The notes: generated by a model not told the origin, from the sequence alone. 64,000 nt of DNA from an uncultured virus (IMG/VR IMGVR_UViG_3300032050_000023) (IMGVR_UViG_3300032050_000023), one strand, 5' to 3'; counted from the first letter of the stretch, positions 1 through 64,000 are shown. Numbers and translations are program-made.

Positions 1-402
1 TCCTGTTCTAAAATTTAAATTTGTGGATATACACTCAATAGCGGCCGGAAAATAATTTATTATTTTTGATACTGAGGTTGAAATTCTTTTTGATAAAGAC
101 CCGTATAAAGTAAAATTGGTAACCTCAGATAAATCAAAATTAGGATAAACCTGTAAACTTTGTGCAACTAGATTTTTAGACTCTTCAATTGAAGATAAAT
201 CCAAATCGGAAAGACTAATGGGACTTGAAAACGCCCCAATATTAAACCCTCTGTTTTGTTTTTCTGATAATCCTGTTGTAAATTCAAAATTGGCGTTTGT
301 GAGTCCACCACCCGCAACTAATTGTACACCAACTAATTCATCGGCAAATGCACTTGCTCCAGTATCTGTTTGTGGTGGCCATTTATATTTTATTACCGCC
401 AT
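1..402 (-). CDS. Partial hypothetical virion/baseplate-region protein (runs off the left edge; not in ORF track)
   Basis: ATG at 402-400 overlaps the stop of the upstream gene (TAATG). The frame is open to position 1: MAVIKYKWPPQTDTGASAFADELVGVQLVAGGGLTNANFEF...YGSLSKRISTSVSKIINYFPAA. Confidence 0.8.
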   Translation of the reverse strand, partial: MAVIKYKWPPQTDTGASAFADELVGVQLVAGGGLTNANFEFTTGLSEKQNRGFNIGAFSSPISLSDLDLSSIEESKNLVAQSLQVYPNFDLSEVTNFTLYGSLSKRISTSVSKIINYFPAAIECISTNLNFRTG

Positions 403-1310
403 TATTGAGTTATATTTGAAAAGTTTTTACTGAAATCAATATTATCACCTCTATCTTCTCTAACTTCGAATAGAAGTTCGTTGTATTGGTCTCTGATTTC
501 AAATAGGTTATATTGTTTGTAAATATTGTTTTGAGTATCGTAAAGCGTATAGATACCGTCATTAAGTGACTTGGTTTGGTTACCAAACAATGCTATTGCC
601 AATGTTGATATATCATGTTCTACTATTTCAATTTCCATTGTTACAGGATTAAAGAATGTATTTGAAATGATAATATCTTGATCTGGTTGGCCAATAAATG
701 GTGTTGCGTTTGGTTTGTTAGATGGTGATGATGATGGTGAAAGAGTACAAAACATTAAATTAGTTACACCATTAACATATTGATATCTAACAATACTTGT
801 TGTTGTGTTCGTTGAGTTTTGTACAACGGGTTCACAATAAAAAGATGATGTTATAATTCTAAAAAAGTTTGGTATTTTTGCCCCATTTGGTTGAAGGTAC
901 TCAACTCTATATCCGATTAAACCTTGATTTACAAACTTGTCTCTGAATGCAACGGGAACATTATTCAAATCAACAACAATACCCTTTATATTTGGTAGTG
1001 AGGCCAAAATACCACAATCCGTAATTGTAGTTCTGATTTCAGCAGGTCTTATATATAATGTGTATATTCCTAACTGATTAAAGACATTTGCCGGTAATCT
1101 TAAGTTATACAAACCACCCAATATCTCAATGTCAGCGTTACCACCAGTGTTTGTATTATGAAAATAAGGAGTTAAAACCGCAGAAGAGTTTAATTTCGTT
1201 AACTGAAAATCATTTGTCACATCTCTAGATTGAGTGTAATTTAATATAATATCTACGTCAGTTGGGCTAACATCAGCGGGTCTTATCGTTCCATATGTTC
1301 CTGTTGCCAT
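402..1310 (-). CDS. Hypothetical structural protein (302 aa)
   Basis: Long ORF in the structural cluster, preceded by the TATTTATA motif. Confidence 0.75.
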   Translation of the reverse strand: MATGTYGTIRPADVSPTDVDIILNYTQSRDVTNDFQLTKLNSSAVLTPYFHNTNTGGNADIEILGGLYNLRLPANVFNQLGIYTLYIRPAEIRTTITDCGILASLPNIKGIVVDLNNVPVAFRDKFVNQGLIGYRVEYLQPNGAKIPNFFRIITSSFYCEPVVQNSTNTTTSIVRYQYVNGVTNLMFCTLSPSSSPSNKPNATPFIGQPDQDIIISNTFFNPVTMEIEIVEHDISTLAIALFGNQTKSLNDGIYTLYDTQNNIYKQYNLFEIRDQYNELLFEVREDRGDNIDFSKNFSNITQ

Positions 1311-1344
1311 TTTTTTTCTTTTTGTTTTTTATAAATATTTAATT

Positions 1345-2490
1345 TTAAGTTTCTACATTAAAAAATCCGTAACCATACTTAACTAAATCTCCAATGTTAT
1401 CCACTTCACCTAATCTCATAATTGATTCAAGTGCTGAAACTCTTCCTCTTTCGATAAAAATATCAGACCTTATCTCTGGTTCATACGCAACACCTATCAA
1501 CGCTTCTTCTTTTGTTATTGCAGAAAAAACTATATCATCTATTGTCAATCCTGACGATTGAACAAAATACAAAGTAGTTCCTCCACTTAAATCCCAATAG
1601 TCGACACCATTGATTGTATATGCCGAATATGAATTATTTGGTACCGCCCCATAATATGTCCCAACAACCCCTGTTTCTCCTGTAACTTGAACACCTATAG
1701 GATACGGTATCGCCCCATATTGTTCTAAGTCAGCTAAAGCCGAGGTTGTATATCCTGAAACAATGAATGGTATGTTCACGTAACTTGAGGATATATAATC
1801 TATAATATTCGTATTCGAGTCTCCTGTAAATAAAAAATCATAACTTATTGGTATATTATTCCAATTTCCTCCTTGTGGGAAAAATGTAACAGTTCCGTTT
1901 GGATTTAATGGAACAACGTTAACATATGGTACGGTTATTGTTTTTGAAACCGTTGTTATTCCCCAAGGCGTAGTTCCTGTTATTGTAACAGTATAGGTAC
2001 CATTTGTCGCTGGATATGTGTGACTTACCGATGATGGTGAAAAAGTATTAATCGGAACTGATGGTGATCCGTCACCCCAATTAACTTCATATGTTGATTG
2101 TATTACGTTATTTGATGTGTTAAATACATAGAACGTATATGGATTAATTGTATCAGATGAGTATATAAAATTGTTAAGAGTTTCTTTCTGATAAACTAGA
2201 CCATCAAAAACAGAATACCAACCCATATCATAGGTTGTTTGCGTTAACATTATTGGTATTGTTAAACCCGTTAACGTTGATGTACCATTAGTTCCTCCTG
2301 ACAAGAGTTGTGTCATTGAGGAATACACATATGTTGTTCCTGTTTCACAATTTATGTATGTAACACCAGAACCAGGACAACAAGGGTCTTCAATTATTAT
2401 CTCCTCACAGTCACCTGTCCAATTTACAGGAAATATTTTATTCTTAATGTCCTCTAAACCAATTTGTATATAATATCTTTGTTCTTCCAT
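1345..2490 (-). CDS. Structural protein with PKD/Ig-like domain (381 aa)
   Basis: YEVNWGDGS...VSHTY...GTYTVTIT is a PKD-domain signature; many [ST]GxT motifs. Confidence 0.7.
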   Translation of the reverse strand: MEEQRYYIQIGLEDIKNKIFPVNWTGDCEEIIIEDPCCPGSGVTYINCETGTTYVYSSMTQLLSGGTNGTSTLTGLTIPIMLTQTTYDMGWYSVFDGLVYQKETLNNFIYSSDTINPYTFYVFNTSNNVIQSTYEVNWGDGSPSVPINTFSPSSVSHTYPATNGTYTVTITGTTPWGITTVSKTITVPYVNVVPLNPNGTVTFFPQGGNWNNIPISYDFLFTGDSNTNIIDYISSSYVNIPFIVSGYTTSALADLEQYGAIPYPIGVQVTGETGVVGTYYGAVPNNSYSAYTINGVDYWDLSGGTTLYFVQSSGLTIDDIVFSAITKEEALIGVAYEPEIRSDIFIERGRVSALESIMRLGEVDNIGDLVKYGYGFFNVET

Positions 2491-3272
2491 TATGGGTTAA
2501 TATATTCATACCAGTTTATTGGGTTGTTTGTTCCAATTCTATTTCCGTTGTTATCTAAAATTGTATATGTGAAATCGTTATAATCAAAGTTTACTTCATA
2601 GTAAAAATACACAGTAGGGTCGAAATTATAAGGAGTTGGGAGTATTAAATTCTGTGGTGTGTTTGTCATTACCACATACGAACCTGTTTTCCCGTTGAAG
2701 AATTTTGCCTTCATATACAAGGTATCAATATTGATATATTCAGTACTTCTTAACCAATATAAAAAGTACCCTTCTTTATCACCTAAAAAGTCCAACGTGA
2801 ATTGTGGTCTTTTAATTGACACTGTTGGTAATGTTGGTGTTAAAACTTGACCTGATTGAGTCGCCCCTTGTTGTACTGGAATTATTACTGTTAAGTAATT
2901 TTTTTGTGTTGCATCGTCTTTAGTATCATACAAATCCAACTTAAAAAAACTTTTTGTGAATGGTTGTGAAAAATAATATAATTCATTTACAGTAAACCCT
3001 TCTGTCAAATAAGAAGGAGTGTAAATATTCAAAGCTTGTTCAAAAAAATTAAAGTTGTACCTAACATCTGTTCTATCACTATCATCATGTTTTTTGTGTG
3101 AAAATCTTGATATCTCAAAACTATTAATTGTACCAATGACATCTTCGATTGTTTCTTCAACAAATTGGTCGATAGCATCATCATTACCATCAATATCCCA
3201 TTTTATTTCAATAGGTATATTGACGTAATTGTCATTTGGTTTGTTCAATATTCTATAGTTATTCACAATCAT
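2490..3272 (-). CDS. Hypothetical structural protein (260 aa)
   Basis: ORF translationally coupled to both neighbours in the baseplate cluster. Confidence 0.7.
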   Translation of the reverse strand: MIVNNYRILNKPNDNYVNIPIEIKWDIDGNDDAIDQFVEETIEDVIGTINSFEISRFSHKKHDDSDRTDVRYNFNFFEQALNIYTPSYLTEGFTVNELYYFSQPFTKSFFKLDLYDTKDDATQKNYLTVIIPVQQGATQSGQVLTPTLPTVSIKRPQFTLDFLGDKEGYFLYWLRSTEYINIDTLYMKAKFFNGKTGSYVVMTNTPQNLILPTPYNFDPTVYFYYEVNFDYNDFTYTILDNNGNRIGTNNPINWYEYINP

Positions 3273-5010
3273 CTATCGAAGGGTCTTGTATTGTATTAAA
3301 GTTATTCATATTATTTCCTAAACTAATATTATTACCGTCACTAAACAATCTGAAAATTATTTGATTATATGGGTAATGGGCGCCATTTAAAAACGGGTAA
3401 TCAACACCATAACCTTCACTATCTATGTATCCATAAGGGTAAATATCTCTCCATCTAAAAGTCTGACTTATTATAGAATAATATGAGTAGTCGGGAACTA
3501 TGTTCAAATTTTGGTAACCTTCCTCATTTATTGATGTAGAAAAGACTTTTATGGTAATTGGGTGATGGGGTTTATAATAATATCCCAATTGATTTTGATA
3601 GGATAATAAATCAGGTGAAGAAAAGTAGTTAGGATTAAATGTGAATTTATGATACGAATCAGAAATAACCCTTTCTATTTGTTCATAACCATTGTATTCA
3701 CAAAAATCACCATTTAAAACATCACCAATATTTAAAGTGTCAACATAATAAAAATCATTAGTATTTGTGTTATATGTTGAAATCGGTAAATTAGTATCTG
3801 AGTTTGAGTTTGTTGTTGCCCACCATGTACTTGGTGTGGTACCCTCTAATGGTAAATTAAATTCGTACCCTTCTTTAAGTTGTGAGTTTGGACCTAATGT
3901 CCAACCAAAATACCCTCTCCATATTATTGAAACAAACAATTCTGAAACTGGTCTATACCAATTGTCTCTTAATCCGGCAATATCAATGTCCCTATTAAAA
4001 ACAAGATTATAAGAATCATTACCTTCTTTGACTGAAATTCTATTTACACCGTTTGGTGTTAAAACTGCCTTTTCATATTGAGTTACTTTCCTAAATATGT
4101 TTTTTTCAAAACCAGCATTAACTAATACTGTGTCATCTAATAAAGTTAATATTTTGTGTTTTCTTACGTAATATCTAGATTCTGTATCCAAAGGATTCGT
4201 TTGATTTACAACCCTTTTAAATGTTCCTATTGTTCCAACATCAAATGTTGGTGGTAGATATCCAATATTTTGTATGTTGAATATATATTCATTTGTACCA
4301 AAATTTTCATTCCCTAACGATGAAACTTGGAACAAATCAGTTCCATTATAATCAAAACTAAGTTTAACTGATTCTCCTATATTTAACCCGTGTTTCATTG
4401 GGCATCTAAAAGAAATAACATTATCCCCATATAACGAATTTGTTTCTATTATAAAAGGAATTCCTTCTGATGCCATCCATGTCCAATTATTAGTAGTCTG
4501 TCCATCATCGGCATACAATTCTCTATCAGTATTTTCATAAGGATATGTTATGTAATATTGCCAATTATATGTTGTTGCACTTTTGTTTACAAAATTTACT
4601 TGTGAGTTAACACCAGTAGTGTATCCATTAACATTATTATCAGTTCGTATAAAATCAAACTCACTAAACTGTGGACATCCTTCCCATGGCGAAGAGGGGT
4701 TTGATGCCGATGAAACAGCATTTGCAATAGAGTCAGTATAAAATAAGTTGTTTTTATATGGATTATAAGTTACATCTCCTTTGTATGCGTTTTCAAAAAG
4801 AAAAACTATTTTACTTGTTGGTCTAAAAATTGTTGATTCATTTCTTTCTTTTTGAAACAATTCAGCTAAATTGATTTGCTCTGTTCTATCAAACTCAACT
4901 TGTTGCTTGAAGGTTTGATTTAGTGGTACTCTGATTGCCTCGTCAACGTTACTTGATACCTTGTTCTTTTTAGAACCTAAAATAATTTTTATGTTTTCAT
5001 TGTTACCCAT
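3259..5010 (-). CDS. Hypothetical structural/baseplate protein (583 aa)
   Basis: Long ORF overlapping both neighbours in the baseplate operon. Confidence 0.7.
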   Translation of the reverse strand: MGNNENIKIILGSKKNKVSSNVDEAIRVPLNQTFKQQVEFDRTEQINLAELFQKERNESTIFRPTSKIVFLFENAYKGDVTYNPYKNNLFYTDSIANAVSSASNPSSPWEGCPQFSEFDFIRTDNNVNGYTTGVNSQVNFVNKSATTYNWQYYITYPYENTDRELYADDGQTTNNWTWMASEGIPFIIETNSLYGDNVISFRCPMKHGLNIGESVKLSFDYNGTDLFQVSSLGNENFGTNEYIFNIQNIGYLPPTFDVGTIGTFKRVVNQTNPLDTESRYYVRKHKILTLLDDTVLVNAGFEKNIFRKVTQYEKAVLTPNGVNRISVKEGNDSYNLVFNRDIDIAGLRDNWYRPVSELFVSIIWRGYFGWTLGPNSQLKEGYEFNLPLEGTTPSTWWATTNSNSDTNLPISTYNTNTNDFYYVDTLNIGDVLNGDFCEYNGYEQIERVISDSYHKFTFNPNYFSSPDLLSYQNQLGYYYKPHHPITIKVFSTSINEEGYQNLNIVPDYSYYSIISQTFRWRDIYPYGYIDSEGYGVDYPFLNGAHYPYNQIIFRLFSDGNNISLGNNMNNFNTIQDPSIDDCE

Positions 5011-8000
5011 TTGTTTGTGAGTTGTTTACATAAAGTTTTATAAACCTGTCAAGTGCGGTAAAACCATTATTCAACCCAAAATAAAAGTGGAATGGTGCTC
5101 CCATAAGTATTGGGTCTTGACCTGGTGAATTAGGTGCTCCATAAACTACGTTTGTAATTGATGGGTCAGGAGATGGAGTAAAATTAGTTATATGCCAATC
5201 TTGTGTTGTAGTTGTTTTGAAATAATCTGATGTTTGTGGGTCTAAATCTTGATATCTTGATTTATAAAAACCGTTGTTTGTTGTTAAAATCTGTGTATAC
5301 CAATTGTTATTTTCTGTTCCGAAAATATTTTGAGTTGGTGTTGTTATTTGCCATTTATAAAAAGGCACTTCTTGAGTTGATGGATAACCAAAATTATAAC
5401 CAACAAAAGGAGTTAAATTATATGTTTGAACTCCAGGTGAATATCTTTTTCTAGTGACTGTTTGTTCTGAATCTGATTGGTAAAAAACACCGAAAACAGG
5501 TCTAGCAGGTGACTGTGTATCTTCACCAACAAAAAGATAGTTATTTGGGTAATTCTCATTTAAATATGGTTTAACTTTAAACTCACTGTTTGCAGAAAAG
5601 GCTTGTGCGAAATCACCGTCAATTCTATCACCACCTCTATTACTATTAAAGAACTGTATAACTCCAATTCCTTCACCTTCATTACTGTTTGTGGCGATAG
5701 GTAACATTTGTTGTACTATAGTTTGGTTAATTAACCTTGAAATAATTCCCATTTGAAGTATATCTGAGTCATCATTATATGATGTTGACTTCATTTGATT
5801 AACAAAATAACCCTCAAGGTTTTCATTACCACAAACTTGATTTATAAAACCATCTCGTGGTCCTAAATCAACTATTGTTGTTGGTGATTGTAATTGTTTG
5901 TCATTATATCCAGGATTACTAACAACCAATGATGCTAAATTGTTAGGAGGTGTAGGTGATGGTTTACCAATAAATTGATTAATAAATCTATCATAAGGTG
6001 ACGATCTATAATAAAAACTATTTTGTGTGTCATCAAACACAATTGTATCTCTACAATAATTATAAGTGGGGTCTGTTACTGAGTTTGATGCGTATGTTGC
6101 GGTTTTATTAAACGACGGCATATATAAGAAACCGTTAATCCAATTGTTTTGGAATACTCTAGCAAACACTCCTCGACAAGCGGCCAACATCAAAAGATAT
6201 CTAACTTTCCATTCTAAAAATAATAAAACATCTTCTTTATATTCTGTAATATATTTTTTATTCAATAGACAATAACAACCTTTTACTACTCTATCATCAG
6301 GTACGTCACAATTAGTACTGACACCAAAGTTAGTCCCTGATCCAGTATAACATTTTAATGATGTTAATCCTTCACAAGTAAGAGTGGATGTAAGACCTGT
6401 AATTAATCCTGATGAGTCAGCATAATTACCTGTCGGTGGTGTACCAGGCGATGATAATGTTGGTGTACTTCCGGCACTTCCTGGTTTGAAGTAATAGAAA
6501 TTATTGTTTTGATGTAATCCATAACCCGTTTCAGAACCTACACCATCTTCCGTTCTTGTTGATGTTGGTAATCTATCACTTCTCATAACAAGTTTTGTTT
6601 CGTCAGAAAAGTTTACGGTACTTGCAAGATATCTATAATACGCTCTTGAATATAACGCATTGTAACCACTTGGTGGATCCCCATACTCGTCGTTTGTACT
6701 AACACTATCTAAATAACAATAATATGTTGGTTGATTTGAAGGACCGTCTTGTGGAGTACCTGTACATCCAACCCCTGAACTTGTTGGTGAACCCGCACCA
6801 ATGAATGTTCCTCCAACAAAATAATCTTGTACGTATTTAGGTATTACTTGATTGAAAGGGGAGTTTGTTAGAAGGTTATACGGTGCGGATGATTGGGATG
6901 ATACAGGAATAAACACTGGTGATGTTGATGGTGTATATGACCCTGAATTATCATCAGTAGATAAATAATAATAAGGTAATGTCGAAGTAAATGCCGTAAA
7001 TTGTCCAGGTGTCAAATCAAAAGTTAATGATGGAAAATATAAATTTGTTGTAGTATTATCCAAAGTATCATGAGATAATGGTTTAACATTATTAGTTGAG
7101 AGAGGTTGAATCGGATAGTTGAAGTAATATTCTCCTGTCACTATTGGACCTGTACCATAAGATGTCTCACCAAAAATATATGATAAGTCATATTCAATTT
7201 CTTGTTTAGGAGTGAAAGGGTCAACACCTCTAGTTAATATAATTACTTCAAGTGAATTTCTGTTTGAGGCTTCAACATTGTCAATTGCCGGTCCTAAATT
7301 TTGAAAAAGTGGGTCAGTATTTGTATATGGAAAACATTGGTTCTCATACACGAATTGAATTTCATGAAGTAAATATGTTAATGGATAATAACCTACATTG
7401 GTTATGTTAGCTAAGTTATAGAATGAACTATATGTCATACCTGTTATGACTTGGAAGTACTCTATATCTGTTGGGTATTGTAAATAATTGTCTGTATCTC
7501 CAGTATTCAATAAGTAGACATTTGCGGTAATTCCGACAGAACCATTAGAGGAAGGGTTGGCATAATCAACAGTTCTTGATATTGGTGCAGATACGTTACC
7601 AAAAGCAGTAACCCCTGTAATTGCGTTATTATTGAATTGGTTTTCAGTCGCTCCTGTTATATTGACAGAACAATTTGATGAATTTGGGTCTTGGAAGGTA
7701 ACCAATTCTCCTGTCCCCAATTGTAAGGTTGTTCCCGCTTTAGCCAATAATACTATAACTTGGTCTTCTATTGGGTCACTTGGTGTTGAGGTTAACGACG
7801 GGTTCAAAACTGTTTTTATTTTATTGACACCTGTGCCAGGTGCGGAACCTACTGAATCATAAAAATATTTATCTCTCGTATTAAATTCATTTAGTTTTTG
7901 GGGATAAGTTTCTCTTGTTGGGTAAGCAAACCATCTTTCATCACCACCGCTTGTTAATTCAGCGGCGAATAAGAAAGGTTGTGGAGCGTGAAGTTTATAT

Positions 8001-10510
8001 TTTTCTGAAGGTTCTATAACATCATAACCCGAAAACATTCTTTGGAAATCTAATAAAGCCCTTTCTAAAACATTAGGGGTAATTTCTTCATTAAAAACTC
8101 TATTCAAAAGAGATCTATACCTACTAGATCCTCCACAATAAAATTTACCTCCTGCGTTGTCATCTATGTCGGTATTGTCATCGATTTGAGCATAATTTGA
8201 GTGTTCAGATAGAGAATAAAATTGTGGTTGATTAACTGGTGCTAAAAATGTATTGTCGGTTGATGTCTGTGCTGGACTTCCAGCATCAGCTTGTTGTTGA
8301 TTATAACCATCATTAAGTTGTTGTGTTACAGAACCAATATCAAAATCATCGTCAACCTCAACATCACCACAATCACATGAACATGAATTACATTCGGGAT
8401 ATGCAAGCATAGGAAGTCCTATCCTCCTAAATCCTTTTAGTCTTACTATGTAAACTATTACAAACGCAAAGAATAGTATGTATAACGCAAGTTTGAATAA
8501 AGCTTGTAATATTTGCCACGCCGCCCTTAGAACCGCACCTATGTTTATTACAGGACCTCCTGGTATTGCCGTTGCGGCACTTTCAATTGCGGAATTAATC
8601 GCATCAATAGTTTCTCTTACTTGTATGTAGAGAAAATATATACATAATATAATAAGAACCCACTTTAAGACAGGCCATGCCCATGCAACAAAGTGTGCAA
8701 CAAATAACAATATAAGAATTGGGAATGTTAAAATGTTTAATAACAACATCGCCAAGAAATAAATAAAATCAAATTTCTGAACCGCATCATTTACAGGAAA
8801 TGGATTGTTTTTTGATATACATTCCCTGTCATCTATTTCTTTAATACCTAAATGTCTTGACCTCAAAATACCATTTTTGTATCTATCCAAGAACATTGCT
8901 GTAGTATATACTTTGTTATAATTAAATTCATAGAATCTATCTTCACAGTCAATTGCTTCTTGAACCATTGCAGAATCACCGTAATCATCCCAATCTAAAC
9001 TAAATGCATATGAACGATACGCATCGTAACTTGCTTGGTCATAAAATGAAAACTCAAAAATTTGATTTTGTGATGTGTCTACCGCAGTACAGTTTACAAC
9101 AATGTTAGCACCAGGTGATGTGATTGGGATAGACGTTAAACTACCTGTATATGGTACACCATTAATTGTAATGGAAACGTCTTGACTGTTTGTAAAATTT
9201 TGTAATATTAACCCTCCTGTTTGTAGTGGTAAAACTAATGGGGGGGACGAAGAAGTTGATGTACCAGGAACGTTTACAGTAAAATCGGTTGGGGGGTTTA
9301 ACGTTGGGTCAGCATTAGGTGTTGTTATTGCCCATCCGTATTCTTTAATATTAGGTACTAAAAAATTAGCCCTTAGAATTTCATTCTCAATACCACCGTC
9401 ATTTTGCCAACTTACCTTAAACCTATATTTTCCTTTTGTTGGTATACCGACATTTGGGTCTATTGATAATATTTGGTTACCAAACTCATCTGTTGTCACA
9501 TAATCTAAATTCATTGGGACTTTAACCAAAAAAGTACCATCTCCATCTATAACTTTACCACCTTGTTCGAAAAAATACTCTTCTAATATTGGATTTCCAT
9601 TATCATCAATATTTATAGTTTGTCTTATTGCAGAAATTCTTCCTTGCCCTGCTTTCAAACTACAAAAGTTACCAGCTTTAAAAGGAACTCTACAATTAGT
9701 CTTTAACGCTTCCTCATCTTGTGTGGTTGCAATAGACCCCATGAATACTCCTGTAGGTTTTATTGTTAAATTAACTTCTGTCGATAAATCAAAGTCTGTT
9801 CTTGTAATACCAATAAAACAAATATCAGGGTCACCCCATAATGGTTCTACATTTACTTGTTTATATAAAGTTAATATTTGAGGTAACTCGTTTAAGTTAC
9901 TTGAGGATTTAAATTGAGATCCGTTTACTTGACTTTCTACCGCTAAACCAGCGTCAATCAAATCTTGTGGTGATAATGAAAAACAACCAATATCAGATAA
10001 ATCGAGATTCATTACCAAAGTTTGCTGTCCTGTTGGGACACCAAAAATCATAAAGTCACCACTATCGTTTGTTGATACAGTGTACTTATAATACTTGTCA
10101 TAAACTTCTATTATAGATTTTTCAAGTAATACTTCATCTCTATCGAAGAATGTCCCTGTAGGAACGTGTCCTACGTATTGTGGAGACTTAGGTAATAAAT
10201 TATATTTATACCCATCTTCATTTTTATCTGTTGGTGTTTTATATGGGTATAGTTCTGATATTATTGGGTTATTTGAGTCTTCATTTGTTAATGGAATGAA
10301 TACAGACAATTTTGCATTTGGTAAACCAAATCCACCGTTAACTGAAATTCTTCCAGCTATGACACCATAATCAGAACATCTTCTTTGATATATTTCAGTT
10401 TGTGTTAACTTTAGTGAAAGAATCTCAATGAAATCGAAGTCTTGGTCAAATTGAAGATTAACTTGTTTATCAACTCCTATGTTGGTTCTGATTCTATATG
10501 AATGTGGCAT
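5003..10510 (-). CDS. Large baseplate-region protein (1835 aa) with internal hydrophobic transmembrane-like segments
   Basis: Directly downstream of the baseplate wedge gene. N-terminal beta-sandwich-like region; hydrophobic runs FIYFLAMLLLNILTFPILILLFVAHFVAWAW and LFKLALYILFFAFVIVYIV; Cys cluster ECNSCSCDC. Confidence 0.7.
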   Translation of the reverse strand: MPHSYRIRTNIGVDKQVNLQFDQDFDFIEILSLKLTQTEIYQRRCSDYGVIAGRISVNGGFGLPNAKLSVFIPLTNEDSNNPIISELYPYKTPTDKNEDGYKYNLLPKSPQYVGHVPTGTFFDRDEVLLEKSIIEVYDKYYKYTVSTNDSGDFMIFGVPTGQQTLVMNLDLSDIGCFSLSPQDLIDAGLAVESQVNGSQFKSSSNLNELPQILTLYKQVNVEPLWGDPDICFIGITRTDFDLSTEVNLTIKPTGVFMGSIATTQDEEALKTNCRVPFKAGNFCSLKAGQGRISAIRQTINIDDNGNPILEEYFFEQGGKVIDGDGTFLVKVPMNLDYVTTDEFGNQILSIDPNVGIPTKGKYRFKVSWQNDGGIENEILRANFLVPNIKEYGWAITTPNADPTLNPPTDFTVNVPGTSTSSSPPLVLPLQTGGLILQNFTNSQDVSITINGVPYTGSLTSIPITSPGANIVVNCTAVDTSQNQIFEFSFYDQASYDAYRSYAFSLDWDDYGDSAMVQEAIDCEDRFYEFNYNKVYTTAMFLDRYKNGILRSRHLGIKEIDDRECISKNNPFPVNDAVQKFDFIYFLAMLLLNILTFPILILLFVAHFVAWAWPVLKWVLIILCIYFLYIQVRETIDAINSAIESAATAIPGGPVINIGAVLRAAWQILQALFKLALYILFFAFVIVYIVRLKGFRRIGLPMLAYPECNSCSCDCGDVEVDDDFDIGSVTQQLNDGYNQQQADAGSPAQTSTDNTFLAPVNQPQFYSLSEHSNYAQIDDNTDIDDNAGGKFYCGGSSRYRSLLNRVFNEEITPNVLERALLDFQRMFSGYDVIEPSEKYKLHAPQPFLFAAELTSGGDERWFAYPTRETYPQKLNEFNTRDKYFYDSVGSAPGTGVNKIKTVLNPSLTSTPSDPIEDQVIVLLAKAGTTLQLGTGELVTFQDPNSSNCSVNITGATENQFNNNAITGVTAFGNVSAPISRTVDYANPSSNGSVGITANVYLLNTGDTDNYLQYPTDIEYFQVITGMTYSSFYNLANITNVGYYPLTYLLHEIQFVYENQCFPYTNTDPLFQNLGPAIDNVEASNRNSLEVIILTRGVDPFTPKQEIEYDLSYIFGETSYGTGPIVTGEYYFNYPIQPLSTNNVKPLSHDTLDNTTTNLYFPSLTFDLTPGQFTAFTSTLPYYYLSTDDNSGSYTPSTSPVFIPVSSQSSAPYNLLTNSPFNQVIPKYVQDYFVGGTFIGAGSPTSSGVGCTGTPQDGPSNQPTYYCYLDSVSTNDEYGDPPSGYNALYSRAYYRYLASTVNFSDETKLVMRSDRLPTSTRTEDGVGSETGYGLHQNNNFYYFKPGSAGSTPTLSSPGTPPTGNYADSSGLITGLTSTLTCEGLTSLKCYTGSGTNFGVSTNCDVPDDRVVKGCYCLLNKKYITEYKEDVLLFLEWKVRYLLMLAACRGVFARVFQNNWINGFLYMPSFNKTATYASNSVTDPTYNYCRDTIVFDDTQNSFYYRSSPYDRFINQFIGKPSPTPPNNLASLVVSNPGYNDKQLQSPTTIVDLGPRDGFINQVCGNENLEGYFVNQMKSTSYNDDSDILQMGIISRLINQTIVQQMLPIATNSNEGEGIGVIQFFNSNRGGDRIDGDFAQAFSANSEFKVKPYLNENYPNNYLFVGEDTQSPARPVFGVFYQSDSEQTVTRKRYSPGVQTYNLTPFVGYNFGYPSTQEVPFYKWQITTPTQNIFGTENNNWYTQILTTNNGFYKSRYQDLDPQTSDYFKTTTTQDWHITNFTPSPDPSITNVVYGAPNSPGQDPILMGAPFHFYFGLNNGFTALDRFIKLYVNNSQTNG

Positions 10511-10584
10511 TAAATTATCTTTTTTTGATAAATAGTTTATTTCCTATTTTCAAAAAATAATCACAATACTTGAAAAGGAAATTA

Positions 10585-12426
10585 TCAGCTGAATGTTACT
10601 GTTGATAAATTAAGAACACTAACTCTAATATCAACATTTGGGAATCGAACTTGATAAACCTGTGTTGGGTCGGCAAATATTGTATCTGATATCAAACCTA
10701 TTTGTTTTGTTGACGGATTAGAATAAGGTTGTGATGTCTGAGCCGATGAATATTGTCCTCCTACTTTATTAAAGACTTGAATGTCGTCTATAGATAATAC
10801 ACCATTCTCTGATTGTATTTGTCTTCTTAGTTCAGATATATTGACATTTTCACCTAATTGTCTATTAACTGGTGACATATATGTTGAGACTATATCTATT
10901 ATTTTAGCAATTATCGCTCCTTGACTTTGAGATGAATCTAAAACAACCGATATATCAAATCCTAAATCAATCACATTTGCACTTTCAACTGAAATGTAAT
11001 CATTTATCATTCGGTAATTGGAAAGGTAATTTGCAATATTTGTTTTAATTGCATTTGGGGTTACTGATGTTAGTTTTCCACTAGAGTCGTATGAAAGTAT
11101 TTTTATTTTAATTTTATTATTTTCTTCAACTATTGAGACTTTAGAGGGTGCTCCAAACTGTGAGGGCATAGTTCTCAATATAGAATCATAATCGTTAACC
11201 GTCACCGCTCTGTTTTGAGCAGAGAAATTAAACGCAACCAAATTTCTTATTTCTTCTAACGTAGGTGCAGGTGCTCCTCCAATGGCGGCAATTGGGTTCG
11301 AACAACTTAATGAATTTACAGTAGTTGTATTTATAATTTCTGATGGTCCGTTTACAAAAAAGTTACTCCTTTGTACTTGACTAATAACTCCTACACCAAC
11401 ATTACTTGAAACTCCTCCACCAACTCTATACTGTATAAACAAAGTTGAGTTTGATTTTAGCGTACTACCTAATCCTAAATTATCTGAATATTTATTTAGG
11501 TTCAAAACAATCCCATCTCTTGCAAAATCTCTTAATTGATTTTCTGCTGAATTGTTTCCACCACCAAAAGTCATTTTCATAAAACCTTGTGGTGTATATT
11601 CAGTTATAAATTTGTCACTTGTTGTTATATATTTTCCTATCTTTATACCAGGCGCATCAGACGGTTTAGTTGGGTCTTCAACAAAAACTCTATCTTCTAC
11701 TAATGACCTTACTTCATACCACCTATTGGTTGTAGACAAAAATTCTTGGTCTGTGGGAACATTTGTGTAAGCGGTTCCATCTTTGACAATTACACTAGTC
11801 ACACCTAAAACATTTCTTTCGGGTAAAAATAATTCAAAAAATGGTCTAACGTCATTTGGAGTAATGATTCTTTTAAAAACTTTTGTTAAACCGTTAACAA
11901 CAACTTCTCTTTTTGTTATCGTATAATTAAGTAGTCCTCCATCAGCATCAAAATTAGGTCTTACAATTCTTGAGTTTGGTTGTCCTTCCCCATTAAATTG
12001 TGAAGAAAAGTCTATATCGTATACCGTTTCAAATGATTGTCCAGCACCGTTTACTTGTGTTCCTCTTCTTAAAATCCCACAATATCTAATATCTTCTTTA
12101 TCACCAAATGCAGGTACAGTTATAGAAAAATCCACTAATGAAACAGAGGGTCTTTGTCCAGGAATTTTTAAACCATAAGTTCTTGCTATATTATATAATG
12201 AGTTTTTTTGTTGAGCAAATTGTAAAACAGTTTCTTGTAAACTTCTGTCAATTTGATAATTAAGATTATCGGCAACTGCCGCATTCATATCCATCAAAAC
12301 TGAAAATACAGATGCGTCGTTAAAATTTTGTATTAACTCAGGATAATATGTTTTTACAAAATTTATAAGTTCCCCTCTTACTGCTTGGAAGTCCCTTACT
12401 GTATACGAAATCTTTTTTTCTGCCAT
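10585..12426 (-). CDS. Baseplate wedge subunit (T4 gp6 / baseplate J-like)
   Basis: N-terminal RDFQAVRGELINFVKTYYPE...NFNDASVFSVLMD; FGGG, YRVGGG..SNV and QNRAVTVNDY motifs typical of gp6/J. Confidence 0.85.
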   Translation of the reverse strand: MAEKKISYTVRDFQAVRGELINFVKTYYPELIQNFNDASVFSVLMDMNAAVADNLNYQIDRSLQETVLQFAQQKNSLYNIARTYGLKIPGQRPSVSLVDFSITVPAFGDKEDIRYCGILRRGTQVNGAGQSFETVYDIDFSSQFNGEGQPNSRIVRPNFDADGGLLNYTITKREVVVNGLTKVFKRIITPNDVRPFFELFLPERNVLGVTSVIVKDGTAYTNVPTDQEFLSTTNRWYEVRSLVEDRVFVEDPTKPSDAPGIKIGKYITTSDKFITEYTPQGFMKMTFGGGNNSAENQLRDFARDGIVLNLNKYSDNLGLGSTLKSNSTLFIQYRVGGGVSSNVGVGVISQVQRSNFFVNGPSEIINTTTVNSLSCSNPIAAIGGAPAPTLEEIRNLVAFNFSAQNRAVTVNDYDSILRTMPSQFGAPSKVSIVEENNKIKIKILSYDSSGKLTSVTPNAIKTNIANYLSNYRMINDYISVESANVIDLGFDISVVLDSSQSQGAIIAKIIDIVSTYMSPVNRQLGENVNISELRRQIQSENGVLSIDDIQVFNKVGGQYSSAQTSQPYSNPSTKQIGLISDTIFADPTQVYQVRFPNVDIRVSVLNLSTVTFS

Positions 12427-12432
12427 ATAATA

Positions 12433-12891
12433 TTAAATATTCAAAATAATGAAATCTCCACTTTCGAAAGATTCACTAGTTATTTTATAATCTATTCTAA
12501 CTTTTGCCGTATGTTCTAATTGACCAATGTTAGGAACTGTGAATTCTTTTTGGTCATTACCACTAATATACGTACCTTTATTTTCTAATTCTGTAGATGC
12601 GTCTGTGATTTTAATGTTGGTAATCAATACTCCAGGCATATATTGTTCGACAGAATCTCTAATTTCTGATTCTATCTCAGCGAATGTGGGTCCATCTAAT
12701 GGTTCAAAAATATATTCATATATTCTTGTTCCAAAATCAGGTAAATAATATCTAGACCCCTTTCTTGTTAATAATAAGTGTGTTAAATTAGAACGAACTT
12801 CTTCTGATGAATAGTCAGTTAAATCTAAAAACTTCCCATTGAAGGAATCTCTAAAGGGGAAGGTAATACCATATGTTACTCCATTTGCCAT
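12433..12891 (-). CDS. Baseplate wedge protein, gp25/GPW-like
   Basis: NLTHLLLTRKGSRYYLPDFGTRIYEYIFEP motif; adjacent to the gp6-like gene. Confidence 0.88.
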   Translation of the reverse strand: MANGVTYGITFPFRDSFNGKFLDLTDYSSEEVRSNLTHLLLTRKGSRYYLPDFGTRIYEYIFEPLDGPTFAEIESEIRDSVEQYMPGVLITNIKITDASTELENKGTYISGNDQKEFTVPNIGQLEHTAKVRIDYKITSESFESGDFIILNI

Positions 12892-12924
12892 ATCATATAA
12901 ATATAAACCTCATTATTTTTATAT

Positions 12925-12954
12925 AAACAAGAAATCACTGTTTTCACAGTGATT
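12925..12954 (-). terminator. Intrinsic terminator closing the replication/RNR operon
   Basis: Minus strand AATCACTG-TGAAAA-CAGTGATT followed by TCTTGTTT. Confidence 0.6.
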
Positions 12955-13165
12955 CCTTTAATGTTGTATTACCTTTTTTATGTTTGGGTTCATATGGACA
13001 ATGGAGACAACCTGAACCACAACAACTTCCTCTTTTTTTGTGATAAAATTCCGTCATAACCATCTTACCGTCTTTCCAATAAAAGTCTGTATCCTGTAAT
13101 TTAGGTTTTATAAATTCCCTAATATACATTTCTTGTATCCAATCTTTTGATGCCCCTACATTCAT
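12944..13165 (-). CDS. Small Cys-rich protein, DUF5522-like
   Basis: FYWKDGKMVMTEFYHKKRGSCCGSGCLHCPY matches the DUF5522 pattern (RGxCCGxGCxHCPY). Confidence 0.75.
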   Translation of the reverse strand: MNVGASKDWIQEMYIREFIKPKLQDTDFYWKDGKMVMTEFYHKKRGSCCGSGCLHCPYEPKHKKGNTTLKESL

Positions 13166-13166
13166 A

Positions 13167-13247
13167 TTAATTTTTTTTTCTTAAATTATACAACGCCAAC
13201 AGTATTTGATATGTTAGCGTTGTATTATTACCCCATTGTACTTTCAT
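13167..13247 (-). CDS. 26-aa mini-ORF (MKVQWGNNTTLTYQILLALYNLRKKN) overlapping an RNA hairpin
   Basis: ATG at 13247, TAA at 13167-13169; fills the gap between nrdJ and the DUF5522-like gene almost exactly. Confidence 0.45.
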   Translation of the reverse strand: MKVQWGNNTTLTYQILLALYNLRKKN

Positions 13248-13250
13248 TTC

Positions 13251-15110
13251 TTAAACAATTTCACAAGCTCCGCCAGCACAAGCTACTTCACCTCTTAAAT
13301 CTGTATTGTCTTGTAACTCGATAACTTTTGTTAAATCAACATCTTTCAAAGTGTTAACTAATCTTTCAAAATCTTCTTTTGTACAATCTTCAAATGGAGC
13401 TTGTGTGTAAGTTCCTCCGTTATAAGGTAGAACAGACAAACCATTGTAGTATTTTCTGTTTTTCCACATCCAATCACCTACAAGTTCCCATTCATCTTCT
13501 TTGATTGAAACTGTCGCTGATACATTATGTGAGTTCTGTCCACCTCTGTGTCCACTTCTTACCCACTCTTGTGATACTTTCTTAACTCTTTCCAACATTT
13601 GGAACACAGATTCGTATCGTAGAATTGAACCTTCAGGTGCCATTTGAGGGATAGTAATTACAGCTGTATCATGAGGACGGAAGTATTCGTCTTCTACCAA
13701 CTCTGGATGGTTGATTGCAAGATAAGAATAAATCGCTTCATTCTTACCAACACGGATTCTTCTCAAATAATAGTCATTATGCCAAGCGTGAATTCCTGAA
13801 GAAGTTCCCAATACTAATGATGATGTCCCTGAAGGTTTAACGGTTGTTGTTCTTGCTGCTTTATTAATTCCGATGAGGTTTGCAACTCTTTCGTTTTCTT
13901 CTTTTACCGCCTGTGCCGCAGCTTTCATATCATAACCTAAAACAACACCAGAACCAATACCTGTCATACCAACACCAATAAGTGCGTCTTTTTCTGTTGT
14001 TCTTTTCCATACATCACGTAGGTAGTGGAAGTCAGTATATCCCGCTTGTAGTGTTCCGATGAATGCGGCACCTCTAACTCTTTTTTCAAAATCTTCTTGT
14101 GACTCAATGTCCGAAGCGTTTACCTCACACAAGTTACAGAATTGATAAGGACGAAGCCCAATTTCACAACAAGGGTTTGTTCCCCAATCTTTGTCATTTG
14201 ACAAGTAGATTCCTGGCTCTCCTGCTCCTGACAATTCAATTCGTTTCCAAAGTTCCATAAAATATTCTTGTGTTACTTTGTGACGAAGAAGAACTGCTGA
14301 GTTATTTGCTCTACCTCTTTGTGGATTGTTCTCCCACCAATTACCTGACTTACAAGAAATCATTTCATCATCATCAGCACTGAATAATGAGATAAGTGCC
14401 GCTCTACGAATACCACCTGCTAATACCGCATCTGCAATATGACATACAATATCGTGAGTTTCAATCGGGGTTAGTTTTTCTCCTTCTTGTTTTGCGTCCA
14501 ACACTTTTGTAATGTTATGAATACAATCTTTAAGTGGTTGAGGTCCTGGTGCTTTTCCTCCTGATGTTACAAGTAACGCTCCTTTATGACGAATATCAGA
14601 AAAATCAAACACAGGTGTAGATGATTTTGTCCCCAAGTATGATTCAATTAATACTTTAATAGCATCTGCCCATCCTTCGATTGAATCTCCGATGAGGTAT
14701 CTTCTTGTTCTGTTTGGATTTGGTTTTTTTATTTCAGGTAGTTTATCTACGTGGTGTTTTTGAACTGAGAATCCAACTCCTGTTCCACCTAATAATAGGA
14801 ACATAGTTTCTGCAAACGCATCTGTATGGTCGATTGGTAAGTAAGCACAATTGTAAACTCTGTTTGGCGAGATTTCAATTGGTTTACCACCAAATTGTAA
14901 TGATCTCATTGATGGAAGAATTTTTTTATCATATACCATTTGATATACTTCTTCAATCTGATCTTTGATTTGTGGGTATTTCTTTTGGTGCATCTCTTTG
15001 TTTCGTGTCACCAATTCTTCCCATGTTTCCCTTCTATTTAATTCGGGAATAAATTTAGCGTATTTCATATACACTGTAATATCACTCAATATTTTTTGCG
15101 AAATATCCAT
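13251..15110 (-). CDS. nrdJ: Class II (adenosylcobalamin-dependent) ribonucleotide reductase, monomeric RTPR-like
   Basis: LPSMRSLQFGG, NCAY, GTNPCCEI (thiyl radical Cys), TTVKPSGT and C-terminal CAGGAC redox pair; no NrdB partner in the window; ATG at 15110. Confidence 0.92.
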   Translation of the reverse strand: MDISQKILSDITVYMKYAKFIPELNRRETWEELVTRNKEMHQKKYPQIKDQIEEVYQMVYDKKILPSMRSLQFGGKPIEISPNRVYNCAYLPIDHTDAFAETMFLLLGGTGVGFSVQKHHVDKLPEIKKPNPNRTRRYLIGDSIEGWADAIKVLIESYLGTKSSTPVFDFSDIRHKGALLVTSGGKAPGPQPLKDCIHNITKVLDAKQEGEKLTPIETHDIVCHIADAVLAGGIRRAALISLFSADDDEMISCKSGNWWENNPQRGRANNSAVLLRHKVTQEYFMELWKRIELSGAGEPGIYLSNDKDWGTNPCCEIGLRPYQFCNLCEVNASDIESQEDFEKRVRGAAFIGTLQAGYTDFHYLRDVWKRTTEKDALIGVGMTGIGSGVVLGYDMKAAAQAVKEENERVANLIGINKAARTTTVKPSGTSSLVLGTSSGIHAWHNDYYLRRIRVGKNEAIYSYLAINHPELVEDEYFRPHDTAVITIPQMAPEGSILRYESVFQMLERVKKVSQEWVRSGHRGGQNSHNVSATVSIKEDEWELVGDWMWKNRKYYNGLSVLPYNGGTYTQAPFEDCTKEDFERLVNTLKDVDLTKVIELQDNTDLRGEVACAGGACEIV

Positions 15111-15137
15111 TTTTAACAAATTTAATAATTTTTATTT

Positions 15138-16520
15138 TTATCCTTGATTATTTTCCCGTTGTTTTTTCTTTTCTAACAACTCCCTAACTCTTTGTCGTTG
15201 TCTTTCTTCTTTTTGTTCTTCCAAACCTAAAAACGTTGTTGTACTTTCGGTATCAATTTCAATCATAGCATTGTCGAATTTACAATTTTCGAATACAACA
15301 CCATCATCACCTATCCTTGATTTTGTAATTGCAATTGTAGCCAACTTCATCTCTTTTTGTTGTAATGTCTTGGCCACTGTTATAATAACGTGTCCAACTT
15401 GTGCCTTTTTAATAGAACCACCCATTTGGTCTGTGGTTACTACTTCAGATGAAATTGAGTTTCTATTTCCTTGTGTTGCTGTCCAACCAACTATGTTAAG
15501 TTCGTGACACATCGCCTCAAACGCTCTCATGACAGAACCTTCACTTTTCCATTCATCACCTAAGTTTTTGTCAGGAACAACACAATCTATATAATCCAAA
15601 ACAATCATGTCAATTTTTGTACCATCAGCAATCATCTTACGAATTTCATTCTTAATTTGTAACATTGTTTTTTGATCTGACGGTAATTTTTTTAATATTA
15701 GTTCATTTGGCATAGAACTTTTAATATCCCTAACCTTTGTCATAACCTCTTCTTTTTTGTTTGACAATTCATCAGGATGAATCTTAGTCCAAAGTGTAAA
15801 ATGTTTTCTTTGAATTACTTTTGGATTGTCTTCAAAAAACACTTGTAAAACGTTAAAACCTAAGTTAAATGCGTGGTTTGAAATCTTTGTTAACACTGTT
15901 GATTTACCAACTCCTGTTGGTGCAAGTATTACACCTATTTCACCTTTTGCTAAACCACCTTTAAGTAGTCTATCAATTCCTGGTATACCCATAGGAATTG
16001 GGTGTCTGTAATCCTCCTCAAGAACTTGGTCTAAGTTTGAAAAGACATCCATCATTGTTGTGTCTTTTGAACCTACTAGCAGTGCGTCTCTAACCATTTC
16101 TTCAAGGGTGTCGTAGTTTTCAAACTCACCCCCGTCAATGATTTTTTGTGCTTTTTTCATAACCTTCTGTAGTTCCTGTTGTTTACAGAATTTCAGAGCC
16201 TTTTCTTGTACGAAATCTACACCATCGATAGGTGCGTCCTTAATTTTTTTAATTGTATCAAGAACAATCTTTGATGCTGTTTCTTGTTGTAACTCTGATT
16301 TTGTGATTTGCTCAAGAGTATCAAAGGATGGTGTGTGTTCATACTTTTTATGATACTCTTTAATCATTTGAATGATAATTTTAAAGTATTTATTTTCAAA
16401 ATAATCATTCTCAATAACGTCCACAATAGTGTGTGAAAAGTTTTTGTCTAAGATGATTTGGTTAAGTAATTGAAGTTGAAAATTGTTTCCTAAGTACTCG
16501 AAGTTTTTGTTTGTCGCCAT
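15138..16520 (-). CDS. dnaB: Replicative DNA helicase (DnaB / T4 gp41-like)
   Basis: Walker A APTGVGKST, IVLDYID Walker B, TATQGNR, KSRIG. Confidence 0.92.
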   Translation of the reverse strand: MATNKNFEYLGNNFQLQLLNQIILDKNFSHTIVDVIENDYFENKYFKIIIQMIKEYHKKYEHTPSFDTLEQITKSELQQETASKIVLDTIKKIKDAPIDGVDFVQEKALKFCKQQELQKVMKKAQKIIDGGEFENYDTLEEMVRDALLVGSKDTTMMDVFSNLDQVLEEDYRHPIPMGIPGIDRLLKGGLAKGEIGVILAPTGVGKSTVLTKISNHAFNLGFNVLQVFFEDNPKVIQRKHFTLWTKIHPDELSNKKEEVMTKVRDIKSSMPNELILKKLPSDQKTMLQIKNEIRKMIADGTKIDMIVLDYIDCVVPDKNLGDEWKSEGSVMRAFEAMCHELNIVGWTATQGNRNSISSEVVTTDQMGGSIKKAQVGHVIITVAKTLQQKEMKLATIAITKSRIGDDGVVFENCKFDNAMIEIDTESTTTFLGLEEQKEERQRQRVRELLEKKKQRENNQG

Positions 16521-16559
16521 AAATTGTTCTACTGTTAGTAATGATAAATACTACTGAAA

Positions 16560-17003
16560 TTAGATTAATTCGGGATAAAAATAATTAAAATTTTTGCCTG
16601 AAAAAATGTCAGTCAGGTCACTGAGTATACTTTTCAAGTTTGGTCTAAGGTCCACAGTATATCTAACCTTTGGGGGGTACAATTTAGCGTTAAAGGTTCT
16701 CTGACAAATTGTCATATCTCCAACCTTTATAAACAAATTAAAGTTTTCTTCACCCTCTGTGATAGATGTGTTTAGAACTTCAGGGTTTTCTGTAATTTCA
16801 TACTGATTGTCCATCATGTAAACAACTGTTCTCATTTTTAAATCATACTGTAGTTTGTTACAAAAACTTCTAATGTAGTTGTACAATTCTTCTGATTTAG
16901 ATGCACTTCTATTAAACCCCTTAACATTGAAGAATCTTTGTACTACAATGTTGTCGTTACATTTCAACAAAAACTCTACTTTTGTTACTTCTTGATCTCT
17001 CAT
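16560..17003 (-). CDS. Hypothetical protein in the replication operon (147 aa)
   Basis: ORF between the exonuclease and helicase genes. Confidence 0.7.
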   Translation of the reverse strand: MRDQEVTKVEFLLKCNDNIVVQRFFNVKGFNRSASKSEELYNYIRSFCNKLQYDLKMRTVVYMMDNQYEITENPEVLNTSITEGEENFNLFIKVGDMTICQRTFNAKLYPPKVRYTVDLRPNLKSILSDLTDIFSGKNFNYFYPELI

Positions 17004-17015
17004 AAATTTTGTTTT

Positions 17016-18023
17016 TTACTTTTTGTTTCTAAATTTTGTTTTTTCTTTTCTAGAAAGTTTTAAAAATGGTTTCAAAAAATTTACCCACGCTTCATCACCT
17101 TTTGGTAAAAATTTAAAGAATCCGTCTTCCATCATCATTCTAATTAAGTTTCGGTGTCCTCTTCCGTCTGGATCCATTGACTCTGAGTGATACATCCTAA
17201 CTAACTCTTTTCCTTCCTCAGAAATTAATGGTTCTGATAAATCAACTAACTTCTTATTGATGATAAAAAACTCTTCCCCAAATATCCCCTCTTTGGTTTT
17301 TCCACTGAGTAGATTTTTCAAAGCGACATTATCTTTTTGTTCTTTGAGTAATTGTTCACCTTTTGATAAAATATCGTTAAATGAAACTTCTTTTTCAAGG
17401 ATTTCAGGAAATAATTTAATAAATGTTTTTTCTCCTAAATAATAAATCCCATCGATGTTATCTGAACTATCACCTGTAAGAATTTTGTATGTTTTAATAT
17501 TATAATGTGGAATTTCAGCATCGTATAATTTGATGTTGTCCCCATTAACATAATATTTTTTTTGTTGTGGTGAATATATTTTTACTTTCTCTGAAATGAG
17601 CTGTGTTAAATCTCTATCAGACGAAAATATTGTTTTTTCCTCATCTTCAGATATCTGACAATAATACGCAATTAAATCGTCGGCTTCTGAATTTGGAAAT
17701 TCGACTTGTCTAACAAACATCTCTTCAAGATATTGTTTAACTCTGACTTTTTGATTTGAAAAAGACTCTTCTTTAAATTCGTTTTCAGATGACTTTCTAT
17801 TAAGTTTGTATTTGGGATAGAGTAATCTTCTCTGCGAAGAACTAGTTTCACTATCCCAAAATACAACTACCTTATTGAAATTTGTTTCCTCTAAAAATCT
17901 TCTTAACGTGTTAAGAAAGTGCCAAGTACCACCGACGTGTTCTCCTTTGTGGAAAAAATCCCTAACTCCATGAAATCCGATTTTTAATAAGTTGTTTCCG
18001 TCAACTAATAATGTTTTAGTCAT
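17016..18023 (-). CDS. 5'-3' exonuclease / T4 RNase H-like (FEN family)
   Basis: LLVDGNNL, RRLLYPKYKLNR, EADDLIA, SSDRDLTQL and GDSSDNIDGI motifs. Confidence 0.92.
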   Translation of the reverse strand: MTKTLLVDGNNLLKIGFHGVRDFFHKGEHVGGTWHFLNTLRRFLEETNFNKVVVFWDSETSSSQRRLLYPKYKLNRKSSENEFKEESFSNQKVRVKQYLEEMFVRQVEFPNSEADDLIAYYCQISEDEEKTIFSSDRDLTQLISEKVKIYSPQQKKYYVNGDNIKLYDAEIPHYNIKTYKILTGDSSDNIDGIYYLGEKTFIKLFPEILEKEVSFNDILSKGEQLLKEQKDNVALKNLLSGKTKEGIFGEEFFIINKKLVDLSEPLISEEGKELVRMYHSESMDPDGRGHRNLIRMMMEDGFFKFLPKGDEAWVNFLKPFLKLSRKEKTKFRNKK

Positions 18024-18043
18024 TTGACTAATTTAAAAGGTTC

Positions 18044-19051
18044 TTACTCTACTTCTTCTTTTTCTGTTTTCAAATCAAAATCACCTTCAACTCCGATAAT
18101 CGTTTTCCAATAATCGGCATATTCTTTTTTGTAATTTTCAATCGATGCCTTTTCTTCTGTCGTATCTTTGCCAGGTAAAAATCCGTGTGGTGTTACTATA
18201 ATTTTACCATCTTCAAATCCAAGTCCATTGATGTGGTTTTTCATGACAGATACTTTTGTTCTTGAAGCGAACTTAACAGTTCTCTTGTCTTTGGTTGCAG
18301 TAATCTTTGTTGTTCCCGCACCTTTTTGATTACCAAACAAGAACACTAAAGACGAATTTAACCAAACCGCTTCACCACCTTTTGCTTTAATTTTTGGTTG
18401 TCCAAAAGGATTGTCAGGTAATTCAACCCAAGGCTGATTAACAATGATTAATGTGTTTTCGAACTTTGATTCTGACTTTCTTGACCCTGAAATTCTTTGG
18501 TTGATTCCCATACCGATTTTATCGGCAAGAACTGAAGCATTGTGTTGTTTACCACCTTTACCTTCATATGTCATTTTACAAGGAACAGAACCTACTGAGT
18601 CCCATAGAAAACATAAATCATATTCCAACTCACCCTTTTCTTGTGCGTCTAACATATCATTGATAAAATCTGTAATCTGTTCGATATAATCAAAGTTGTT
18701 GTTAAAAATGTAAAACCCGTCCCAATCAAGTTCTCCTGTTTCTTCGTCTACTACTTCCTCACACTGAAACCCCATTAACTTCGCGTGTTCAAAACTCCAC
18801 TTTTGTTCTGTAATAATGAATACAGGTAGTATTCCTTTCTTTTGAGCATCAACCGCAGTTTTTACAAGTGCGGTAGTTTTACCTGTATCAGAGTGACCTA
18901 AGAACATATTAATGTGTCCAATAGCAGGACCTGGAAGTCCAACCGCATCTAAAAAAGATTGTCCTAAATCAAAGAATCTTTGTGGTTTGTATTTTGCTGA
19001 AGTTGAGAATTTTTTCTTCAGTGAACTAAAATCATTTTTTTTAATTGCCAT
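18044..19051 (-). CDS. recA: RecA/UvsX-like recombinase
   Basis: GHSDTGKTT Walker A, LWDSVGS Walker B, IIVNQ, KAKGG, KNHI. Confidence 0.88.
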   Translation of the reverse strand: MAIKKNDFSSLKKKFSTSAKYKPQRFFDLGQSFLDAVGLPGPAIGHINMFLGHSDTGKTTALVKTAVDAQKKGILPVFIITEQKWSFEHAKLMGFQCEEVVDEETGELDWDGFYIFNNNFDYIEQITDFINDMLDAQEKGELEYDLCFLWDSVGSVPCKMTYEGKGGKQHNASVLADKIGMGINQRISGSRKSESKFENTLIIVNQPWVELPDNPFGQPKIKAKGGEAVWLNSSLVFLFGNQKGAGTTKITATKDKRTVKFASRTKVSVMKNHINGLGFEDGKIIVTPHGFLPGKDTTEEKASIENYKKEYADYWKTIIGVEGDFDLKTEKEEVE

Positions 19052-19070
19052 ATTTTTTATTAAAAAATAG

Positions 19071-19103
19071 AAAAAAACACCGACATTGTAAATCGGTGTT
19101 TTT
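19071..19103. terminator. Hairpin/terminator between the SSB and recA genes (could act in both directions)
   Basis: AAAAACACCGA-cattgtaaa-TCGGTGTTTTT with A and T runs on either side. Confidence 0.65.
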
Positions 19104-19116
19104 GTGTTTGTGAATA

Positions 19117-19977
19117 TTAAAATGGTAACTCTTCGTCGATGTCATCATTAGCTTGAGGGTCTTCTACTTTCTTTGATTCACTTTTAGAACCTCCCATAGA
19201 AATTTCACCTTCTTCAGAATTTGAGTATACATAACCTCCTTTATCTGAATCCCATCTTGGTGTTTCTCCTCGCGCAATCGCCTCAAGGTATTCAGTTGGC
19301 TTTTTAGAATATACATCCTCCCAAGTCAACTCGTCAGATAACCATTCAGACATTACTTCTTCATCTTCGTGGATTGGTGTTGGGTCATCATACATAACTG
19401 TTTGAATCACAGTGTAAAAAGCCCCTTTTGGTGTTTTTGCCTTTGTAAGTTCAAGGATTAAATCTCTTCCTTTATCAGCGTCGGCAACGTCTCCTTTTGC
19501 TTTATAGATTGGTATGATTTTATCAAAAATCCCTTCTTGTTTGTAATTGTGTTTAAATCTCCAAAACTTAGGTCCGTCTTGTTCGTTATCACGATCGATT
19601 ACTTTAACAATATAAAACTTACGTGGTTTGTATTGTTTTGCAAGTTCTTTATCAGAATCTCTACCTGTTGACATAAGCTCATCATGTACTTCATTAAGTG
19701 GAGAACGTTCGTTATCATTCTTTCCTGGATCGTAGAACTTTTGCCATTTTCCATCAACTAAAATTTCATGAAACCATACTTCTTTGAATGGTGATGAACC
19801 GTCTGTGGTAGGGAGGATTCGGATTCTTTTTTGTCCTTGTTTTTCGCTTTCTTTAAGGATAGCCGCGAAATATTTTTTCATTCTTTCTTCTTGTGACATT
19901 TTTGAAGTGGAAGAAGAACCACTTTGTTTTGAACTTTCGTACTGAGCCAAAACCGCATCTAAGACATTTGTCGCCAT
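19117..19977 (-). CDS. Single-stranded DNA-binding protein (T4 gp32-like)
   Basis: IRILP...PFKEVWFH, VKVIDRD, GRDLILE and acidic C-terminal tail ending DDIDEELPF; next to recA. Confidence 0.8.
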   Translation of the reverse strand: MATNVLDAVLAQYESSKQSGSSSTSKMSQEERMKKYFAAILKESEKQGQKRIRILPTTDGSSPFKEVWFHEILVDGKWQKFYDPGKNDNERSPLNEVHDELMSTGRDSDKELAKQYKPRKFYIVKVIDRDNEQDGPKFWRFKHNYKQEGIFDKIIPIYKAKGDVADADKGRDLILELTKAKTPKGAFYTVIQTVMYDDPTPIHEDEEVMSEWLSDELTWEDVYSKKPTEYLEAIARGETPRWDSDKGGYVYSNSEEGEISMGGSKSESKKVEDPQANDDIDEELPF

Positions 19978-20008
19978 ATATTTGTGTTATTAAAAGTTTA
20001 CAAGTTAA

Positions 20009-20037
20009 AATATAAATTATAAAAGTGTCGCAGTCAA
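20009..20037 (-). promoter_or_regulatory. Sigma70-like promoter for the SSB/replication operon
   Basis: Minus strand TTGACT-N17-TATATT about 30 nt upstream of the SSB start. Confidence 0.65.
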
Positions 20038-20049
20038 TATAGTTGTTAA

Positions 20050-20083
20050 AATTTTTGAAAGGGACATCCTTGTCCCTTTCAAA
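20050..20083 (-). terminator. Intrinsic terminator ending the tail/baseplate-hub transcript
   Basis: Perfect 13-bp inverted repeat TTTGAAAGGGACA-tcct-TGTCCCTTTCAAA directly after the 20084 stop. Confidence 0.65.
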
Positions 20084-20773
20084 TTAGTATTCTTCGTCTA
20101 AATATTCATTAAATGAATCCTCAATTTGTCCAGAGGAAAAATCTTTAACTTCGTCGGAAGTTAACACATATTCATTTTTTCCCGATTTTTCCATCTCTTC
20201 TTGTTTATCAACAAAAAAATCGGATAGTTTTTGTTTGAAAGGACCTGAATCTAAACTTCGTAACTCTAATTTTTCTTGAGGTGTTTTTGGTTTATACCTT
20301 TCTACTTTATCTTCTATCGAGGTAAGTTTAGATGCAATTCCATCCATTTCTTTTAGTTTTGCATCTAAAGTTTCTAATTGTTTAAATAGATTTTGAAAAT
20401 ATTCCTCTTGTTTAGTTTCTATGTTTTTTTGAGCCGTAACTAAATCTGTGATGTCTAATTCTTCATCCTCTTCTTCTTTACCTACTTCTTCGACATCAGG
20501 GTCGGTACTTACATCAACAGGGGCAGCTTCTGTTCCTCCTGCTGGTGGTGCTCCTCCTTCTGGTGCTCCTGCTGGTGGTGCTCCTGCTGGTGGTGCTCCT
20601 GCAGCCATTGGGTCACCTCCCGCCATTGGATCTCCTCCTGCTAACGGGTCTCCACCCGCTAACGGATCTGCCGGTGGTGCTCCACCCGCTAATGGGTCTT
20701 CTTGTTCATTTATATAATTATTAATACTCCTGTATCTATTAATCTCCTCTAATATTTTTCTATCAATATTCAT
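20084..20773 (-). CDS. Acidic Pro/Gly/Ala-repeat coiled-coil protein (possible head-internal or scaffold-like protein)
   Basis: GGDPLA/GAPPA repeats, acidic stretch and coiled coil; N-terminus ILEEINRY..INNYINEQ. Confidence 0.65.
   Translation of the reverse strand: MNIDRKILEEINRYRSINNYINEQEDPLAGGAPPADPLAGGDPLAGGDPMAGGDPMAAGAPPAGAPPAGAPEGGAPPAGGTEAAPVDVSTDPDVEEVGKEEEDEELDITDLVTAQKNIETKQEEYFQNLFKQLETLDAKLKEMDGIASKLTSIEDKVERYKPKTPQEKLELRSLDSGPFKQKLSDFFVDKQEEMEKSGKNEYVLTSDEVKDFSSGQIEDSFNEYLDEEY
20530..20700. repeat. Coding tandem repeats (15-bp GCTGGTGGTGCTCCT units and 18-bp GGDP(L/M)A units)
   Basis: Visible direct repeats inside the 229-aa ORF. Confidence 0.75.
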
Positions 20774-20776
20774 ATA

Positions 20777-21004
20777 TTAACCATTTAATAATGTTTTTAT
20801 TCCTGATTTTGTTTCTACCTGAATTTTTTTGAATTTGTTCATAGTGTTATCTACTCTTTCTATCAAACCATCTTTCATTCTTATTGTATAACAATCACCA
20901 GTATCTAAGTCACAAACTTCTTTGAATCCGTTACCTGTATCTTTTTCAGACATTCTTGTATTTTTACCAAGAAAATTATCCAATATTAATTTTGTATTAC
21001 TCAT
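20777..21004 (-). CDS. Small hypothetical protein (75 aa)
   Basis: ORF preceded by the TATTTAT motif; VCDLDTGDCY. Confidence 0.7.
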   Translation of the reverse strand: MSNTKLILDNFLGKNTRMSEKDTGNGFKEVCDLDTGDCYTIRMKDGLIERVDNTMNKFKKIQVETKSGIKTLLNG

Positions 21005-21051
21005 AATTCTTTTATTAATAAATATAATGAATTCTATAAATGTTCAACTTA

Positions 21052-24000
21052 TTAACTACTCAAGTTAATTGTTTTGGCTAATGATAAACAATTTTCCACT
21101 TCTTTAATTAAATTTGTTTTATCTAAAGGTTGTAATTGACTATATACATTATCATTAACTAAGTTTGGCCATTGGGTTATATATGTTTTTGCTAAATAAT
21201 CAATTAATACGGTTGATGGATTTAATAAATCATTTGTTGTTAAATTAGATAATATATTGTCACCTCCACTTCTTACTAAAGCGATAAATCTATTAGCAAT
21301 TACATACATAGGGTCTTTTACATCAGTAAAATATCCAACAGGAACGTTCTGTTTACCACCCATGTTTTGACAGAAATGATGTTTTGTTTTATCCATTATA
21401 AATTTATCAGAATCAGCTGAATAAGATACGTTCAATTGGAGGTTACCAAAATTTGATGCGTTTATTTTGAACGTTGTTCCGTCGTAATTTGAAATATATC
21501 CTACAAGGAATGTCAAATATCTCAATGTTACTTTTTGATTCTGAGTAAGTGTTGATGATGTTGGTAACAAATTAACAGTTGTTTTGATATCAGTGGCAAT
21601 TTGGGTATCACTTAATCCAGATGTCGCTGTTGATGCACTATATGATAGTGCTCGGAATGGTGATGCTAAATCTTGGGAACAAGAATCCGGTCCAGGCGTA
21701 TTCGGTCCGTTTACTTCATTCATTTTTGTTGATTGTTCTCCAATAATATTAGTTGATATATTAGCTTCCGTTTCTGTTTTTGCTTTGGTTAATAATGGTG
21801 TTACAAAATTCTTATAAATTGTTTGTAAATAAGAATCTTGTGTTGATATTTCATATACAGGTTGTCTTGTTCCTGAAAAGCTAGTAGAGAATGTACCAGC
21901 GTTAATTCTATGAGAAACCTTTGTTATTTGATAAGGACCTGAAAACAATGGTACATTTCTTAAATTGAAATACATTTTTGGTTGCATCAATGCATTACCT
22001 ATCATTGTTACATCACAAGTGTAAACTCTGTATTTGTAAAAGTTGTACATTGATTGACTTTGAGGTGTTGCATTAATACCTCCACCTTGATTTGCAGTAT
22101 AGTTTGCTAATCTTATTTCTTCTGCAGTTTTTTGACCTGAATTCATATTAACAGAAAAGGAAGTAAAAATTCCTTGATTTTGTCTACCTATATCCAAATT
22201 AAAAGCAACTAATTTATTAGATTTACCCCAATCTTGTTTTTTACTTTGGTCTTCAACTAAAGGATTTTCAGATTGTCTGTTCAATTGGAAAACGTCATTT
22301 CTAAAATCACTATTTGGGATATCCAAATTTTTACTTGCTTCGTTTGCGAAAGTACACACCATTTTTGTTTTTGACTTTCTATAATCCACATTTAAAAAAG
22401 TTCCAAATAAATCATTCGCTACCGATGTTGAACCTTGATTTGATGGGTTAGGTCTAACTGTAACATCATTAACGTCATAATAATTGACATATCCTGCGTG
22501 TTCTTCAATATTAAACCCACTACTTTGAATTAACTCTCTTAATATCAAACCAAGTTGTCTATCTGGAGTGTTAAGTACGGAATTTTCTAATTTATCTTTC
22601 CATAAGATGACATCACAATAAACTTCACTACTTATATTTCTTGATGCTCTATCTAAGAAAAGAAAATCTTCAAATAATGTAAATTCTTTATAATCATTAC
22701 CTGATATCCATTTATCATTCATTGCCTTTAATTTTTCCCAAATTTCAATTCTACCAATATCCCCTGTATAATTTGCCTTTTTTGGTTGTGGTGTGATGAC
22801 AGTATTTGGTAAATTTTTAAGGACTTCTTCCATCAAAGTATTAATAATGTCATCTTTGAATAGGTTGTTAGTTTCTATTATGTTTGTGAGAATTTGTCTA
22901 AATTTAAATTCGTCTAATGTGTTGTCTTCAAGTTTTTGAGTAGCATAAATTTTAACTAATGGGGCAAAGTCTTTAATATTGTCCACAGTAAAAGCAATAT
23001 CCAAATCAATAAAAAAATCAGTTATGAAAGAACCATTATCAGTATAAACTAAATTTGGTATTGACGAATAACCAACATATGTTTCCAAAGCCCTCCACTC
23101 GTCTGAATAAAAATTTTGTGATTGTGCTAAAGTTGTTGTACCACCCAAATATGGTAATGCGTATGGGGTACTTAAGTTATAGGATACAGGATTTAATTTA
23201 TCAACCAAAGGGGATGATGAAAGACTGTAAAATGTCTTTTTATTATAAAAAGACGGATTTCCATTATTAAACATTATATCATAATTCATAAACTTGTTTA
23301 ATAAACTATAAACATTATCTAATTGGGTTAATTTAATTTTCGATAACGCTTCATCACTAACACTTTCGTTAATAAAATCTTCACCAGGTATTCTGAACAA
23401 TTCAGTTGCTAACAATTGGAAATTTCTGTATTTAATTAGAATATCGTCTTCAGACGCTGGATTTGTTTCAGGTGTTTTTAAAATATTTGTATAGTCATAT
23501 TTAGATTTTGAGAAGTTTAAGAAGTGTTCCTCAAATAAATCTAATACTTGTCTTTCAAACACAGAAAACACTTCTTCAATACTCGTATATATATCTCTTG
23601 TCGATAGGACAAAAGGCCCAAAATTTACGTTACCATTTGTATCCCCGTTTATTGAGAAATTTTCTTGATTTTTTGATGTTTTTAAAACTGTTTTCAAGTA
23701 CTCATTTGGTGAATTAATTGCCAATCTATTGTTATCAAAATATCCATAATTTGGGAGTGACCAAAAAGCTCTTACCGAACCATTGAATACCGCAGGGTTA
23801 TCTTTTACTTCAGTTTTTAATTTTTGTTGTCCATCAGGACCTTTAAAACACTCATATTTTGTTTGATTAAAACTACTACCAAAAGACGGTGTTATAAAAT
23901 AATCTTCACTTTTATCATCTTTTACTAAAGTTGATAGTGTAGAAATATTCATAGCTCTGTTTTGGTCGGATGGGTCAAAACCAAAATCATAATTCAAAAG

Positions 24001-27000
24001 TGAACTTTCTGAAAGATTAATATATAGTTTTCCATTATCAATTTGTTCTTGAATTTCACTATCCGTATATGTATCAAAAATTGTCAGTCCGTTAAAGAAC
24101 AAATTAAAGTCATCAACAAGTTTAGGATAAAACCCCAAATTCATTTGTGTACCTGTAAGAAACCCAGAAACGATATCTCTTTGTAATGAAATATCAACAG
24201 GGTCTGTTGTTATATTTGTAAAACCACTTAACGTATATACTTTTGAGATATCTTGTGTGATTGGGTCGTAATTTTCAGCGTAATTAAAATTATCCCAAGG
24301 AATCGTCATGTAATCAAATCCTGTCTCTACCCAACTTTTATATCTATTCCAAATTGAACCGTATTTGAGAACCCAAGCATATGGTAGTTTATGTACTGAA
24401 CCAAATTTTTTAAATGTTGCAAACATATAATCTAAATCAGTACTTACAGTATTACTATACGTTTTATATTTTTCTCTTAAAGTTGTTAATGGTAAAGAGT
24501 TTAAGAAAAGGTAAGCTGCTTCTCTAAATGGGTACTGATTGAATTCTCTAAAATTTTGTACCCCTTTTATTATTGAATTAACAAAATATGGAGTATTTAA
24601 CATGGATGTTGTTTGTTCTCCAATCAATTGATTGTCATATTCTATATAATTGATATTACCTTCTGTTATATGTTGTTTATCAAAGTTTTTTGATTTATCC
24701 TCATAGTAAGCTTTTAGAGTTTCCTTATTTGTTATCTCAATTGATGGGTCATTTACGTTTGTTTGATAAAAATATGTAAAAGGTCTTACAAAAAAAGAAT
24801 CACTCGCATCTGTAAAATTTGCGGTTTGTACAATTTTGGTGTTATAAAAAATGGTTTTTGTTGTATTGAAAGCTAAATTAGTATCTCCACTTATTGTTGC
24901 GGAATCTGCTAAACTTTCATTAACCCAATCTTCATTCACATATGGATAAATGTCTGTTTGGTCAAAACCATTATTCTTTGTTGACTCTAAAAAATTTATT
25001 ACATTTTCACTTGTTCCAATTAAATCTTGTTTTATAGGATCAAATGAAGAAATATAATACGGAGTTTCAGTCACACTTTGTAAATATGGTGTATTGTATA
25101 TACCTCTACTAAAGTTTTGCCAACTTTCACCAGCACCATCATTAGATATGTGTCTTAAAATTAATTCAAAATTTTTAGCGTTAAAATTGTAATTTTTAAG
25201 TATCTGTATTAAAAATGGATTATCTGTTTTGAGTGCATTTTTGATATTTTGTGCTTCCATATCAATTAACACTTTGTATACACTGTTATCCCTACTTCCA
25301 AATCTGTTTAATTTAGAATAAAATGCGTAAGTAATAACTCTTTCGTATATTTCATATATAAATTTAACATCTTCTAAGCTTGAGTATATCGTATAAGTAA
25401 GTGGATATTCTACCGTATTTAGAGACGTGAATGGTAAATTTTGTGTTTGATTTTGAGTTATAACAAAATTTGCTGGCGTATTTCTTAATATAAACCCATT
25501 CAAATATTCTTCCACAAACTCAACTTCCGGCCAAATTGTATAATCATTAGAACCTGTTTCTGTTGGGTAATCGCCTGGATATTTTACCTGATAACTTGTT
25601 TTAGTAGGGTTTGATGTATCCTCAACAATAAATTGAGGCCATGGATAAACAGGAGAAGTTGCCCTTGATATTTTAGGTCTATCAACAGATGCACTATTTG
25701 ACACACTTTCCAATATCACTCTTCTTCTTGTTGGGTCATCTCTTTTGTTCCACGCACTTTTATGTACATCATCCATAAGTCTCAGAAAAGCTTCAGCATT
25801 TGCCAATATTATACCAACCATATTATTTATAGTAGGTTTAAATCCTAAATTTAATTCTAAGGTTTCCTTTAATGATTCAGTAAGCGCACTTTCAATTTCT
25901 GTTTTTTTTGTTTTAAGTGCTGTTTCTAAATCACTTATCTTTTCTAAAAATGATTTATTACCTTGACTAATACCTTCAAATATAAAATAATCGTTTGTTG
26001 GTAATTCAGTTGTTTTTACATTATTTTTGAATTCTACTAAGATAGGGTCTGTATCCCCTGAAGGGGTTGCATTATATCTCAATTGATACGATTTTTGATA
26101 ATCTATTGGGTCAGCAGCAACCAACTTACTATCAATTTTATCAAAATAAAAATCTTCGAATTTTATATCTACAGGTATTACAGAATCTGTCTTAACGTTT
26201 GCTATTGTATAACTTTTACTCGAACCTGACGCTCCAAATGTTGGGTTATTACCTAATTTTTTATTATACTCATCAATAATACCTTTAAGATTATTAATCG
26301 CGGTTTCTCTTTTCTTGATATCAGTTTGTATCTCTTTTTTAAAAGGTATATTTTTTATATATTTAATACTATTATCTGAAGTGTAAGAACTGAGAAATAG
26401 AGAGTTTGGCTCATATAAGTTTGTTTTTAACCATGAATCGTCATTTCGATAAATCTTATCTTTGTAAGATGTAATGTCATTTAAAAAAACTTCACAGTTA
26501 GTTAAAGCACTAAGAGATTCTTGATTTTGATAACTATTCAAAATATCCGTTATAAATGTTTTCAACTTTTCTTTAAATTGATAAACGGTATATTCAGGTA
26601 AATTTTCATCTACAAGTTTTTTGTTCTTATATTCTTTGAAAACTTCTCTAATTTTTTGATATCCCTTTGTTAATTTTGCGGTTTGTCCTTCGTTTACATC
26701 TGTTACTTGTCCTGGTGTTGAGGTTACAACAGTATTAGCCTCATACATATGAGGTAACGCTAAACAATCTGAAAGTTTAATTTCATTCAAAACTGAAAAA
26801 ATATAAGGATCAAATTTTAATTCAATTTCAAAATTTCCCGAATCTGCATCAAAAGAACTCTTGAAATCTGTTAACTGTAATTTATATTGAACTGCTTTAC
26901 CATAGTATCCTTTAATCGTTAATGTAAAAGGTGGATATGGGTATTGGAAAAATACTCCGTATGGTGAATTGTCTGCCAACTCAAATAAAGCTCTACCTCT

Positions 27001-27504
27001 AACATCAATTAAAGAAATTGTTACTTGAGTTTTTAACGATAACTCAGTACTCACGTTTATTGACTTAATTCCTAATAAACCAGAGTCAACGACCTGATTT
27101 TGACCGTTACTCGTAAAAGTTTGATTCAAATAAAATTGGTCAGAATTTTTTGGGTCTTTAACTGCATATTGATTTGCTTGATTAACACCTTGACCTTTGA
27201 GAGTTCCTTTTCCTGTAAACTCGTCTAAATATGAATTATCATAAAACTTTTTATCACCAGGATTTAAAAAATTAATTTTTGCAACAGACACTGTTTGTAA
27301 ATCGTTGTTGTGTGGAACTGCACCAAGAAGAAGTTTTGTTCTAGGTAAAACTTTACATTCCAAATTAGCATACATGACCATGTTTTCATGTTTGACTAAT
27401 CTTTCTTTTACATTACCTTCGTTATCTACAATTCTGTTAGGGTCTATTATTATAATATTTTGGTAATCAAAGTCAACTAAAATATTTTCGTCATTAATCG
27501 CCAT
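21052..27504 (-). CDS. Very large baseplate hub / central-spike-associated protein (2150 aa)
   Basis: N-terminal GIKSINVS..VTISLIDVRG and C-terminal CDVTMIGNALMQPKMYFNLRNVPLFSGPYQITKVSHRINAGTFSTSFSGTR resemble gp27/VgrG/phage D-like hub halves; follows the LysM/gp53-like gene. Confidence 0.65.
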   Translation of the reverse strand: MAINDENILVDFDYQNIIIIDPNRIVDNEGNVKERLVKHENMVMYANLECKVLPRTKLLLGAVPHNNDLQTVSVAKINFLNPGDKKFYDNSYLDEFTGKGTLKGQGVNQANQYAVKDPKNSDQFYLNQTFTSNGQNQVVDSGLLGIKSINVSTELSLKTQVTISLIDVRGRALFELADNSPYGVFFQYPYPPFTLTIKGYYGKAVQYKLQLTDFKSSFDADSGNFEIELKFDPYIFSVLNEIKLSDCLALPHMYEANTVVTSTPGQVTDVNEGQTAKLTKGYQKIREVFKEYKNKKLVDENLPEYTVYQFKEKLKTFITDILNSYQNQESLSALTNCEVFLNDITSYKDKIYRNDDSWLKTNLYEPNSLFLSSYTSDNSIKYIKNIPFKKEIQTDIKKRETAINNLKGIIDEYNKKLGNNPTFGASGSSKSYTIANVKTDSVIPVDIKFEDFYFDKIDSKLVAADPIDYQKSYQLRYNATPSGDTDPILVEFKNNVKTTELPTNDYFIFEGISQGNKSFLEKISDLETALKTKKTEIESALTESLKETLELNLGFKPTINNMVGIILANAEAFLRLMDDVHKSAWNKRDDPTRRRVILESVSNSASVDRPKISRATSPVYPWPQFIVEDTSNPTKTSYQVKYPGDYPTETGSNDYTIWPEVEFVEEYLNGFILRNTPANFVITQNQTQNLPFTSLNTVEYPLTYTIYSSLEDVKFIYEIYERVITYAFYSKLNRFGSRDNSVYKVLIDMEAQNIKNALKTDNPFLIQILKNYNFNAKNFELILRHISNDGAGESWQNFSRGIYNTPYLQSVTETPYYISSFDPIKQDLIGTSENVINFLESTKNNGFDQTDIYPYVNEDWVNESLADSATISGDTNLAFNTTKTIFYNTKIVQTANFTDASDSFFVRPFTYFYQTNVNDPSIEITNKETLKAYYEDKSKNFDKQHITEGNINYIEYDNQLIGEQTTSMLNTPYFVNSIIKGVQNFREFNQYPFREAAYLFLNSLPLTTLREKYKTYSNTVSTDLDYMFATFKKFGSVHKLPYAWVLKYGSIWNRYKSWVETGFDYMTIPWDNFNYAENYDPITQDISKVYTLSGFTNITTDPVDISLQRDIVSGFLTGTQMNLGFYPKLVDDFNLFFNGLTIFDTYTDSEIQEQIDNGKLYINLSESSLLNYDFGFDPSDQNRAMNISTLSTLVKDDKSEDYFITPSFGSSFNQTKYECFKGPDGQQKLKTEVKDNPAVFNGSVRAFWSLPNYGYFDNNRLAINSPNEYLKTVLKTSKNQENFSINGDTNGNVNFGPFVLSTRDIYTSIEEVFSVFERQVLDLFEEHFLNFSKSKYDYTNILKTPETNPASEDDILIKYRNFQLLATELFRIPGEDFINESVSDEALSKIKLTQLDNVYSLLNKFMNYDIMFNNGNPSFYNKKTFYSLSSSPLVDKLNPVSYNLSTPYALPYLGGTTTLAQSQNFYSDEWRALETYVGYSSIPNLVYTDNGSFITDFFIDLDIAFTVDNIKDFAPLVKIYATQKLEDNTLDEFKFRQILTNIIETNNLFKDDIINTLMEEVLKNLPNTVITPQPKKANYTGDIGRIEIWEKLKAMNDKWISGNDYKEFTLFEDFLFLDRASRNISSEVYCDVILWKDKLENSVLNTPDRQLGLILRELIQSSGFNIEEHAGYVNYYDVNDVTVRPNPSNQGSTSVANDLFGTFLNVDYRKSKTKMVCTFANEASKNLDIPNSDFRNDVFQLNRQSENPLVEDQSKKQDWGKSNKLVAFNLDIGRQNQGIFTSFSVNMNSGQKTAEEIRLANYTANQGGGINATPQSQSMYNFYKYRVYTCDVTMIGNALMQPKMYFNLRNVPLFSGPYQITKVSHRINAGTFSTSFSGTRQPVYEISTQDSYLQTIYKNFVTPLLTKAKTETEANISTNIIGEQSTKMNEVNGPNTPGPDSCSQDLASPFRALSYSASTATSGLSDTQIATDIKTTVNLLPTSSTLTQNQKVTLRYLTFLVGYISNYDGTTFKINASNFGNLQLNVSYSADSDKFIMDKTKHHFCQNMGGKQNVPVGYFTDVKDPMYVIANRFIALVRSGGDNILSNLTTNDLLNPSTVLIDYLAKTYITQWPNLVNDNVYSQLQPLDKTNLIKEVENCLSLAKTINLSS

Positions 27505-27817
27505 AATAAAAATAATAATTATCTATTGAATTTTTATATTCTTGTAATGACGCAATCAATGGAAAAGGAACTCTTAAAATAGAACCGTCTGGTATATTCC
27601 ATTCTTCTCCTCCGAATTGTGGATTGTTCGCCATTATTAACCAACCAAAAAATGGAGTACCATAAAATTGTTGTGATATTTTATCCATTCTAGATTGACC
27701 GACTTTATAAATATAAGTCTTATCAGATGGTTTTGTATCTAATTTTACAAAAGGAACTGTTTTTTGTTCCCCATCAATAAGGAATTGATTGTATCTATTA
27801 TAATATTGGGATGACAT
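27494..27817 (-). CDS. LysM-like baseplate protein (gp53 / tail X-like)
   Basis: SRMDKISQQFYGTPFFGWLIMANNP...IPDGSILRVP. Confidence 0.8.
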   Translation of the reverse strand: MSSQYYNRYNQFLIDGEQKTVPFVKLDTKPSDKTYIYKVGQSRMDKISQQFYGTPFFGWLIMANNPQFGGEEWNIPDGSILRVPFPLIASLQEYKNSIDNYYFYYGD

Positions 27818-27819
27818 CT

Positions 27820-30800
27820 TTAACTTAATTTAACTTTACCATCAAAGGTCTTTTTATCCAAAATCCAATTCGTTGTACCATATATTTGTTTTAGAATTGA
27901 TTTTCTTCTTGAGTCAATATCTTGTGATGTTGGGTTTTTAATTGTTTGATAAAGTCTTCTTCTGTTTGCATTTTCATCTAATGTGAAATTTTTTAAATCA
28001 GTATAAGCGGGACTTGTTTTATCCTCTTCTATAGTTTTTTTATCTAAATCATAAATCTCAACATACTTATCTCTAATATCATTTAGATTTTCAGTCAACT
28101 CTTGTTTTGCCCCACCAATTTGTTCAATTTGTGGTGTTGATACAAATTCAACAAATAATATTTGATATTTATCCTCATTTGTAAATGTTTGTGATGCTAA
28201 GGTGTAAAATCTTTTTTCAGCATCTGTCAAATCATTCATATAATCTTTAGAGGTCTGAAAACAGTTTTCAGTATCGTAAAATGTTTCCGTTGGTAAAGGA
28301 ACAATTTTTGAGTTATTTTTTTGGTCAGCATATTCATTAAGTTTTTTTGTTACCTCCCCAACATCAACTATCATTTGTTCAAATACTTCTTCTTCTTCAA
28401 CCAATAAATATAATTTAACATCCCCATCAGTTAAAATTTTTCCATCATAACCCCTTAATGGTGGATAAAACGGTGGATTGTTAGGAAGTTCTTTTGTTGT
28501 AATAACATTCATTTTATTTAAGGTTTTCAAAAGTAGTTGTTCTACATCGACTATTGTTGTTACTGGTTGTGTTAAATTTTCAACCGCCTCTTTATCTAAA
28601 CTTTCGACATATTTTTTTAACTTACTTTTTGCGTCTCTAATAATATCTTCTCTTTCTGCTAAAGATGGTGAATTCAAAAACGCCTTAATTACTGGATTTT
28701 CATCATCATCAATATCTTCTTTTATTTTTTGTGCCAATTTGTTTACCTTTCTTTCAAACTCATCTGGTTTACCGTAAATTTTTGTATCCAATTTTGTTTC
28801 GGTATAAATTAAAGTATTACCTGATGTGTAATTTCTATTTGAATTAACAAGTTGTAACATACTATAATTGTATTGGTCTACAATTGTCCCATATTGATTC
28901 GTGCTTATTTCCAAATATTCTTTATATTGTGTGGATAATTCTTTAAAGACATTTGTATAGTCTATATCGCCAGTTTCAGTATCACCACTTTTAACTGTTG
29001 TTAAAACAGTTCCAATTGTTTCACCACCATCTGTGGCTTGTTCATTATTAGTTGTTGCATTGGCAATTGCCTTATCAACCAATTCTACAAGAGCATAGTT
29101 CAATTCTGTTTCTTCTGCTCTTTCATCATACATTTCCGTATTTGCGTAATAATTAAATGAAAGAGCATTTTGTAAAGTTTCTATTGGTTTTGCAAGACCA
29201 TGACCTCCAATAAATTTTAAATCCACAGTAACACCAACAACCATAGGTTGTACACCAATACCTTCTGGGTTTAAATCAAGTAATGAACTCTCATAACTAA
29301 ATGATATAGTTGTTGGTATAGCCTTTGTATGGTAAAAATCCCCCATTCTAATAACTAAAACAGGTGGAGCACCAAAACTTGTATTTAGTGCATCATCATA
29401 TTTAGGTTTACCATCACTACCTATTACAGGAATAGTTTGACCTGGTCTTGTACATTGATTCAAAAATGTAAGTCTTGCATTTAACCCTTCAGGTGTAATT
29501 GAATGAAATGCAGGGTTAAAATACTTTAGTTTATCTTTAAGTGTTTGAAACGCCATTGGGTCACTGTCTTTTAACATTTCAAAATAATCGCATTCGGTAA
29601 GTAATCTTCTTATAATTTTTTTCCCTATTGCTTGTTTTAATCTATCTTGTACATCAGTATTTGGTTGAGGTTTTACCCCTTGTGGATTTGTTTGGTCAGG
29701 AGTACTTTGATTTAGATTATTTTCTTGTGTTGGATCTGTTGACGATATATCATCTGAAATTGTTATTTTACTAATAACAGCACAATTTATTGCCAAATTT
29801 GGATACGCATAAGGTACTTCTGTAGGGCTAAGTACTGTTGGTGGGATAGCATCTATTGTAAGAGATGTGTCAAATGACGCACCATTTTCCCCAACATCTG
29901 TTGTATATCTTTTTACTGTAACCTTAGATAAACTACCACTTGTTTGTATAGTGACTTTTTTATTGTCAATCTCGGTTTGTAATTTTTCTGTTAAAAATGT
30001 TTTTGCCGAATCCGCAAAAACAGTTGTTTTCCCATCAATTGTAATGTCAACAATGTTTTTATTCGACACAATACTTTTTATACCATCAACAAATTCAGAA
30101 TTTATTTTATTATTATTTGATTGAACCACATCTTCAATAAATGCTTGTGTATCAGTATTGGTAAATGGTTCTCCTGTTGATACAACAACATATGAAACAG
30201 GAGCTAATTCAGAATATTCTACCGCTTTGGATAAATAATCGGTAATTTGAGACGAATAATTTGTATCTGTTGAATTTGGTTGAAAATAGAATGTCAATCC
30301 TTCAAAATTTGTTTGAAACTCTTTTTCGTCTTCAGGTGTATTCCCTATGGTGTTCGCGTTATCCGCTGATGTGTTTTCAGCGGGTATTTCTTTTTGTATT
30401 TGTTCTAATTCTTCTGGTGTTAATCTTGGGTCATTTAACAAGTTTTGGTACATTTCTAACTCTCTCAACGGAAGAGTATTAAATTTTGCCGCTAACTCAT
30501 ATAAATCGTATTTTGTACATCCAGCTATAAATGACTTTACCAAATCATCAAATTTTTGTGTACCTAATTTTTCCAATTGTTTATTCACCAACAAATTCAT
30601 TATAGATGGGTGGTCAACAATAATCTTGAATCCAAGTTTACCTGATCGACCAGAATTTTTATACGTATGTATTTCTTCTGGTCTACCAAGAATTGGGATA
30701 CTATCAAAATTAACTGAAGGTGTATCACTGAATGTTAAATCATATGGTGGAAACCACATTATTCTTCCCCCATTCGGCCCTCTCTCACATAAAGGTAACT

Positions 30801-32661
30801 CATCAACCGTAAAACCTGGTCTATCTGAAGTTCTCCAAGCTAAGTTTTCAATGGACAACATATATTTTTTAACACCGTCTCTTGTTATATTTGTAGAACC
30901 TAAACCTTTTGTTGGTGCAATATTTAAATTATAAGTTTTATCTAAAACTGAATAGGTAAATCTCCTATTCTCTGTAGTCATACCATCTGTCTTTTGTAAG
31001 TCATTGAACGTATAATACGGTGTATCTTTTGTAAAAATTCTACAATATTCAATTCCTGCTTCTTCTCCTGTTGAATTATCAATATAGGACATTACTTTAG
31101 AACCTTTAGTTATTTCTCTATAACCGTCATGAAAAACTTTACTAACTTGATTAATTGCGTTTCCTGCGTGTTTTAATCTTCTTTTCCCAAAAAGATTATC
31201 TGCAGAATTAATTAATCTTTGTGTATTATCAAGTATAGAACCTTGTTTTAATCCAAAGTTAGTTGATTCATTAAACAAGTACGGATTTGCGATTGATGGA
31301 AAATCTTCATCTATTGAGACCGCATCTCCCCCTTGTTTTACTTTGAATCCAGCGTTTTCTTTAAATCTAGGTGATGTCCATACAAAACCACCATCAGGTT
31401 TACCTCCATTTTCTGTACTTATACCGTTAAGACCAAAGAACGCTTGTTCCATTCCTGTCCCTTCATATTGGTTACCCATTTCATCTGGTCCAAATACAAT
31501 AGCATTTGTTAACTTACCAAGTGAATTTATCGGTACAGCATTTACAGGTGAGGTAATAAATAGTGGATTGTTTACATCAGAACCCAAATAATACCCACCT
31601 GTTACAGTAGCCCCAACTGAACGTAGTATTGTATTAACACCAGCTATCGCTGCGTTTCCAATACCACCAACCTGATAGTTTGGTCTATATATGTTTTTTT
31701 CTAATAAAGAATATAGTGTTGATATTTGACCTGCACCTGTTTGAGTAAGTAAAGATTTAGATGGTTGTAAAAATCTACTTGCTCCATCAGCCAAAAGATT
31801 AAATGACCCTGCTGCGGTGTTTTGTAAAACGTTTGCTATTTGGTCGCCAGTACTTGGGTTTCTATTACTATCTTCATCAGTAAATAAAGGTCCAATCAAT
31901 GGTGAGTTAGGGTCAAAGTCCCCTCTCAATCTATCTAAAAATGTAATATTACTTGGGGGTAGTGTAATTCTATAATCCTTACTTCCCCCTAAACCACTTC
32001 CAGCTAAAGCCGAAGGTGATGTAAGATTTGTACTTGTTTCTCTAAATAATTGTCTTTGTTGTTCTGCGGCAATTGTTGCGTTTAAATTATCACGTAACTT
32101 ACTCGCAGACAAATTAGCTAAAAATGAATCGTTTGATAAAGGTCCGTTACTTCCAGATGGATTAAGAACCGTAAACATAGTATATGTATTATACGTTGAC
32201 GGAGTAAAAATAATCGGATCATAATACGGTTGATGAATAGAGTTTATAAGTTGTATTTCTTCAACTGTAAATTGTTCTAAATAACCTCCTATTGGACTGT
32301 ACTTATTTTTAATGTAAGCTAAATTTTTAGATGGAAAACTTATAGAATCTAAATCACTATCTGTAAAATCATACTCACCCTCATTTGTTCCATTTATAAT
32401 AGGATTTTGTTGTGTTCCTGGAGTGTTTGGAAATCCTCCATTAGGACCGAATTTATTTAAAACGTAAAAATTATTTGCAACATTTGTTGATCCGATGTTG
32501 GGACTATTTAAAACTGAATAATCAGATAAATTACTTTCATAATTTGTAGGTCCTGGTGGTGAACTATAAAAACCTGGAACACTATATGGTGTTAGATTTC
32601 TAACTATTAAGTCGTTCCTAAATGAAGAACTATTTTGGAAACTTAAAAAACTCTCAGGCAT
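27820..32661 (-). CDS. Large baseplate/tail-tube-initiator-like protein (1613 aa)
   Basis: Tube-fold-like segments FPPYDLTFSD...ILGRPEEIHTYKNSGRSGKLGFKIIVD and APPVLVIRMGDFY..KAIPTTISFSYE; lies between the tape measure and LysM genes. Confidence 0.6.
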   Translation of the reverse strand: MPESFLSFQNSSSFRNDLIVRNLTPYSVPGFYSSPPGPTNYESNLSDYSVLNSPNIGSTNVANNFYVLNKFGPNGGFPNTPGTQQNPIINGTNEGEYDFTDSDLDSISFPSKNLAYIKNKYSPIGGYLEQFTVEEIQLINSIHQPYYDPIIFTPSTYNTYTMFTVLNPSGSNGPLSNDSFLANLSASKLRDNLNATIAAEQQRQLFRETSTNLTSPSALAGSGLGGSKDYRITLPPSNITFLDRLRGDFDPNSPLIGPLFTDEDSNRNPSTGDQIANVLQNTAAGSFNLLADGASRFLQPSKSLLTQTGAGQISTLYSLLEKNIYRPNYQVGGIGNAAIAGVNTILRSVGATVTGGYYLGSDVNNPLFITSPVNAVPINSLGKLTNAIVFGPDEMGNQYEGTGMEQAFFGLNGISTENGGKPDGGFVWTSPRFKENAGFKVKQGGDAVSIDEDFPSIANPYLFNESTNFGLKQGSILDNTQRLINSADNLFGKRRLKHAGNAINQVSKVFHDGYREITKGSKVMSYIDNSTGEEAGIEYCRIFTKDTPYYTFNDLQKTDGMTTENRRFTYSVLDKTYNLNIAPTKGLGSTNITRDGVKKYMLSIENLAWRTSDRPGFTVDELPLCERGPNGGRIMWFPPYDLTFSDTPSVNFDSIPILGRPEEIHTYKNSGRSGKLGFKIIVDHPSIMNLLVNKQLEKLGTQKFDDLVKSFIAGCTKYDLYELAAKFNTLPLRELEMYQNLLNDPRLTPEELEQIQKEIPAENTSADNANTIGNTPEDEKEFQTNFEGLTFYFQPNSTDTNYSSQITDYLSKAVEYSELAPVSYVVVSTGEPFTNTDTQAFIEDVVQSNNNKINSEFVDGIKSIVSNKNIVDITIDGKTTVFADSAKTFLTEKLQTEIDNKKVTIQTSGSLSKVTVKRYTTDVGENGASFDTSLTIDAIPPTVLSPTEVPYAYPNLAINCAVISKITISDDISSTDPTQENNLNQSTPDQTNPQGVKPQPNTDVQDRLKQAIGKKIIRRLLTECDYFEMLKDSDPMAFQTLKDKLKYFNPAFHSITPEGLNARLTFLNQCTRPGQTIPVIGSDGKPKYDDALNTSFGAPPVLVIRMGDFYHTKAIPTTISFSYESSLLDLNPEGIGVQPMVVGVTVDLKFIGGHGLAKPIETLQNALSFNYYANTEMYDERAEETELNYALVELVDKAIANATTNNEQATDGGETIGTVLTTVKSGDTETGDIDYTNVFKELSTQYKEYLEISTNQYGTIVDQYNYSMLQLVNSNRNYTSGNTLIYTETKLDTKIYGKPDEFERKVNKLAQKIKEDIDDDENPVIKAFLNSPSLAEREDIIRDAKSKLKKYVESLDKEAVENLTQPVTTIVDVEQLLLKTLNKMNVITTKELPNNPPFYPPLRGYDGKILTDGDVKLYLLVEEEEVFEQMIVDVGEVTKKLNEYADQKNNSKIVPLPTETFYDTENCFQTSKDYMNDLTDAEKRFYTLASQTFTNEDKYQILFVEFVSTPQIEQIGGAKQELTENLNDIRDKYVEIYDLDKKTIEEDKTSPAYTDLKNFTLDENANRRRLYQTIKNPTSQDIDSRRKSILKQIYGTTNWILDKKTFDGKVKLS

Positions 32662-32708
32662 TATTTTATTTTACTTATAAATAGATTCAAAAGATTTTTT
32701 TATGTTCA

Positions 32709-34712
32709 TTATTGATAATTGAATCCTTTAATTCTATTTAAAACTGTTTTTATGTTGTTGACAAATTCGTCTTTTAACACCACTGATTCTATTGTAGATT
32801 TTAACATTTCTTTATCAGTACCTGTTGGTACATTTTTCAAATCTACCATTATATCTAATTTATGATTTATATCTGTTGAGGTTTTTATTTCACTTGGGGT
32901 TGTGTTTATTGGGTTTGGCTGCATCATTATTGATGTTAATTCCTCATTTTTTAAACCCATCGATTTTAAAGTTTCTAAATTTATCGGACTTATTGTTTCT
33001 ACTGGTGCAGATACATAAGGATTTTGAGGTGATTTCATTCCTTCCATAAATTTATCAAAATCATCTTTTGTTTGTGGAAATTCTGTAGAACCAATTATAG
33101 TATCTTTAGGATTAATTCTAATTGCCCCTTCTTCACCTAACAACATTCTATTATCACCAGGAAAACTAACAAAGTCATCCGCAACCCCAAAGAATTTTTT
33201 AATACTACCAGTAAAATCTCCTAATTTTGTAATTAAACTATTTAAATTTGTATCTAAAGTATCTATTAAATTTTGCATTTCTGTAATAATTTTATCTCCA
33301 TATTCTTCAACACCAGAGATTATAGTTGGCATTTTATCTTCAATATTTTTTCCAACTTTATCTAAATAACTCAGTTTTAATTCAATCATTTTTCCCGCAT
33401 CGTCTGTCAATTTATCTAAAGATTCTAATGCTGTTGTTGCTATTTTGTCTTGGGTATTAGCCATTGTTTCTATTATTTTTTCACCTCTTTCAGAACCAGC
33501 TATTTGACTTGGGATTACAGTTGATAGGGCTGCGAGTGAATTGGCAACTTTTTCACTTATTCCCATTTGTTGTTCTATGAGTCCTTTCAGGTCTTTGTCT
33601 TCTCCTGGTTTTGCTTCAAACGTTTTTTCTATTTGGTCATTTTGTGTTTTTAAAAAATCGGCTAATTTTTGTTGTTCGGTTTGTGACATATCTTGAATTG
33701 CCTTTGTCACTTGTTGACCATCTTCTTTATATGTTACTTCAAATCTTCCATCTTTACCTTTAATTAAAATGTTTTCCAATTTTTGCATTTCCTTCTCGTC
33801 AGGAATCAAACCTTTCAATCCAGTTTCATTAATAATTTTTTGTTTGTCTTGCATTTCTTTGAAAGCAATCCCCATTTCTGACAGTTGGTTAGCATTGAAG
33901 CTTGTTCCTTTGGCAAGTTCGTCCATGAAATCCATTCCAACCGCACTCATTTTACCTGTTTCATCGACAAAGGTTGAAGCAATTTTAGCAATTTCTTCTT
34001 GTAATTTTTCAGGGTCATTTCTTGATAAAAATCTAACTCGTTCAACATCCATCAATTCTGACTGTACAATACCTAATCTAGATAACTTATTAACAAACTC
34101 TTGAGCCTGTTCAGGTTGATACAAAGATTTAGCGGTTTCAAGAGCTGCCGTCATATCCCCTCTTAACATTGAGGATTTTGCTGCCATATCGGCCAACCCA
34201 ATAACTCCGTCTTTAAAGTTGAATCTTGATAACTCTTTCAAATTTGCACCTACAAGTTTGGTAACAGTTTGAGCGTTTACTCCTATCAAATCGGCACTCT
34301 CCATTATAGTTGCCATTTCTTCGTTTGCGGAGTATATTGATTTTCCCAAGTTTACATAACCTTCGAATAGTGTTTTAGTTTCAATACCAGTGGCTTGAGT
34401 TGTTGCAAACAATTCATCTGTTGCATTCTTGTTGAGAATAATTTGTGTTCCAAACGTTTCAAATAATGCGGTTTGTTGTGCAACAATTTTTTCTAAATTA
34501 CCACCTAATCTTGTTACTTCAGTTAAACCTTCTGTAAGGGTTTGTTTTAAAAGAAATGCCTGTTCTCGACCAAACCCAATAGTATTGGCCATTTTTCCAA
34601 ACTGCTCGTCGATATTTTCAACCATGAGTTGTATACCCGTCAAGTTTGACTTTAAAGCGTCAGTAACTCCACCTAACCCAAATTGGGTTTCACCTGTTAC
34701 GAAAAACATCAT
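32709..34712 (-). CDS. Tape-measure-like protein (667 aa)
   Basis: Helical Ala/Met/Gly/Lys-rich sequence; canonical position after tube and chaperone genes. Confidence 0.65.
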   Translation of the reverse strand: MMFFVTGETQFGLGGVTDALKSNLTGIQLMVENIDEQFGKMANTIGFGREQAFLLKQTLTEGLTEVTRLGGNLEKIVAQQTALFETFGTQIILNKNATDELFATTQATGIETKTLFEGYVNLGKSIYSANEEMATIMESADLIGVNAQTVTKLVGANLKELSRFNFKDGVIGLADMAAKSSMLRGDMTAALETAKSLYQPEQAQEFVNKLSRLGIVQSELMDVERVRFLSRNDPEKLQEEIAKIASTFVDETGKMSAVGMDFMDELAKGTSFNANQLSEMGIAFKEMQDKQKIINETGLKGLIPDEKEMQKLENILIKGKDGRFEVTYKEDGQQVTKAIQDMSQTEQQKLADFLKTQNDQIEKTFEAKPGEDKDLKGLIEQQMGISEKVANSLAALSTVIPSQIAGSERGEKIIETMANTQDKIATTALESLDKLTDDAGKMIELKLSYLDKVGKNIEDKMPTIISGVEEYGDKIITEMQNLIDTLDTNLNSLITKLGDFTGSIKKFFGVADDFVSFPGDNRMLLGEEGAIRINPKDTIIGSTEFPQTKDDFDKFMEGMKSPQNPYVSAPVETISPINLETLKSMGLKNEELTSIMMQPNPINTTPSEIKTSTDINHKLDIMVDLKNVPTGTDKEMLKSTIESVVLKDEFVNNIKTVLNRIKGFNYQ

Positions 34713-34742
34713 AATATTCTTTTATAAATAAATACGGTAATT

Positions 34743-34919
34743 TTAATTTCTTCTATTCATCTCAATAACTTTCTCTACCATATAATTCCTTTGGTAGGTT
34801 GGGATTATCAAAAAATCTCTGTATGAGACATGAAGAAATTTAGAAAGAAAAATATATTGATCTAAAAGATATTTTTTATACGTCGAAGAAAGGCCGAAAA
34901 AAGTCAACCCCAAACGATA
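34743..34919 (-). CDS. Unannotated +1-frame ORF without an ATG start, overlapping the chaperone 3' end; probable frameshift extension
   Basis: Open frame ...LTFFGLSSTYKKYLLDQYIFLSKFLHVSYRDFLIIPTYQRNYMVEKVIEMNRRN*; resembles the small helical 'SxxxxxxxPxxxRxxxxxxL' hub-assembly/tail-chaperone C-terminal domain. Confidence 0.65.
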   Translation of the reverse strand, partial: YRLGLTFFGLSSTYKKYLLDQYIFLSKFLHVSYRDFLIIPTYQRNYMVEKVIEMNRRN

Positions 34920-35631
34920 TCATAGTCGATACGTTTTCTCCTGACGGGGCTATTGCGTTGAGTCTTAAATCTACTCCAGGTTCATTTTCCGATATAAATC
35001 TTTTTATATATTTTGAATCCATAATTGGCATATTTTGTATAAAATCAATTATCGAAGATTTATCTCTACTACCATTAAGTTCTACAATCTGTTCTTGTAA
35101 TGTCCAAACTGTTGTTGGTGTTACTCGACCTTTCAAATATGTAGATTCCATTTTGGTTATTTTTTGTTTTTCACCTAACGTCAAAAGTTTAAGTTTGACT
35201 TTAGCATTACTTTTTGGTAATGTTGTTTCAAATAGTCCTTCATTGTCAGGATTTACTTTTGGATTTTTGAAACTTAATTCTTCCAAACTAAATGTGTGGT
35301 CAAAAAGTTTTCCTGTTAATGGATCTGTTAATTTAACAGTATATTCAGGTCCGAATGATGTGTTTCTAAGAAATATTAATATTGCTTCAATATCTCCATC
35401 TAACATTTCTTCAGGTTTCAATTCAGGTTCATATACTTTATTTCTTAACAAAGTTACTAATAAGTTGTTATTTTTCAAACCTGATGAAAGAGCGTCTTCG
35501 TCACTTGCATTTAAAAAACCTACTTTGACACTTGATTTTTTTGATTTATAAAAAATACCTTTTGATGGTAATTCAATAACATCATGTGGTATTGTAAAAT
35601 TCATTTGACCATATTTTATTTCATCTTCCAT
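34876..35631 (-). CDS. Baseplate hub assembly / tail assembly chaperone (T4 gp26-like)
   Basis: IELPSKGIFY, DIEAILIFLRNTSFGPEY, LPKSNAKVKLKLLT, MPIMDSKYI and C-terminal GVDFF; two-fold internal repeat as in gp26. Confidence 0.75.
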   Translation of the reverse strand: MEDEIKYGQMNFTIPHDVIELPSKGIFYKSKKSSVKVGFLNASDEDALSSGLKNNNLLVTLLRNKVYEPELKPEEMLDGDIEAILIFLRNTSFGPEYTVKLTDPLTGKLFDHTFSLEELSFKNPKVNPDNEGLFETTLPKSNAKVKLKLLTLGEKQKITKMESTYLKGRVTPTTVWTLQEQIVELNGSRDKSSIIDFIQNMPIMDSKYIKRFISENEPGVDLRLNAIAPSGENVSTMISFGVDFFRPFFDV

Positions 35632-35646
35632 AATCTTTTTGTTAAA

Positions 35647-35674
35647 AATATAATTTCATGTATTTTTATGTAAA
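35647..35674 (-). promoter_or_regulatory. Possible sigma70-like promoter for the chaperone gene
   Basis: TTTACA-N16-TATATT; same -10 hexamer as the SSB and polymerase promoters. Confidence 0.4.
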
Positions 35675-35706
35675 TAAAAAACCCATACACAATATGTATA
35701 TGGGTT
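35675..35706 (-). terminator. Intrinsic terminator after the tail tube gene
   Basis: Minus strand AACCCATATACA-TAT-TGTGTATGGGTT-TTTT with a G.U wobble. Confidence 0.7.
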
Positions 35707-35727
35707 AATTTTAATGTTATATTATTT

Positions 35728-36216
35728 TTAGTAAACCAAAATTGCTCTATCCATTTTCAGAGTGAAGTTAACTTCACTCAAACCGTCTCCTGTGTAACCA
35801 AGAGAACCACCATCATATCCTAATGGAAATGCGTTAACCAATAACCATTTTTCGATAACAACACCCGTAGGATCTAACATTTCTAAATCTACATTTCTTT
35901 TATAACCTGCAGCATAACCCATACGTCCTGTAACAGATTCTGCAACCAATCTAACCCATTCCATAACCGCTTGGGTGGTTGAAGGACCGATTGGGTCTAA
36001 TAGTTTCACTGCAATTTCACCCCATGTGAACGAACCAGCAACATATGTTTCTGTATTTAAGAATTTAATTGCTTGTGAACCTATTGTAATTTTAGGTCTC
36101 GATGCTGTTTGTACTACCCACTCATTGATACCCAAATCGGTTGGGAATCTCATTAAGAACCTATTCTGTCTTTTTGGTTCGTAAGGTATGGGCATTTTCA
36201 TTAAAAGATCAGCCAT
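35728..36216 (-). CDS. Tail tube protein (T4 gp19-like)
   Basis: EPKRQNRFLMRF, RPKIT, WGEIAVKLLDPIGPS..QAVMEW, YKRNVDLEMLDPTGVVIEKWLL..AFP. Confidence 0.88.
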   Translation of the reverse strand: MADLLMKMPIPYEPKRQNRFLMRFPTDLGINEWVVQTASRPKITIGSQAIKFLNTETYVAGSFTWGEIAVKLLDPIGPSTTQAVMEWVRLVAESVTGRMGYAAGYKRNVDLEMLDPTGVVIEKWLLVNAFPLGYDGGSLGYTGDGLSEVNFTLKMDRAILVY

Positions 36217-36279
36217 GTTGTATTATTTTTTTTTCTTAGTTTATTTTATTATAAATATTAGTTAAAAAATTTTTTCTAT

Positions 36280-37200
36280 TTACTTCCTTTTATTTTGAAC
36301 TAATCTTCTACTAGACCAGTTTTCATAAATATTTTTTTCTCCTCCTTTTGTTAAATAAATATTTAAGTTTTCTTTTTCTTTATCACTTAATTTATTTTTC
36401 ATTGAATGGACATTTCTTTCGTCGTCATCTGAAAAACCAAATTTTGGTTCAACAAATTTAAATAGGTTACCTCCCACAGAATCATCTCCCGAACTAACGT
36501 GGTTAATAAAATAGGATTTCTGAAATTTTTTTGATGACCTTCTCTGATTTGTCATAAATCTTTTTATTTCTCGTATTTTCGCTTCCTCTGGATTTGCAGC
36601 AGAACCTGCTCTGTATGAAACAGGTGAGAATTGACATCTCTCTAAATAATCGTTAATTAACCAATTCTCATTTTCTACTTGTTTTAACCCAGCTCTTCTT
36701 CTATATTCTTTTAAATTTTTTATTAACTGAGATTTCTCAATTCCATGCATATTGTTTTCTATAAGATATTTGACAGCTCTTTTTAGAACTGATGGTGTAT
36801 GTCCTCTTGCTGTAATAATCGCAAACACACTTCCATAGTTGATAGCCTCTTTAAAGTCATTCCACACATCTTGTGATGCGATTGGTGCGTATTTAATATC
36901 TTCTAAAAATTTCCTGTCACCTGAAACTCCAAAATCTCTATATGGGTCTTTATCAAAACCTACTATCATATGACCTTTATAATTGAACGGTTCTTGACCT
37001 ACTAAAGTTCTGTATTCAGCAAAATCTTCAGTGGACATACCAATAACGTCACCATCTTCGTCTTTTAAATAAATAAGGGTCGGCATTTCCATTAAATTAT
37101 CATCCCAATCAAAAGCATAATACTTAAGACCATATTTTAACATATTTTCTTGAGTGACCTCTGAAATAATACGTTTTACTATTTTTTTGTAATTAAACAT
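36280..37200 (-). CDS. HAD-superfamily phosphatase-like protein
   Basis: Motif I AFDWDDNL, motif II IITARGH, motif IV GFSDDD. Confidence 0.75.
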   Translation of the reverse strand: MFNYKKIVKRIISEVTQENMLKYGLKYYAFDWDDNLMEMPTLIYLKDEDGDVIGMSTEDFAEYRTLVGQEPFNYKGHMIVGFDKDPYRDFGVSGDRKFLEDIKYAPIASQDVWNDFKEAINYGSVFAIITARGHTPSVLKRAVKYLIENNMHGIEKSQLIKNLKEYRRRAGLKQVENENWLINDYLERCQFSPVSYRAGSAANPEEAKIREIKRFMTNQRRSSKKFQKSYFINHVSSGDDSVGGNLFKFVEPKFGFSDDDERNVHSMKNKLSDKEKENLNIYLTKGGEKNIYENWSSRRLVQNKRK

Positions 37201-37222
37201 ATAATATAAATATTAACAAAAT

Positions 37223-37248
37223 AAAAAAAGGGGAATTTATGTTCCCCT
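37223..37248 (-). terminator. Intrinsic terminator after the tail sheath gene
   Basis: Minus strand AGGGGAA-CATAAA-TTCCCCT-TTTTTT. Confidence 0.75.
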
Positions 37249-37269
37249 CTTTCTTTGTTTTTATTTTAT

Positions 37270-40200
37270 TTAAACATCTTCGAAAGATGCTCCTGTTGGT
37301 GTTATGTAGAATGTTATATCAATAAATTCAAGTGAACGTGTTGGTTTGATATAAATTTTACCAGTCATTTGATTTCTATCTAAATCAGCAGTGTCGTTAG
37401 AAACTGTAACTCGGAAATCGTAAAGACCTCTGTCTCTTCTTATACCGTCAAGAATTGGATTAACCGCATTTAAGAAATCTTGTCTTACTTTTTCATCGTT
37501 TTGGTCAAACAACAACCTTACTGAAACCGCTGAAATTAATTTACGTGCTTGTAATAACAATCTTCTTACGTTAATTCTATCAAGTGCAGACTCTCTAACT
37601 TGTAGGGTTTTGTTACCCCAAATTACAGTACCAACATCTGAGAAAGTTGCAATTGGGTTAATTCTTCCTAAATATAGAACATCTCTATCTTCTTGTGTTA
37701 ACTTTTTACGTGCTTTAATTGAATTAACAATACCACGAGTGTAACCCGCCGCTGCGAACCAAGGGAATGCTATATTATCGGTCAACGCTAAGTTTCTTGT
37801 AACTTCTGCCGTTGGTGGTATATAGATTTGAGTGTTATTAACACTGTCTCTTGTAAGAACCCAAGGATAGTAAGTTGCGGTATAATTGGAATCAATTCCA
37901 GTCTCTTCTAAATTGTCAACTGCTTCTTGTGGGTAAATAAGACCGTCAGCTCCTGTTGTTGTAGGAAGTAAAAGGTTATAATCTGGAGTTGTTGTTATAT
38001 ACAATGAATCCGCTCTTTCTGTCTCAATCATTTCTATTGTAGACTCAACCAAATTACTATTGTTAACATAGTCAATACCTGGAGTTACAAATAAATTTAT
38101 ATTAACCGCTTCAGGATTAGAGAATGTTCTGATACCTAATAGATATGCGTAGTAGTCAGTATTTGCATAATCAGTTGTACCGTCACCAACAGAGATTTGT
38201 TTAAACGCTCCCCAACCAACTGCGTTTGGATATCTTGTAGTTGCACAAGCTCCGTTTAAATAACCTGTTCTACCTAAAACATATTTATCTTCATTTGTTC
38301 TTCTTTCACGGTATATATCCCATCCATCAAAACCTCCTTGTACTAACAAGGTAAATTTACGTGCAAATAATCTGTAATATGGGTTTGTATCAACAACAGG
38401 TTCAGAACTAAAGTCCGCACTACCAACGTAAAATCTTGGTTCACCACTTGTTGAGAAACCGTTAGAAATTGTTATACCACTTGCATTTTTATCCATGTGG
38501 AATCCTCTTGTTCTATATAACCAAGGTGACGATTCAGTTGCAAAACAAATGTTTGATGGATTTCTTTTACCCACATATTCGAAGAAACTTGGGTCGTAAC
38601 CATAATCAGCACTTGTTGAGAAACCTAAGAATGTTTTTCTTATGTTATCACCAGAAGATAATCCCGCATCATCAGTTCCTGAAGGAGTTCCAAACGGAGG
38701 ATTGAATACTAATTCTCCTGGAAAATCATACTTAGTTTTGAAAATTGGGAACGGTGATTTTCCTCCGCTATACTCTCTAAAGTTATAACCTTCGAAACCA
38801 CAAGGTAAAGCATCTATTGGTGCATCCTCGTTCATTTCTACCATAATATATCTAGATTTGAGTTCAAACTCTCCATCTAATGTACCTACCTTTTTAGCAA
38901 TAAAATTATTTTCTTGCGGATTCATTGAACAGTTAGTGTACTTTTCTAAAACAACAGGGTTTGAGTCTGTATCATAGTAATCTCTCACTAACACGGTAAA
39001 TGTTTCGTTTGCGAAAGATATATCTGAAATAGAAATTTTAACTTCTGTGTTTGCACTGTTACCGTCAGATATAGTGTAAAATTTGAAAAGGTTATAAACT
39101 TTAGAACCTCTTACTTCTGATACTACCCAAGGACTTTCAGGTGATTGATATCTTTCTAAATACCAACCAATTGATGTTGGGTCTTCACTTTGTGCTTCAG
39201 GTAAAGAGATTAAATCACATTTTAAACCTCTAATATATCCTTTGTTGTATGCCCATCTCAACATTGTTTGGAATCTTTCCTCAACAAAAAGTGGTACGAC
39301 ATTTCTAGGTTTTCCAAAGTTGTTTCCACCGAAAACTTTTGATATATATTCTGAATCACTTGTAGAGAAAGATGTAACAAACGTGAAGTTGTTACCTAAA
39401 TAGTTTGTTGCGTTTATAGCAAATTTAGCAAACGGGTTTTTAAGTACACTTTCATATTGACCTGTACAATCCATAGTTACGTCAGTTATACCAGTAATTT
39501 CATATCTTGGATTATTTTCATCACTGTATGTAGATATACCTCTAGATCTCAATGTCGCAACAACCAAATCATCATAATTTGTATACGCCATACCCGAATA
39601 AACATATATCATACCTATCATTGTACCCGAAAAACAATCCACCACAGTTGTAGTTGTTGTAGTTGTGGGAACAACAGGAGTTGGGGTGATACAAGGATTT
39701 GGTGTTGGTTCGGGTGTTGGTGCTGGTGTAGTTGTAGATGTTGTTATTGGGTTTATATTAGTTAAACCACTAACTACTGACCAAAATGAGAACCCTGAAT
39801 ATTCCGCATTACCGATATTTTCAAACAAAGCATAATACCATGTATCATTAAATGGTGATGTGAAGTCAGTCAAACTTGCTGATGGTGACGGAACATTAAA
39901 AACATTTGTCGATGCAGTATATCCACTTGAGAGTATGTCATAATCATCTCCATCGATACTACCAAAATATGCTATAGATGTTTCTTCAGTTGCCGGATTT
40001 AATATTCTTTGATACGCAAAAAACTGTAAATCACTAAGTAATGTAGATGTATTACCATTAAATTGTTCATATTGTTCGTTTAATAATACTTCTATTTCAT
40101 CAGGAAAAGATTCAAAAATTACAGATGAAACACCATTAGTACATCCTGTAAATTCTACAGTGAAAGGAATTGTTTTAGGTAAAATACAAACTGGTTCACA

Positions 40201-40602
40201 ACTTCCAGATGGAGTAACCGCACTTAAACAATATGGGTTAATTGTTGTTGGGTCAACGTTCGCACTAGTTGTAATAGACCAAGAAGGACCAGCGTCGTAT
40301 CCTGATAGACCTAATATTCTTGAGACAAAAAGTTGATTTGATTGTTGTAAATAAGATTTAGCAATATATGCTGCTTCATATTTAGGTATTTGGGTGTTAA
40401 CGAATTTTTCTGGAGATGTTCCCCCAAAGTAAGATTGGAATTCTTCGTAGTTTCTAATAAAAATAGGTTCGAAAGCCGGTCCTTTCAGGGTTTCTCCAGC
40501 AATCCCAAGAGTAGTAACACCAACACTTTGTGCTACAAAACTCAAATCTACTTCAGAAGTATAGACACCTGGTGAAACAAAAATTTTACTATTAGTTGCC
40601 AT
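37270..40602 (-). CDS. Tail sheath protein (T4 gp18-like, 1110 aa, with insertions)
   Basis: SPGVYTSEVDLS N-terminus; YYPWV, PWFAAAGYTRG, INPI, VIWGNKTLQ..SALDRINVRRLL, IKPTRSLEFI. Confidence 0.93.
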   Translation of the reverse strand: MATNSKIFVSPGVYTSEVDLSFVAQSVGVTTLGIAGETLKGPAFEPIFIRNYEEFQSYFGGTSPEKFVNTQIPKYEAAYIAKSYLQQSNQLFVSRILGLSGYDAGPSWSITTSANVDPTTINPYCLSAVTPSGSCEPVCILPKTIPFTVEFTGCTNGVSSVIFESFPDEIEVLLNEQYEQFNGNTSTLLSDLQFFAYQRILNPATEETSIAYFGSIDGDDYDILSSGYTASTNVFNVPSPSASLTDFTSPFNDTWYYALFENIGNAEYSGFSFWSVVSGLTNINPITTSTTTPAPTPEPTPNPCITPTPVVPTTTTTTTVVDCFSGTMIGMIYVYSGMAYTNYDDLVVATLRSRGISTYSDENNPRYEITGITDVTMDCTGQYESVLKNPFAKFAINATNYLGNNFTFVTSFSTSDSEYISKVFGGNNFGKPRNVVPLFVEERFQTMLRWAYNKGYIRGLKCDLISLPEAQSEDPTSIGWYLERYQSPESPWVVSEVRGSKVYNLFKFYTISDGNSANTEVKISISDISFANETFTVLVRDYYDTDSNPVVLEKYTNCSMNPQENNFIAKKVGTLDGEFELKSRYIMVEMNEDAPIDALPCGFEGYNFREYSGGKSPFPIFKTKYDFPGELVFNPPFGTPSGTDDAGLSSGDNIRKTFLGFSTSADYGYDPSFFEYVGKRNPSNICFATESSPWLYRTRGFHMDKNASGITISNGFSTSGEPRFYVGSADFSSEPVVDTNPYYRLFARKFTLLVQGGFDGWDIYRERRTNEDKYVLGRTGYLNGACATTRYPNAVGWGAFKQISVGDGTTDYANTDYYAYLLGIRTFSNPEAVNINLFVTPGIDYVNNSNLVESTIEMIETERADSLYITTTPDYNLLLPTTTGADGLIYPQEAVDNLEETGIDSNYTATYYPWVLTRDSVNNTQIYIPPTAEVTRNLALTDNIAFPWFAAAGYTRGIVNSIKARKKLTQEDRDVLYLGRINPIATFSDVGTVIWGNKTLQVRESALDRINVRRLLLQARKLISAVSVRLLFDQNDEKVRQDFLNAVNPILDGIRRDRGLYDFRVTVSNDTADLDRNQMTGKIYIKPTRSLEFIDITFYITPTGASFEDV

Positions 40603-40641
40603 AATTTTTTAGTTTAATTTATTATTATATTTTATTTTATA

Positions 40642-40728
40642 TATAAATACCCAAGATTTAGGCAAAAACTTTACTTCTAACAAACTATTTATATCTTGGT
40701 ATGATTTTATTCTGCCTTTTTTCTACCT
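40642..40728. promoter_or_regulatory. Divergent control region: back-to-back TATTTATA motifs plus TT(C/T)T(G/A)CCT operator-like boxes
   Basis: TATAAATA at 40642-40649 (sheath), TATTTATA at 40686-40693 (RHH gene); TTCTGCCT at 40710, TTCTACCT at 40721, inverted AGGCAAAA at 40660. Confidence 0.55.
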
Positions 40729-40890
40729 ATGGAAAAAGATTCAAAAAAAATAAAAAATTTGAAGATTTCTGTTGATGCTCACGATACTTTAAAAAAATAT
40801 TGTGACAAAAGAGGTATTAAAATGTACAAGTTTTTAGAAAACTTAATTTATGAAAAGTGTAAAGAAAAAAAAGATATTTACGGTGAATAA
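40729..40890 (+). CDS. Small ribbon-helix-helix-like DNA-binding protein (53 aa; not in ORF track)
   Basis: MEKDSKKIKNLKISVDAHDTLKKYCDKRGIKMYKFLENLIYEKCKEKKDIYGE: alternating beta strand KNLKIS, helix, G turn, second helix. Confidence 0.7.
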   Translation: MEKDSKKIKNLKISVDAHDTLKKYCDKRGIKMYKFLENLIYEKCKEKKDIYGE

Positions 40891-41922
40891 TTAAATTAAC
40901 TTTTGTTGGAAAACTAATACAGAATCTTTGGTAATATCATCTTTGATAATATCTATTCTCAGATTGTCACTTGTATTAATTTGTATTTCAGAAATATCTT
41001 GACCATAAAAGTCATCATTAATATAAACCTCATAAGAATCTACGTTATTTATTTCAGAAACTTTTAAGTCAGTAGTGTAATAAATTATATCGGATTTGGA
41101 ATCTGACCCTACACTGAATTTGAAAGTAAAATCCAACGGTTCTTCAGGATTTTTCTTTTTTCTTTTCTTTTTTATCGATTCATCAACCTCATACATTTGT
41201 ATTGTTCTGACAATAGCAGGTTGTACTTCAAACTCGTCCTCATCTAATAATATCCCTTGTAAAGTCATTGGGTATTTTTGCATATAAAACTTTCTTTTTT
41301 CTAAATCTAATACTGATTCGTCAGAAGCGTCACTCATTATAATCGGAAGATAATGACCTTTTATATTTTGATACGCTTGTCTTGATGCAAACGTCTGCAT
41401 TATCTTTTTATTAAACTCATTTATTTCTCTCATTCTATTACAAATTATTATAACAGTATAATTTATTTGTACTGGTATTGGTTGAGGTATTTTATAAACG
41501 TCTAATCCATGTCTTTGACCGTCCCAAGTTGGTACTTGAGCATAATGATATAGTCTTCTATTTGGTATATTATATTTTATTGATGGTTCTCCGAATTTAA
41601 CTTCTGGTTGTCTGACTACTGTAATAAAAGGAGGTTCGGCATTTTTATCAATATTTTGGAAGTCCCAAGTTTCAGTGAATTGAGACCAATTTTGTGTTGT
41701 TATCAAAATATCTATCATCGGGATTTTTTTCCCATCAACCGTTACTGTAAAATTTTCATTTACAAAATCTAAAAACCCTCTATCTAAATCGGCATGTAAT
41801 AGTCCTTTTGGTAAAAACGTACCTTTCTCCATTATCATATCCGTCAATTCATGTCTCCTTTCCAATGGACCGACAGGAAATTTGAGTGATATATTCTTTT
41901 TTATTTTTTTCGGTAAACCCAT
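40891..41922 (-). CDS. Tail terminator / head-tail joining protein (gp15-like)
   Basis: PIPVQINYTVIIICNRMREINEFNKKIM; position between neck and sheath genes. Confidence 0.5.
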   Translation of the reverse strand: MGLPKKIKKNISLKFPVGPLERRHELTDMIMEKGTFLPKGLLHADLDRGFLDFVNENFTVTVDGKKIPMIDILITTQNWSQFTETWDFQNIDKNAEPPFITVVRQPEVKFGEPSIKYNIPNRRLYHYAQVPTWDGQRHGLDVYKIPQPIPVQINYTVIIICNRMREINEFNKKIMQTFASRQAYQNIKGHYLPIIMSDASDESVLDLEKRKFYMQKYPMTLQGILLDEDEFEVQPAIVRTIQMYEVDESIKKKRKKKNPEEPLDFTFKFSVGSDSKSDIIYYTTDLKVSEINNVDSYEVYINDDFYGQDISEIQINTSDNLRIDIIKDDITKDSVLVFQQKLI

Positions 41923-41925
41923 ATT

Positions 41926-42438
41926 TTACAATCCTCTAAATTCGTTAGAACTAACTGGGGATGCTATTATAGTTCTATAAAAAGGTTTATAACCTTTATA
42001 ATTATGTTTTATGTCTGACACTACCCTACCATCATTTACAACGGTGTAATACCTAACAAAATTTTCAGTTTCATAATAACCAATGTAATCACCAAAACTA
42101 ATATCAATATTTAATTCTTCCAATGTCTTTAAGTACACTGAAACTGTAATATTACCTGGTTCAACTTGGTCAACTCTAGATGACCCCAACATTTTATTTT
42201 CGGGAGCGGCAATACCAATGTACGCATTAAACTCAACAGGTGGTAAATATATTATACCATCAGTAAGGGTTTCCCCATATACATCATCCTTTTTAGTTTT
42301 TGTCCTATCAACTCTATAAAGAACACAAGTGTAATTCATATCACCTATTAACCACTCTTGACCCATTCCAATTTCTAAATTGAAGTCGTTATCACCAAAA
42401 AACTTACCAAGTCTCGTTATAGGAACTTTATTGTTCAT
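41926..42438 (-). CDS. Neck / head-closure protein (gp14-like)
   Basis: LYRVDRTKTKKDDVYGE...GDYIGY; neck-gene context. Confidence 0.55.
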   Translation of the reverse strand: MNNKVPITRLGKFFGDNDFNLEIGMGQEWLIGDMNYTCVLYRVDRTKTKKDDVYGETLTDGIIYLPPVEFNAYIGIAAPENKMLGSSRVDQVEPGNITVSVYLKTLEELNIDISFGDYIGYYETENFVRYYTVVNDGRVVSDIKHNYKGYKPFYRTIIASPVSSNEFRGL

Positions 42439-42449
42439 GAAGTATTTTC

Positions 42450-44252
42450 TTGATAAATATCTTTTTTATTATTATTTTTTATCTAAAATTGGTTTTGGAC
42501 AATATTAAACCTCTCATAGAACATCAAGCTTTAGAAATATTAGACACCTATTCTGGTGCAAATAACTATATTTTATCTTTGAGACAAAAAAAGGAATCAA
42601 ATAAAAAATTTTACCCAACAAGGACACAATCAGACTACATTAATAATTACCATACTGTAACACCAAAAGTTGCTCGTAAATGGGTTGAGTTAGATACATA
42701 TTTTGCAAAAAAGTTTGCGGAAGAAAAATATCTTTTACAGACTCCTGAAAAAATATATATAGAAAAGTTATTAGTAGAAAAAGAAAAATCATATCACATT
42801 TGGGGAAAATTTTTCGAAAAGGACGTACTATCTGAATTTTGGGTGCCTAAATCGGCATTGATTAAATCTCACACAATTGAGAAAGTTGAGATTGATTATT
42901 CTAAATATGAACATCGTCCTCCACTTTCACACCAAAAAGAAGCGATAGAAAAATTGGTTGGTTCTCGTAGATTTATATTAGCCGATGATATGGGACTTGG
43001 TAAGACCACATCTACAATTATTGCCGCTTTAGAAACAGGAGCAAAAAAGATTTTAATTATTTGTCCCGCATCACTTAAAATCAACTGGCAAAGGGAGATT
43101 GAGAACTACTCAGATAGGAGTGTGTTTATTTCAGAAGGAAAAAAGTTTTCAACTGAGTCAGATTTTGTTATAGTAAATTATGATATTTTAAAAAATTTCC
43201 ATGATTTAAAAGACAGTGAAAATTCTTTATTAAATCAATCCGACTTTGAACTTGTAATATTAGATGAAGCACATATGGTGTCTAATGCTCAGGCGCAAAG
43301 AACAAAAATAATTAATCACTTTGTTAAAAAAATTAAAAGAGTTTGGTTATTAACAGGAACACCGATGACTTCTCGACCAATGAACTATTATAATCTTTTG
43401 AGTATCATCGAAAGTCCCGTCGCACAGAATTGGATGGCTTATGCTATCCGATACTGTCAGGGATATCAGTTTAAGGCGGGGAATAGAAAGGTATGGAACG
43501 TTCAAGGGGCATCAAATCTTGAGGAATTAAAAGATAGAACTTCAAAACAAATACTTCGTAGATTAAAAGAAGAGGTGTTGGATTTACCTGATAAAATCAT
43601 AACTCCTGTTTATTTGAGAACCTCATCAAAAGAATATAAAGATTTAATGGGTGAGTATTACGAATGGTTAGATAATCGTAAAGAAGAATCGTCATCACTT
43701 ACCATTCAGTTTTCTAAACTTATGAAAGTAAGAAAGGTAATTGCAAATGAAAAAGTAAGACAAACAATTGAATTTGCCGAAAATATTATAGAACAAGGAA
43801 AGAAAGTCATTATTTTTACAAACTTTACAGACACTCTACAATTAATCCATAATCATTTTGGTAAACAGTCAGTTTATTTAGATGGGAGTTGTAATAAAGT
43901 TCAAAGACAATATGCGGTAGATCAATTCCAAGATAATGAAAAAATTAAAGTTTTTGTTGGTAATTTGAAAGCGGCAGGTGTTGGACTTACGTTGACGGCA
44001 GCTGAAGTTGTTATTATGAATGACTTATCTTTTGTTCCCGCAGAACACGCACAAGCAGAAGATAGAGCTTATAGATATGGACAAAAAAATAATGTATTAG
44101 TTTATTATCCTATATTTGAGAACACAATAGAAGGTGCAATATATGACATACTAAATAAGAAGAAGAAAATCATAGGAACTGTAATGGGGGATGAAGTTTC
44201 TGACTCAATAGATGTCGTAGAAGAAATTTTAAATTTAATTAATTTACGTTAA
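42450..44252 (+). CDS. SNF2-family (SMARCAL1/HARP-like) helicase; true start probably downstream of 42450 (about 42495)
   Basis: ILADDMGLGKT, ICPASLKINW, ILDEAH, LTGTP, GVGLTLTAA, QAEDRAYRYGQ. Confidence 0.9.
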   Translation: MINIFFIIIFYLKLVLDNIKPLIEHQALEILDTYSGANNYILSLRQKKESNKKFYPTRTQSDYINNYHTVTPKVARKWVELDTYFAKKFAEEKYLLQTPEKIYIEKLLVEKEKSYHIWGKFFEKDVLSEFWVPKSALIKSHTIEKVEIDYSKYEHRPPLSHQKEAIEKLVGSRRFILADDMGLGKTTSTIIAALETGAKKILIICPASLKINWQREIENYSDRSVFISEGKKFSTESDFVIVNYDILKNFHDLKDSENSLLNQSDFELVILDEAHMVSNAQAQRTKIINHFVKKIKRVWLLTGTPMTSRPMNYYNLLSIIESPVAQNWMAYAIRYCQGYQFKAGNRKVWNVQGASNLEELKDRTSKQILRRLKEEVLDLPDKIITPVYLRTSSKEYKDLMGEYYEWLDNRKEESSSLTIQFSKLMKVRKVIANEKVRQTIEFAENIIEQGKKVIIFTNFTDTLQLIHNHFGKQSVYLDGSCNKVQRQYAVDQFQDNEKIKVFVGNLKAAGVGLTLTAAEVVIMNDLSFVPAEHAQAEDRAYRYGQKNNVLVYYPIFENTIEGAIYDILNKKKKIIGTVMGDEVSDSIDVVEEILNLINLR

Positions 44253-44293
44253 TTTTTTTTAAATGATTATACTATTTATAATAAAAAATTGTT

Positions 44294-44596
44294 ATGAATA
44301 GATTGAACGAAAGAAAATTAGAAAGACTTTTAAGAAGAATAGTTAAAGAAGAGGAAGTAAATTTATCGGCAGATGTTGAGTTACTAAAAACTCACAGTAA
44401 CATACCTGGATGTGACCCAGAAAGATTGGACTTCCAAAAATGTTCAACAGAAGCATTTAAAACTTTACCAGCACCTGAGTTTGTAAAATTGTTTGAAAAA
44501 TTATCTCAACAATCAGATGAACCATTAGAAAACCCAATGGATTCAATGGGTGAAATGTCAGAGTCTCGAAGAAGATATTATAGAAATAGATACTAA
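44294..44596 (+). CDS. Hypothetical protein (100 aa)
   Basis: ORF preceded by TATTTATA; N-terminal LNERKLERLLRRIVKEE. Confidence 0.7.
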   Translation: MNRLNERKLERLLRRIVKEEEVNLSADVELLKTHSNIPGCDPERLDFQKCSTEAFKTLPAPEFVKLFEKLSQQSDEPLENPMDSMGEMSESRRRYYRNRY

Positions 44597-44621
44597 AATC
44601 TGTTATTAAACCAAAACAACT

Positions 44622-44645
44622 AACCTCGTCTAACGAGGTTTTTTT
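44622..44645 (+). terminator. Intrinsic terminator
   Basis: AACCTCGT-cta-ACGAGGTT-TTTTT. Confidence 0.75.
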
Positions 44646-44667
44646 GTTTAAAGAATATTTATCATTA

Positions 44668-45762
44668 ATGAATGTTACTTTTAAAAATATAAAATGTAAG
44701 TTAAATACAAAACAAAAAAATCTATTTAAAGATTTTTGTAAATTTTTACAAAAAAACTATGGTTTAAAAGATGATTTAATAATTTCATTTGTTGGTGAAC
44801 GTATCGGTAAAATGACAACTGGTAGTCAACACGTAAAAAAAGGAATTAAAATACTAATTAATAATAGAATGAATAGAGACATTCTGAGAACTATGGCTCA
44901 CGAATGGATTCATGTATATCAAAGAAATGTATTAGGGAGAGAAAGAGGTCCAGACATTGGTGGAAAAAATGAAAACGAAGCAAATGCATTAGCTGGTTCT
45001 CTTTTAAAAAAATTTGAATCAAAAAATCCTAACATGGATGGAATAATTTATGAAGAGGTTAAACCAATACAAAATAAAATAAATTTATTACAAGAGCAAA
45101 TATTATTAATAGATGGGGAAAAATTAAGGAATGAATTTATAAATGAAATGAAAAAAATAGGAATAGAAAAATTACCTTATTCATATTCATCATTAAGAAA
45201 TTTTGTTGACCCAAAAACAATGAACATACATTATAATAAACATTATAAGGGTTATGTAAAAAAATTAAACGATGCTTTATCGGATAAAAAATATGGTGAT
45301 TTAGAATTAGAAGAAATTATTTTATCGGTTAGTAAATATGATGATGTTGTAAGAAATAATGCTGGAGGTGCTTTTAATCACGCTCTGTTTTGGAAAATGT
45401 TATCACCAAAAAAACAAGTCCCTAAAAAAGAGATTCTTGAAAAGATTAATAAGGATTTCGGTAATATTAAAAAAATGAAAGATGAGTTCAACGAAGAGTC
45501 CAAAAAAAGGTTTGGTTCAGGATGGTGTTGGTTGATAATTACAAAAAATAAAAAATTAAAAATTATATCCACACCAAATCAAGACAATCCTCTGATGAAT
45601 ATTATAAAAGGAGGGGGATATCCTGTCTTGGGACTTGATTTATGGGAACACGCATATTATTTAAAATACCAAAATAAAAGAGATGAATATATCAAAAACT
45701 TTTGGAATCATGTAAATTGGGATTTTGTTAATGAACTATTTTTGTCCCGAATAGATAATTGA
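44668..45762 (+). CDS. Fe/Mn superoxide dismutase fused to an N-terminal HExxH metallopeptidase-like domain
   Basis: SOD ligands in HYNKHYKGY, FNHALFW and DLWEHAYY; N-terminal LRTMAHEWIH...ENEANALAG; ATG at 44668 just after TATTTAT. Confidence 0.85.
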   Translation: MNVTFKNIKCKLNTKQKNLFKDFCKFLQKNYGLKDDLIISFVGERIGKMTTGSQHVKKGIKILINNRMNRDILRTMAHEWIHVYQRNVLGRERGPDIGGKNENEANALAGSLLKKFESKNPNMDGIIYEEVKPIQNKINLLQEQILLIDGEKLRNEFINEMKKIGIEKLPYSYSSLRNFVDPKTMNIHYNKHYKGYVKKLNDALSDKKYGDLELEEIILSVSKYDDVVRNNAGGAFNHALFWKMLSPKKQVPKKEILEKINKDFGNIKKMKDEFNEESKKRFGSGWCWLIITKNKKLKIISTPNQDNPLMNIIKGGGYPVLGLDLWEHAYYLKYQNKRDEYIKNFWNHVNWDFVNELFLSRIDN

Positions 45763-45786
45763 AATATTTATATAAAAACAATCATT

Positions 45787-46911
45787 ATGTCTATTATAAG
45801 CAATGAAGAAAGAGAAAAACTCTACAAAAGAGTAAGACACGTATTGGGTGCTCCACTTAGGTCAGTTGAATTAGAAGATGAGCAACTTGACACTCTTTTG
45901 GAATTCTCCATTGAGGACTATTCGCAATACATACAAGAATGGTTGACTGAAAGTCAATGGACAAGTTTATGGGGATTAAACGTTGAAACCCAATCTTTAA
46001 CAAATGCCTTCATGACTAAAAGTTTGGATTACGAAACAAGATATACTTATGCGTATTCAAAAATTGTAGGTTTGCAAGCCGGAGGTGATTGGGTACTAAA
46101 AAAAGATTATATTCAATTAGAACGAGGACAACAAATTTATGAGATACCTGCGGGTCGAGAATTAAACGAATTGTTGTGGTTTACTCCACCAGAAATGAAT
46201 AACCTTCTGTTCGATCCTTGGGCCTTTGGAGGTATTGCTGGTGGTGGTATATCAGGACCTGCAGGATACGCACAAGTTGGTAACGTGTCAGGTAGTTATT
46301 TCTTAATGCCAGCATTTGATATGTTGTTGAGAATGCAAGAAATAAATATACAAAAAAGAATAATTGCTGGTGACTTAACTTATCGTGTGACCGCACTACC
46401 TAACGGAAAAAAAGGTATACACTTAATGAATACACCTGGAGGTAAATTTGATTTTGGTAACTCAACTTTGATGAAAGGTAAAGTTTGGTATTGGTATTAC
46501 GACACAAACGATGCTGATAGAGATAAATGTTTAAAAGATAATCCTGACATTATAAAACTTCCTTCGGATGTACCTTTTGATAAAATAAGTTGGAACGATT
46601 TAAATAATCCTTCTCAAATTTGGGTTAGAAGATGGTTTGTTGCTTCAGCAAAAGAACTATTATCAAAAGTTAGAGGTAAATTTAGTGGTAATTTGAAAAC
46701 TCCTGATGGTGACCTAACTATGGATTATGCAACTTTAGCAACAGAAGGTAAAGACGAAAAAACTAAATTACTTGAGGAGTTGACAGGAGCTGAAGGAAGA
46801 TTAACAAGACTTAGACCTGATAAAGTTTTAGAAAGAGAGGCATTAATTGCTGAAAATCTTAACAAGACTTTGAAGTTTAGAGCTATGCCAAGACAAATAT
46901 ACGTAATATGA
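45787..46911 (+). CDS. Neck / head-tail adaptor protein (T4 gp13-like)
   Basis: LGAPLRSVELEDEQLD N-terminus; WVRRWFVASAKELLSKVRGKFSG..TPDG. Confidence 0.75.
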   Translation: MSIISNEEREKLYKRVRHVLGAPLRSVELEDEQLDTLLEFSIEDYSQYIQEWLTESQWTSLWGLNVETQSLTNAFMTKSLDYETRYTYAYSKIVGLQAGGDWVLKKDYIQLERGQQIYEIPAGRELNELLWFTPPEMNNLLFDPWAFGGIAGGGISGPAGYAQVGNVSGSYFLMPAFDMLLRMQEINIQKRIIAGDLTYRVTALPNGKKGIHLMNTPGGKFDFGNSTLMKGKVWYWYYDTNDADRDKCLKDNPDIIKLPSDVPFDKISWNDLNNPSQIWVRRWFVASAKELLSKVRGKFSGNLKTPDGDLTMDYATLATEGKDEKTKLLEELTGAEGRLTRLRPDKVLEREALIAENLNKTLKFRAMPRQIYVI

Positions 46912-47252
46912 CAAATATACCACAAAGAAAAAATGTTATTAGGTATCAAAACACAATTGATATTCCTAAAATTGATGACAAGGCGGTTATTATTTCCGCT
47001 AAAGAGTATTGGACTAGAGATGAAAACTTATTAATTGTAAGAGGAGTGGATTCATCCGAAGTTACTTTAAACTCAATTATAACTAAAAGAATAATAATAA
47101 AGTCATTGACTCAAGTTTTAGTTAAATCAGACACAGGTTTAATTGATGAGGAATGGGATGAGCTCCTTTTGGAAAAAGGAGCTTGCGTACAATTTCAGTT
47201 CGTAGAAGGTAATTGGTATATACTATCCTCCGACGGTCTCAAAATGTCTTAA
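46908..47252 (+). CDS. Hypothetical small beta-rich protein (114 aa)
   Basis: Coupled to the neck gene (ATGA-type overlap); ends FVEGNWYILS. Confidence 0.65.
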   Translation: MTNIPQRKNVIRYQNTIDIPKIDDKAVIISAKEYWTRDENLLIVRGVDSSEVTLNSIITKRIIIKSLTQVLVKSDTGLIDEEWDELLLEKGACVQFQFVEGNWYILSSDGLKMS

Positions 47253-50054
47253 TTCTTCTTCTCCTAAGAATTTTAACATAAATGGGTCTGCCAATCTATA
47301 CATATGGAATGGTGATTCACCAACCTTATCCCAAAAAACCATTTCTTCATCTGATATTTGCATCACATCTTCCAGTTTGTCTTGGTCTCCCTCCTCAAAA
47401 GGTTGTCCATTAATTAACTCACATTGTTCAGTTGTGAAGAAAGGTCTGTCTTCTGGATTTTTAATCAATAAAGATTTTCTAACCTCTTGTTTAAAAACAA
47501 CAAGTAACGGTTCTACTCTTTTGTTAAAAGTCGCAATTGCTCTTTGAATGTTATATTCTCCTAACATATCAGGATTGTTTTCTAAATCTGTTGGGTCTAA
47601 TCTATAACAATTTAATTGGATTATTGAATCCATGTTATCTTCAGGGTATGTACCATATCCGTCAAAATAACTATCTAAATGTTCTTGTGTCCATCCTTTT
47701 TTAGGTTTGTTAACTTTTTGAACGTCTCCATGTGATGCCTTAGTTCCATTGTTAACGTAATAGATAATATCACCAAGATTCACATTTAAGTTTTCTCTGA
47801 TTGCAAGTTCCATGTGTGCTTGTCTTGACATTAAAGCCCCCGCCTTTGTCTTGGTTTTACTTCTTGCAATATAATCGTCAATAGATTGTTTGACTTTTGA
47901 CTTGTTTGCAATTTGAGCCAAAGGAATTTTTTGATCGAATATTCTTTGTAGGTATTCATAATAGTATTCTACAAATCCTTTACCATCACCATCAAGTAAC
48001 ATTTTAATCGCTTTATCTAAAAATACCTCAATATACTTTGGCATCTTTTTAGATTTGATTGAGTTACCTGTAAGTTTGATTTTACCTTTACCTGTGATAA
48101 GGGCGTAGTTCTTTCTTGCTAAGTTAATACAGGCGGGCCACTGTCCATCAGTATCAAGTGCCATTTCACCTCTCATTGCTAAGTCATTAAACTCCATCAC
48201 ATCAGCTTCTTCACCTACATATTCTTTACCCTCCTTAACTTTCCAATTAAGTCCCTTACCAATGTATCTTCTACTTTCTACACCATCGGGAACAGAGAAG
48301 TTAATACCATCCGTGTCCATCACAAGTGGAGTATATCCTCTATCCATAAAGAAATGAATCATCATTCTTAGATACTGTCTTCCTGTACAAGTAATCATCT
48401 CACCTTTATCCATGTCACCCCAATGAAATACTTGTGGTGCAGATAATGAACCAAAGAATGCATTGATAAAGATTTTGATTGGTAACTGTTTTCTGTCAAA
48501 AGAAAGTGACTTCTTCTTGTCAATACTCGCATATTCCTCAGCCAAATTCTTATACATAATACGGGTTGTTCTAAAATGTGATAACAAACCTTTCATCGCA
48601 CCTGTTATATCGCATTCGGGAAATACATCATGAACCAACTGAATAGATGGGTATAGTGAAGAGTAGTCAAGTTTTAATACGTTCCTTGAATATCCTGTTC
48701 TGATTAACCTTGACAAACCACCAACAAAGTTTCTCTTCTCGTTTTTAGCAGGGATTGCAAGTCCATGTTTGTAAGACCATGCTAACATCAACATTTTCCA
48801 TAATGTCGCAGTTCCCATTGTTGAAACTCTTTCATATGTTGTTGGTACAAGTGAGGCGAGAAGAAAAGTTCCTTGATTGAACTCCTCATCAACAAGTAGG
48901 GTTTCCTCCAAGTCATCGTCAAGATATCTCTCTACAATATCGTCACCTGTTGTTTTGATATATATGTCATTTCTTCTTTCACAAACCTCATCAATCTTGG
49001 TATCAATACCAACTTTTTTATAACCACCATTTTGAATGTTTAACCAATATTCGTTTTTATTAGAATACATGGGGGCAATCTTGGTATGGTCAATATAGAT
49101 ACGGTCTTTTGCTTCCGCATCAATAAACTTTGTAATGTACTTAAGTCCCGCTTCTTTGATATTAGAATTGATTGCTTGTGCTCTACGAACTGAGTGTAGA
49201 ATATCAATTACGTTATAACCCCACATCTGAACTTGATTATATTTCTCAACTTCATTTGCTAATTTTAACATTGACTCCTTTTGGGATATTGGTTTGTTTG
49301 AATTAAGAGATGTATTAAGTTTTTTGATATCCAAGTTTAGAGCTTTACATCTCTCAAAAATCCAATACCAGTCAAAGTTCGCTGAGTTGTAACCTGATAT
49401 GATTGATGGTTTAATTTCTTCTATTGTCCTGAAAAACTCAACAAGTCCTCTTCTTTCTTCATCTTCGTCTTTACACTCAATTACTTTAAGAAAACCTTTG
49501 TTAGTTTTCATACCTATCATAAATATCCTACCGTCTTTTGGTTCTAAAGCGGTAGTTTCCAAGTCGAATACAAACCTCGTGATATCGTTGTATTCCTCGA
49601 ATCCTTTGAATAACCTTTTTTCTTTTGAGATGAGGTATTGTTCTACAGGCGGTAGAACCATTATTTTATCTTTTGTTTTTTCACCCCAAGGGTCTATTCC
49701 TCCGTCTCTAAAAAACTGAATGAGTGTTCTATATCCTTTAAGGGATTTAACCATAAAAGTTAAACCCCTTTCTAATCTTTCATTACCATCGGTACGTAAC
49801 TTCTCAATTACAATACCATATTTAGACATTGCCTCTTTTTGTAATCCTTTAGAATTACTATAAAAGTTTAAACCACGTAAATCACCAACCCATGCAAATG
49901 CAATAAGGTTATCTTTGACAATAGATTTACCTTTGTCAGGGACTTCTTTGATTTTAAAAATTTTGTCGGATGCGTAATCGTACTCTATTGATACGATGTA
50001 CTCTTCTGGGTCATTCCCTTCAAGGAACTTTTGAATCTCTTCTTGTGAAATCAT
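47223..50054 (-). CDS. polB: Family B DNA polymerase
   Basis: ExoI FDLET, ExoII GYNSANFDW; polymerase motifs DYSSLYPS, KIFINAFFG, MDTDG, KNYA. Confidence 0.93.
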   Translation of the reverse strand: MISQEEIQKFLEGNDPEEYIVSIEYDYASDKIFKIKEVPDKGKSIVKDNLIAFAWVGDLRGLNFYSNSKGLQKEAMSKYGIVIEKLRTDGNERLERGLTFMVKSLKGYRTLIQFFRDGGIDPWGEKTKDKIMVLPPVEQYLISKEKRLFKGFEEYNDITRFVFDLETTALEPKDGRIFMIGMKTNKGFLKVIECKDEDEERRGLVEFFRTIEEIKPSIISGYNSANFDWYWIFERCKALNLDIKKLNTSLNSNKPISQKESMLKLANEVEKYNQVQMWGYNVIDILHSVRRAQAINSNIKEAGLKYITKFIDAEAKDRIYIDHTKIAPMYSNKNEYWLNIQNGGYKKVGIDTKIDEVCERRNDIYIKTTGDDIVERYLDDDLEETLLVDEEFNQGTFLLASLVPTTYERVSTMGTATLWKMLMLAWSYKHGLAIPAKNEKRNFVGGLSRLIRTGYSRNVLKLDYSSLYPSIQLVHDVFPECDITGAMKGLLSHFRTTRIMYKNLAEEYASIDKKKSLSFDRKQLPIKIFINAFFGSLSAPQVFHWGDMDKGEMITCTGRQYLRMMIHFFMDRGYTPLVMDTDGINFSVPDGVESRRYIGKGLNWKVKEGKEYVGEEADVMEFNDLAMRGEMALDTDGQWPACINLARKNYALITGKGKIKLTGNSIKSKKMPKYIEVFLDKAIKMLLDGDGKGFVEYYYEYLQRIFDQKIPLAQIANKSKVKQSIDDYIARSKTKTKAGALMSRQAHMELAIRENLNVNLGDIIYYVNNGTKASHGDVQKVNKPKKGWTQEHLDSYFDGYGTYPEDNMDSIIQLNCYRLDPTDLENNPDMLGEYNIQRAIATFNKRVEPLLVVFKQEVRKSLLIKNPEDRPFFTTEQCELINGQPFEEGDQDKLEDVMQISDEEMVFWDKVGESPFHMYRLADPFMLKFLGEEELRHFETVGG

Positions 50055-50077
50055 ATATTTTATTTTGGTGTATTTGC

Positions 50078-50095
50078 TGTCGAGTTAGGTCGACA
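50078..50095 (-). promoter_or_regulatory. Stem-loop in the polymerase mRNA leader (candidate translational operator)
   Basis: UGUCGA-CCUAAC-UCGACA, 23 nt upstream of the AUG and downstream of the promoter. Confidence 0.45.
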
Positions 50096-50110
50096 TTTAC
50101 CTTCAAATAA

Positions 50111-50139
50111 AATATAGGAGTAAAAATTACTCTTATCAA
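50111..50139 (-). promoter_or_regulatory. Sigma70-like promoter for DNA polymerase
   Basis: Minus strand TTGATA-N17-TATATT. Confidence 0.6.
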
Positions 50140-50777
50140 CTGAGATTTTGAAAATGTTTAGCTATTCTTTTACTGAGTCTTACTCTTGGGTCATCTTCAG
50201 TCCTCCCAACCACATTATATGGTACTATAAATCCAAAACTTAAGAATACCCTTCTTGAATTGAACTCGTTTGTCCAATGTTTATAGAGTGAAGCTTCAAA
50301 ACCATATAAATCGGTTTCTTCAATGTGGATAGATTCTTTGTCAACAAAAAAATTATAATTGTCAGATAAAACACTTATATTACATTTATAGTTTATGTAA
50401 CCGTCAAGTGATGCGTCATAATGTGGATTTATTTTTCCACCTTTACTCATATCAACCGCTTGTAAAAAAATGTTATCTTTTGGAAAATTAAATTCTTCAG
50501 AAATTTTATTTATTAAATTATATATAAAATTAGGTAGATGTTCTTTTGAAACATCGGATATTGATTGAAATTTTGTAATATAATTTGTTAAAGGTGTATT
50601 GGAAATGTCAAACATAAAAGATTTACCATTAAGCGTTTTGGATAATTCTGTTAGGTGGTGATTACTATTGTTACCACTATGATTAACAGAATCAATCCAT
50701 TTTACTATTTGGTCTACTTCATCTTTTGAGATGAATTTTTTTTTTATCTTACAGGTTTCCAATTCCGTATTTTCCAA
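50136..50777 (-). CDS. 2OG-Fe(II) oxygenase-like protein
   Basis: INPHYDA (HxD), distal YKHW His, RVFLSF (RxS-like). Confidence 0.7.
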   Translation of the reverse strand: MENTELETCKIKKKFISKDEVDQIVKWIDSVNHSGNNSNHHLTELSKTLNGKSFMFDISNTPLTNYITKFQSISDVSKEHLPNFIYNLINKISEEFNFPKDNIFLQAVDMSKGGKINPHYDASLDGYINYKCNISVLSDNYNFFVDKESIHIEETDLYGFEASLYKHWTNEFNSRRVFLSFGFIVPYNVVGRTEDDPRVRLSKRIAKHFQNLS

Positions 50778-51015
50778 TTTTTTTTAAATTATGTTTTTCC
50801 AAAAACTCTTTTGGGTTCATTACTTCAATAATTGTTAATTCAGCAGAATCCATAAGTTGTTTTGCCTTTTCTTCAGGAACTGCCATAACACACAATTTAT
50901 GAGTTGCTGGTAATTCTCCTGTTGGTGATAAATCTATTTTTAAGATATTATCATTTTTCATTTTTTCTCTTGCTTGAAGAACTTTGCTTTCTTCACATAA
51001 TATACAGATTCTCAT
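50749..51015 (-). CDS. Hypothetical protein (88 aa)
   Basis: ORF overlapping the oxygenase start. Confidence 0.6.
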   Translation of the reverse strand: MRICILCEESKVLQAREKMKNDNILKIDLSPTGELPATHKLCVMAVPEEKAKQLMDSAELTIIEVMNPKEFLEKHNLKKIGKYGIGNL

Positions 51016-51027
51016 GTTTTGAATTTC

Positions 51028-53472
51028 TTATACGTTTATATCAGTTATGTTGATGGTATCCGAACTATCATAATAGGACAACCTTTTACTTCCACCCTGT
51101 CTCTCAAAAATTTGACAAGTATATGACTCATAAACTGATGGGTTAGAACTTACACCCGTTACTGTAATAACAACATCATCATCAACATCCGTACCTCCTA
51201 TTTGTGTTCCAAGTATTGTTATGGTATCACCTGTTTGATATAATTTGCCTTGTGTATTACCACTAACACCAACTACAGATCCTCCTGAAACCTCAATATC
51301 AAAAGATGCATTTACACCAATACCGTTTGTTACACCAGTTAATGACGTGTATGTACTATTTATTGCGGTAGTTCCTGTTGCAGTAAATGAAAATCCTGTG
51401 ATGTTTCCATAATTGGTTGTAAAATCAACTGTAGTGATAAATGTGTCTATAATATTCCATTGAAAATTGTTACCTATTGTATTTTCATTAAAATCATTAC
51501 CTATTGTATTTTCATTAAAATTTTCACCTATTGTATTTCCAGCAAATTCATTACCTATTGTATTTCTACTAAAATCAGGTCCTATTGTATTAGTATTAAA
51601 CGCGGAACCCCAAATGTTATTACTAACATAACCTAAAAAGTCATTATTAAAAGTATATGAACCAATATTATTACCATAAGTACCTCCTGAAAACTGATTA
51701 CCACCAACAAAAGAATCAACATTGTTTTCTTCAAATGACAGAAGCATCATATTACCTTTAAATTCATTTGATATTTTGTTGTGATTGAAATTATCATAAA
51801 TTGTATTATTTTCAAATGTATTACCGATAACATTATTAGTGGTTTGTCCACTTATGTCGTTATTAAAAAACGAAACACCAACGTTATTTTTATAAAAATC
51901 TTGAGTTATTATATTGTTGTTGAAATTGGTACCTATTTTATTTTCATTAAATGCGCTAATACCAATGTTATTAATATCCCCTAGTGTGTTATTATTAAAA
52001 TTATCACCAACTGTATTACTCTCAAACGAACTATATATATTATTACTGAAGAAACTAGGTCCGATTATATTAACAATAAAATCTGAATATACTTTATTAA
52101 TAAAAAACGATTCTCCGATTATATTATTTGTAAAATTATTAGTGTCTAATAAATTTTCATAAAAACTACCAACAATTTGGTTATTCTCAAATCCTGAATC
52201 AATTATATTATTATAAAAGTCACTACCAATATTATTGTTTATAAAGCCATCTTGTGACATTGTTATAAAGTTAGACGAAAAGTTTACACCAATTCTATTA
52301 TTGTCAAAATCAAACCCATCATCATCCCCAATCATATTATCTTGAAATCTCTCCCCAATCAAATTACCATCCATATCACAGTCGATAATATTTCTTTGGA
52401 AGTCCGTCCCGACTGTATTATCGTCAAAATCATTTGTAATAATATTATACTTAAAATTTGAACCACAAATATTTGAATCCATGTCTTCGTTAAATGTATT
52501 ACCTTCAACACCTCCACCAAAATAGTTATTTCTATAAGTTCCTGATAAAAATACATTGTTGGATAGTAAAAATGTGTTGTAATTATTAAAATTACCCAAA
52601 TAAGTATTTAAATTTAAATTATTATTAAAAGTATAATATTCTGAAAACCCTGTATATCCAGAACTTATAACGTTACATTGGAATGGACTCATATGTTGAG
52701 GTAAAGATATACCTCTTGAATAATATGTGTCGGATATGGTAGGTATTGTAGTTCCTGTGACATACATTTCGGTATCACTTGTTATACTTGTAATTTCAAA
52801 ATACCCAAAAGAACCAATCGGAAATTGACCAAAATTATTGTAAACTCCTAAAATGTCTCCAACAACAAAGTCACTGTTAAAAAAAGTTGTAAACCCTGTA
52901 ACAAGTCCTGTTGGGTCAATAGTAATACTACCATCTAGTAATTGTTCAGAAAAAAAACCTTCGTATCTTATAAATTGAACTGCTCTGAAATCATAATCGG
53001 CTCTGTTATTTTTTTCATCAATTCTTTCTGTAATCCTACCCTTCGCAGGACTTGATGTGACCTCAGTTGTATTCCAATTTATATCATAAGTAATTTTATC
53101 TTGTGGGTATAATGTTGAATATACAGTTGGTGAAAATCCTGTTGTTGAAGTTGCTAATAATAACAATGGTTCAGTATTACCCGTTTTATAGTTACCTGTC
53201 ACAATTGGGTCACCAACATTATTGAAATTAGGTTGGTCGTAACAAGTTTGAAAATCGGTCATTAAATAATAACCGCCAGGTGTTAAAGTTCCTCCAGTAT
53301 ATAAAGAATATAACTCATCGTAAGTTACTTCTTCATAAGTTCCTCCACCTGTTGATAAACCTGAATAAGGAATATGAAAAGTGAAACCACTTTGTTCGAT
53401 TGGAAATAACGAATTACTTGTTATTCCTGTTGATAGTGCTAATTCTCCTATTGTTTTTCCTGAAAGTATCAT
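51028..53472 (-). CDS. Tail fibre/spike-like protein with Asn-rich beta-helix repeats (814 aa)
   Basis: Many 11-aa NxIGxxFxxN repeats; N-terminal GKTIGEL..PIEQSG motif. Confidence 0.7.
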   Translation of the reverse strand: MILSGKTIGELALSTGITSNSLFPIEQSGFTFHIPYSGLSTGGGTYEEVTYDELYSLYTGGTLTPGGYYLMTDFQTCYDQPNFNNVGDPIVTGNYKTGNTEPLLLLATSTTGFSPTVYSTLYPQDKITYDINWNTTEVTSSPAKGRITERIDEKNNRADYDFRAVQFIRYEGFFSEQLLDGSITIDPTGLVTGFTTFFNSDFVVGDILGVYNNFGQFPIGSFGYFEITSITSDTEMYVTGTTIPTISDTYYSRGISLPQHMSPFQCNVISSGYTGFSEYYTFNNNLNLNTYLGNFNNYNTFLLSNNVFLSGTYRNNYFGGGVEGNTFNEDMDSNICGSNFKYNIITNDFDDNTVGTDFQRNIIDCDMDGNLIGERFQDNMIGDDDGFDFDNNRIGVNFSSNFITMSQDGFINNNIGSDFYNNIIDSGFENNQIVGSFYENLLDTNNFTNNIIGESFFINKVYSDFIVNIIGPSFFSNNIYSSFESNTVGDNFNNNTLGDINNIGISAFNENKIGTNFNNNIITQDFYKNNVGVSFFNNDISGQTTNNVIGNTFENNTIYDNFNHNKISNEFKGNMMLLSFEENNVDSFVGGNQFSGGTYGNNIGSYTFNNDFLGYVSNNIWGSAFNTNTIGPDFSRNTIGNEFAGNTIGENFNENTIGNDFNENTIGNNFQWNIIDTFITTVDFTTNYGNITGFSFTATGTTAINSTYTSLTGVTNGIGVNASFDIEVSGGSVVGVSGNTQGKLYQTGDTITILGTQIGGTDVDDDVVITVTGVSSNPSVYESYTCQIFERQGGSKRLSYYDSSDTINITDINV
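51470..51590. repeat. 33-bp coding tandem repeats (NTIGxxFxEN)
   Basis: Recurrent cctattgtatttt(c)cattaaaa units. Confidence 0.7.
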
Positions 53473-53535
53473 TTTTTTGTTTTTTTATATAAATATCATA
53501 TTTTGTTTATTAATTAAGTTAAGATGTTACATCGT

Positions 53536-54930
53536 TTAGGTTGGTGTTGGAGTTGGTGTTGGAGTGGGTTCTTGTTCAAATTGTAGTTCGTTAACTAAAA
53601 TATTTAATGGAAAATCAATGTCAATAGGTTGGATGAACACTTCTCCCGTTTTGGTTAACAAACTATAATTTAAAGCAGGATTAGTAGAAATTGTTTGACC
53701 TGATGTCTCATTTTTTGGTATTATTACTGTTGACCCTATTGTTATATCCCCACCACCAATTAAATCTAAATTAACACTTATTGGTAATGAGACGTTTTTA
53801 TTGATAGGGATATTTGAATTTACAGTAAAATAAGTAACAACTGAACCACTTGAGACATAAATACTTACGGTATATATAATTTCTGGATCTTTATATTCCA
53901 AATAAGAATTGTTTTCCACATCAATGTATTCATGATTTTCGGTTATAATTGGGTTAATTAATACTTCAAACGTTGGTGTAACTGTAGGTGTTGGTGTAAC
54001 TGTAGGTGTTGGTGTAACTGTAGGTGTTGGTGTAACTGTAGGTGTTGGTGTAACTGTAGGTGTTGGTGTAACTGTAGGTGTTGGTGTTGGGGTTATAGAG
54101 TAGATTTCATTTATAGTATATGTTAAATAATTTGGACTAAATAGTATGTTAGAAAAAACATCATTTCTTGTAAGATTATTGTAATCCACATCTAAAATAA
54201 CTTGTGTTGTCCCCGAAATATCTTGTAAATCTATAGTAACACCTGTTGTGATAGTAATTGGGTTACCACTATAAACATCAAGAGTATGTGTAAAATACAT
54301 CAACACTGGTTCATTAACATTTTGGTTTGCGGTTAAATTGTAATCAATAATTGTTGAACCTGTCGTAATTACCACATTTAAAACTACTTCCAATGGTATT
54401 GTTGTTGTCGTTGTTACTACAGGACTTGTTGTTGTTGTCGTTGTAATAGGTGGGCACGGTTGACAAGTCGGACAAGGAGTTGTAGTGGTAGTTGTGGTTG
54501 TTTTAAAAGGTACATCAACACAACATGGGAATTCACTTACATAACATGAATCATAAGGTAAATCATCCGCAATATAAGACTCCTGAACATTTATAAAAAG
54601 TTTTTCTCTAATTGGTAAAATTAAAACCCCATCAGAATTTCGTAATAAAAATTGACCTTCGTATCTCCCGACTTTATTTGTGTCTTTATTTTGAAATTGG
54701 TAATATACATAATATTCGGGGTCTGCGTTTGGTTCTAATAATTTTTTAGACACAAATCCCGCTGGTCTAGTAACTATTTTAGGAATACCTGTTTCTATGT
54801 CAACCATAGAAAAGAATATTGCAGATTCTTCTATTAAAGACATCATTCTATTGAAGTCACTTCTTCCATCTTTAACAACTTGTATTTTTAGTAGAGGTAA
54901 AGTAGCGTTTTTCTTAATAAAGAATTCCAT
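53536..54930 (-). CDS. Virion protein with BppU-like N-terminal domain and Thr/Pro-rich mucin-like linkers (464 aa)
   Basis: FFIKKNATLPLLKIQV...YYQFQNKDTNKVGRYEGQF; poly-Thr tracts and (TPTPTV)n. Confidence 0.65.
   Translation of the reverse strand: MEFFIKKNATLPLLKIQVVKDGRSDFNRMMSLIEESAIFFSMVDIETGIPKIVTRPAGFVSKKLLEPNADPEYYVYYQFQNKDTNKVGRYEGQFLLRNSDGVLILPIREKLFINVQESYIADDLPYDSCYVSEFPCCVDVPFKTTTTTTTTPCPTCQPCPPITTTTTTSPVVTTTTTIPLEVVLNVVITTGSTIIDYNLTANQNVNEPVLMYFTHTLDVYSGNPITITTGVTIDLQDISGTTQVILDVDYNNLTRNDVFSNILFSPNYLTYTINEIYSITPTPTPTVTPTPTVTPTPTVTPTPTVTPTPTVTPTPTVTPTFEVLINPIITENHEYIDVENNSYLEYKDPEIIYTVSIYVSSGSVVTYFTVNSNIPINKNVSLPISVNLDLIGGGDITIGSTVIIPKNETSGQTISTNPALNYSLLTKTGEVFIQPIDIDFPLNILVNELQFEQEPTPTPTPTPT
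53972..54079. repeat. Perfect 18-bp tandem repeat, 6 copies (GTTGGTGTAACTGTAGGT; encodes TPTPTV)
   Basis: Identical units read directly. Confidence 0.9.
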
Positions 54931-54958
54931 TAAATGTTTTTAATAATAAATATATCAA

Positions 54959-56641
54959 TCAACATTCTTTTCTAAGATGGGCTTCGTAAAATTCAAATCT
55001 ATTATGTTCGGTTGGTGTTAATAATAAAACAGCTGGGTTAATTTTACCTTTAATAGTTTCTTGATAACAATGACTCATAAGTGTCTGTTCATATGGGTGT
55101 TGAAATTTAGTTTCTAAATAACATTTGTAGTTACCCTCTTTAGACATTATAATTGGCCAATTAGAAAGATATATTTCACCACTAGCATATGGTACATTTT
55201 TATGGGACTTTATATATTTAAACTCTAAGTTTGGGGAATCTTTATCCAATCCTTGTTTAGGTAAGTTTTTATTTTCAGGCCAGTGAGATTCTCTAAATGA
55301 TTGAGGGACATTATACCAAGACCATTGTTTGTCATGACTACCAAAAAATTCCGTAAAATTTAATTTTAAAAAATCAAAACCTTCTTTAGTCATAATTTCA
55401 ATTGACGAGTTAAACAAATTTTTAATCTTTCTGTTGAACCCATTTTTACATACATTGTCTATACCATTGTAAAAAAACATATCATCCTCAAAAAAGAAAT
55501 AGTGACTTAAATTTTCTTGGTCATTAAAATGTTCCGCAATAAATTGCCTTCCACCTGTAATTCCTATGTTATCTTTTTTGATATGAACAAATCCATACAT
55601 ATCACATAATTGTAGATATTTTTCTGTTGTTGATAGGTCAGTAGAATTATTTAATAAAAACTTATTTGTTTTATTTAAAAAATTAGTATCATATTCTAAC
55701 ATAGAGTCAATTAAAGTCTCAAATTGTTTCGGGGAATTGAAAGAGATTACATATAGTCCTATGTCTTTTACTTCCTTAATTATTTTTGTTTTTTCTATAT
55801 TAGATGTAATAGATTTAATTTTTACGGTTTCATTTTTTACGTCTTCAAAAAATCGGTATAAAAGTCCGTTTGATTCTATTTCACAATAATCTATTAAGTT
55901 AGGATACAAATAAGTCATAATTGTAAACAAACTTTCTTCAGTCCCCATCAAACCATTTTTTAATGTATCCATCATCAAACTATAATATTTAGAATTCATT
56001 TCCGAAATTGTGTCTTTATTCCCACCAAAAAAACCACCTCTACAAACAAACTTGGGGTTTTGTGTAGAAAGTTCACACATTTTTTCATAATTAAAACCAT
56101 GTATTTCCGTATTGGTCTCATACGGAAAACAAATAAATAAAAATTTTTCTGTTAAACTTTTTATTTTATTTAAAACATCGTCATGTGTAAAATAACCTGA
56201 ATGAACAGTATTTGTGATTCCGGCATCTATCCAAAATAATTTATCAGAATTAAATTTATCCAATATTTTTGCATCATGAAGAAGAAACATTTTTGACATT
56301 ACAAGTGGATTATACATATCAAGTTTGGATTGTGTTGACTCTTTTAACCACCCAACCTGATTATACCAATTTGGGTTAGTTCTTATTGTTTGTATTGTCT
56401 CGTAATAATCGTTTGACTTAAACCAATTTAAATCCCTTAAAATAAATTGGGTTTTATCTGAATCACGCCTTTCATTAACAAAATGTTTAAGATTTTCATC
56501 TCCGTATATTATAAGATTGCAATCAACCCTCAACAATTCTTCCAACTTGTTTAGATAATGTTCATAGCTTCTAGACCATCCTTCTTCTAGATTACCTCTA
56601 CCAATGTCCCATAAACCAGTGACTAATGTTATTTTATCCAT
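54959..56641 (-). CDS. HtrL/YibB (WlaTC)-like glycosyltransferase fused to a second GT-A-like domain
   Basis: ITLVTGLWDIGRG, SKMFLL, FWIDAG, GGFFGG, GTEESL; C-terminal NIGITGGRQ..FFEDDM. Confidence 0.7.
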   Translation of the reverse strand: MDKITLVTGLWDIGRGNLEEGWSRSYEHYLNKLEELLRVDCNLIIYGDENLKHFVNERRDSDKTQFILRDLNWFKSNDYYETIQTIRTNPNWYNQVGWLKESTQSKLDMYNPLVMSKMFLLHDAKILDKFNSDKLFWIDAGITNTVHSGYFTHDDVLNKIKSLTEKFLFICFPYETNTEIHGFNYEKMCELSTQNPKFVCRGGFFGGNKDTISEMNSKYYSLMMDTLKNGLMGTEESLFTIMTYLYPNLIDYCEIESNGLLYRFFEDVKNETVKIKSITSNIEKTKIIKEVKDIGLYVISFNSPKQFETLIDSMLEYDTNFLNKTNKFLLNNSTDLSTTEKYLQLCDMYGFVHIKKDNIGITGGRQFIAEHFNDQENLSHYFFFEDDMFFYNGIDNVCKNGFNRKIKNLFNSSIEIMTKEGFDFLKLNFTEFFGSHDKQWSWYNVPQSFRESHWPENKNLPKQGLDKDSPNLEFKYIKSHKNVPYASGEIYLSNWPIIMSKEGNYKCYLETKFQHPYEQTLMSHCYQETIKGKINPAVLLLTPTEHNRFEFYEAHLRKEC

Positions 56642-56643
56642 TT

Positions 56644-57225
56644 TTATTTTTTTAATTCCGCATAATCAGACCATCCCCCATAACCAACATTATGGGTTAT
56701 AATATAATTTTTATTTATCAAAAAGTTTTTTAACTCTATTCCGTTTATATGTAAATTTTCATAATAAATCTTATCAATAATAAATTTATTAAAATTTATT
56801 GATTTAATGATTTTATCATCAAAACCTTCTGTATCAATATAAAGTATGTCAATTTTGGTTAAATTGTATTTTTCTAATAAACGGTTAATACATAAACAAT
56901 CAAGTTCACGATAACAAACACCATTTTCTGTATAATGATTTCTAACTTTTATTGAATGGGTTTTGTTTAAACTAGCCAATTCAAACTTATTAATATGGTT
57001 AGTATCTTCTTCATGAAAATAAATTTTCTCCTTTGTTAGATTTTCATCATCGGTTATTATTATATTTTCCAAATTAATATTCCCAACATGAGAATAACAT
57101 TTTAATAAACTTTCATTATGTTCAATGAAAGGTTCTACAAGTATTAATTTATTGATATTTTCATTTTGTATTAAATCTGTGAAATCATCGAATCCTCTGT
57201 TCGACCCTATTTGAACTGCTATCAT
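56644..57225 (-). CDS. FkbM-family SAM methyltransferase
   Basis: VQIGSNRG, LVEP, IDILYIDTEGFD..II, IYYE. Confidence 0.8.
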   Translation of the reverse strand: MIAVQIGSNRGFDDFTDLIQNENINKLILVEPFIEHNESLLKCYSHVGNINLENIIITDDENLTKEKIYFHEEDTNHINKFELASLNKTHSIKVRNHYTENGVCYRELDCLCINRLLEKYNLTKIDILYIDTEGFDDKIIKSINFNKFIIDKIYYENLHINGIELKNFLINKNYIITHNVGYGGWSDYAELKK

Positions 57226-57228
57226 TTT

Positions 57229-57924
57229 TTAATTCTTAATTTTACAAACCCAACCCACTTCTAAAAATGATGTCTCTTTAAGTGGTGTTAAATTATATTT
57301 TATATTAGTACCATCTATGTCCGAATCCTGTATTTCCATCCAGTTCCAAAAATTGTTTTTCATTTTTTTTTCAAAATACTCTTCGTTTGGTGAATAATCA
57401 TGTGCCATTATTATATCACCTGTTTTTAATAATTTAGAAATTAATCTGAATTCATTTTTTTTACTACCTCCATCACATAGAACTAATGTTGTACCTTTTA
57501 ATTGAATGTACTCTTTTAATTCATTCATACATTGATTATCAAAAAAGTCGCTATAGTCAATCAAAAATAAGTTTTTTACTATAAGGGATATCCTTTTTTT
57601 TTCTAATCTTTTTTTTGTAAATTCCGGTATTGAGACATCATAAGATATAAGTTCAGAATCCTTTAAATTATTTAAATCCAATAAGTCCCTAATTATTTCA
57701 GTTAACCCACCGTGAAAAGTTCCTATTTCTAACACTCTACTTGGTTTATGTAATTTAATTAAATCATTAAATCTATCAACAATATTCGGATTTTGTTCAA
57801 TTGACAGACCATTGTAACTTACGTGATTCACAACACCATTACGAAAATTAATATCAAAATAATCGTTTTCAAAACAATTTTTTGTTGAGCATGAAAGTTT
57901 ATTTTTAATTTCAGTTAAATTCAT
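57229..57924 (-). CDS. Class I SAM-dependent methyltransferase (CmcI/Methyltransf_24-like)
   Basis: VLEIGTFHGG, LCDGG, LKTGDIIMAHDY. Confidence 0.75.
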   Translation of the reverse strand: MNLTEIKNKLSCSTKNCFENDYFDINFRNGVVNHVSYNGLSIEQNPNIVDRFNDLIKLHKPSRVLEIGTFHGGLTEIIRDLLDLNNLKDSELISYDVSIPEFTKKRLEKKRISLIVKNLFLIDYSDFFDNQCMNELKEYIQLKGTTLVLCDGGSKKNEFRLISKLLKTGDIIMAHDYSPNEEYFEKKMKNNFWNWMEIQDSDIDGTNIKYNLTPLKETSFLEVGWVCKIKN

Positions 57925-58941
57925 TTAAAGAAGTTTTTTCAAGTCTATTCGGTTTATTAAGTATTCAATGTTTGATGGTAAAGTACAGTTTTTATCAAAC
58001 CAATTTTTAGCATTTTCCGATACAAAGTTTAAATATTCGTCATTATTTTTCACTCTATTCCATGTTGTAATTAAGTTATTTTTGAAATCGGTGTATGAGT
58101 TGTATTTAGGATGTCCATCGAAAGAATAATCACAGGAATGATAACAACTTATATAATGAAAATTAGGTATTAATGGGTCTGGATAATTAATATTTAAATG
58201 AGGTCTAATTACAGGTATCCCTACCCCAAAACATTCAATGTCCCTATTACACATTTCATTTCCACCTGGTAGACTTAAAGATACTTTATATTTTGATAAG
58301 TCATTCAGATATTCAGTATACTCCATATTTTGGTTATCAACATTTTTGTCAATAATAATAATGTCATCTGTTACAATTTCATTTACCATTTTTTTTCTAA
58401 AATCCCATAACCACCCCCTAAAAAAAAGTTTTTTTTCTTTATCTGAGTTTTTGTTTTTTTCATATAAAGAATTCATAAAATCATAACAACAATCAAAATA
58501 AGGCCCATAATAAAAAGGTTCATAAATATTTTTAATGTCATTTGGAAATTTTACATCTAAATTGTTTTTTGTGTTTGTTTTGAATGTATAGTAATCGTAG
58601 AAATTAAACCCTCCTGGATAAAAAAATTGAACCATGTTTTCCGCATCCCAACCTAAGTGAGACATGAAATGGTATTTCCAATTGTCAAAAAAAGAAATTA
58701 AAATATATTTTTTATTTTCAGGGTTCACTATTGAAAAATTCATACAACTATAAATTCCTCCCTGACCGTACTTTTCGTAATTTGTGTCGTTAACAATCTC
58801 AAAAGAGAAGTCGTTAAATTTTTTTTGTAGTTCGGTCAATAATTTATTAAAAAAATTAGTAATATAAAAATCTTTATCCCCAAATCGAATTTGTCTTTGT
58901 TCGTTCCTTATATGTAGTTTCATTTTTTTATAAATTTCCAC
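57925..58941 (-). CDS. GT-B glycosyltransferase-like protein (exostosin GT47 / GT90-like)
   Basis: LFFRGW...YLNDLSKYKVSLSLPGGNEMCNRDIECFGVGIPVI. Confidence 0.6.
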   Translation of the reverse strand: MEIYKKMKLHIRNEQRQIRFGDKDFYITNFFNKLLTELQKKFNDFSFEIVNDTNYEKYGQGGIYSCMNFSIVNPENKKYILISFFDNWKYHFMSHLGWDAENMVQFFYPGGFNFYDYYTFKTNTKNNLDVKFPNDIKNIYEPFYYGPYFDCCYDFMNSLYEKNKNSDKEKKLFFRGWLWDFRKKMVNEIVTDDIIIIDKNVDNQNMEYTEYLNDLSKYKVSLSLPGGNEMCNRDIECFGVGIPVIRPHLNINYPDPLIPNFHYISCYHSCDYSFDGHPKYNSYTDFKNNLITTWNRVKNNDEYLNFVSENAKNWFDKNCTLPSNIEYLINRIDLKKLL

Positions 58942-60175
58942 TTATTCTATTACACCACCCTTTGGATTTACTGTAAGGCCAAACAACCCAATATTTAGGG
59001 TTTTCAGTTGTATTAAATTCTCTCCATATTTTACAATAACCATCAGGGTCTTGTTTCATTCTAAGTATTTCTGAGGTATCTGCGTCTTGTCTATATAAAG
59101 TTTCATCTTTTTCGTTATGAAACGCAACAACCCAAAATTCATAATCATTCTCAGAAACATCATTGAAAGACACATCAATACAATGTTTAAATATCTTTGA
59201 GAAACTATCCATCCATTCTTGTTCATTTGTATAATCATACGGATTTGGAGGATATTTTTTATCTATAGTATACTGTTGAATTCCTCTTTTTGAGAATAAT
59301 ATACCAGAATATTTTTCGTAATCTCTTACTGTTCTTTCTGTGCCAAATCCATATTTTCCTAAGTCCCCATCATATTTTTCACCATCTACACCTAACACTT
59401 GTCTATTTTTTTTATGACAATTCTGATTTTTTATAAACCATTGTTTGTCATCATCCCACTGTTTTGTTCTACCTTTTCTTGTATATTCGTGCCAAATTAC
59501 GGTTTTGTGTGGGTGAAATAAATCATAACCATGTGTATATGCTCTTACGGCAATTGATATTTCCTCTCCATGAAAATAGTATTCAGGATCGTGTTGAACC
59601 TCATTGGAAAATTCTCCTAATGTAAAAGCAAAATGCGCAGAATAAAATCTTGCAGGAATTGGTTGTTTAAGAGTTTTCCAATTAGGAATAACTTCAGGTA
59701 AAAAGAAAACAACACCTTCAGGTGTAAATCTATCAAAAACCATTCGCCAAGGTTCATTAACTCTTCCTTGTGGGTCATTGTCAGGGTCAAAAGAAGAAAC
59801 ATAACCCGTTAATAATGGCTTTTTATGTCCTTTTTTTTGTAATTGTTTAACCATTTTAATTAATGTGTCATCCCAATTTTTTTCGAATCTCATATGAGAA
59901 TCCAACTGAAGGGTGTATTCCTCCCCATTATATAACTGTTGGACTTGATTTCTTGCCCAACAAACACCTGTTGATTCTTGATACGGGACATTTAAAATTC
60001 TAAATCTCTTGTCACTCTCATATTCTGATAAATCATCAAATTTATCTTCAGAATGATATTGTCTACAAATCCCAAATCTTAGGTTTTCAGGTTTTTTAGC
60101 TTTATCAATACAATCTTTAATTGTTGGTATAAGTTGAGGATCTCTATAGGATGCAATTTGAATAAAAATTTTCAT
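58928..60175 (-). CDS. GT60-like polypeptide GlcNAc transferase ([Skp1]-hydroxyproline GlcNAc-T family)
   Basis: IFIQIASYRDP, GVCWAR, LQLDSHMRF (DSH), FHGEEISIAVRAYTHGYDLFHP. Confidence 0.82.
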   Translation of the reverse strand: MKIFIQIASYRDPQLIPTIKDCIDKAKKPENLRFGICRQYHSEDKFDDLSEYESDKRFRILNVPYQESTGVCWARNQVQQLYNGEEYTLQLDSHMRFEKNWDDTLIKMVKQLQKKGHKKPLLTGYVSSFDPDNDPQGRVNEPWRMVFDRFTPEGVVFFLPEVIPNWKTLKQPIPARFYSAHFAFTLGEFSNEVQHDPEYYFHGEEISIAVRAYTHGYDLFHPHKTVIWHEYTRKGRTKQWDDDKQWFIKNQNCHKKNRQVLGVDGEKYDGDLGKYGFGTERTVRDYEKYSGILFSKRGIQQYTIDKKYPPNPYDYTNEQEWMDSFSKIFKHCIDVSFNDVSENDYEFWVVAFHNEKDETLYRQDADTSEILRMKQDPDGYCKIWREFNTTENPKYWVVWPYSKSKGWCNRISGNL

Positions 60176-60262
60176 TTTTTATTTAAAATAATAGAGCAAC
60201 TCATTTTGAAAATAAATGTTACCGAGATAACGTTTTAGATTTTTGTTTGATAGTAACTATTA

Positions 60263-61471
60263 CTAACTGTTTCTTGACTCTAAGTTTGACACTCTTGTTT
60301 TTAAAGACTCTATTTCTGTTGTCAACCTTTCTATAATTTTTTGTTGTTCTTTTGTAGATTCAACTAATAATGAAACCATTTCGGAATAACGTATTGTTTT
60401 GTAATCTGATATGCCATTGAATGTTACCGCTTCAGGTAAGAATGATTCTACTTCTTGTGCAATCATACCTATTTGTCTACTTTGGTCATCTACCTCAAAA
60501 TTTTCAGCGTTTTTATAATTAAAATAAACCCCTCTTAAATTTTTAACAATATCTGTTGCACCACTTATTGGTATTATATTTTCCTTCAATCTTACATCAG
60601 ATGATGTTGTTGTCAGTATTCCTGTTGTTGCGTTTCTATATAATGCAACGCCAGTGCTCGATACCGTACCTACCGATATTTCTTTATCAACTCTTAATTT
60701 TTGTTTGATATACAAACCAGATCCACCTATTGTCGGTAAATCCGTTCTTACTGATGGGTAAAAAATCATTTGGTCATTTGTACCACTACCACCAAAACTA
60801 GTTAAACCACTTGTCGAACTATTATTTATATAAAACGGTTCGTTTGATGAGGTAGAGTTCGCATCAATCTCACTATAATTAGTAAATCTTGTAAATGAAG
60901 AATCTACACCGCCTACCGAATCTCTCACTGTAATTCTAGCAGAATCTGTTGCTGTTTCTATTTGTACTGAGTTAACATTAGGACCTAAATTATATATTGG
61001 TGTACCCCCTGACCAATTTATTTTTATTAAATCATTTGTTCCTAAGACCGCACCAGATCCTGACGAATAAGAAAGTTTAAAAATATTGTTGTCGGACCTA
61101 TCAACACCAAAGGCGTAAGATGGTGTAGATGCGGACGTTGATAAAAACCTTATGAATGCATCCTGTGTTGATCCAGTGTCTCTTAATGAAATATTTGGGG
61201 ACGCTGAATTTTTAGTTAAAATCAATGTTGTACCATCAAATTTAGCATTTACTTCACCATTTAAAGTGTTGGGTGATCCAGTTGCGGTAATTAAATTATC
61301 GTTAACATTATTATTAATTGTTATACCAGTCAAGAATGTACTTGTAAAAGAACTATAAGGTAACGCTTCAGTTCTACCCGTAGATATAGGATTGTAATTA
61401 ACGATAGGCATTAGTGAATTAGAATAACCTGTCGTTGCAAAAGGGAGTGATGATATTGGTAAATCTGCCAT
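60263..61471 (-). CDS. Tail fibre protein with C-terminal intramolecular chaperone (peptidase S74)
   Basis: SSDVRLKENI, GMIAQEVE..LPEAV, YSEMVSLLVESTKEQ plus coiled coil. Confidence 0.85.
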   Translation of the reverse strand: MADLPISSLPFATTGYSNSLMPIVNYNPISTGRTEALPYSSFTSTFLTGITINNNVNDNLITATGSPNTLNGEVNAKFDGTTLILTKNSASPNISLRDTGSTQDAFIRFLSTSASTPSYAFGVDRSDNNIFKLSYSSGSGAVLGTNDLIKINWSGGTPIYNLGPNVNSVQIETATDSARITVRDSVGGVDSSFTRFTNYSEIDANSTSSNEPFYINNSSTSGLTSFGGSGTNDQMIFYPSVRTDLPTIGGSGLYIKQKLRVDKEISVGTVSSTGVALYRNATTGILTTTSSDVRLKENIIPISGATDIVKNLRGVYFNYKNAENFEVDDQSRQIGMIAQEVESFLPEAVTFNGISDYKTIRYSEMVSLLVESTKEQQKIIERLTTEIESLKTRVSNLESRNS

Positions 61472-61490
61472 AATTTATATATAAATATAT

Positions 61491-62747
61491 TTAAGTAACA
61501 ATTATTCTTCCACCATCTTCTTGTAAAATTAAAAACATATTTTCTTGTGCTAAGAATGGTTTCACTATTGGTGATGGAGTTACTGTTGGAGTTACTGTTG
61601 GAGTTACTGTTGGTGTAACTGAAATTGTAGGTGTAACGGTTGGTGTGGGTGTTGTTGTTGGTGTGACTGAAATTGTAGGTGTAACAGTTGGGGTTATAGT
61701 TGGTGTAGGTGTAGAAGTTTTTGTTGGTGTAACGGTTGGTGTAACTGAAATTGTAGGCGTAACTGTTGGTGTAACTGTAGGAGTAACAGTTGGTGTAACT
61801 GTAGGAGTAACTGAAATTGTAGGTGTTACAGTTGGTGTAGGGGTAGATGTTTTTGTAGGTGTGACAGTTGGTGTAACTGTTGGGGTGGTTGTTGGTGTTA
61901 ATGAAATTGTAGGTGTAACAGTTGGTGTAGGAGTAGTAGTCTTTGTTGGTGTAACTGTTGGAGTAGGTGTTGTTGTAACGGTAGGTGTTACAGTTGGTGT
62001 AGGTGTAGAAGTTTTTGTTGGTGTTACTGTTGGTGTTACTGTAGGTGTTACAGTTGGTGTTACAGTTGGTGTAGGTGTAGAAGTTTTTGTTGGTGTGACA
62101 GTTGGTGTAACTGTTGGGGTGACTGAAATTGTAGGTGTAACAGTTGGTGTAGGAGTTGGGGTTTTTGTAGGAGTTGCGGTAGGTGTAACAGTAGGAGTTG
62201 CGGTAGGTGTAACGGTTGGTGTAACTGTTGGAGTAACAGTTGGTGTGGGTGTTTGTGAAAAACTTGGGTACGGTGGAGTACACCCAAATTCAAAACATAA
62301 ATCACCTATTCCTAAGTTTAAATTAATTATATTTGTTGGATTTGTACCACAAGCAAAATAAGTAATTCCACTTGACACCTCAATGTTTGTTTGTTGATTA
62401 CCAAAACAATCAGTATAATCAAAGTATCCAGAAACTGTTGAGGTATTCTCAAGTCTCAAACAATAACAAAGATTTGTTGGTGTTGATGTTGGGGATGGGG
62501 TTAAAGTAGGTGTAGGTGTTGATGTTACACAATAATAAGGATGAAATACTTCACAACCTTGATTATCGGTTATTTTAACAATAAAAGAAGTTGACCCATT
62601 AAAAGGGAATGGTAAATCAAAAGAGTAATTAGGAGGTATTGTAACGGAAGAATTCTCAACAACACAGAATGAGTTAGTGATATCACATACCGATATTTCA
62701 AAAGGTGGAGTTCCTGTGACACCTGTAATTACAACTTGTGTTGGCAT
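61491..62747 (-). CDS. Mucin-like Thr/Pro-rich virion protein with Cys-containing N-terminal domains (418 aa)
   Basis: About 230 residues of TPTV/TPTP repeats; C-terminal LAQENMFLILQEDGGRI. Confidence 0.75.
   Translation of the reverse strand: MPTQVVITGVTGTPPFEISVCDITNSFCVVENSSVTIPPNYSFDLPFPFNGSTSFIVKITDNQGCEVFHPYYCVTSTPTPTLTPSPTSTPTNLCYCLRLENTSTVSGYFDYTDCFGNQQTNIEVSSGITYFACGTNPTNIINLNLGIGDLCFEFGCTPPYPSFSQTPTPTVTPTVTPTVTPTATPTVTPTATPTKTPTPTPTVTPTISVTPTVTPTVTPTKTSTPTPTVTPTVTPTVTPTVTPTKTSTPTPTVTPTVTTTPTPTVTPTKTTTPTPTVTPTISLTPTTTPTVTPTVTPTKTSTPTPTVTPTISVTPTVTPTVTPTVTPTVTPTISVTPTVTPTKTSTPTPTITPTVTPTISVTPTTTPTPTVTPTISVTPTVTPTVTPTVTPSPIVKPFLAQENMFLILQEDGGRIIVT
61570..62255. repeat. Degenerate 12-bp-unit coding repeat (TPTV/TPTP)n
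   Basis: gttggtgtaact-type units with synonymous variation. Confidence 0.85.
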
Positions 62748-62775
62748 ACAAATAAATATAAACTCAATTTGAATT

Positions 62776-63033
62776 TTAGCAAGGGTTTATTGTTGTTGTT
62801 GGTGTTGGGGATGCACAAGAATAAAATTCAAATTTTTCACAACTATCGGCATCAACTATTTTATTTAATAACTAACATGAAGTATCTAAAGACGATGGAA
62901 CCGTAAATGTATAACTTGGTGGACATGAAGTTAATCCCGTTATAAAAACACATAATGTATTTGTAATATCACAAACATAAACATCAAATGGTGTTGTTCC
63001 TGTTATATTAGTTATTGTAATATCGTTTGACAC
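62776..63033 (-). pseudogene. Paralogue of the N-terminal domain of the 418-aa mucin-like protein, interrupted by an in-frame TAG
   Basis: GTG start: SNDITITNITGTTPFDVYVCDITNTLC...VPSSLDTSC*LLNKIVDADSCEKFEFYSCASPTPTTTINPC; TAG at 62872-62874. Confidence 0.65.
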
Positions 63034-63047
63034 TATAAAAAATATTC

Positions 63048-63491
63048 TTACAAACCTAAATAGGTAATTAAATTATGGTATTCAGTTTTTAATGTTTCTC
63101 TTTGATCCATTATTGTTTGTGGTATTAATTCACCACCTAAAACATATCTTTCTACCGATTCCCTAAGATTAAAAATATTTGATATTTTTTCAGAATATAA
63201 AACTCTAATTTTATGTTTTAAAGTTTCAGATCCAGTAACAGTTAATGTATTATCTTCGTTAATGTTTTCACCATCCAAAATTACATTAAGATATAAATTT
63301 TTTATTTCTTCACTAACTGTATTGTAAATTTCAGGAACTTCTAAAGTTAAATGAAATGAGATATAACCTTCCTTAATAACATAACCTGATACATAGTTTT
63401 CTCTGAATTCCTCAATATTATTTTCATCATAATAAACCACAGTTTTTTTATTTAAAACCGTAATTATTTGGTAATATTTTTCTTTTTTCAT
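63048..63491 (-). CDS. Hypothetical protein, possible tail fibre assembly chaperone (147 aa)
   Basis: Follows a fibre-like gene; C-terminal VERYVLGGELIPQTIMDQRETLK resembles Tfa-like tails. Confidence 0.5.
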   Translation of the reverse strand: MKKEKYYQIITVLNKKTVVYYDENNIEEFRENYVSGYVIKEGYISFHLTLEVPEIYNTVSEEIKNLYLNVILDGENINEDNTLTVTGSETLKHKIRVLYSEKISNIFNLRESVERYVLGGELIPQTIMDQRETLKTEYHNLITYLGL

Positions 63492-63495
63492 TATG

Positions 63496-64000
63496 TTATA
63501 ATTTTATTTTTAAATTTATCATTGTAGTTACCGTTGTTGGATTTGTAGTCCATGTTGGTGTAATCCATCTAACTTGTAATTTATCACCACTTGTTACCGA
63601 TAATGGAGTTCCTAAAACAAAATTATTATTAACTGTTGGGCTGAACGATATTCCTGAAACAACCACATTTCTTATTCTTTTACCTTTAGTACCTCCTGGA
63701 TTAATACTAAACCTAATTTTCATTTGGTTTGAAGTTGCGGGAACGGTTACTGAAGTTGGGATGTATGGACTCGAGGCCGTTGGTGTTGCGGTAAGACCCG
63801 CAGTTGCCCATGTAGAACCGTTATCTAACGAATATTCCACCAATACAGGTCCGTCAGTACCTGACCCAAAAGTTGCAATATCTAATGAAACAACTAAAGA
63901 AACATAAGACGACCCATCAAATGTAGGTGATGTTAATGTCGATGTTATTCCTGTAAGTCCGGCATAACTATTAATATATGTTACAAAAACCGATGCCCAT
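63496..64000 (-). CDS. Partial fibre/decoration protein (enters from the right edge)
   Basis: Frame stays open from 63999 through the ORF-track start; VEYSLDNGSTW Asp-box-like motif; beta-sandwich-like sequence. Confidence 0.7.
   Translation of the reverse strand, partial: WASVFVTYINSYAGLTGITSTLTSPTFDGSSYVSLVVSLDIATFGSGTDGPVLVEYSLDNGSTWATAGLTATPTASSPYIPTSVTVPATSNQMKIRFSINPGGTKGKRIRNVVVSGISFSPTVNNNFVLGTPLSVTSGDKLQVRWITPTWTTNPTTVTTMINLKIKL

Follow-up and report, generated by a model that had tools for sequence, protein, structure and literature searches.

An uncultured jumbo phage carries an enzyme cassette, led by a GT60-family glycosyltransferase, that is wedged between its own Thr/Pro-tract and fibre genes, and the phage therefore probably sugar-coats its own appendages. 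Gene neighbourhood and fold, both circumstantial lines of evidence, lead us to favour, at a probability of about 0.6, a system that would act in the cytoplasm and attach O-glycans to Thr residues in fibre-like proteins of the phage itself, the glycans differing between strains.

Results

The window analysed in this study is a 64,000-nucleotide part of a 79.7-kb contig (IMGVR_UViG_3300032050_000023) of an uncultured myophage, a jumbo phage; the estimated completeness of the contig is 27%, and the complete genomes of relatives span 274-322 kb. All window genes described below are on the minus strand, and the ORFs were found where the initial annotation had placed them. Between positions 54959 and 60175, five co-directional enzyme genes form an operon-like array with gaps of 0-3 nt or overlaps: one 14-nt overlap is followed by gaps of 0, 3 and 2 nt, with 28 nt to the next gene, which bears out the tight coupling proposed earlier. 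None of the five products contains a TM-like segment (max KD19 0.62-0.99), and all five are predicted to be soluble. The cassette is flanked by two proteins with long Thr/Pro tracts and by one tail-fibre protein (60263-61471), which matches 27 tail-fibre PHROGs and ends in a C-terminal intramolecular chaperone (Peptidase_S74, E 5e-16). With the 12.9-kb region as query, megablast found no match among 50,697 phage records, and a promoter and terminator scan was uninformative (promoter-like sites, 88 versus 86.3 expected; terminator-like sites, 3 versus 5.8 expected).

The first gene of the cassette (58928-60175) encodes a firm member of GT60. Its product matched the PF11397 'GlcNAc' profile with E 2.9e-72 and a score of 244.5 bits (cut-off 21), the alignment being split into two parts at profile positions 2-45 and 97-349, and matched phrog_24687 with E 1.4e-170; searches of PDB sequences by phmmer or with a 10-sequence profile gave nothing useful. 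The AF2 model (pLDDT 96.1) comprises a catalytic GT-A domain from aa 1 to ~330, followed by a conserved beta-domain of ~90 aa (aa 326-415). Comparison of this model with the PDB showed that the best 29 entries were all GT27 polypeptide GalNAc-transferases (ppGalNAc-Ts; Z 19.3-22.3; rmsd 3.3-3.9 Å, one row 6.4 Å, over 262-304 residues), with generic GT-A enzymes ranking after them (Z at most 17.9) and an identity to GT27 of only 11-15% in the structural alignments. Both profile and fold thus agree with the GT60 identity suggested initially, while a likeness between a predicted model and GT27 leaves the substrate unspecified. In the D92-S93-H94 motif, neither D92 nor H94 varies in the 10- and 46-sequence alignments, and S93 is invariant in the former and conserved in at least 90% of sequences in the latter. 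At the profile level, Pfam detected no ricin-type lectin domain in the enzyme, whose C-terminal beta-domain was compared by fold only within the whole model. According to PMC8724618, GT60 comprises polypeptide alpha-GlcNAc-transferases of protists, is related to GT27, and has enzymes without a C-terminal ricin-like lectin domain. The phage enzyme is proposed here as the initiating polypeptide O-GlcNAc/HexNAc transferase.

The last gene (54959-56641) encodes the HtrL plus GT-A fusion that had been announced in the initial annotation: HtrL_YibB (PF09612) matched aa 3-252 (E 6e-18; 65.8 bits versus 24.1), and the AF2 model (pLDDT 84.8) folds as two GT-A domains, the second at aa 285-560. The score against NCBIfam TIGR02192 was 74 bits, below the equivalog cut-off of 264.9, and the profile scores point to a member of the HtrL_YibB family that is not an equivalog of E. 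coli YibB. The N-domain (aa 1-268) has a GT6-like fold, with Z 13.3-13.6 to BoGT6a and blood-group glycosyltransferases, and the C-domain is GT2-like, with Z 14-16 to B4GALNT1, POMGNT1 and GnT-I, and contains a conserved NNSTD motif (N332 and S333 invariant) and an invariant EDD; phmmer against PDB sequences gave nothing useful. The whole fusion aligned to the tandem GT-A enzymes LH3, Mimivirus R699, K4 chondroitin polymerase, LARGE1, ColGalT1 and heparosan synthase 2 (Foldseek E 4e-12 to 6e-7), with TM-scores of only 0.23-0.28 because the domain orientations differ. Several tandem GT-A enzymes make repeating disaccharides or act on protein-linked sugars; in contrast to them, the domains of the fusion singly match GT6-type (N) and GT2/GT12/GT13-type (C) enzymes, with Z 13-16.

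Between these two genes, Pfam recovered the two SAM methyltransferases noted previously, a CmcI/rhamnosyl O-methyltransferase-like enzyme (57229-57924; PF04989, E 1.6e-6) with homologues in 19/80 related loci and an FkbM-family enzyme (56644-57225; PF05050, E 5.7e-9; TIGR01444, E 3.6e-7) found in only 2/80. The remaining 338-aa protein (57925-58941; 332 aa from Met7) had been called GT47/GT90-like. Language-model leads in the ESM Atlas go to Glyco_trans_1_2/GT90/RXYLT1_C clusters (0.94-0.95), but the protein had no match in Pfam, NCBIfam or PDB sequences (the last queried alone or with a 24-sequence profile), its homologues among the matches listed contained a Pfam domain in 0/120 cases, and hhalign of its family against an RXYLT1_C-bearing cassette protein gave a probability of 0.4. 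What stands of the earlier name is a weak lead to a GT-B fold for a possible extending transferase, whose homologues fill the cassette slot in seven loci.

Downstream of the fusion gene lies the gene of a 464-aa candidate acceptor (53536-54930; 86 residues in TP tracts), in which a conserved N-domain of ~137 aa is followed by linkers of poly-Thr and (TPTPTV)n, by two more domains and by a PTPTPTPTPT C-terminal tail. A homologue of this N-domain follows the HtrL gene in 74/80 loci, either alone (126-138 aa) or extended, up to 1906 aa; roughly half of the distinct loci have just the bare 126-138-aa domain at this place, without a TP tract. On the other side of the cassette, the second candidate acceptor, a 418-aa protein (61491-62747; 252 residues in TP tracts), begins with two small Cys-rich domains, continues with ~250 residues of (TPTVTP)n and ends in a short peptide; it matches phrog_15511 through the tract only. 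These two genes retain their Thr/Pro assignment, whereas the third one proposed (62776-63033) is interrupted in frame by a TAG at codon 54 and offers just a brief SPTPTTT stretch; it is no open gene but a broken, truncated paralogue of the 418-aa protein's N-terminal domain. Its rescue by TAG recoding is unlikely, since table 11 leaves the long ORFs uninterrupted, 2/42 window ORFs end in TAG and no tRNA gene is present in the window. Further along the strand, an 814-aa protein (51028-53472) with N-x-x-G-x-x-F type repeats is probably fibre-like; it gave no Pfam or PHROG match and has homologues in 20/80 loci. At the opposite end, an ORF call identified the C-terminal part of a 576-aa fibre-like protein running off the window (63496-64000), and the contig past it encodes two further proteins, one of 277 aa with (TPT)n and one of 973 aa that combines a TP tract with a C1 peptidase domain. 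This gene neighbourhood suggests that the Thr/Pro proteins are part of the virion.

At E at most 1e-5, 7319 GT60 relatives were scored in the protein collection; at least 583 IMG/VR contigs encode one, as do 285/286 IMG/VR candidates. Eighty related loci were fetched, and 55 distinct loci were used for TP counts. A dual GT-A HtrL homologue lies downstream of GT60 on the same strand in 78/80 loci, with 0-7 genes between. The 163 ORFs in this interval fall into 45 clusters, of which 21 have a representative with a Pfam match and the other 24 are without family. The glycosyltransferases named by Pfam are GT25, PLOD-GT, GT2, GT34, GT10, GT11, GT7C and RXYLT1_C, and the remaining named clusters are methyltransferases or a HAD plus nucleotidyltransferase fusion. 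A variable gene set is thus bracketed by GT60 and the HtrL fusion.

Among the 50,697 deposited phage records, GT60 relatives were found in only four (XacN1, Xoo-sp13, Stenotrophomonas CM1 and RAS14), at 44-48% identity (Xanthomonas phage XacN1, 47%; RAS14, 44%). In XacN1 and RAS14, the two compared here, the same order of GT60, tailoring genes and full-length HtrL-fusion homologue (39% identity) was observed, and the cluster adjoins a 3313- or 3138-aa TP-tract protein that follows baseplate genes, with polB nearby. Unlike those of the window, the XacN1-type tailoring genes are a carbamoyltransferase and a GT9. The XacN1-type clusters are annotated just as 'glycosyltransferase' or 'hypothetical'.

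TP-positive ORFs were scored by a protein-level tract measure, because a strict TPTPTPTP DNA pattern undercounts TPTVTP repeats (2 contig matches). In the 55 distinct loci, 103/861 ORFs were TP-positive, compared with 6/333 away from the cassette in a background of one complete genome; many contigs in this count and in the (TP)6 test below belong to one abundant clade, so the events are non-independent. The gene immediately upstream of GT60 was TP-positive in 24/53 loci, none of 119 cassette ORFs was, and 9/55 loci had no TP-positive ORF in the fetched flanks. Among contigs picked only for a (TP)6-coding stretch, PF11397 was present in 10 of the 44 searchable, versus 0/34 of those picked for (GS)6 (Fisher p 0.004), and the tract was at most 5 kb from GT60 in 7 of the 10, against 1.6 expected (p about 1.4e-4). 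GT60 was absent from the other 34/44, including 5/6 near-complete ones; TP tracts therefore do not require GT60. The 46 bacterial loci contained 15 TP-positive ORFs, every one at most three genes from the GT60 gene, and 16 TP-positive ORFs from bacterial loci, searched against Pfam, included three VgrG spikes and three Rv2525c-like hydrolase domains. The co-occurrence expected from the initial annotation is thereby seen in the clade, XacN1-type phages, (TP)6 contigs and bacteria. Since the cassette sits inside a fibre-gene module, nearness to TP-tract genes could also reflect module position alone.

The 213-aa protein near the cassette (50136-50777), first described as a 2OG-Fe(II) oxygenase, keeps that name only as putative: an HxD...H...RxS pattern is visible in its sequence and Atlas leads agree, but its Asp_Arg_Hydrox match was sub-threshold (E 0.11); phmmer against PDB sequences gave nothing useful. 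It is present in 2/13 related records and 5/80 loci and in 0/5 near-complete GT60-bearing genomes, and is accessory, with no standing as a conserved cassette partner. The suggested pairing of a Skp1-like hydroxylase with GT60 fails on this distribution, and we reject a Skp1-like hydroxyproline route as the general mechanism.

Discussion

We infer the acceptor, the sugar and the order of steps as follows. By family precedent, the soluble GT60 enzyme would put the first HexNAc on Thr (alpha-GlcNAc from UDP-GlcNAc), and its acceptors would be linker tracts, Thr/Pro or poly-Thr, in fibre-like proteins that the phage itself encodes and that would be modified during their synthesis in the host cytoplasm. 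The middle genes that GT60 and the HtrL fusion enclose, here for a putative transferase and two methyltransferases, would extend and O-methylate this sugar, and the conserved dual GT-A fusion may add two more linkages or perhaps a repeating pair. As the middle genes vary from strain to strain, related phages would bear different glycans on the same stalks. The initiate, extend and methyl-cap scheme of the initial annotation survives in part: extension and methylation enzymes are present in a set that varies between relatives, whereas one of the named glycosyltransferases has no family and one acceptor gene is broken.

Instead of the tracts, the cassette might glycosylate other Ser/Thr residues of fibre, sheath or capsid proteins or, in the few oxygenase carriers, hydroxyproline in a Skp1-like manner. 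The Skp1-hydroxyproline enzyme is itself a GT60 member, the window has a putative 2OG oxygenase 4 kb away from the cassette, and the cassette is retained in loci whose neighbours are without TP tracts. We nevertheless regard such off-tract targets as unlikely, given that the positional enrichment is specific to TP-tract ORFs and that the oxygenase is confined to 2/13 records and 0/5 near-complete genomes. The presence of GT25, GT10, GT11 and GT2, families common in lipooligosaccharide (LOS) synthesis, would also suit a cassette that remodels a host envelope glycan (LOS core or other) during infection, for example to block superinfection or alter adsorption, with the Thr/Pro tracts left as unmodified flexible linkers. 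PMC4172580 reports HtrL_YibB proteins from LOS/LPS core loci, and in PMC12801897 similar cyanomyovirus glycosyltransferase clusters are read by the authors as host-surface modification. This envelope reading appears quite improbable to us, since the conserved first enzyme is of polypeptide-transferase family and fold, the cassette is embedded among structural genes, bacterial GT60 adjoins TP-tract genes outside LOS contexts, VgrG included, and the 21 Pfam-named clusters (the other 24 being unnamed) include no lipid-carrier transferase, flippase, polymerase or ligase.

Glycosylation of the phage DNA, as a sugar hypermodification on a hydroxymethyl pyrimidine that evades restriction, could draw on a family-B DNA polymerase at most 10 kb away in 51/80 loci and on a ThyA-family gene in 5/5 near-complete relatives; yet in the complete genome G002 ThyA is ~164 kb from the cassette and has Asn at the aligned position, which presumably denotes a dUMP-type enzyme. 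Tet_JBP was found in 0/5 genomes, a search without a positive control whose controls were silent too, so that this count says little. According to a preprint (10.1101/2023.12.21.572611), phage GT-A and GT-B enzymes place diverse glycans on 5hmC, and DNA-glycan pathways usually cluster with 5mYOX, C5-methyltransferase or ThyS genes; none was seen among the genes of the window cassette. Together with the coupling of GT60 to TP-tract genes in bacteria, this makes DNA a very improbable target.

Glycosylation of the phage's own Thr/Pro stalks, the reading preferred here, has several known counterparts. The protist mucin-type initiators of Dictyostelium and Trypanosoma cruzi, which act in the secretory pathway, share PF11397, a GT-A domain with a DxH motif and Thr/Pro-rich mucin-like candidate acceptors. 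In contrast to them, the phage enzyme, known here from sequence and model, is predicted to be soluble and unanchored, is encoded by a bacteriophage and carries the extra conserved C-terminal beta-domain of ~90 aa. The animal GT27 enzymes are the nearest structural match of the catalytic domain (best 29/29 entries), but the phage enzyme is only 11-15% identical to them, has no PDB match by sequence or profile and gave no Pfam match to a ricin-type lectin domain. For mycobacteriophages, PMC11600133 and PMC12619734, citing Freeman et al. (2023), report that capsid and tail-tube proteins are modified by phage-encoded tandem glycosyltransferases whose genes adjoin that of an O-methyltransferase. 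The shared logic would be that of soluble phage enzymes acting on the phage's structural proteins, and the clustering of soluble glycosyltransferases with an O-methyltransferase is also present in this cassette. The two systems differ in host phylum and phage type, their enzyme sets being compared by description, and here GT60 is the lead enzyme, long TP-repeat stalks are the candidate acceptors and the cassette is variable with 0-7 genes. Our literature search, with most subscription journals outside its coverage, found no paper describing a GT60-Thr/Pro phage or VgrG system.

More tentatively, and with doubts that outweigh our confidence, a cytoplasmic O-glycosylation system of mucin type may be common to prokaryotes and their phages and serve the appendages of contractile injection machines. 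A GT60 enzyme, a sister of the enzymes that initiate mucin glycans in animals and protists, would act on the Thr-Pro stalks of phage fibres and T6SS VgrG spikes, and in jumbo phages a hypervariable cassette between two conserved transferases would give related phages different glycan 'serotypes' on shared stalks, comparable to bacterial O-antigen loci.

Few phages have been documented to encode the glycosylation of their own particles. If our reading is true, an abundant uncultured jumbo phage group builds mucin-like glycoprotein fibres, using an initiating enzyme related to the starter of eukaryotic mucin glycosylation, and this would bear on the origin of GT60/GT27. The strain-variable sugar would in that case bear on adsorption, protease resistance and recognition by grazers or host defences, and the pairing of GT60 beside bacterial VgrG spikes would carry the idea to secretion systems.

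Gene organization of the glycosyltransferase cassette

All sampled words of the window (100%) match its source contig, an IMG/VR virus record 79,694 bp long and estimated to be 27% complete (window coordinates are record coordinates minus 9,735). Elsewhere, the window, with a GC content of ~31%, carries contractile-tail genes (tail sheath, tail tube, baseplate wedge and hub) and genes of replication and metabolism (ribonucleotide reductase, DnaB-like helicase, UvsX-like recombinase, SSB and family-B DNA polymerase). Near-complete relatives are 274-322 kb in size, and the window phage is therefore a jumbo myophage. Megablast of the 12.9-kb region against 50,697 deposited phage records gave no match.

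The cassette is embedded in a fibre-gene module. Like all genes listed here, it is on the minus strand, and it consists of a GT60 gene (58928-60175; PF11397, Pfam E 2.9e-72), a gene for a 338-aa protein without family match (57925-58941), a CmcI-like methyltransferase gene (57229-57924; PF04989), an FkbM methyltransferase gene (56644-57225; PF05050) and an HtrL fusion gene (54959-56641; PF09612 in the first half). These five genes overlap or are spaced by 0-3 nt, and none of their products contains a TM-like segment. On one side the cassette is flanked by genes for a tail fibre with a Peptidase_S74 match in Pfam (60263-61471) and a 418-aa Thr/Pro protein with 252 residues in Thr/Pro (TP) tracts (61491-62747). 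On the other side are a 464-aa Thr/Pro protein with 86 such residues (53536-54930) and, in ORF order, an 814-aa repeat protein (51028-53472), an 88-aa protein (50749-51015), a 213-aa protein with a sub-threshold Asp_Arg_Hydrox match (50136-50777) and polB (47223-50054). Three further minus-strand ORFs in the structural region, 21052-27504 (2150 aa), 27820-32661 (1613 aa) and 5003-10510 (1835 aa), had no PHROG match at E <= 1e-5.

Several components proposed in the initial annotation fared less well. A third Thr/Pro substrate had been placed at 62776-63033 (minus strand), but an in-frame TAG at codon 54 leaves only a 53-aa ORF open (62872-63033), and the region is a remnant, paralogous to the N-terminal part (one domain) of the 418-aa protein. 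The label "GT47/GT90-like" for the 338-aa protein found no family or PDB match, even with a 24-sequence profile, and no Pfam domain among 120 listed homologues; language-model leads alone point to GT-B families. The 213-aa protein, labelled a 2OG-Fe(II) oxygenase, has Atlas leads and an Asp_Arg_Hydrox match below threshold (E 0.11). This putative oxygenase occurs in 2/13 related records and 0/5 near-complete genomes, and a hydroxyproline route was accordingly dropped as a general mechanism.

Predicted structures of GT60 and the HtrL fusion

An AF2 model of GT60 built from a 46-sequence alignment had a pLDDT of 96.1. The first 29 structural matches to it (Foldseek with VIA re-alignment) were polypeptide GalNAc-transferases of family GT27, with Z of 19.3-22.3 and rmsd of 3.3-3.9 Å (6.4 Å in one row). 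The aligned stretches of 262-304 residues span model residues 1 to ~330. Generic GT-A enzymes ranked next (Z <= 17.9). In the conserved DSH motif, D92 and H94 are invariant, and the phage enzyme has an additional conserved beta-domain at aa 326-415. GT60 enzymes are described as protist polypeptide alpha-GlcNAc-transferases that are kin to GT27 but without its ricin domain (PMC8724618). At E <= 0.001 the GT60 family comprised 4798 representative clusters, and its giant members of 1100-2460 aa (P0122-P0134 and others) hold two to four tandem GT60-like stretches.

The AF2 model of the HtrL fusion (22 sequences; pLDDT 84.8) showed two domains with a disordered linker between them (280-291). In the model, residues 1-268 show similarity to GT6-type transferases (Z 13.3-13.6) and residues 285-560 to GT2/GT12/GT13-type GT-A enzymes (Z 14-16); the latter half carries a conserved NNSTD, in which N332 and S333 are invariant, and an invariant EDD. 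Over its whole length the protein aligns with the tandem GT-A enzymes LH3, Mimivirus R699, K4CP, LARGE1 and ColGalT1. As judged from its predicted structure, the HtrL fusion is a dual GT-A enzyme, a feature of the cassette newly described here.

A hypervariable cassette in related phages

A GT60 relative with 68-100% identity was encoded by 285 of 286 IMG/VR candidate stretches, and a looser alignment-based scan gave at least 583 confirmed relatives. Neighbourhoods were counted in 80 fetched IMG/VR loci, 78 of which carry a strong HtrL-fusion homologue downstream of GT60 on the same strand; in the remaining two, at least 10 further genes follow GT60 and reach the end of the fetched flank. Between GT60 and the HtrL fusion lie zero to seven genes (none in ten loci), amounting to 163 ORFs in 45 clusters. 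Pfam matches were obtained for 21 of the 45 cluster representatives, all of them glycosyltransferases (GT25, PLOD-GT, GT2, GT34, GT10, GT11, GT7C, RXYLT1_C and a single HtrL domain), methyltransferases or a HAD and nucleotidyltransferase fusion; 24 had no Pfam match. The set in the window is one variant, as the 338-aa family is found in 11/80 loci (BLAST), the CmcI-like methyltransferase in 19/80 and FkbM in 2/80. The cassette is hypervariable and bracketed by GT60 and the HtrL fusion, an arrangement newly described here. In 74/80 loci the HtrL gene is followed by a sequence homologous to the N-terminal ~137 residues of the 464-aa protein, present either alone (126-138 aa, with a Cys-Cys end) or lengthened to at most 1906 aa by variable domains and by linkers of poly-Thr and Thr/Pro type.

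GT60 is 100% identical in three contigs (the window and loci L006 and L007) that differ within the Thr/Pro gene at 53536-54930: L007 has one additional 18-nt TPTPTV unit, and L006 has a 91-nt deletion directly after the repeat that cuts the protein to 324 aa. These differences represent either repeat-length polymorphism or assembly artefact.

Among the 50,697 deposited phage records, GT60 relatives were found only in XacN1, Xoo-sp13, CM1 and RAS14 (44-48% identity). In XacN1 and RAS14, GT60 is followed by a carbamoyltransferase gene, other genes and a gene homologous to the HtrL fusion over its full length (39% identity; E 9e-145 and 1e-138). The cassette adjoins a 3313- or 3138-aa protein that comes after baseplate-wedge genes and has TP tracts near its end, and polB lies a few kb away. 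The literature searched contained no account of GT60 in phages or next to VgrG.

Coupling of GT60 with Thr/Pro-rich genes

The criterion for a TP-positive ORF was a total of 12 or more residues lying in 12-residue windows that each contain >=8 T+P, >=3 T and >=3 P. Across 55 clade loci that differ from one another in their GT60 and HtrL sequences, 103/861 ORFs were TP-positive, compared with 6/333 away from the cassette in the complete related genome G002, the sole background. At least one TP-positive ORF lay within the flanks of 46/55 loci. The gene directly upstream of GT60 was TP-positive in 24/53 loci and the gene after the HtrL fusion in 15/52; among cassette ORFs there was none (0/119). 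In G002 as a whole, 8/377 ORFs were TP-positive, of which two abut GT60 and three lie 70 kb away.

A GT60-blind sample was drawn from an IMG/VR scan for (TP)6-coding stretches (at least 127 stretches; 80 loci listed) by taking the 50 longest contigs among the loci listed, 44 of them searchable. The results showed PF11397 in 10/44 contigs versus 0/34 (GS)6 controls chosen likewise (Fisher p 0.004), and the tract was <=5 kb from GT60 in 7/10 contigs against 1.6 expected (p ~1.4e-4). In three of these contigs GT60 is only 42-45% identical and without the HtrL fusion, and is followed, directly or past one 265-aa gene, by a TP-positive gene of 535-604 aa. GT60 was absent from 34/44 contigs.

The bacterial alignment contained at least 591 GT60 relatives, of which 79 loci were kept. 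Loci entered the test if their 10-kb upstream flank was complete and identity did not exceed ~54%, which gave 51; 46 were scored, and five were left out because the GT60 frame was uncalled (in two of these the immediate upstream gene is TP-positive). In the 46 loci, 15 ORFs reached >=20 tract residues, all of them at gene ranks -2, -1, +1 or +3, and none at ranks -8 to -3, +2 or +4 to +8. For the bacterial upstream neighbour versus all ORFs at rank 2 or beyond, Fisher p was 0.002. The co-occurrence of GT60 with TP-rich genes in these samples comes with kinship among the rows: a single abundant clade supplied many of the contigs, and some of the bacterial loci are closely related, which makes independent events far fewer than rows. 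The position of the cassette among fibre genes could also by itself account for its nearness to TP-tract genes.

Sixteen TP-positive ORFs drawn across the bacterial loci were searched against Pfam. Three, representing the seven rank +3 ORFs, are Burkholderiaceae-type T6SS VgrG spikes with Thr/Pro tracts, located three genes from the GT60-family gene in Paraburkholderia, Ralstonia and Paraherbaspirillum (L385 15075-17564, L361 12267-15131, L334 13900-16389). Another three, from Sphingomonas and an Actinomycetota MAG, have an Rv2525c-like glycoside-hydrolase-like domain and end at or overlap the GT60-family gene start (L354 6387-10004, L349 4859-8374, L386 8847-9971). Single ORFs had BNR/fn3, laminin-G, sedolisin/subtilase, PqqD or crAss-muzzle domains, and 5/16 had no Pfam match.

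Further Thr/Pro proteins and the host

Past the window end, the same contig encodes a 277-aa (TPT)n protein and a 973-aa Thr/Pro protein with a C1 peptidase domain. The 1110-aa tail sheath, the 1835-aa protein (5003-10510) and a 1118-aa SprB-repeat protein contain shorter TP tracts. The sheath (37270-40602, minus strand) has a 35-residue Thr/Pro tract and matches sheath families at residues 818-1107 only, its long N-terminal portion having no assignment. Several Thr/Pro proteins end, directly after the last tract, in a similar-type peptide of 20-27 residues with hydrophobic pairs around E-D/N-G, for example at 61491-61570 in the 418-aa protein and at 5027-5100 in locus L005; XacN1 ORF325 (L102 7371-17312) has a like motif behind every tract. 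The peptide, recognized by eye only, was present in 10/107 distinct TP-positive ORFs and may be a docking peptide.

The 1118-aa protein (L004 3779-7135, minus strand) carries the SprB repeat (PF13573, E 1.8e-17). The closest listed GT60 matches in the bacterial collection (L321-L330; 58-73% identity) are mostly Saprospiraceae, Bacteroidetes, Lewinellaceae, Cytophagaceae and Chitinophagia MAGs, plus a small number of MAGs labelled otherwise, and are probably binned phage contigs. The SprB repeat and these MAG labels hint at a Bacteroidota host. Aquatic jumbo "moraphages" of Bacteroidota are reported in a 2025 paper to have four glycosyltransferase orthogroups in their core (>=80%), with targets unassigned.

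Proposed function of the cassette

One suggested alternative is that the cassette remodels host lipooligosaccharide (LOS), in whose synthesis GT25, GT10 and GT11 are common families. HtrL has been linked with LOS loci (PMC4172580), and cyanophage glycosyltransferase clusters have been read as host-surface modification (PMC12801897). However, the conserved first cassette enzyme belongs to a polypeptide-transferase type, and the 21 Pfam-named cassette clusters (24 are unnamed) include no lipid-carrier, flippase or ligase family. Glycosylation of phage DNA has also been suggested, since polB is nearby and 5/5 near-complete relatives have a ThyA-family gene. Against DNA glycosylation, in G002 this gene is ~164 kb from the cassette and its product has, at the aligned position, the Asn that marks dUMP enzymes. 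Furthermore, known DNA-sugar pathways are reported usually to cluster with their own base-modifying enzymes (10.1101/2023.12.21.572611). The divergent ThyA-family gene of G002 (31482-32315, plus strand) may encode either a thymidylate synthase or a hydroxymethylase.

Among documented systems, the closest is virion glycosylation in mycobacteriophages, in which tandem glycosyltransferases beside an O-methyltransferase are reported to modify capsid and tail-tube proteins (PMC11600133, PMC12619734). The association of glycosylation genes with Thr/Pro-rich genes noted in the initial annotation is for the most part real and clearly exceeds chance, with the oxygenase and the third substrate demoted. 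The control-backed (TP)6 test is new evidence on the pairing of GT60 with Thr/Pro genes. Taken together, this circumstantial evidence makes O-glycosylation of the phage's own Thr/Pro proteins the best available interpretation of the cassette.
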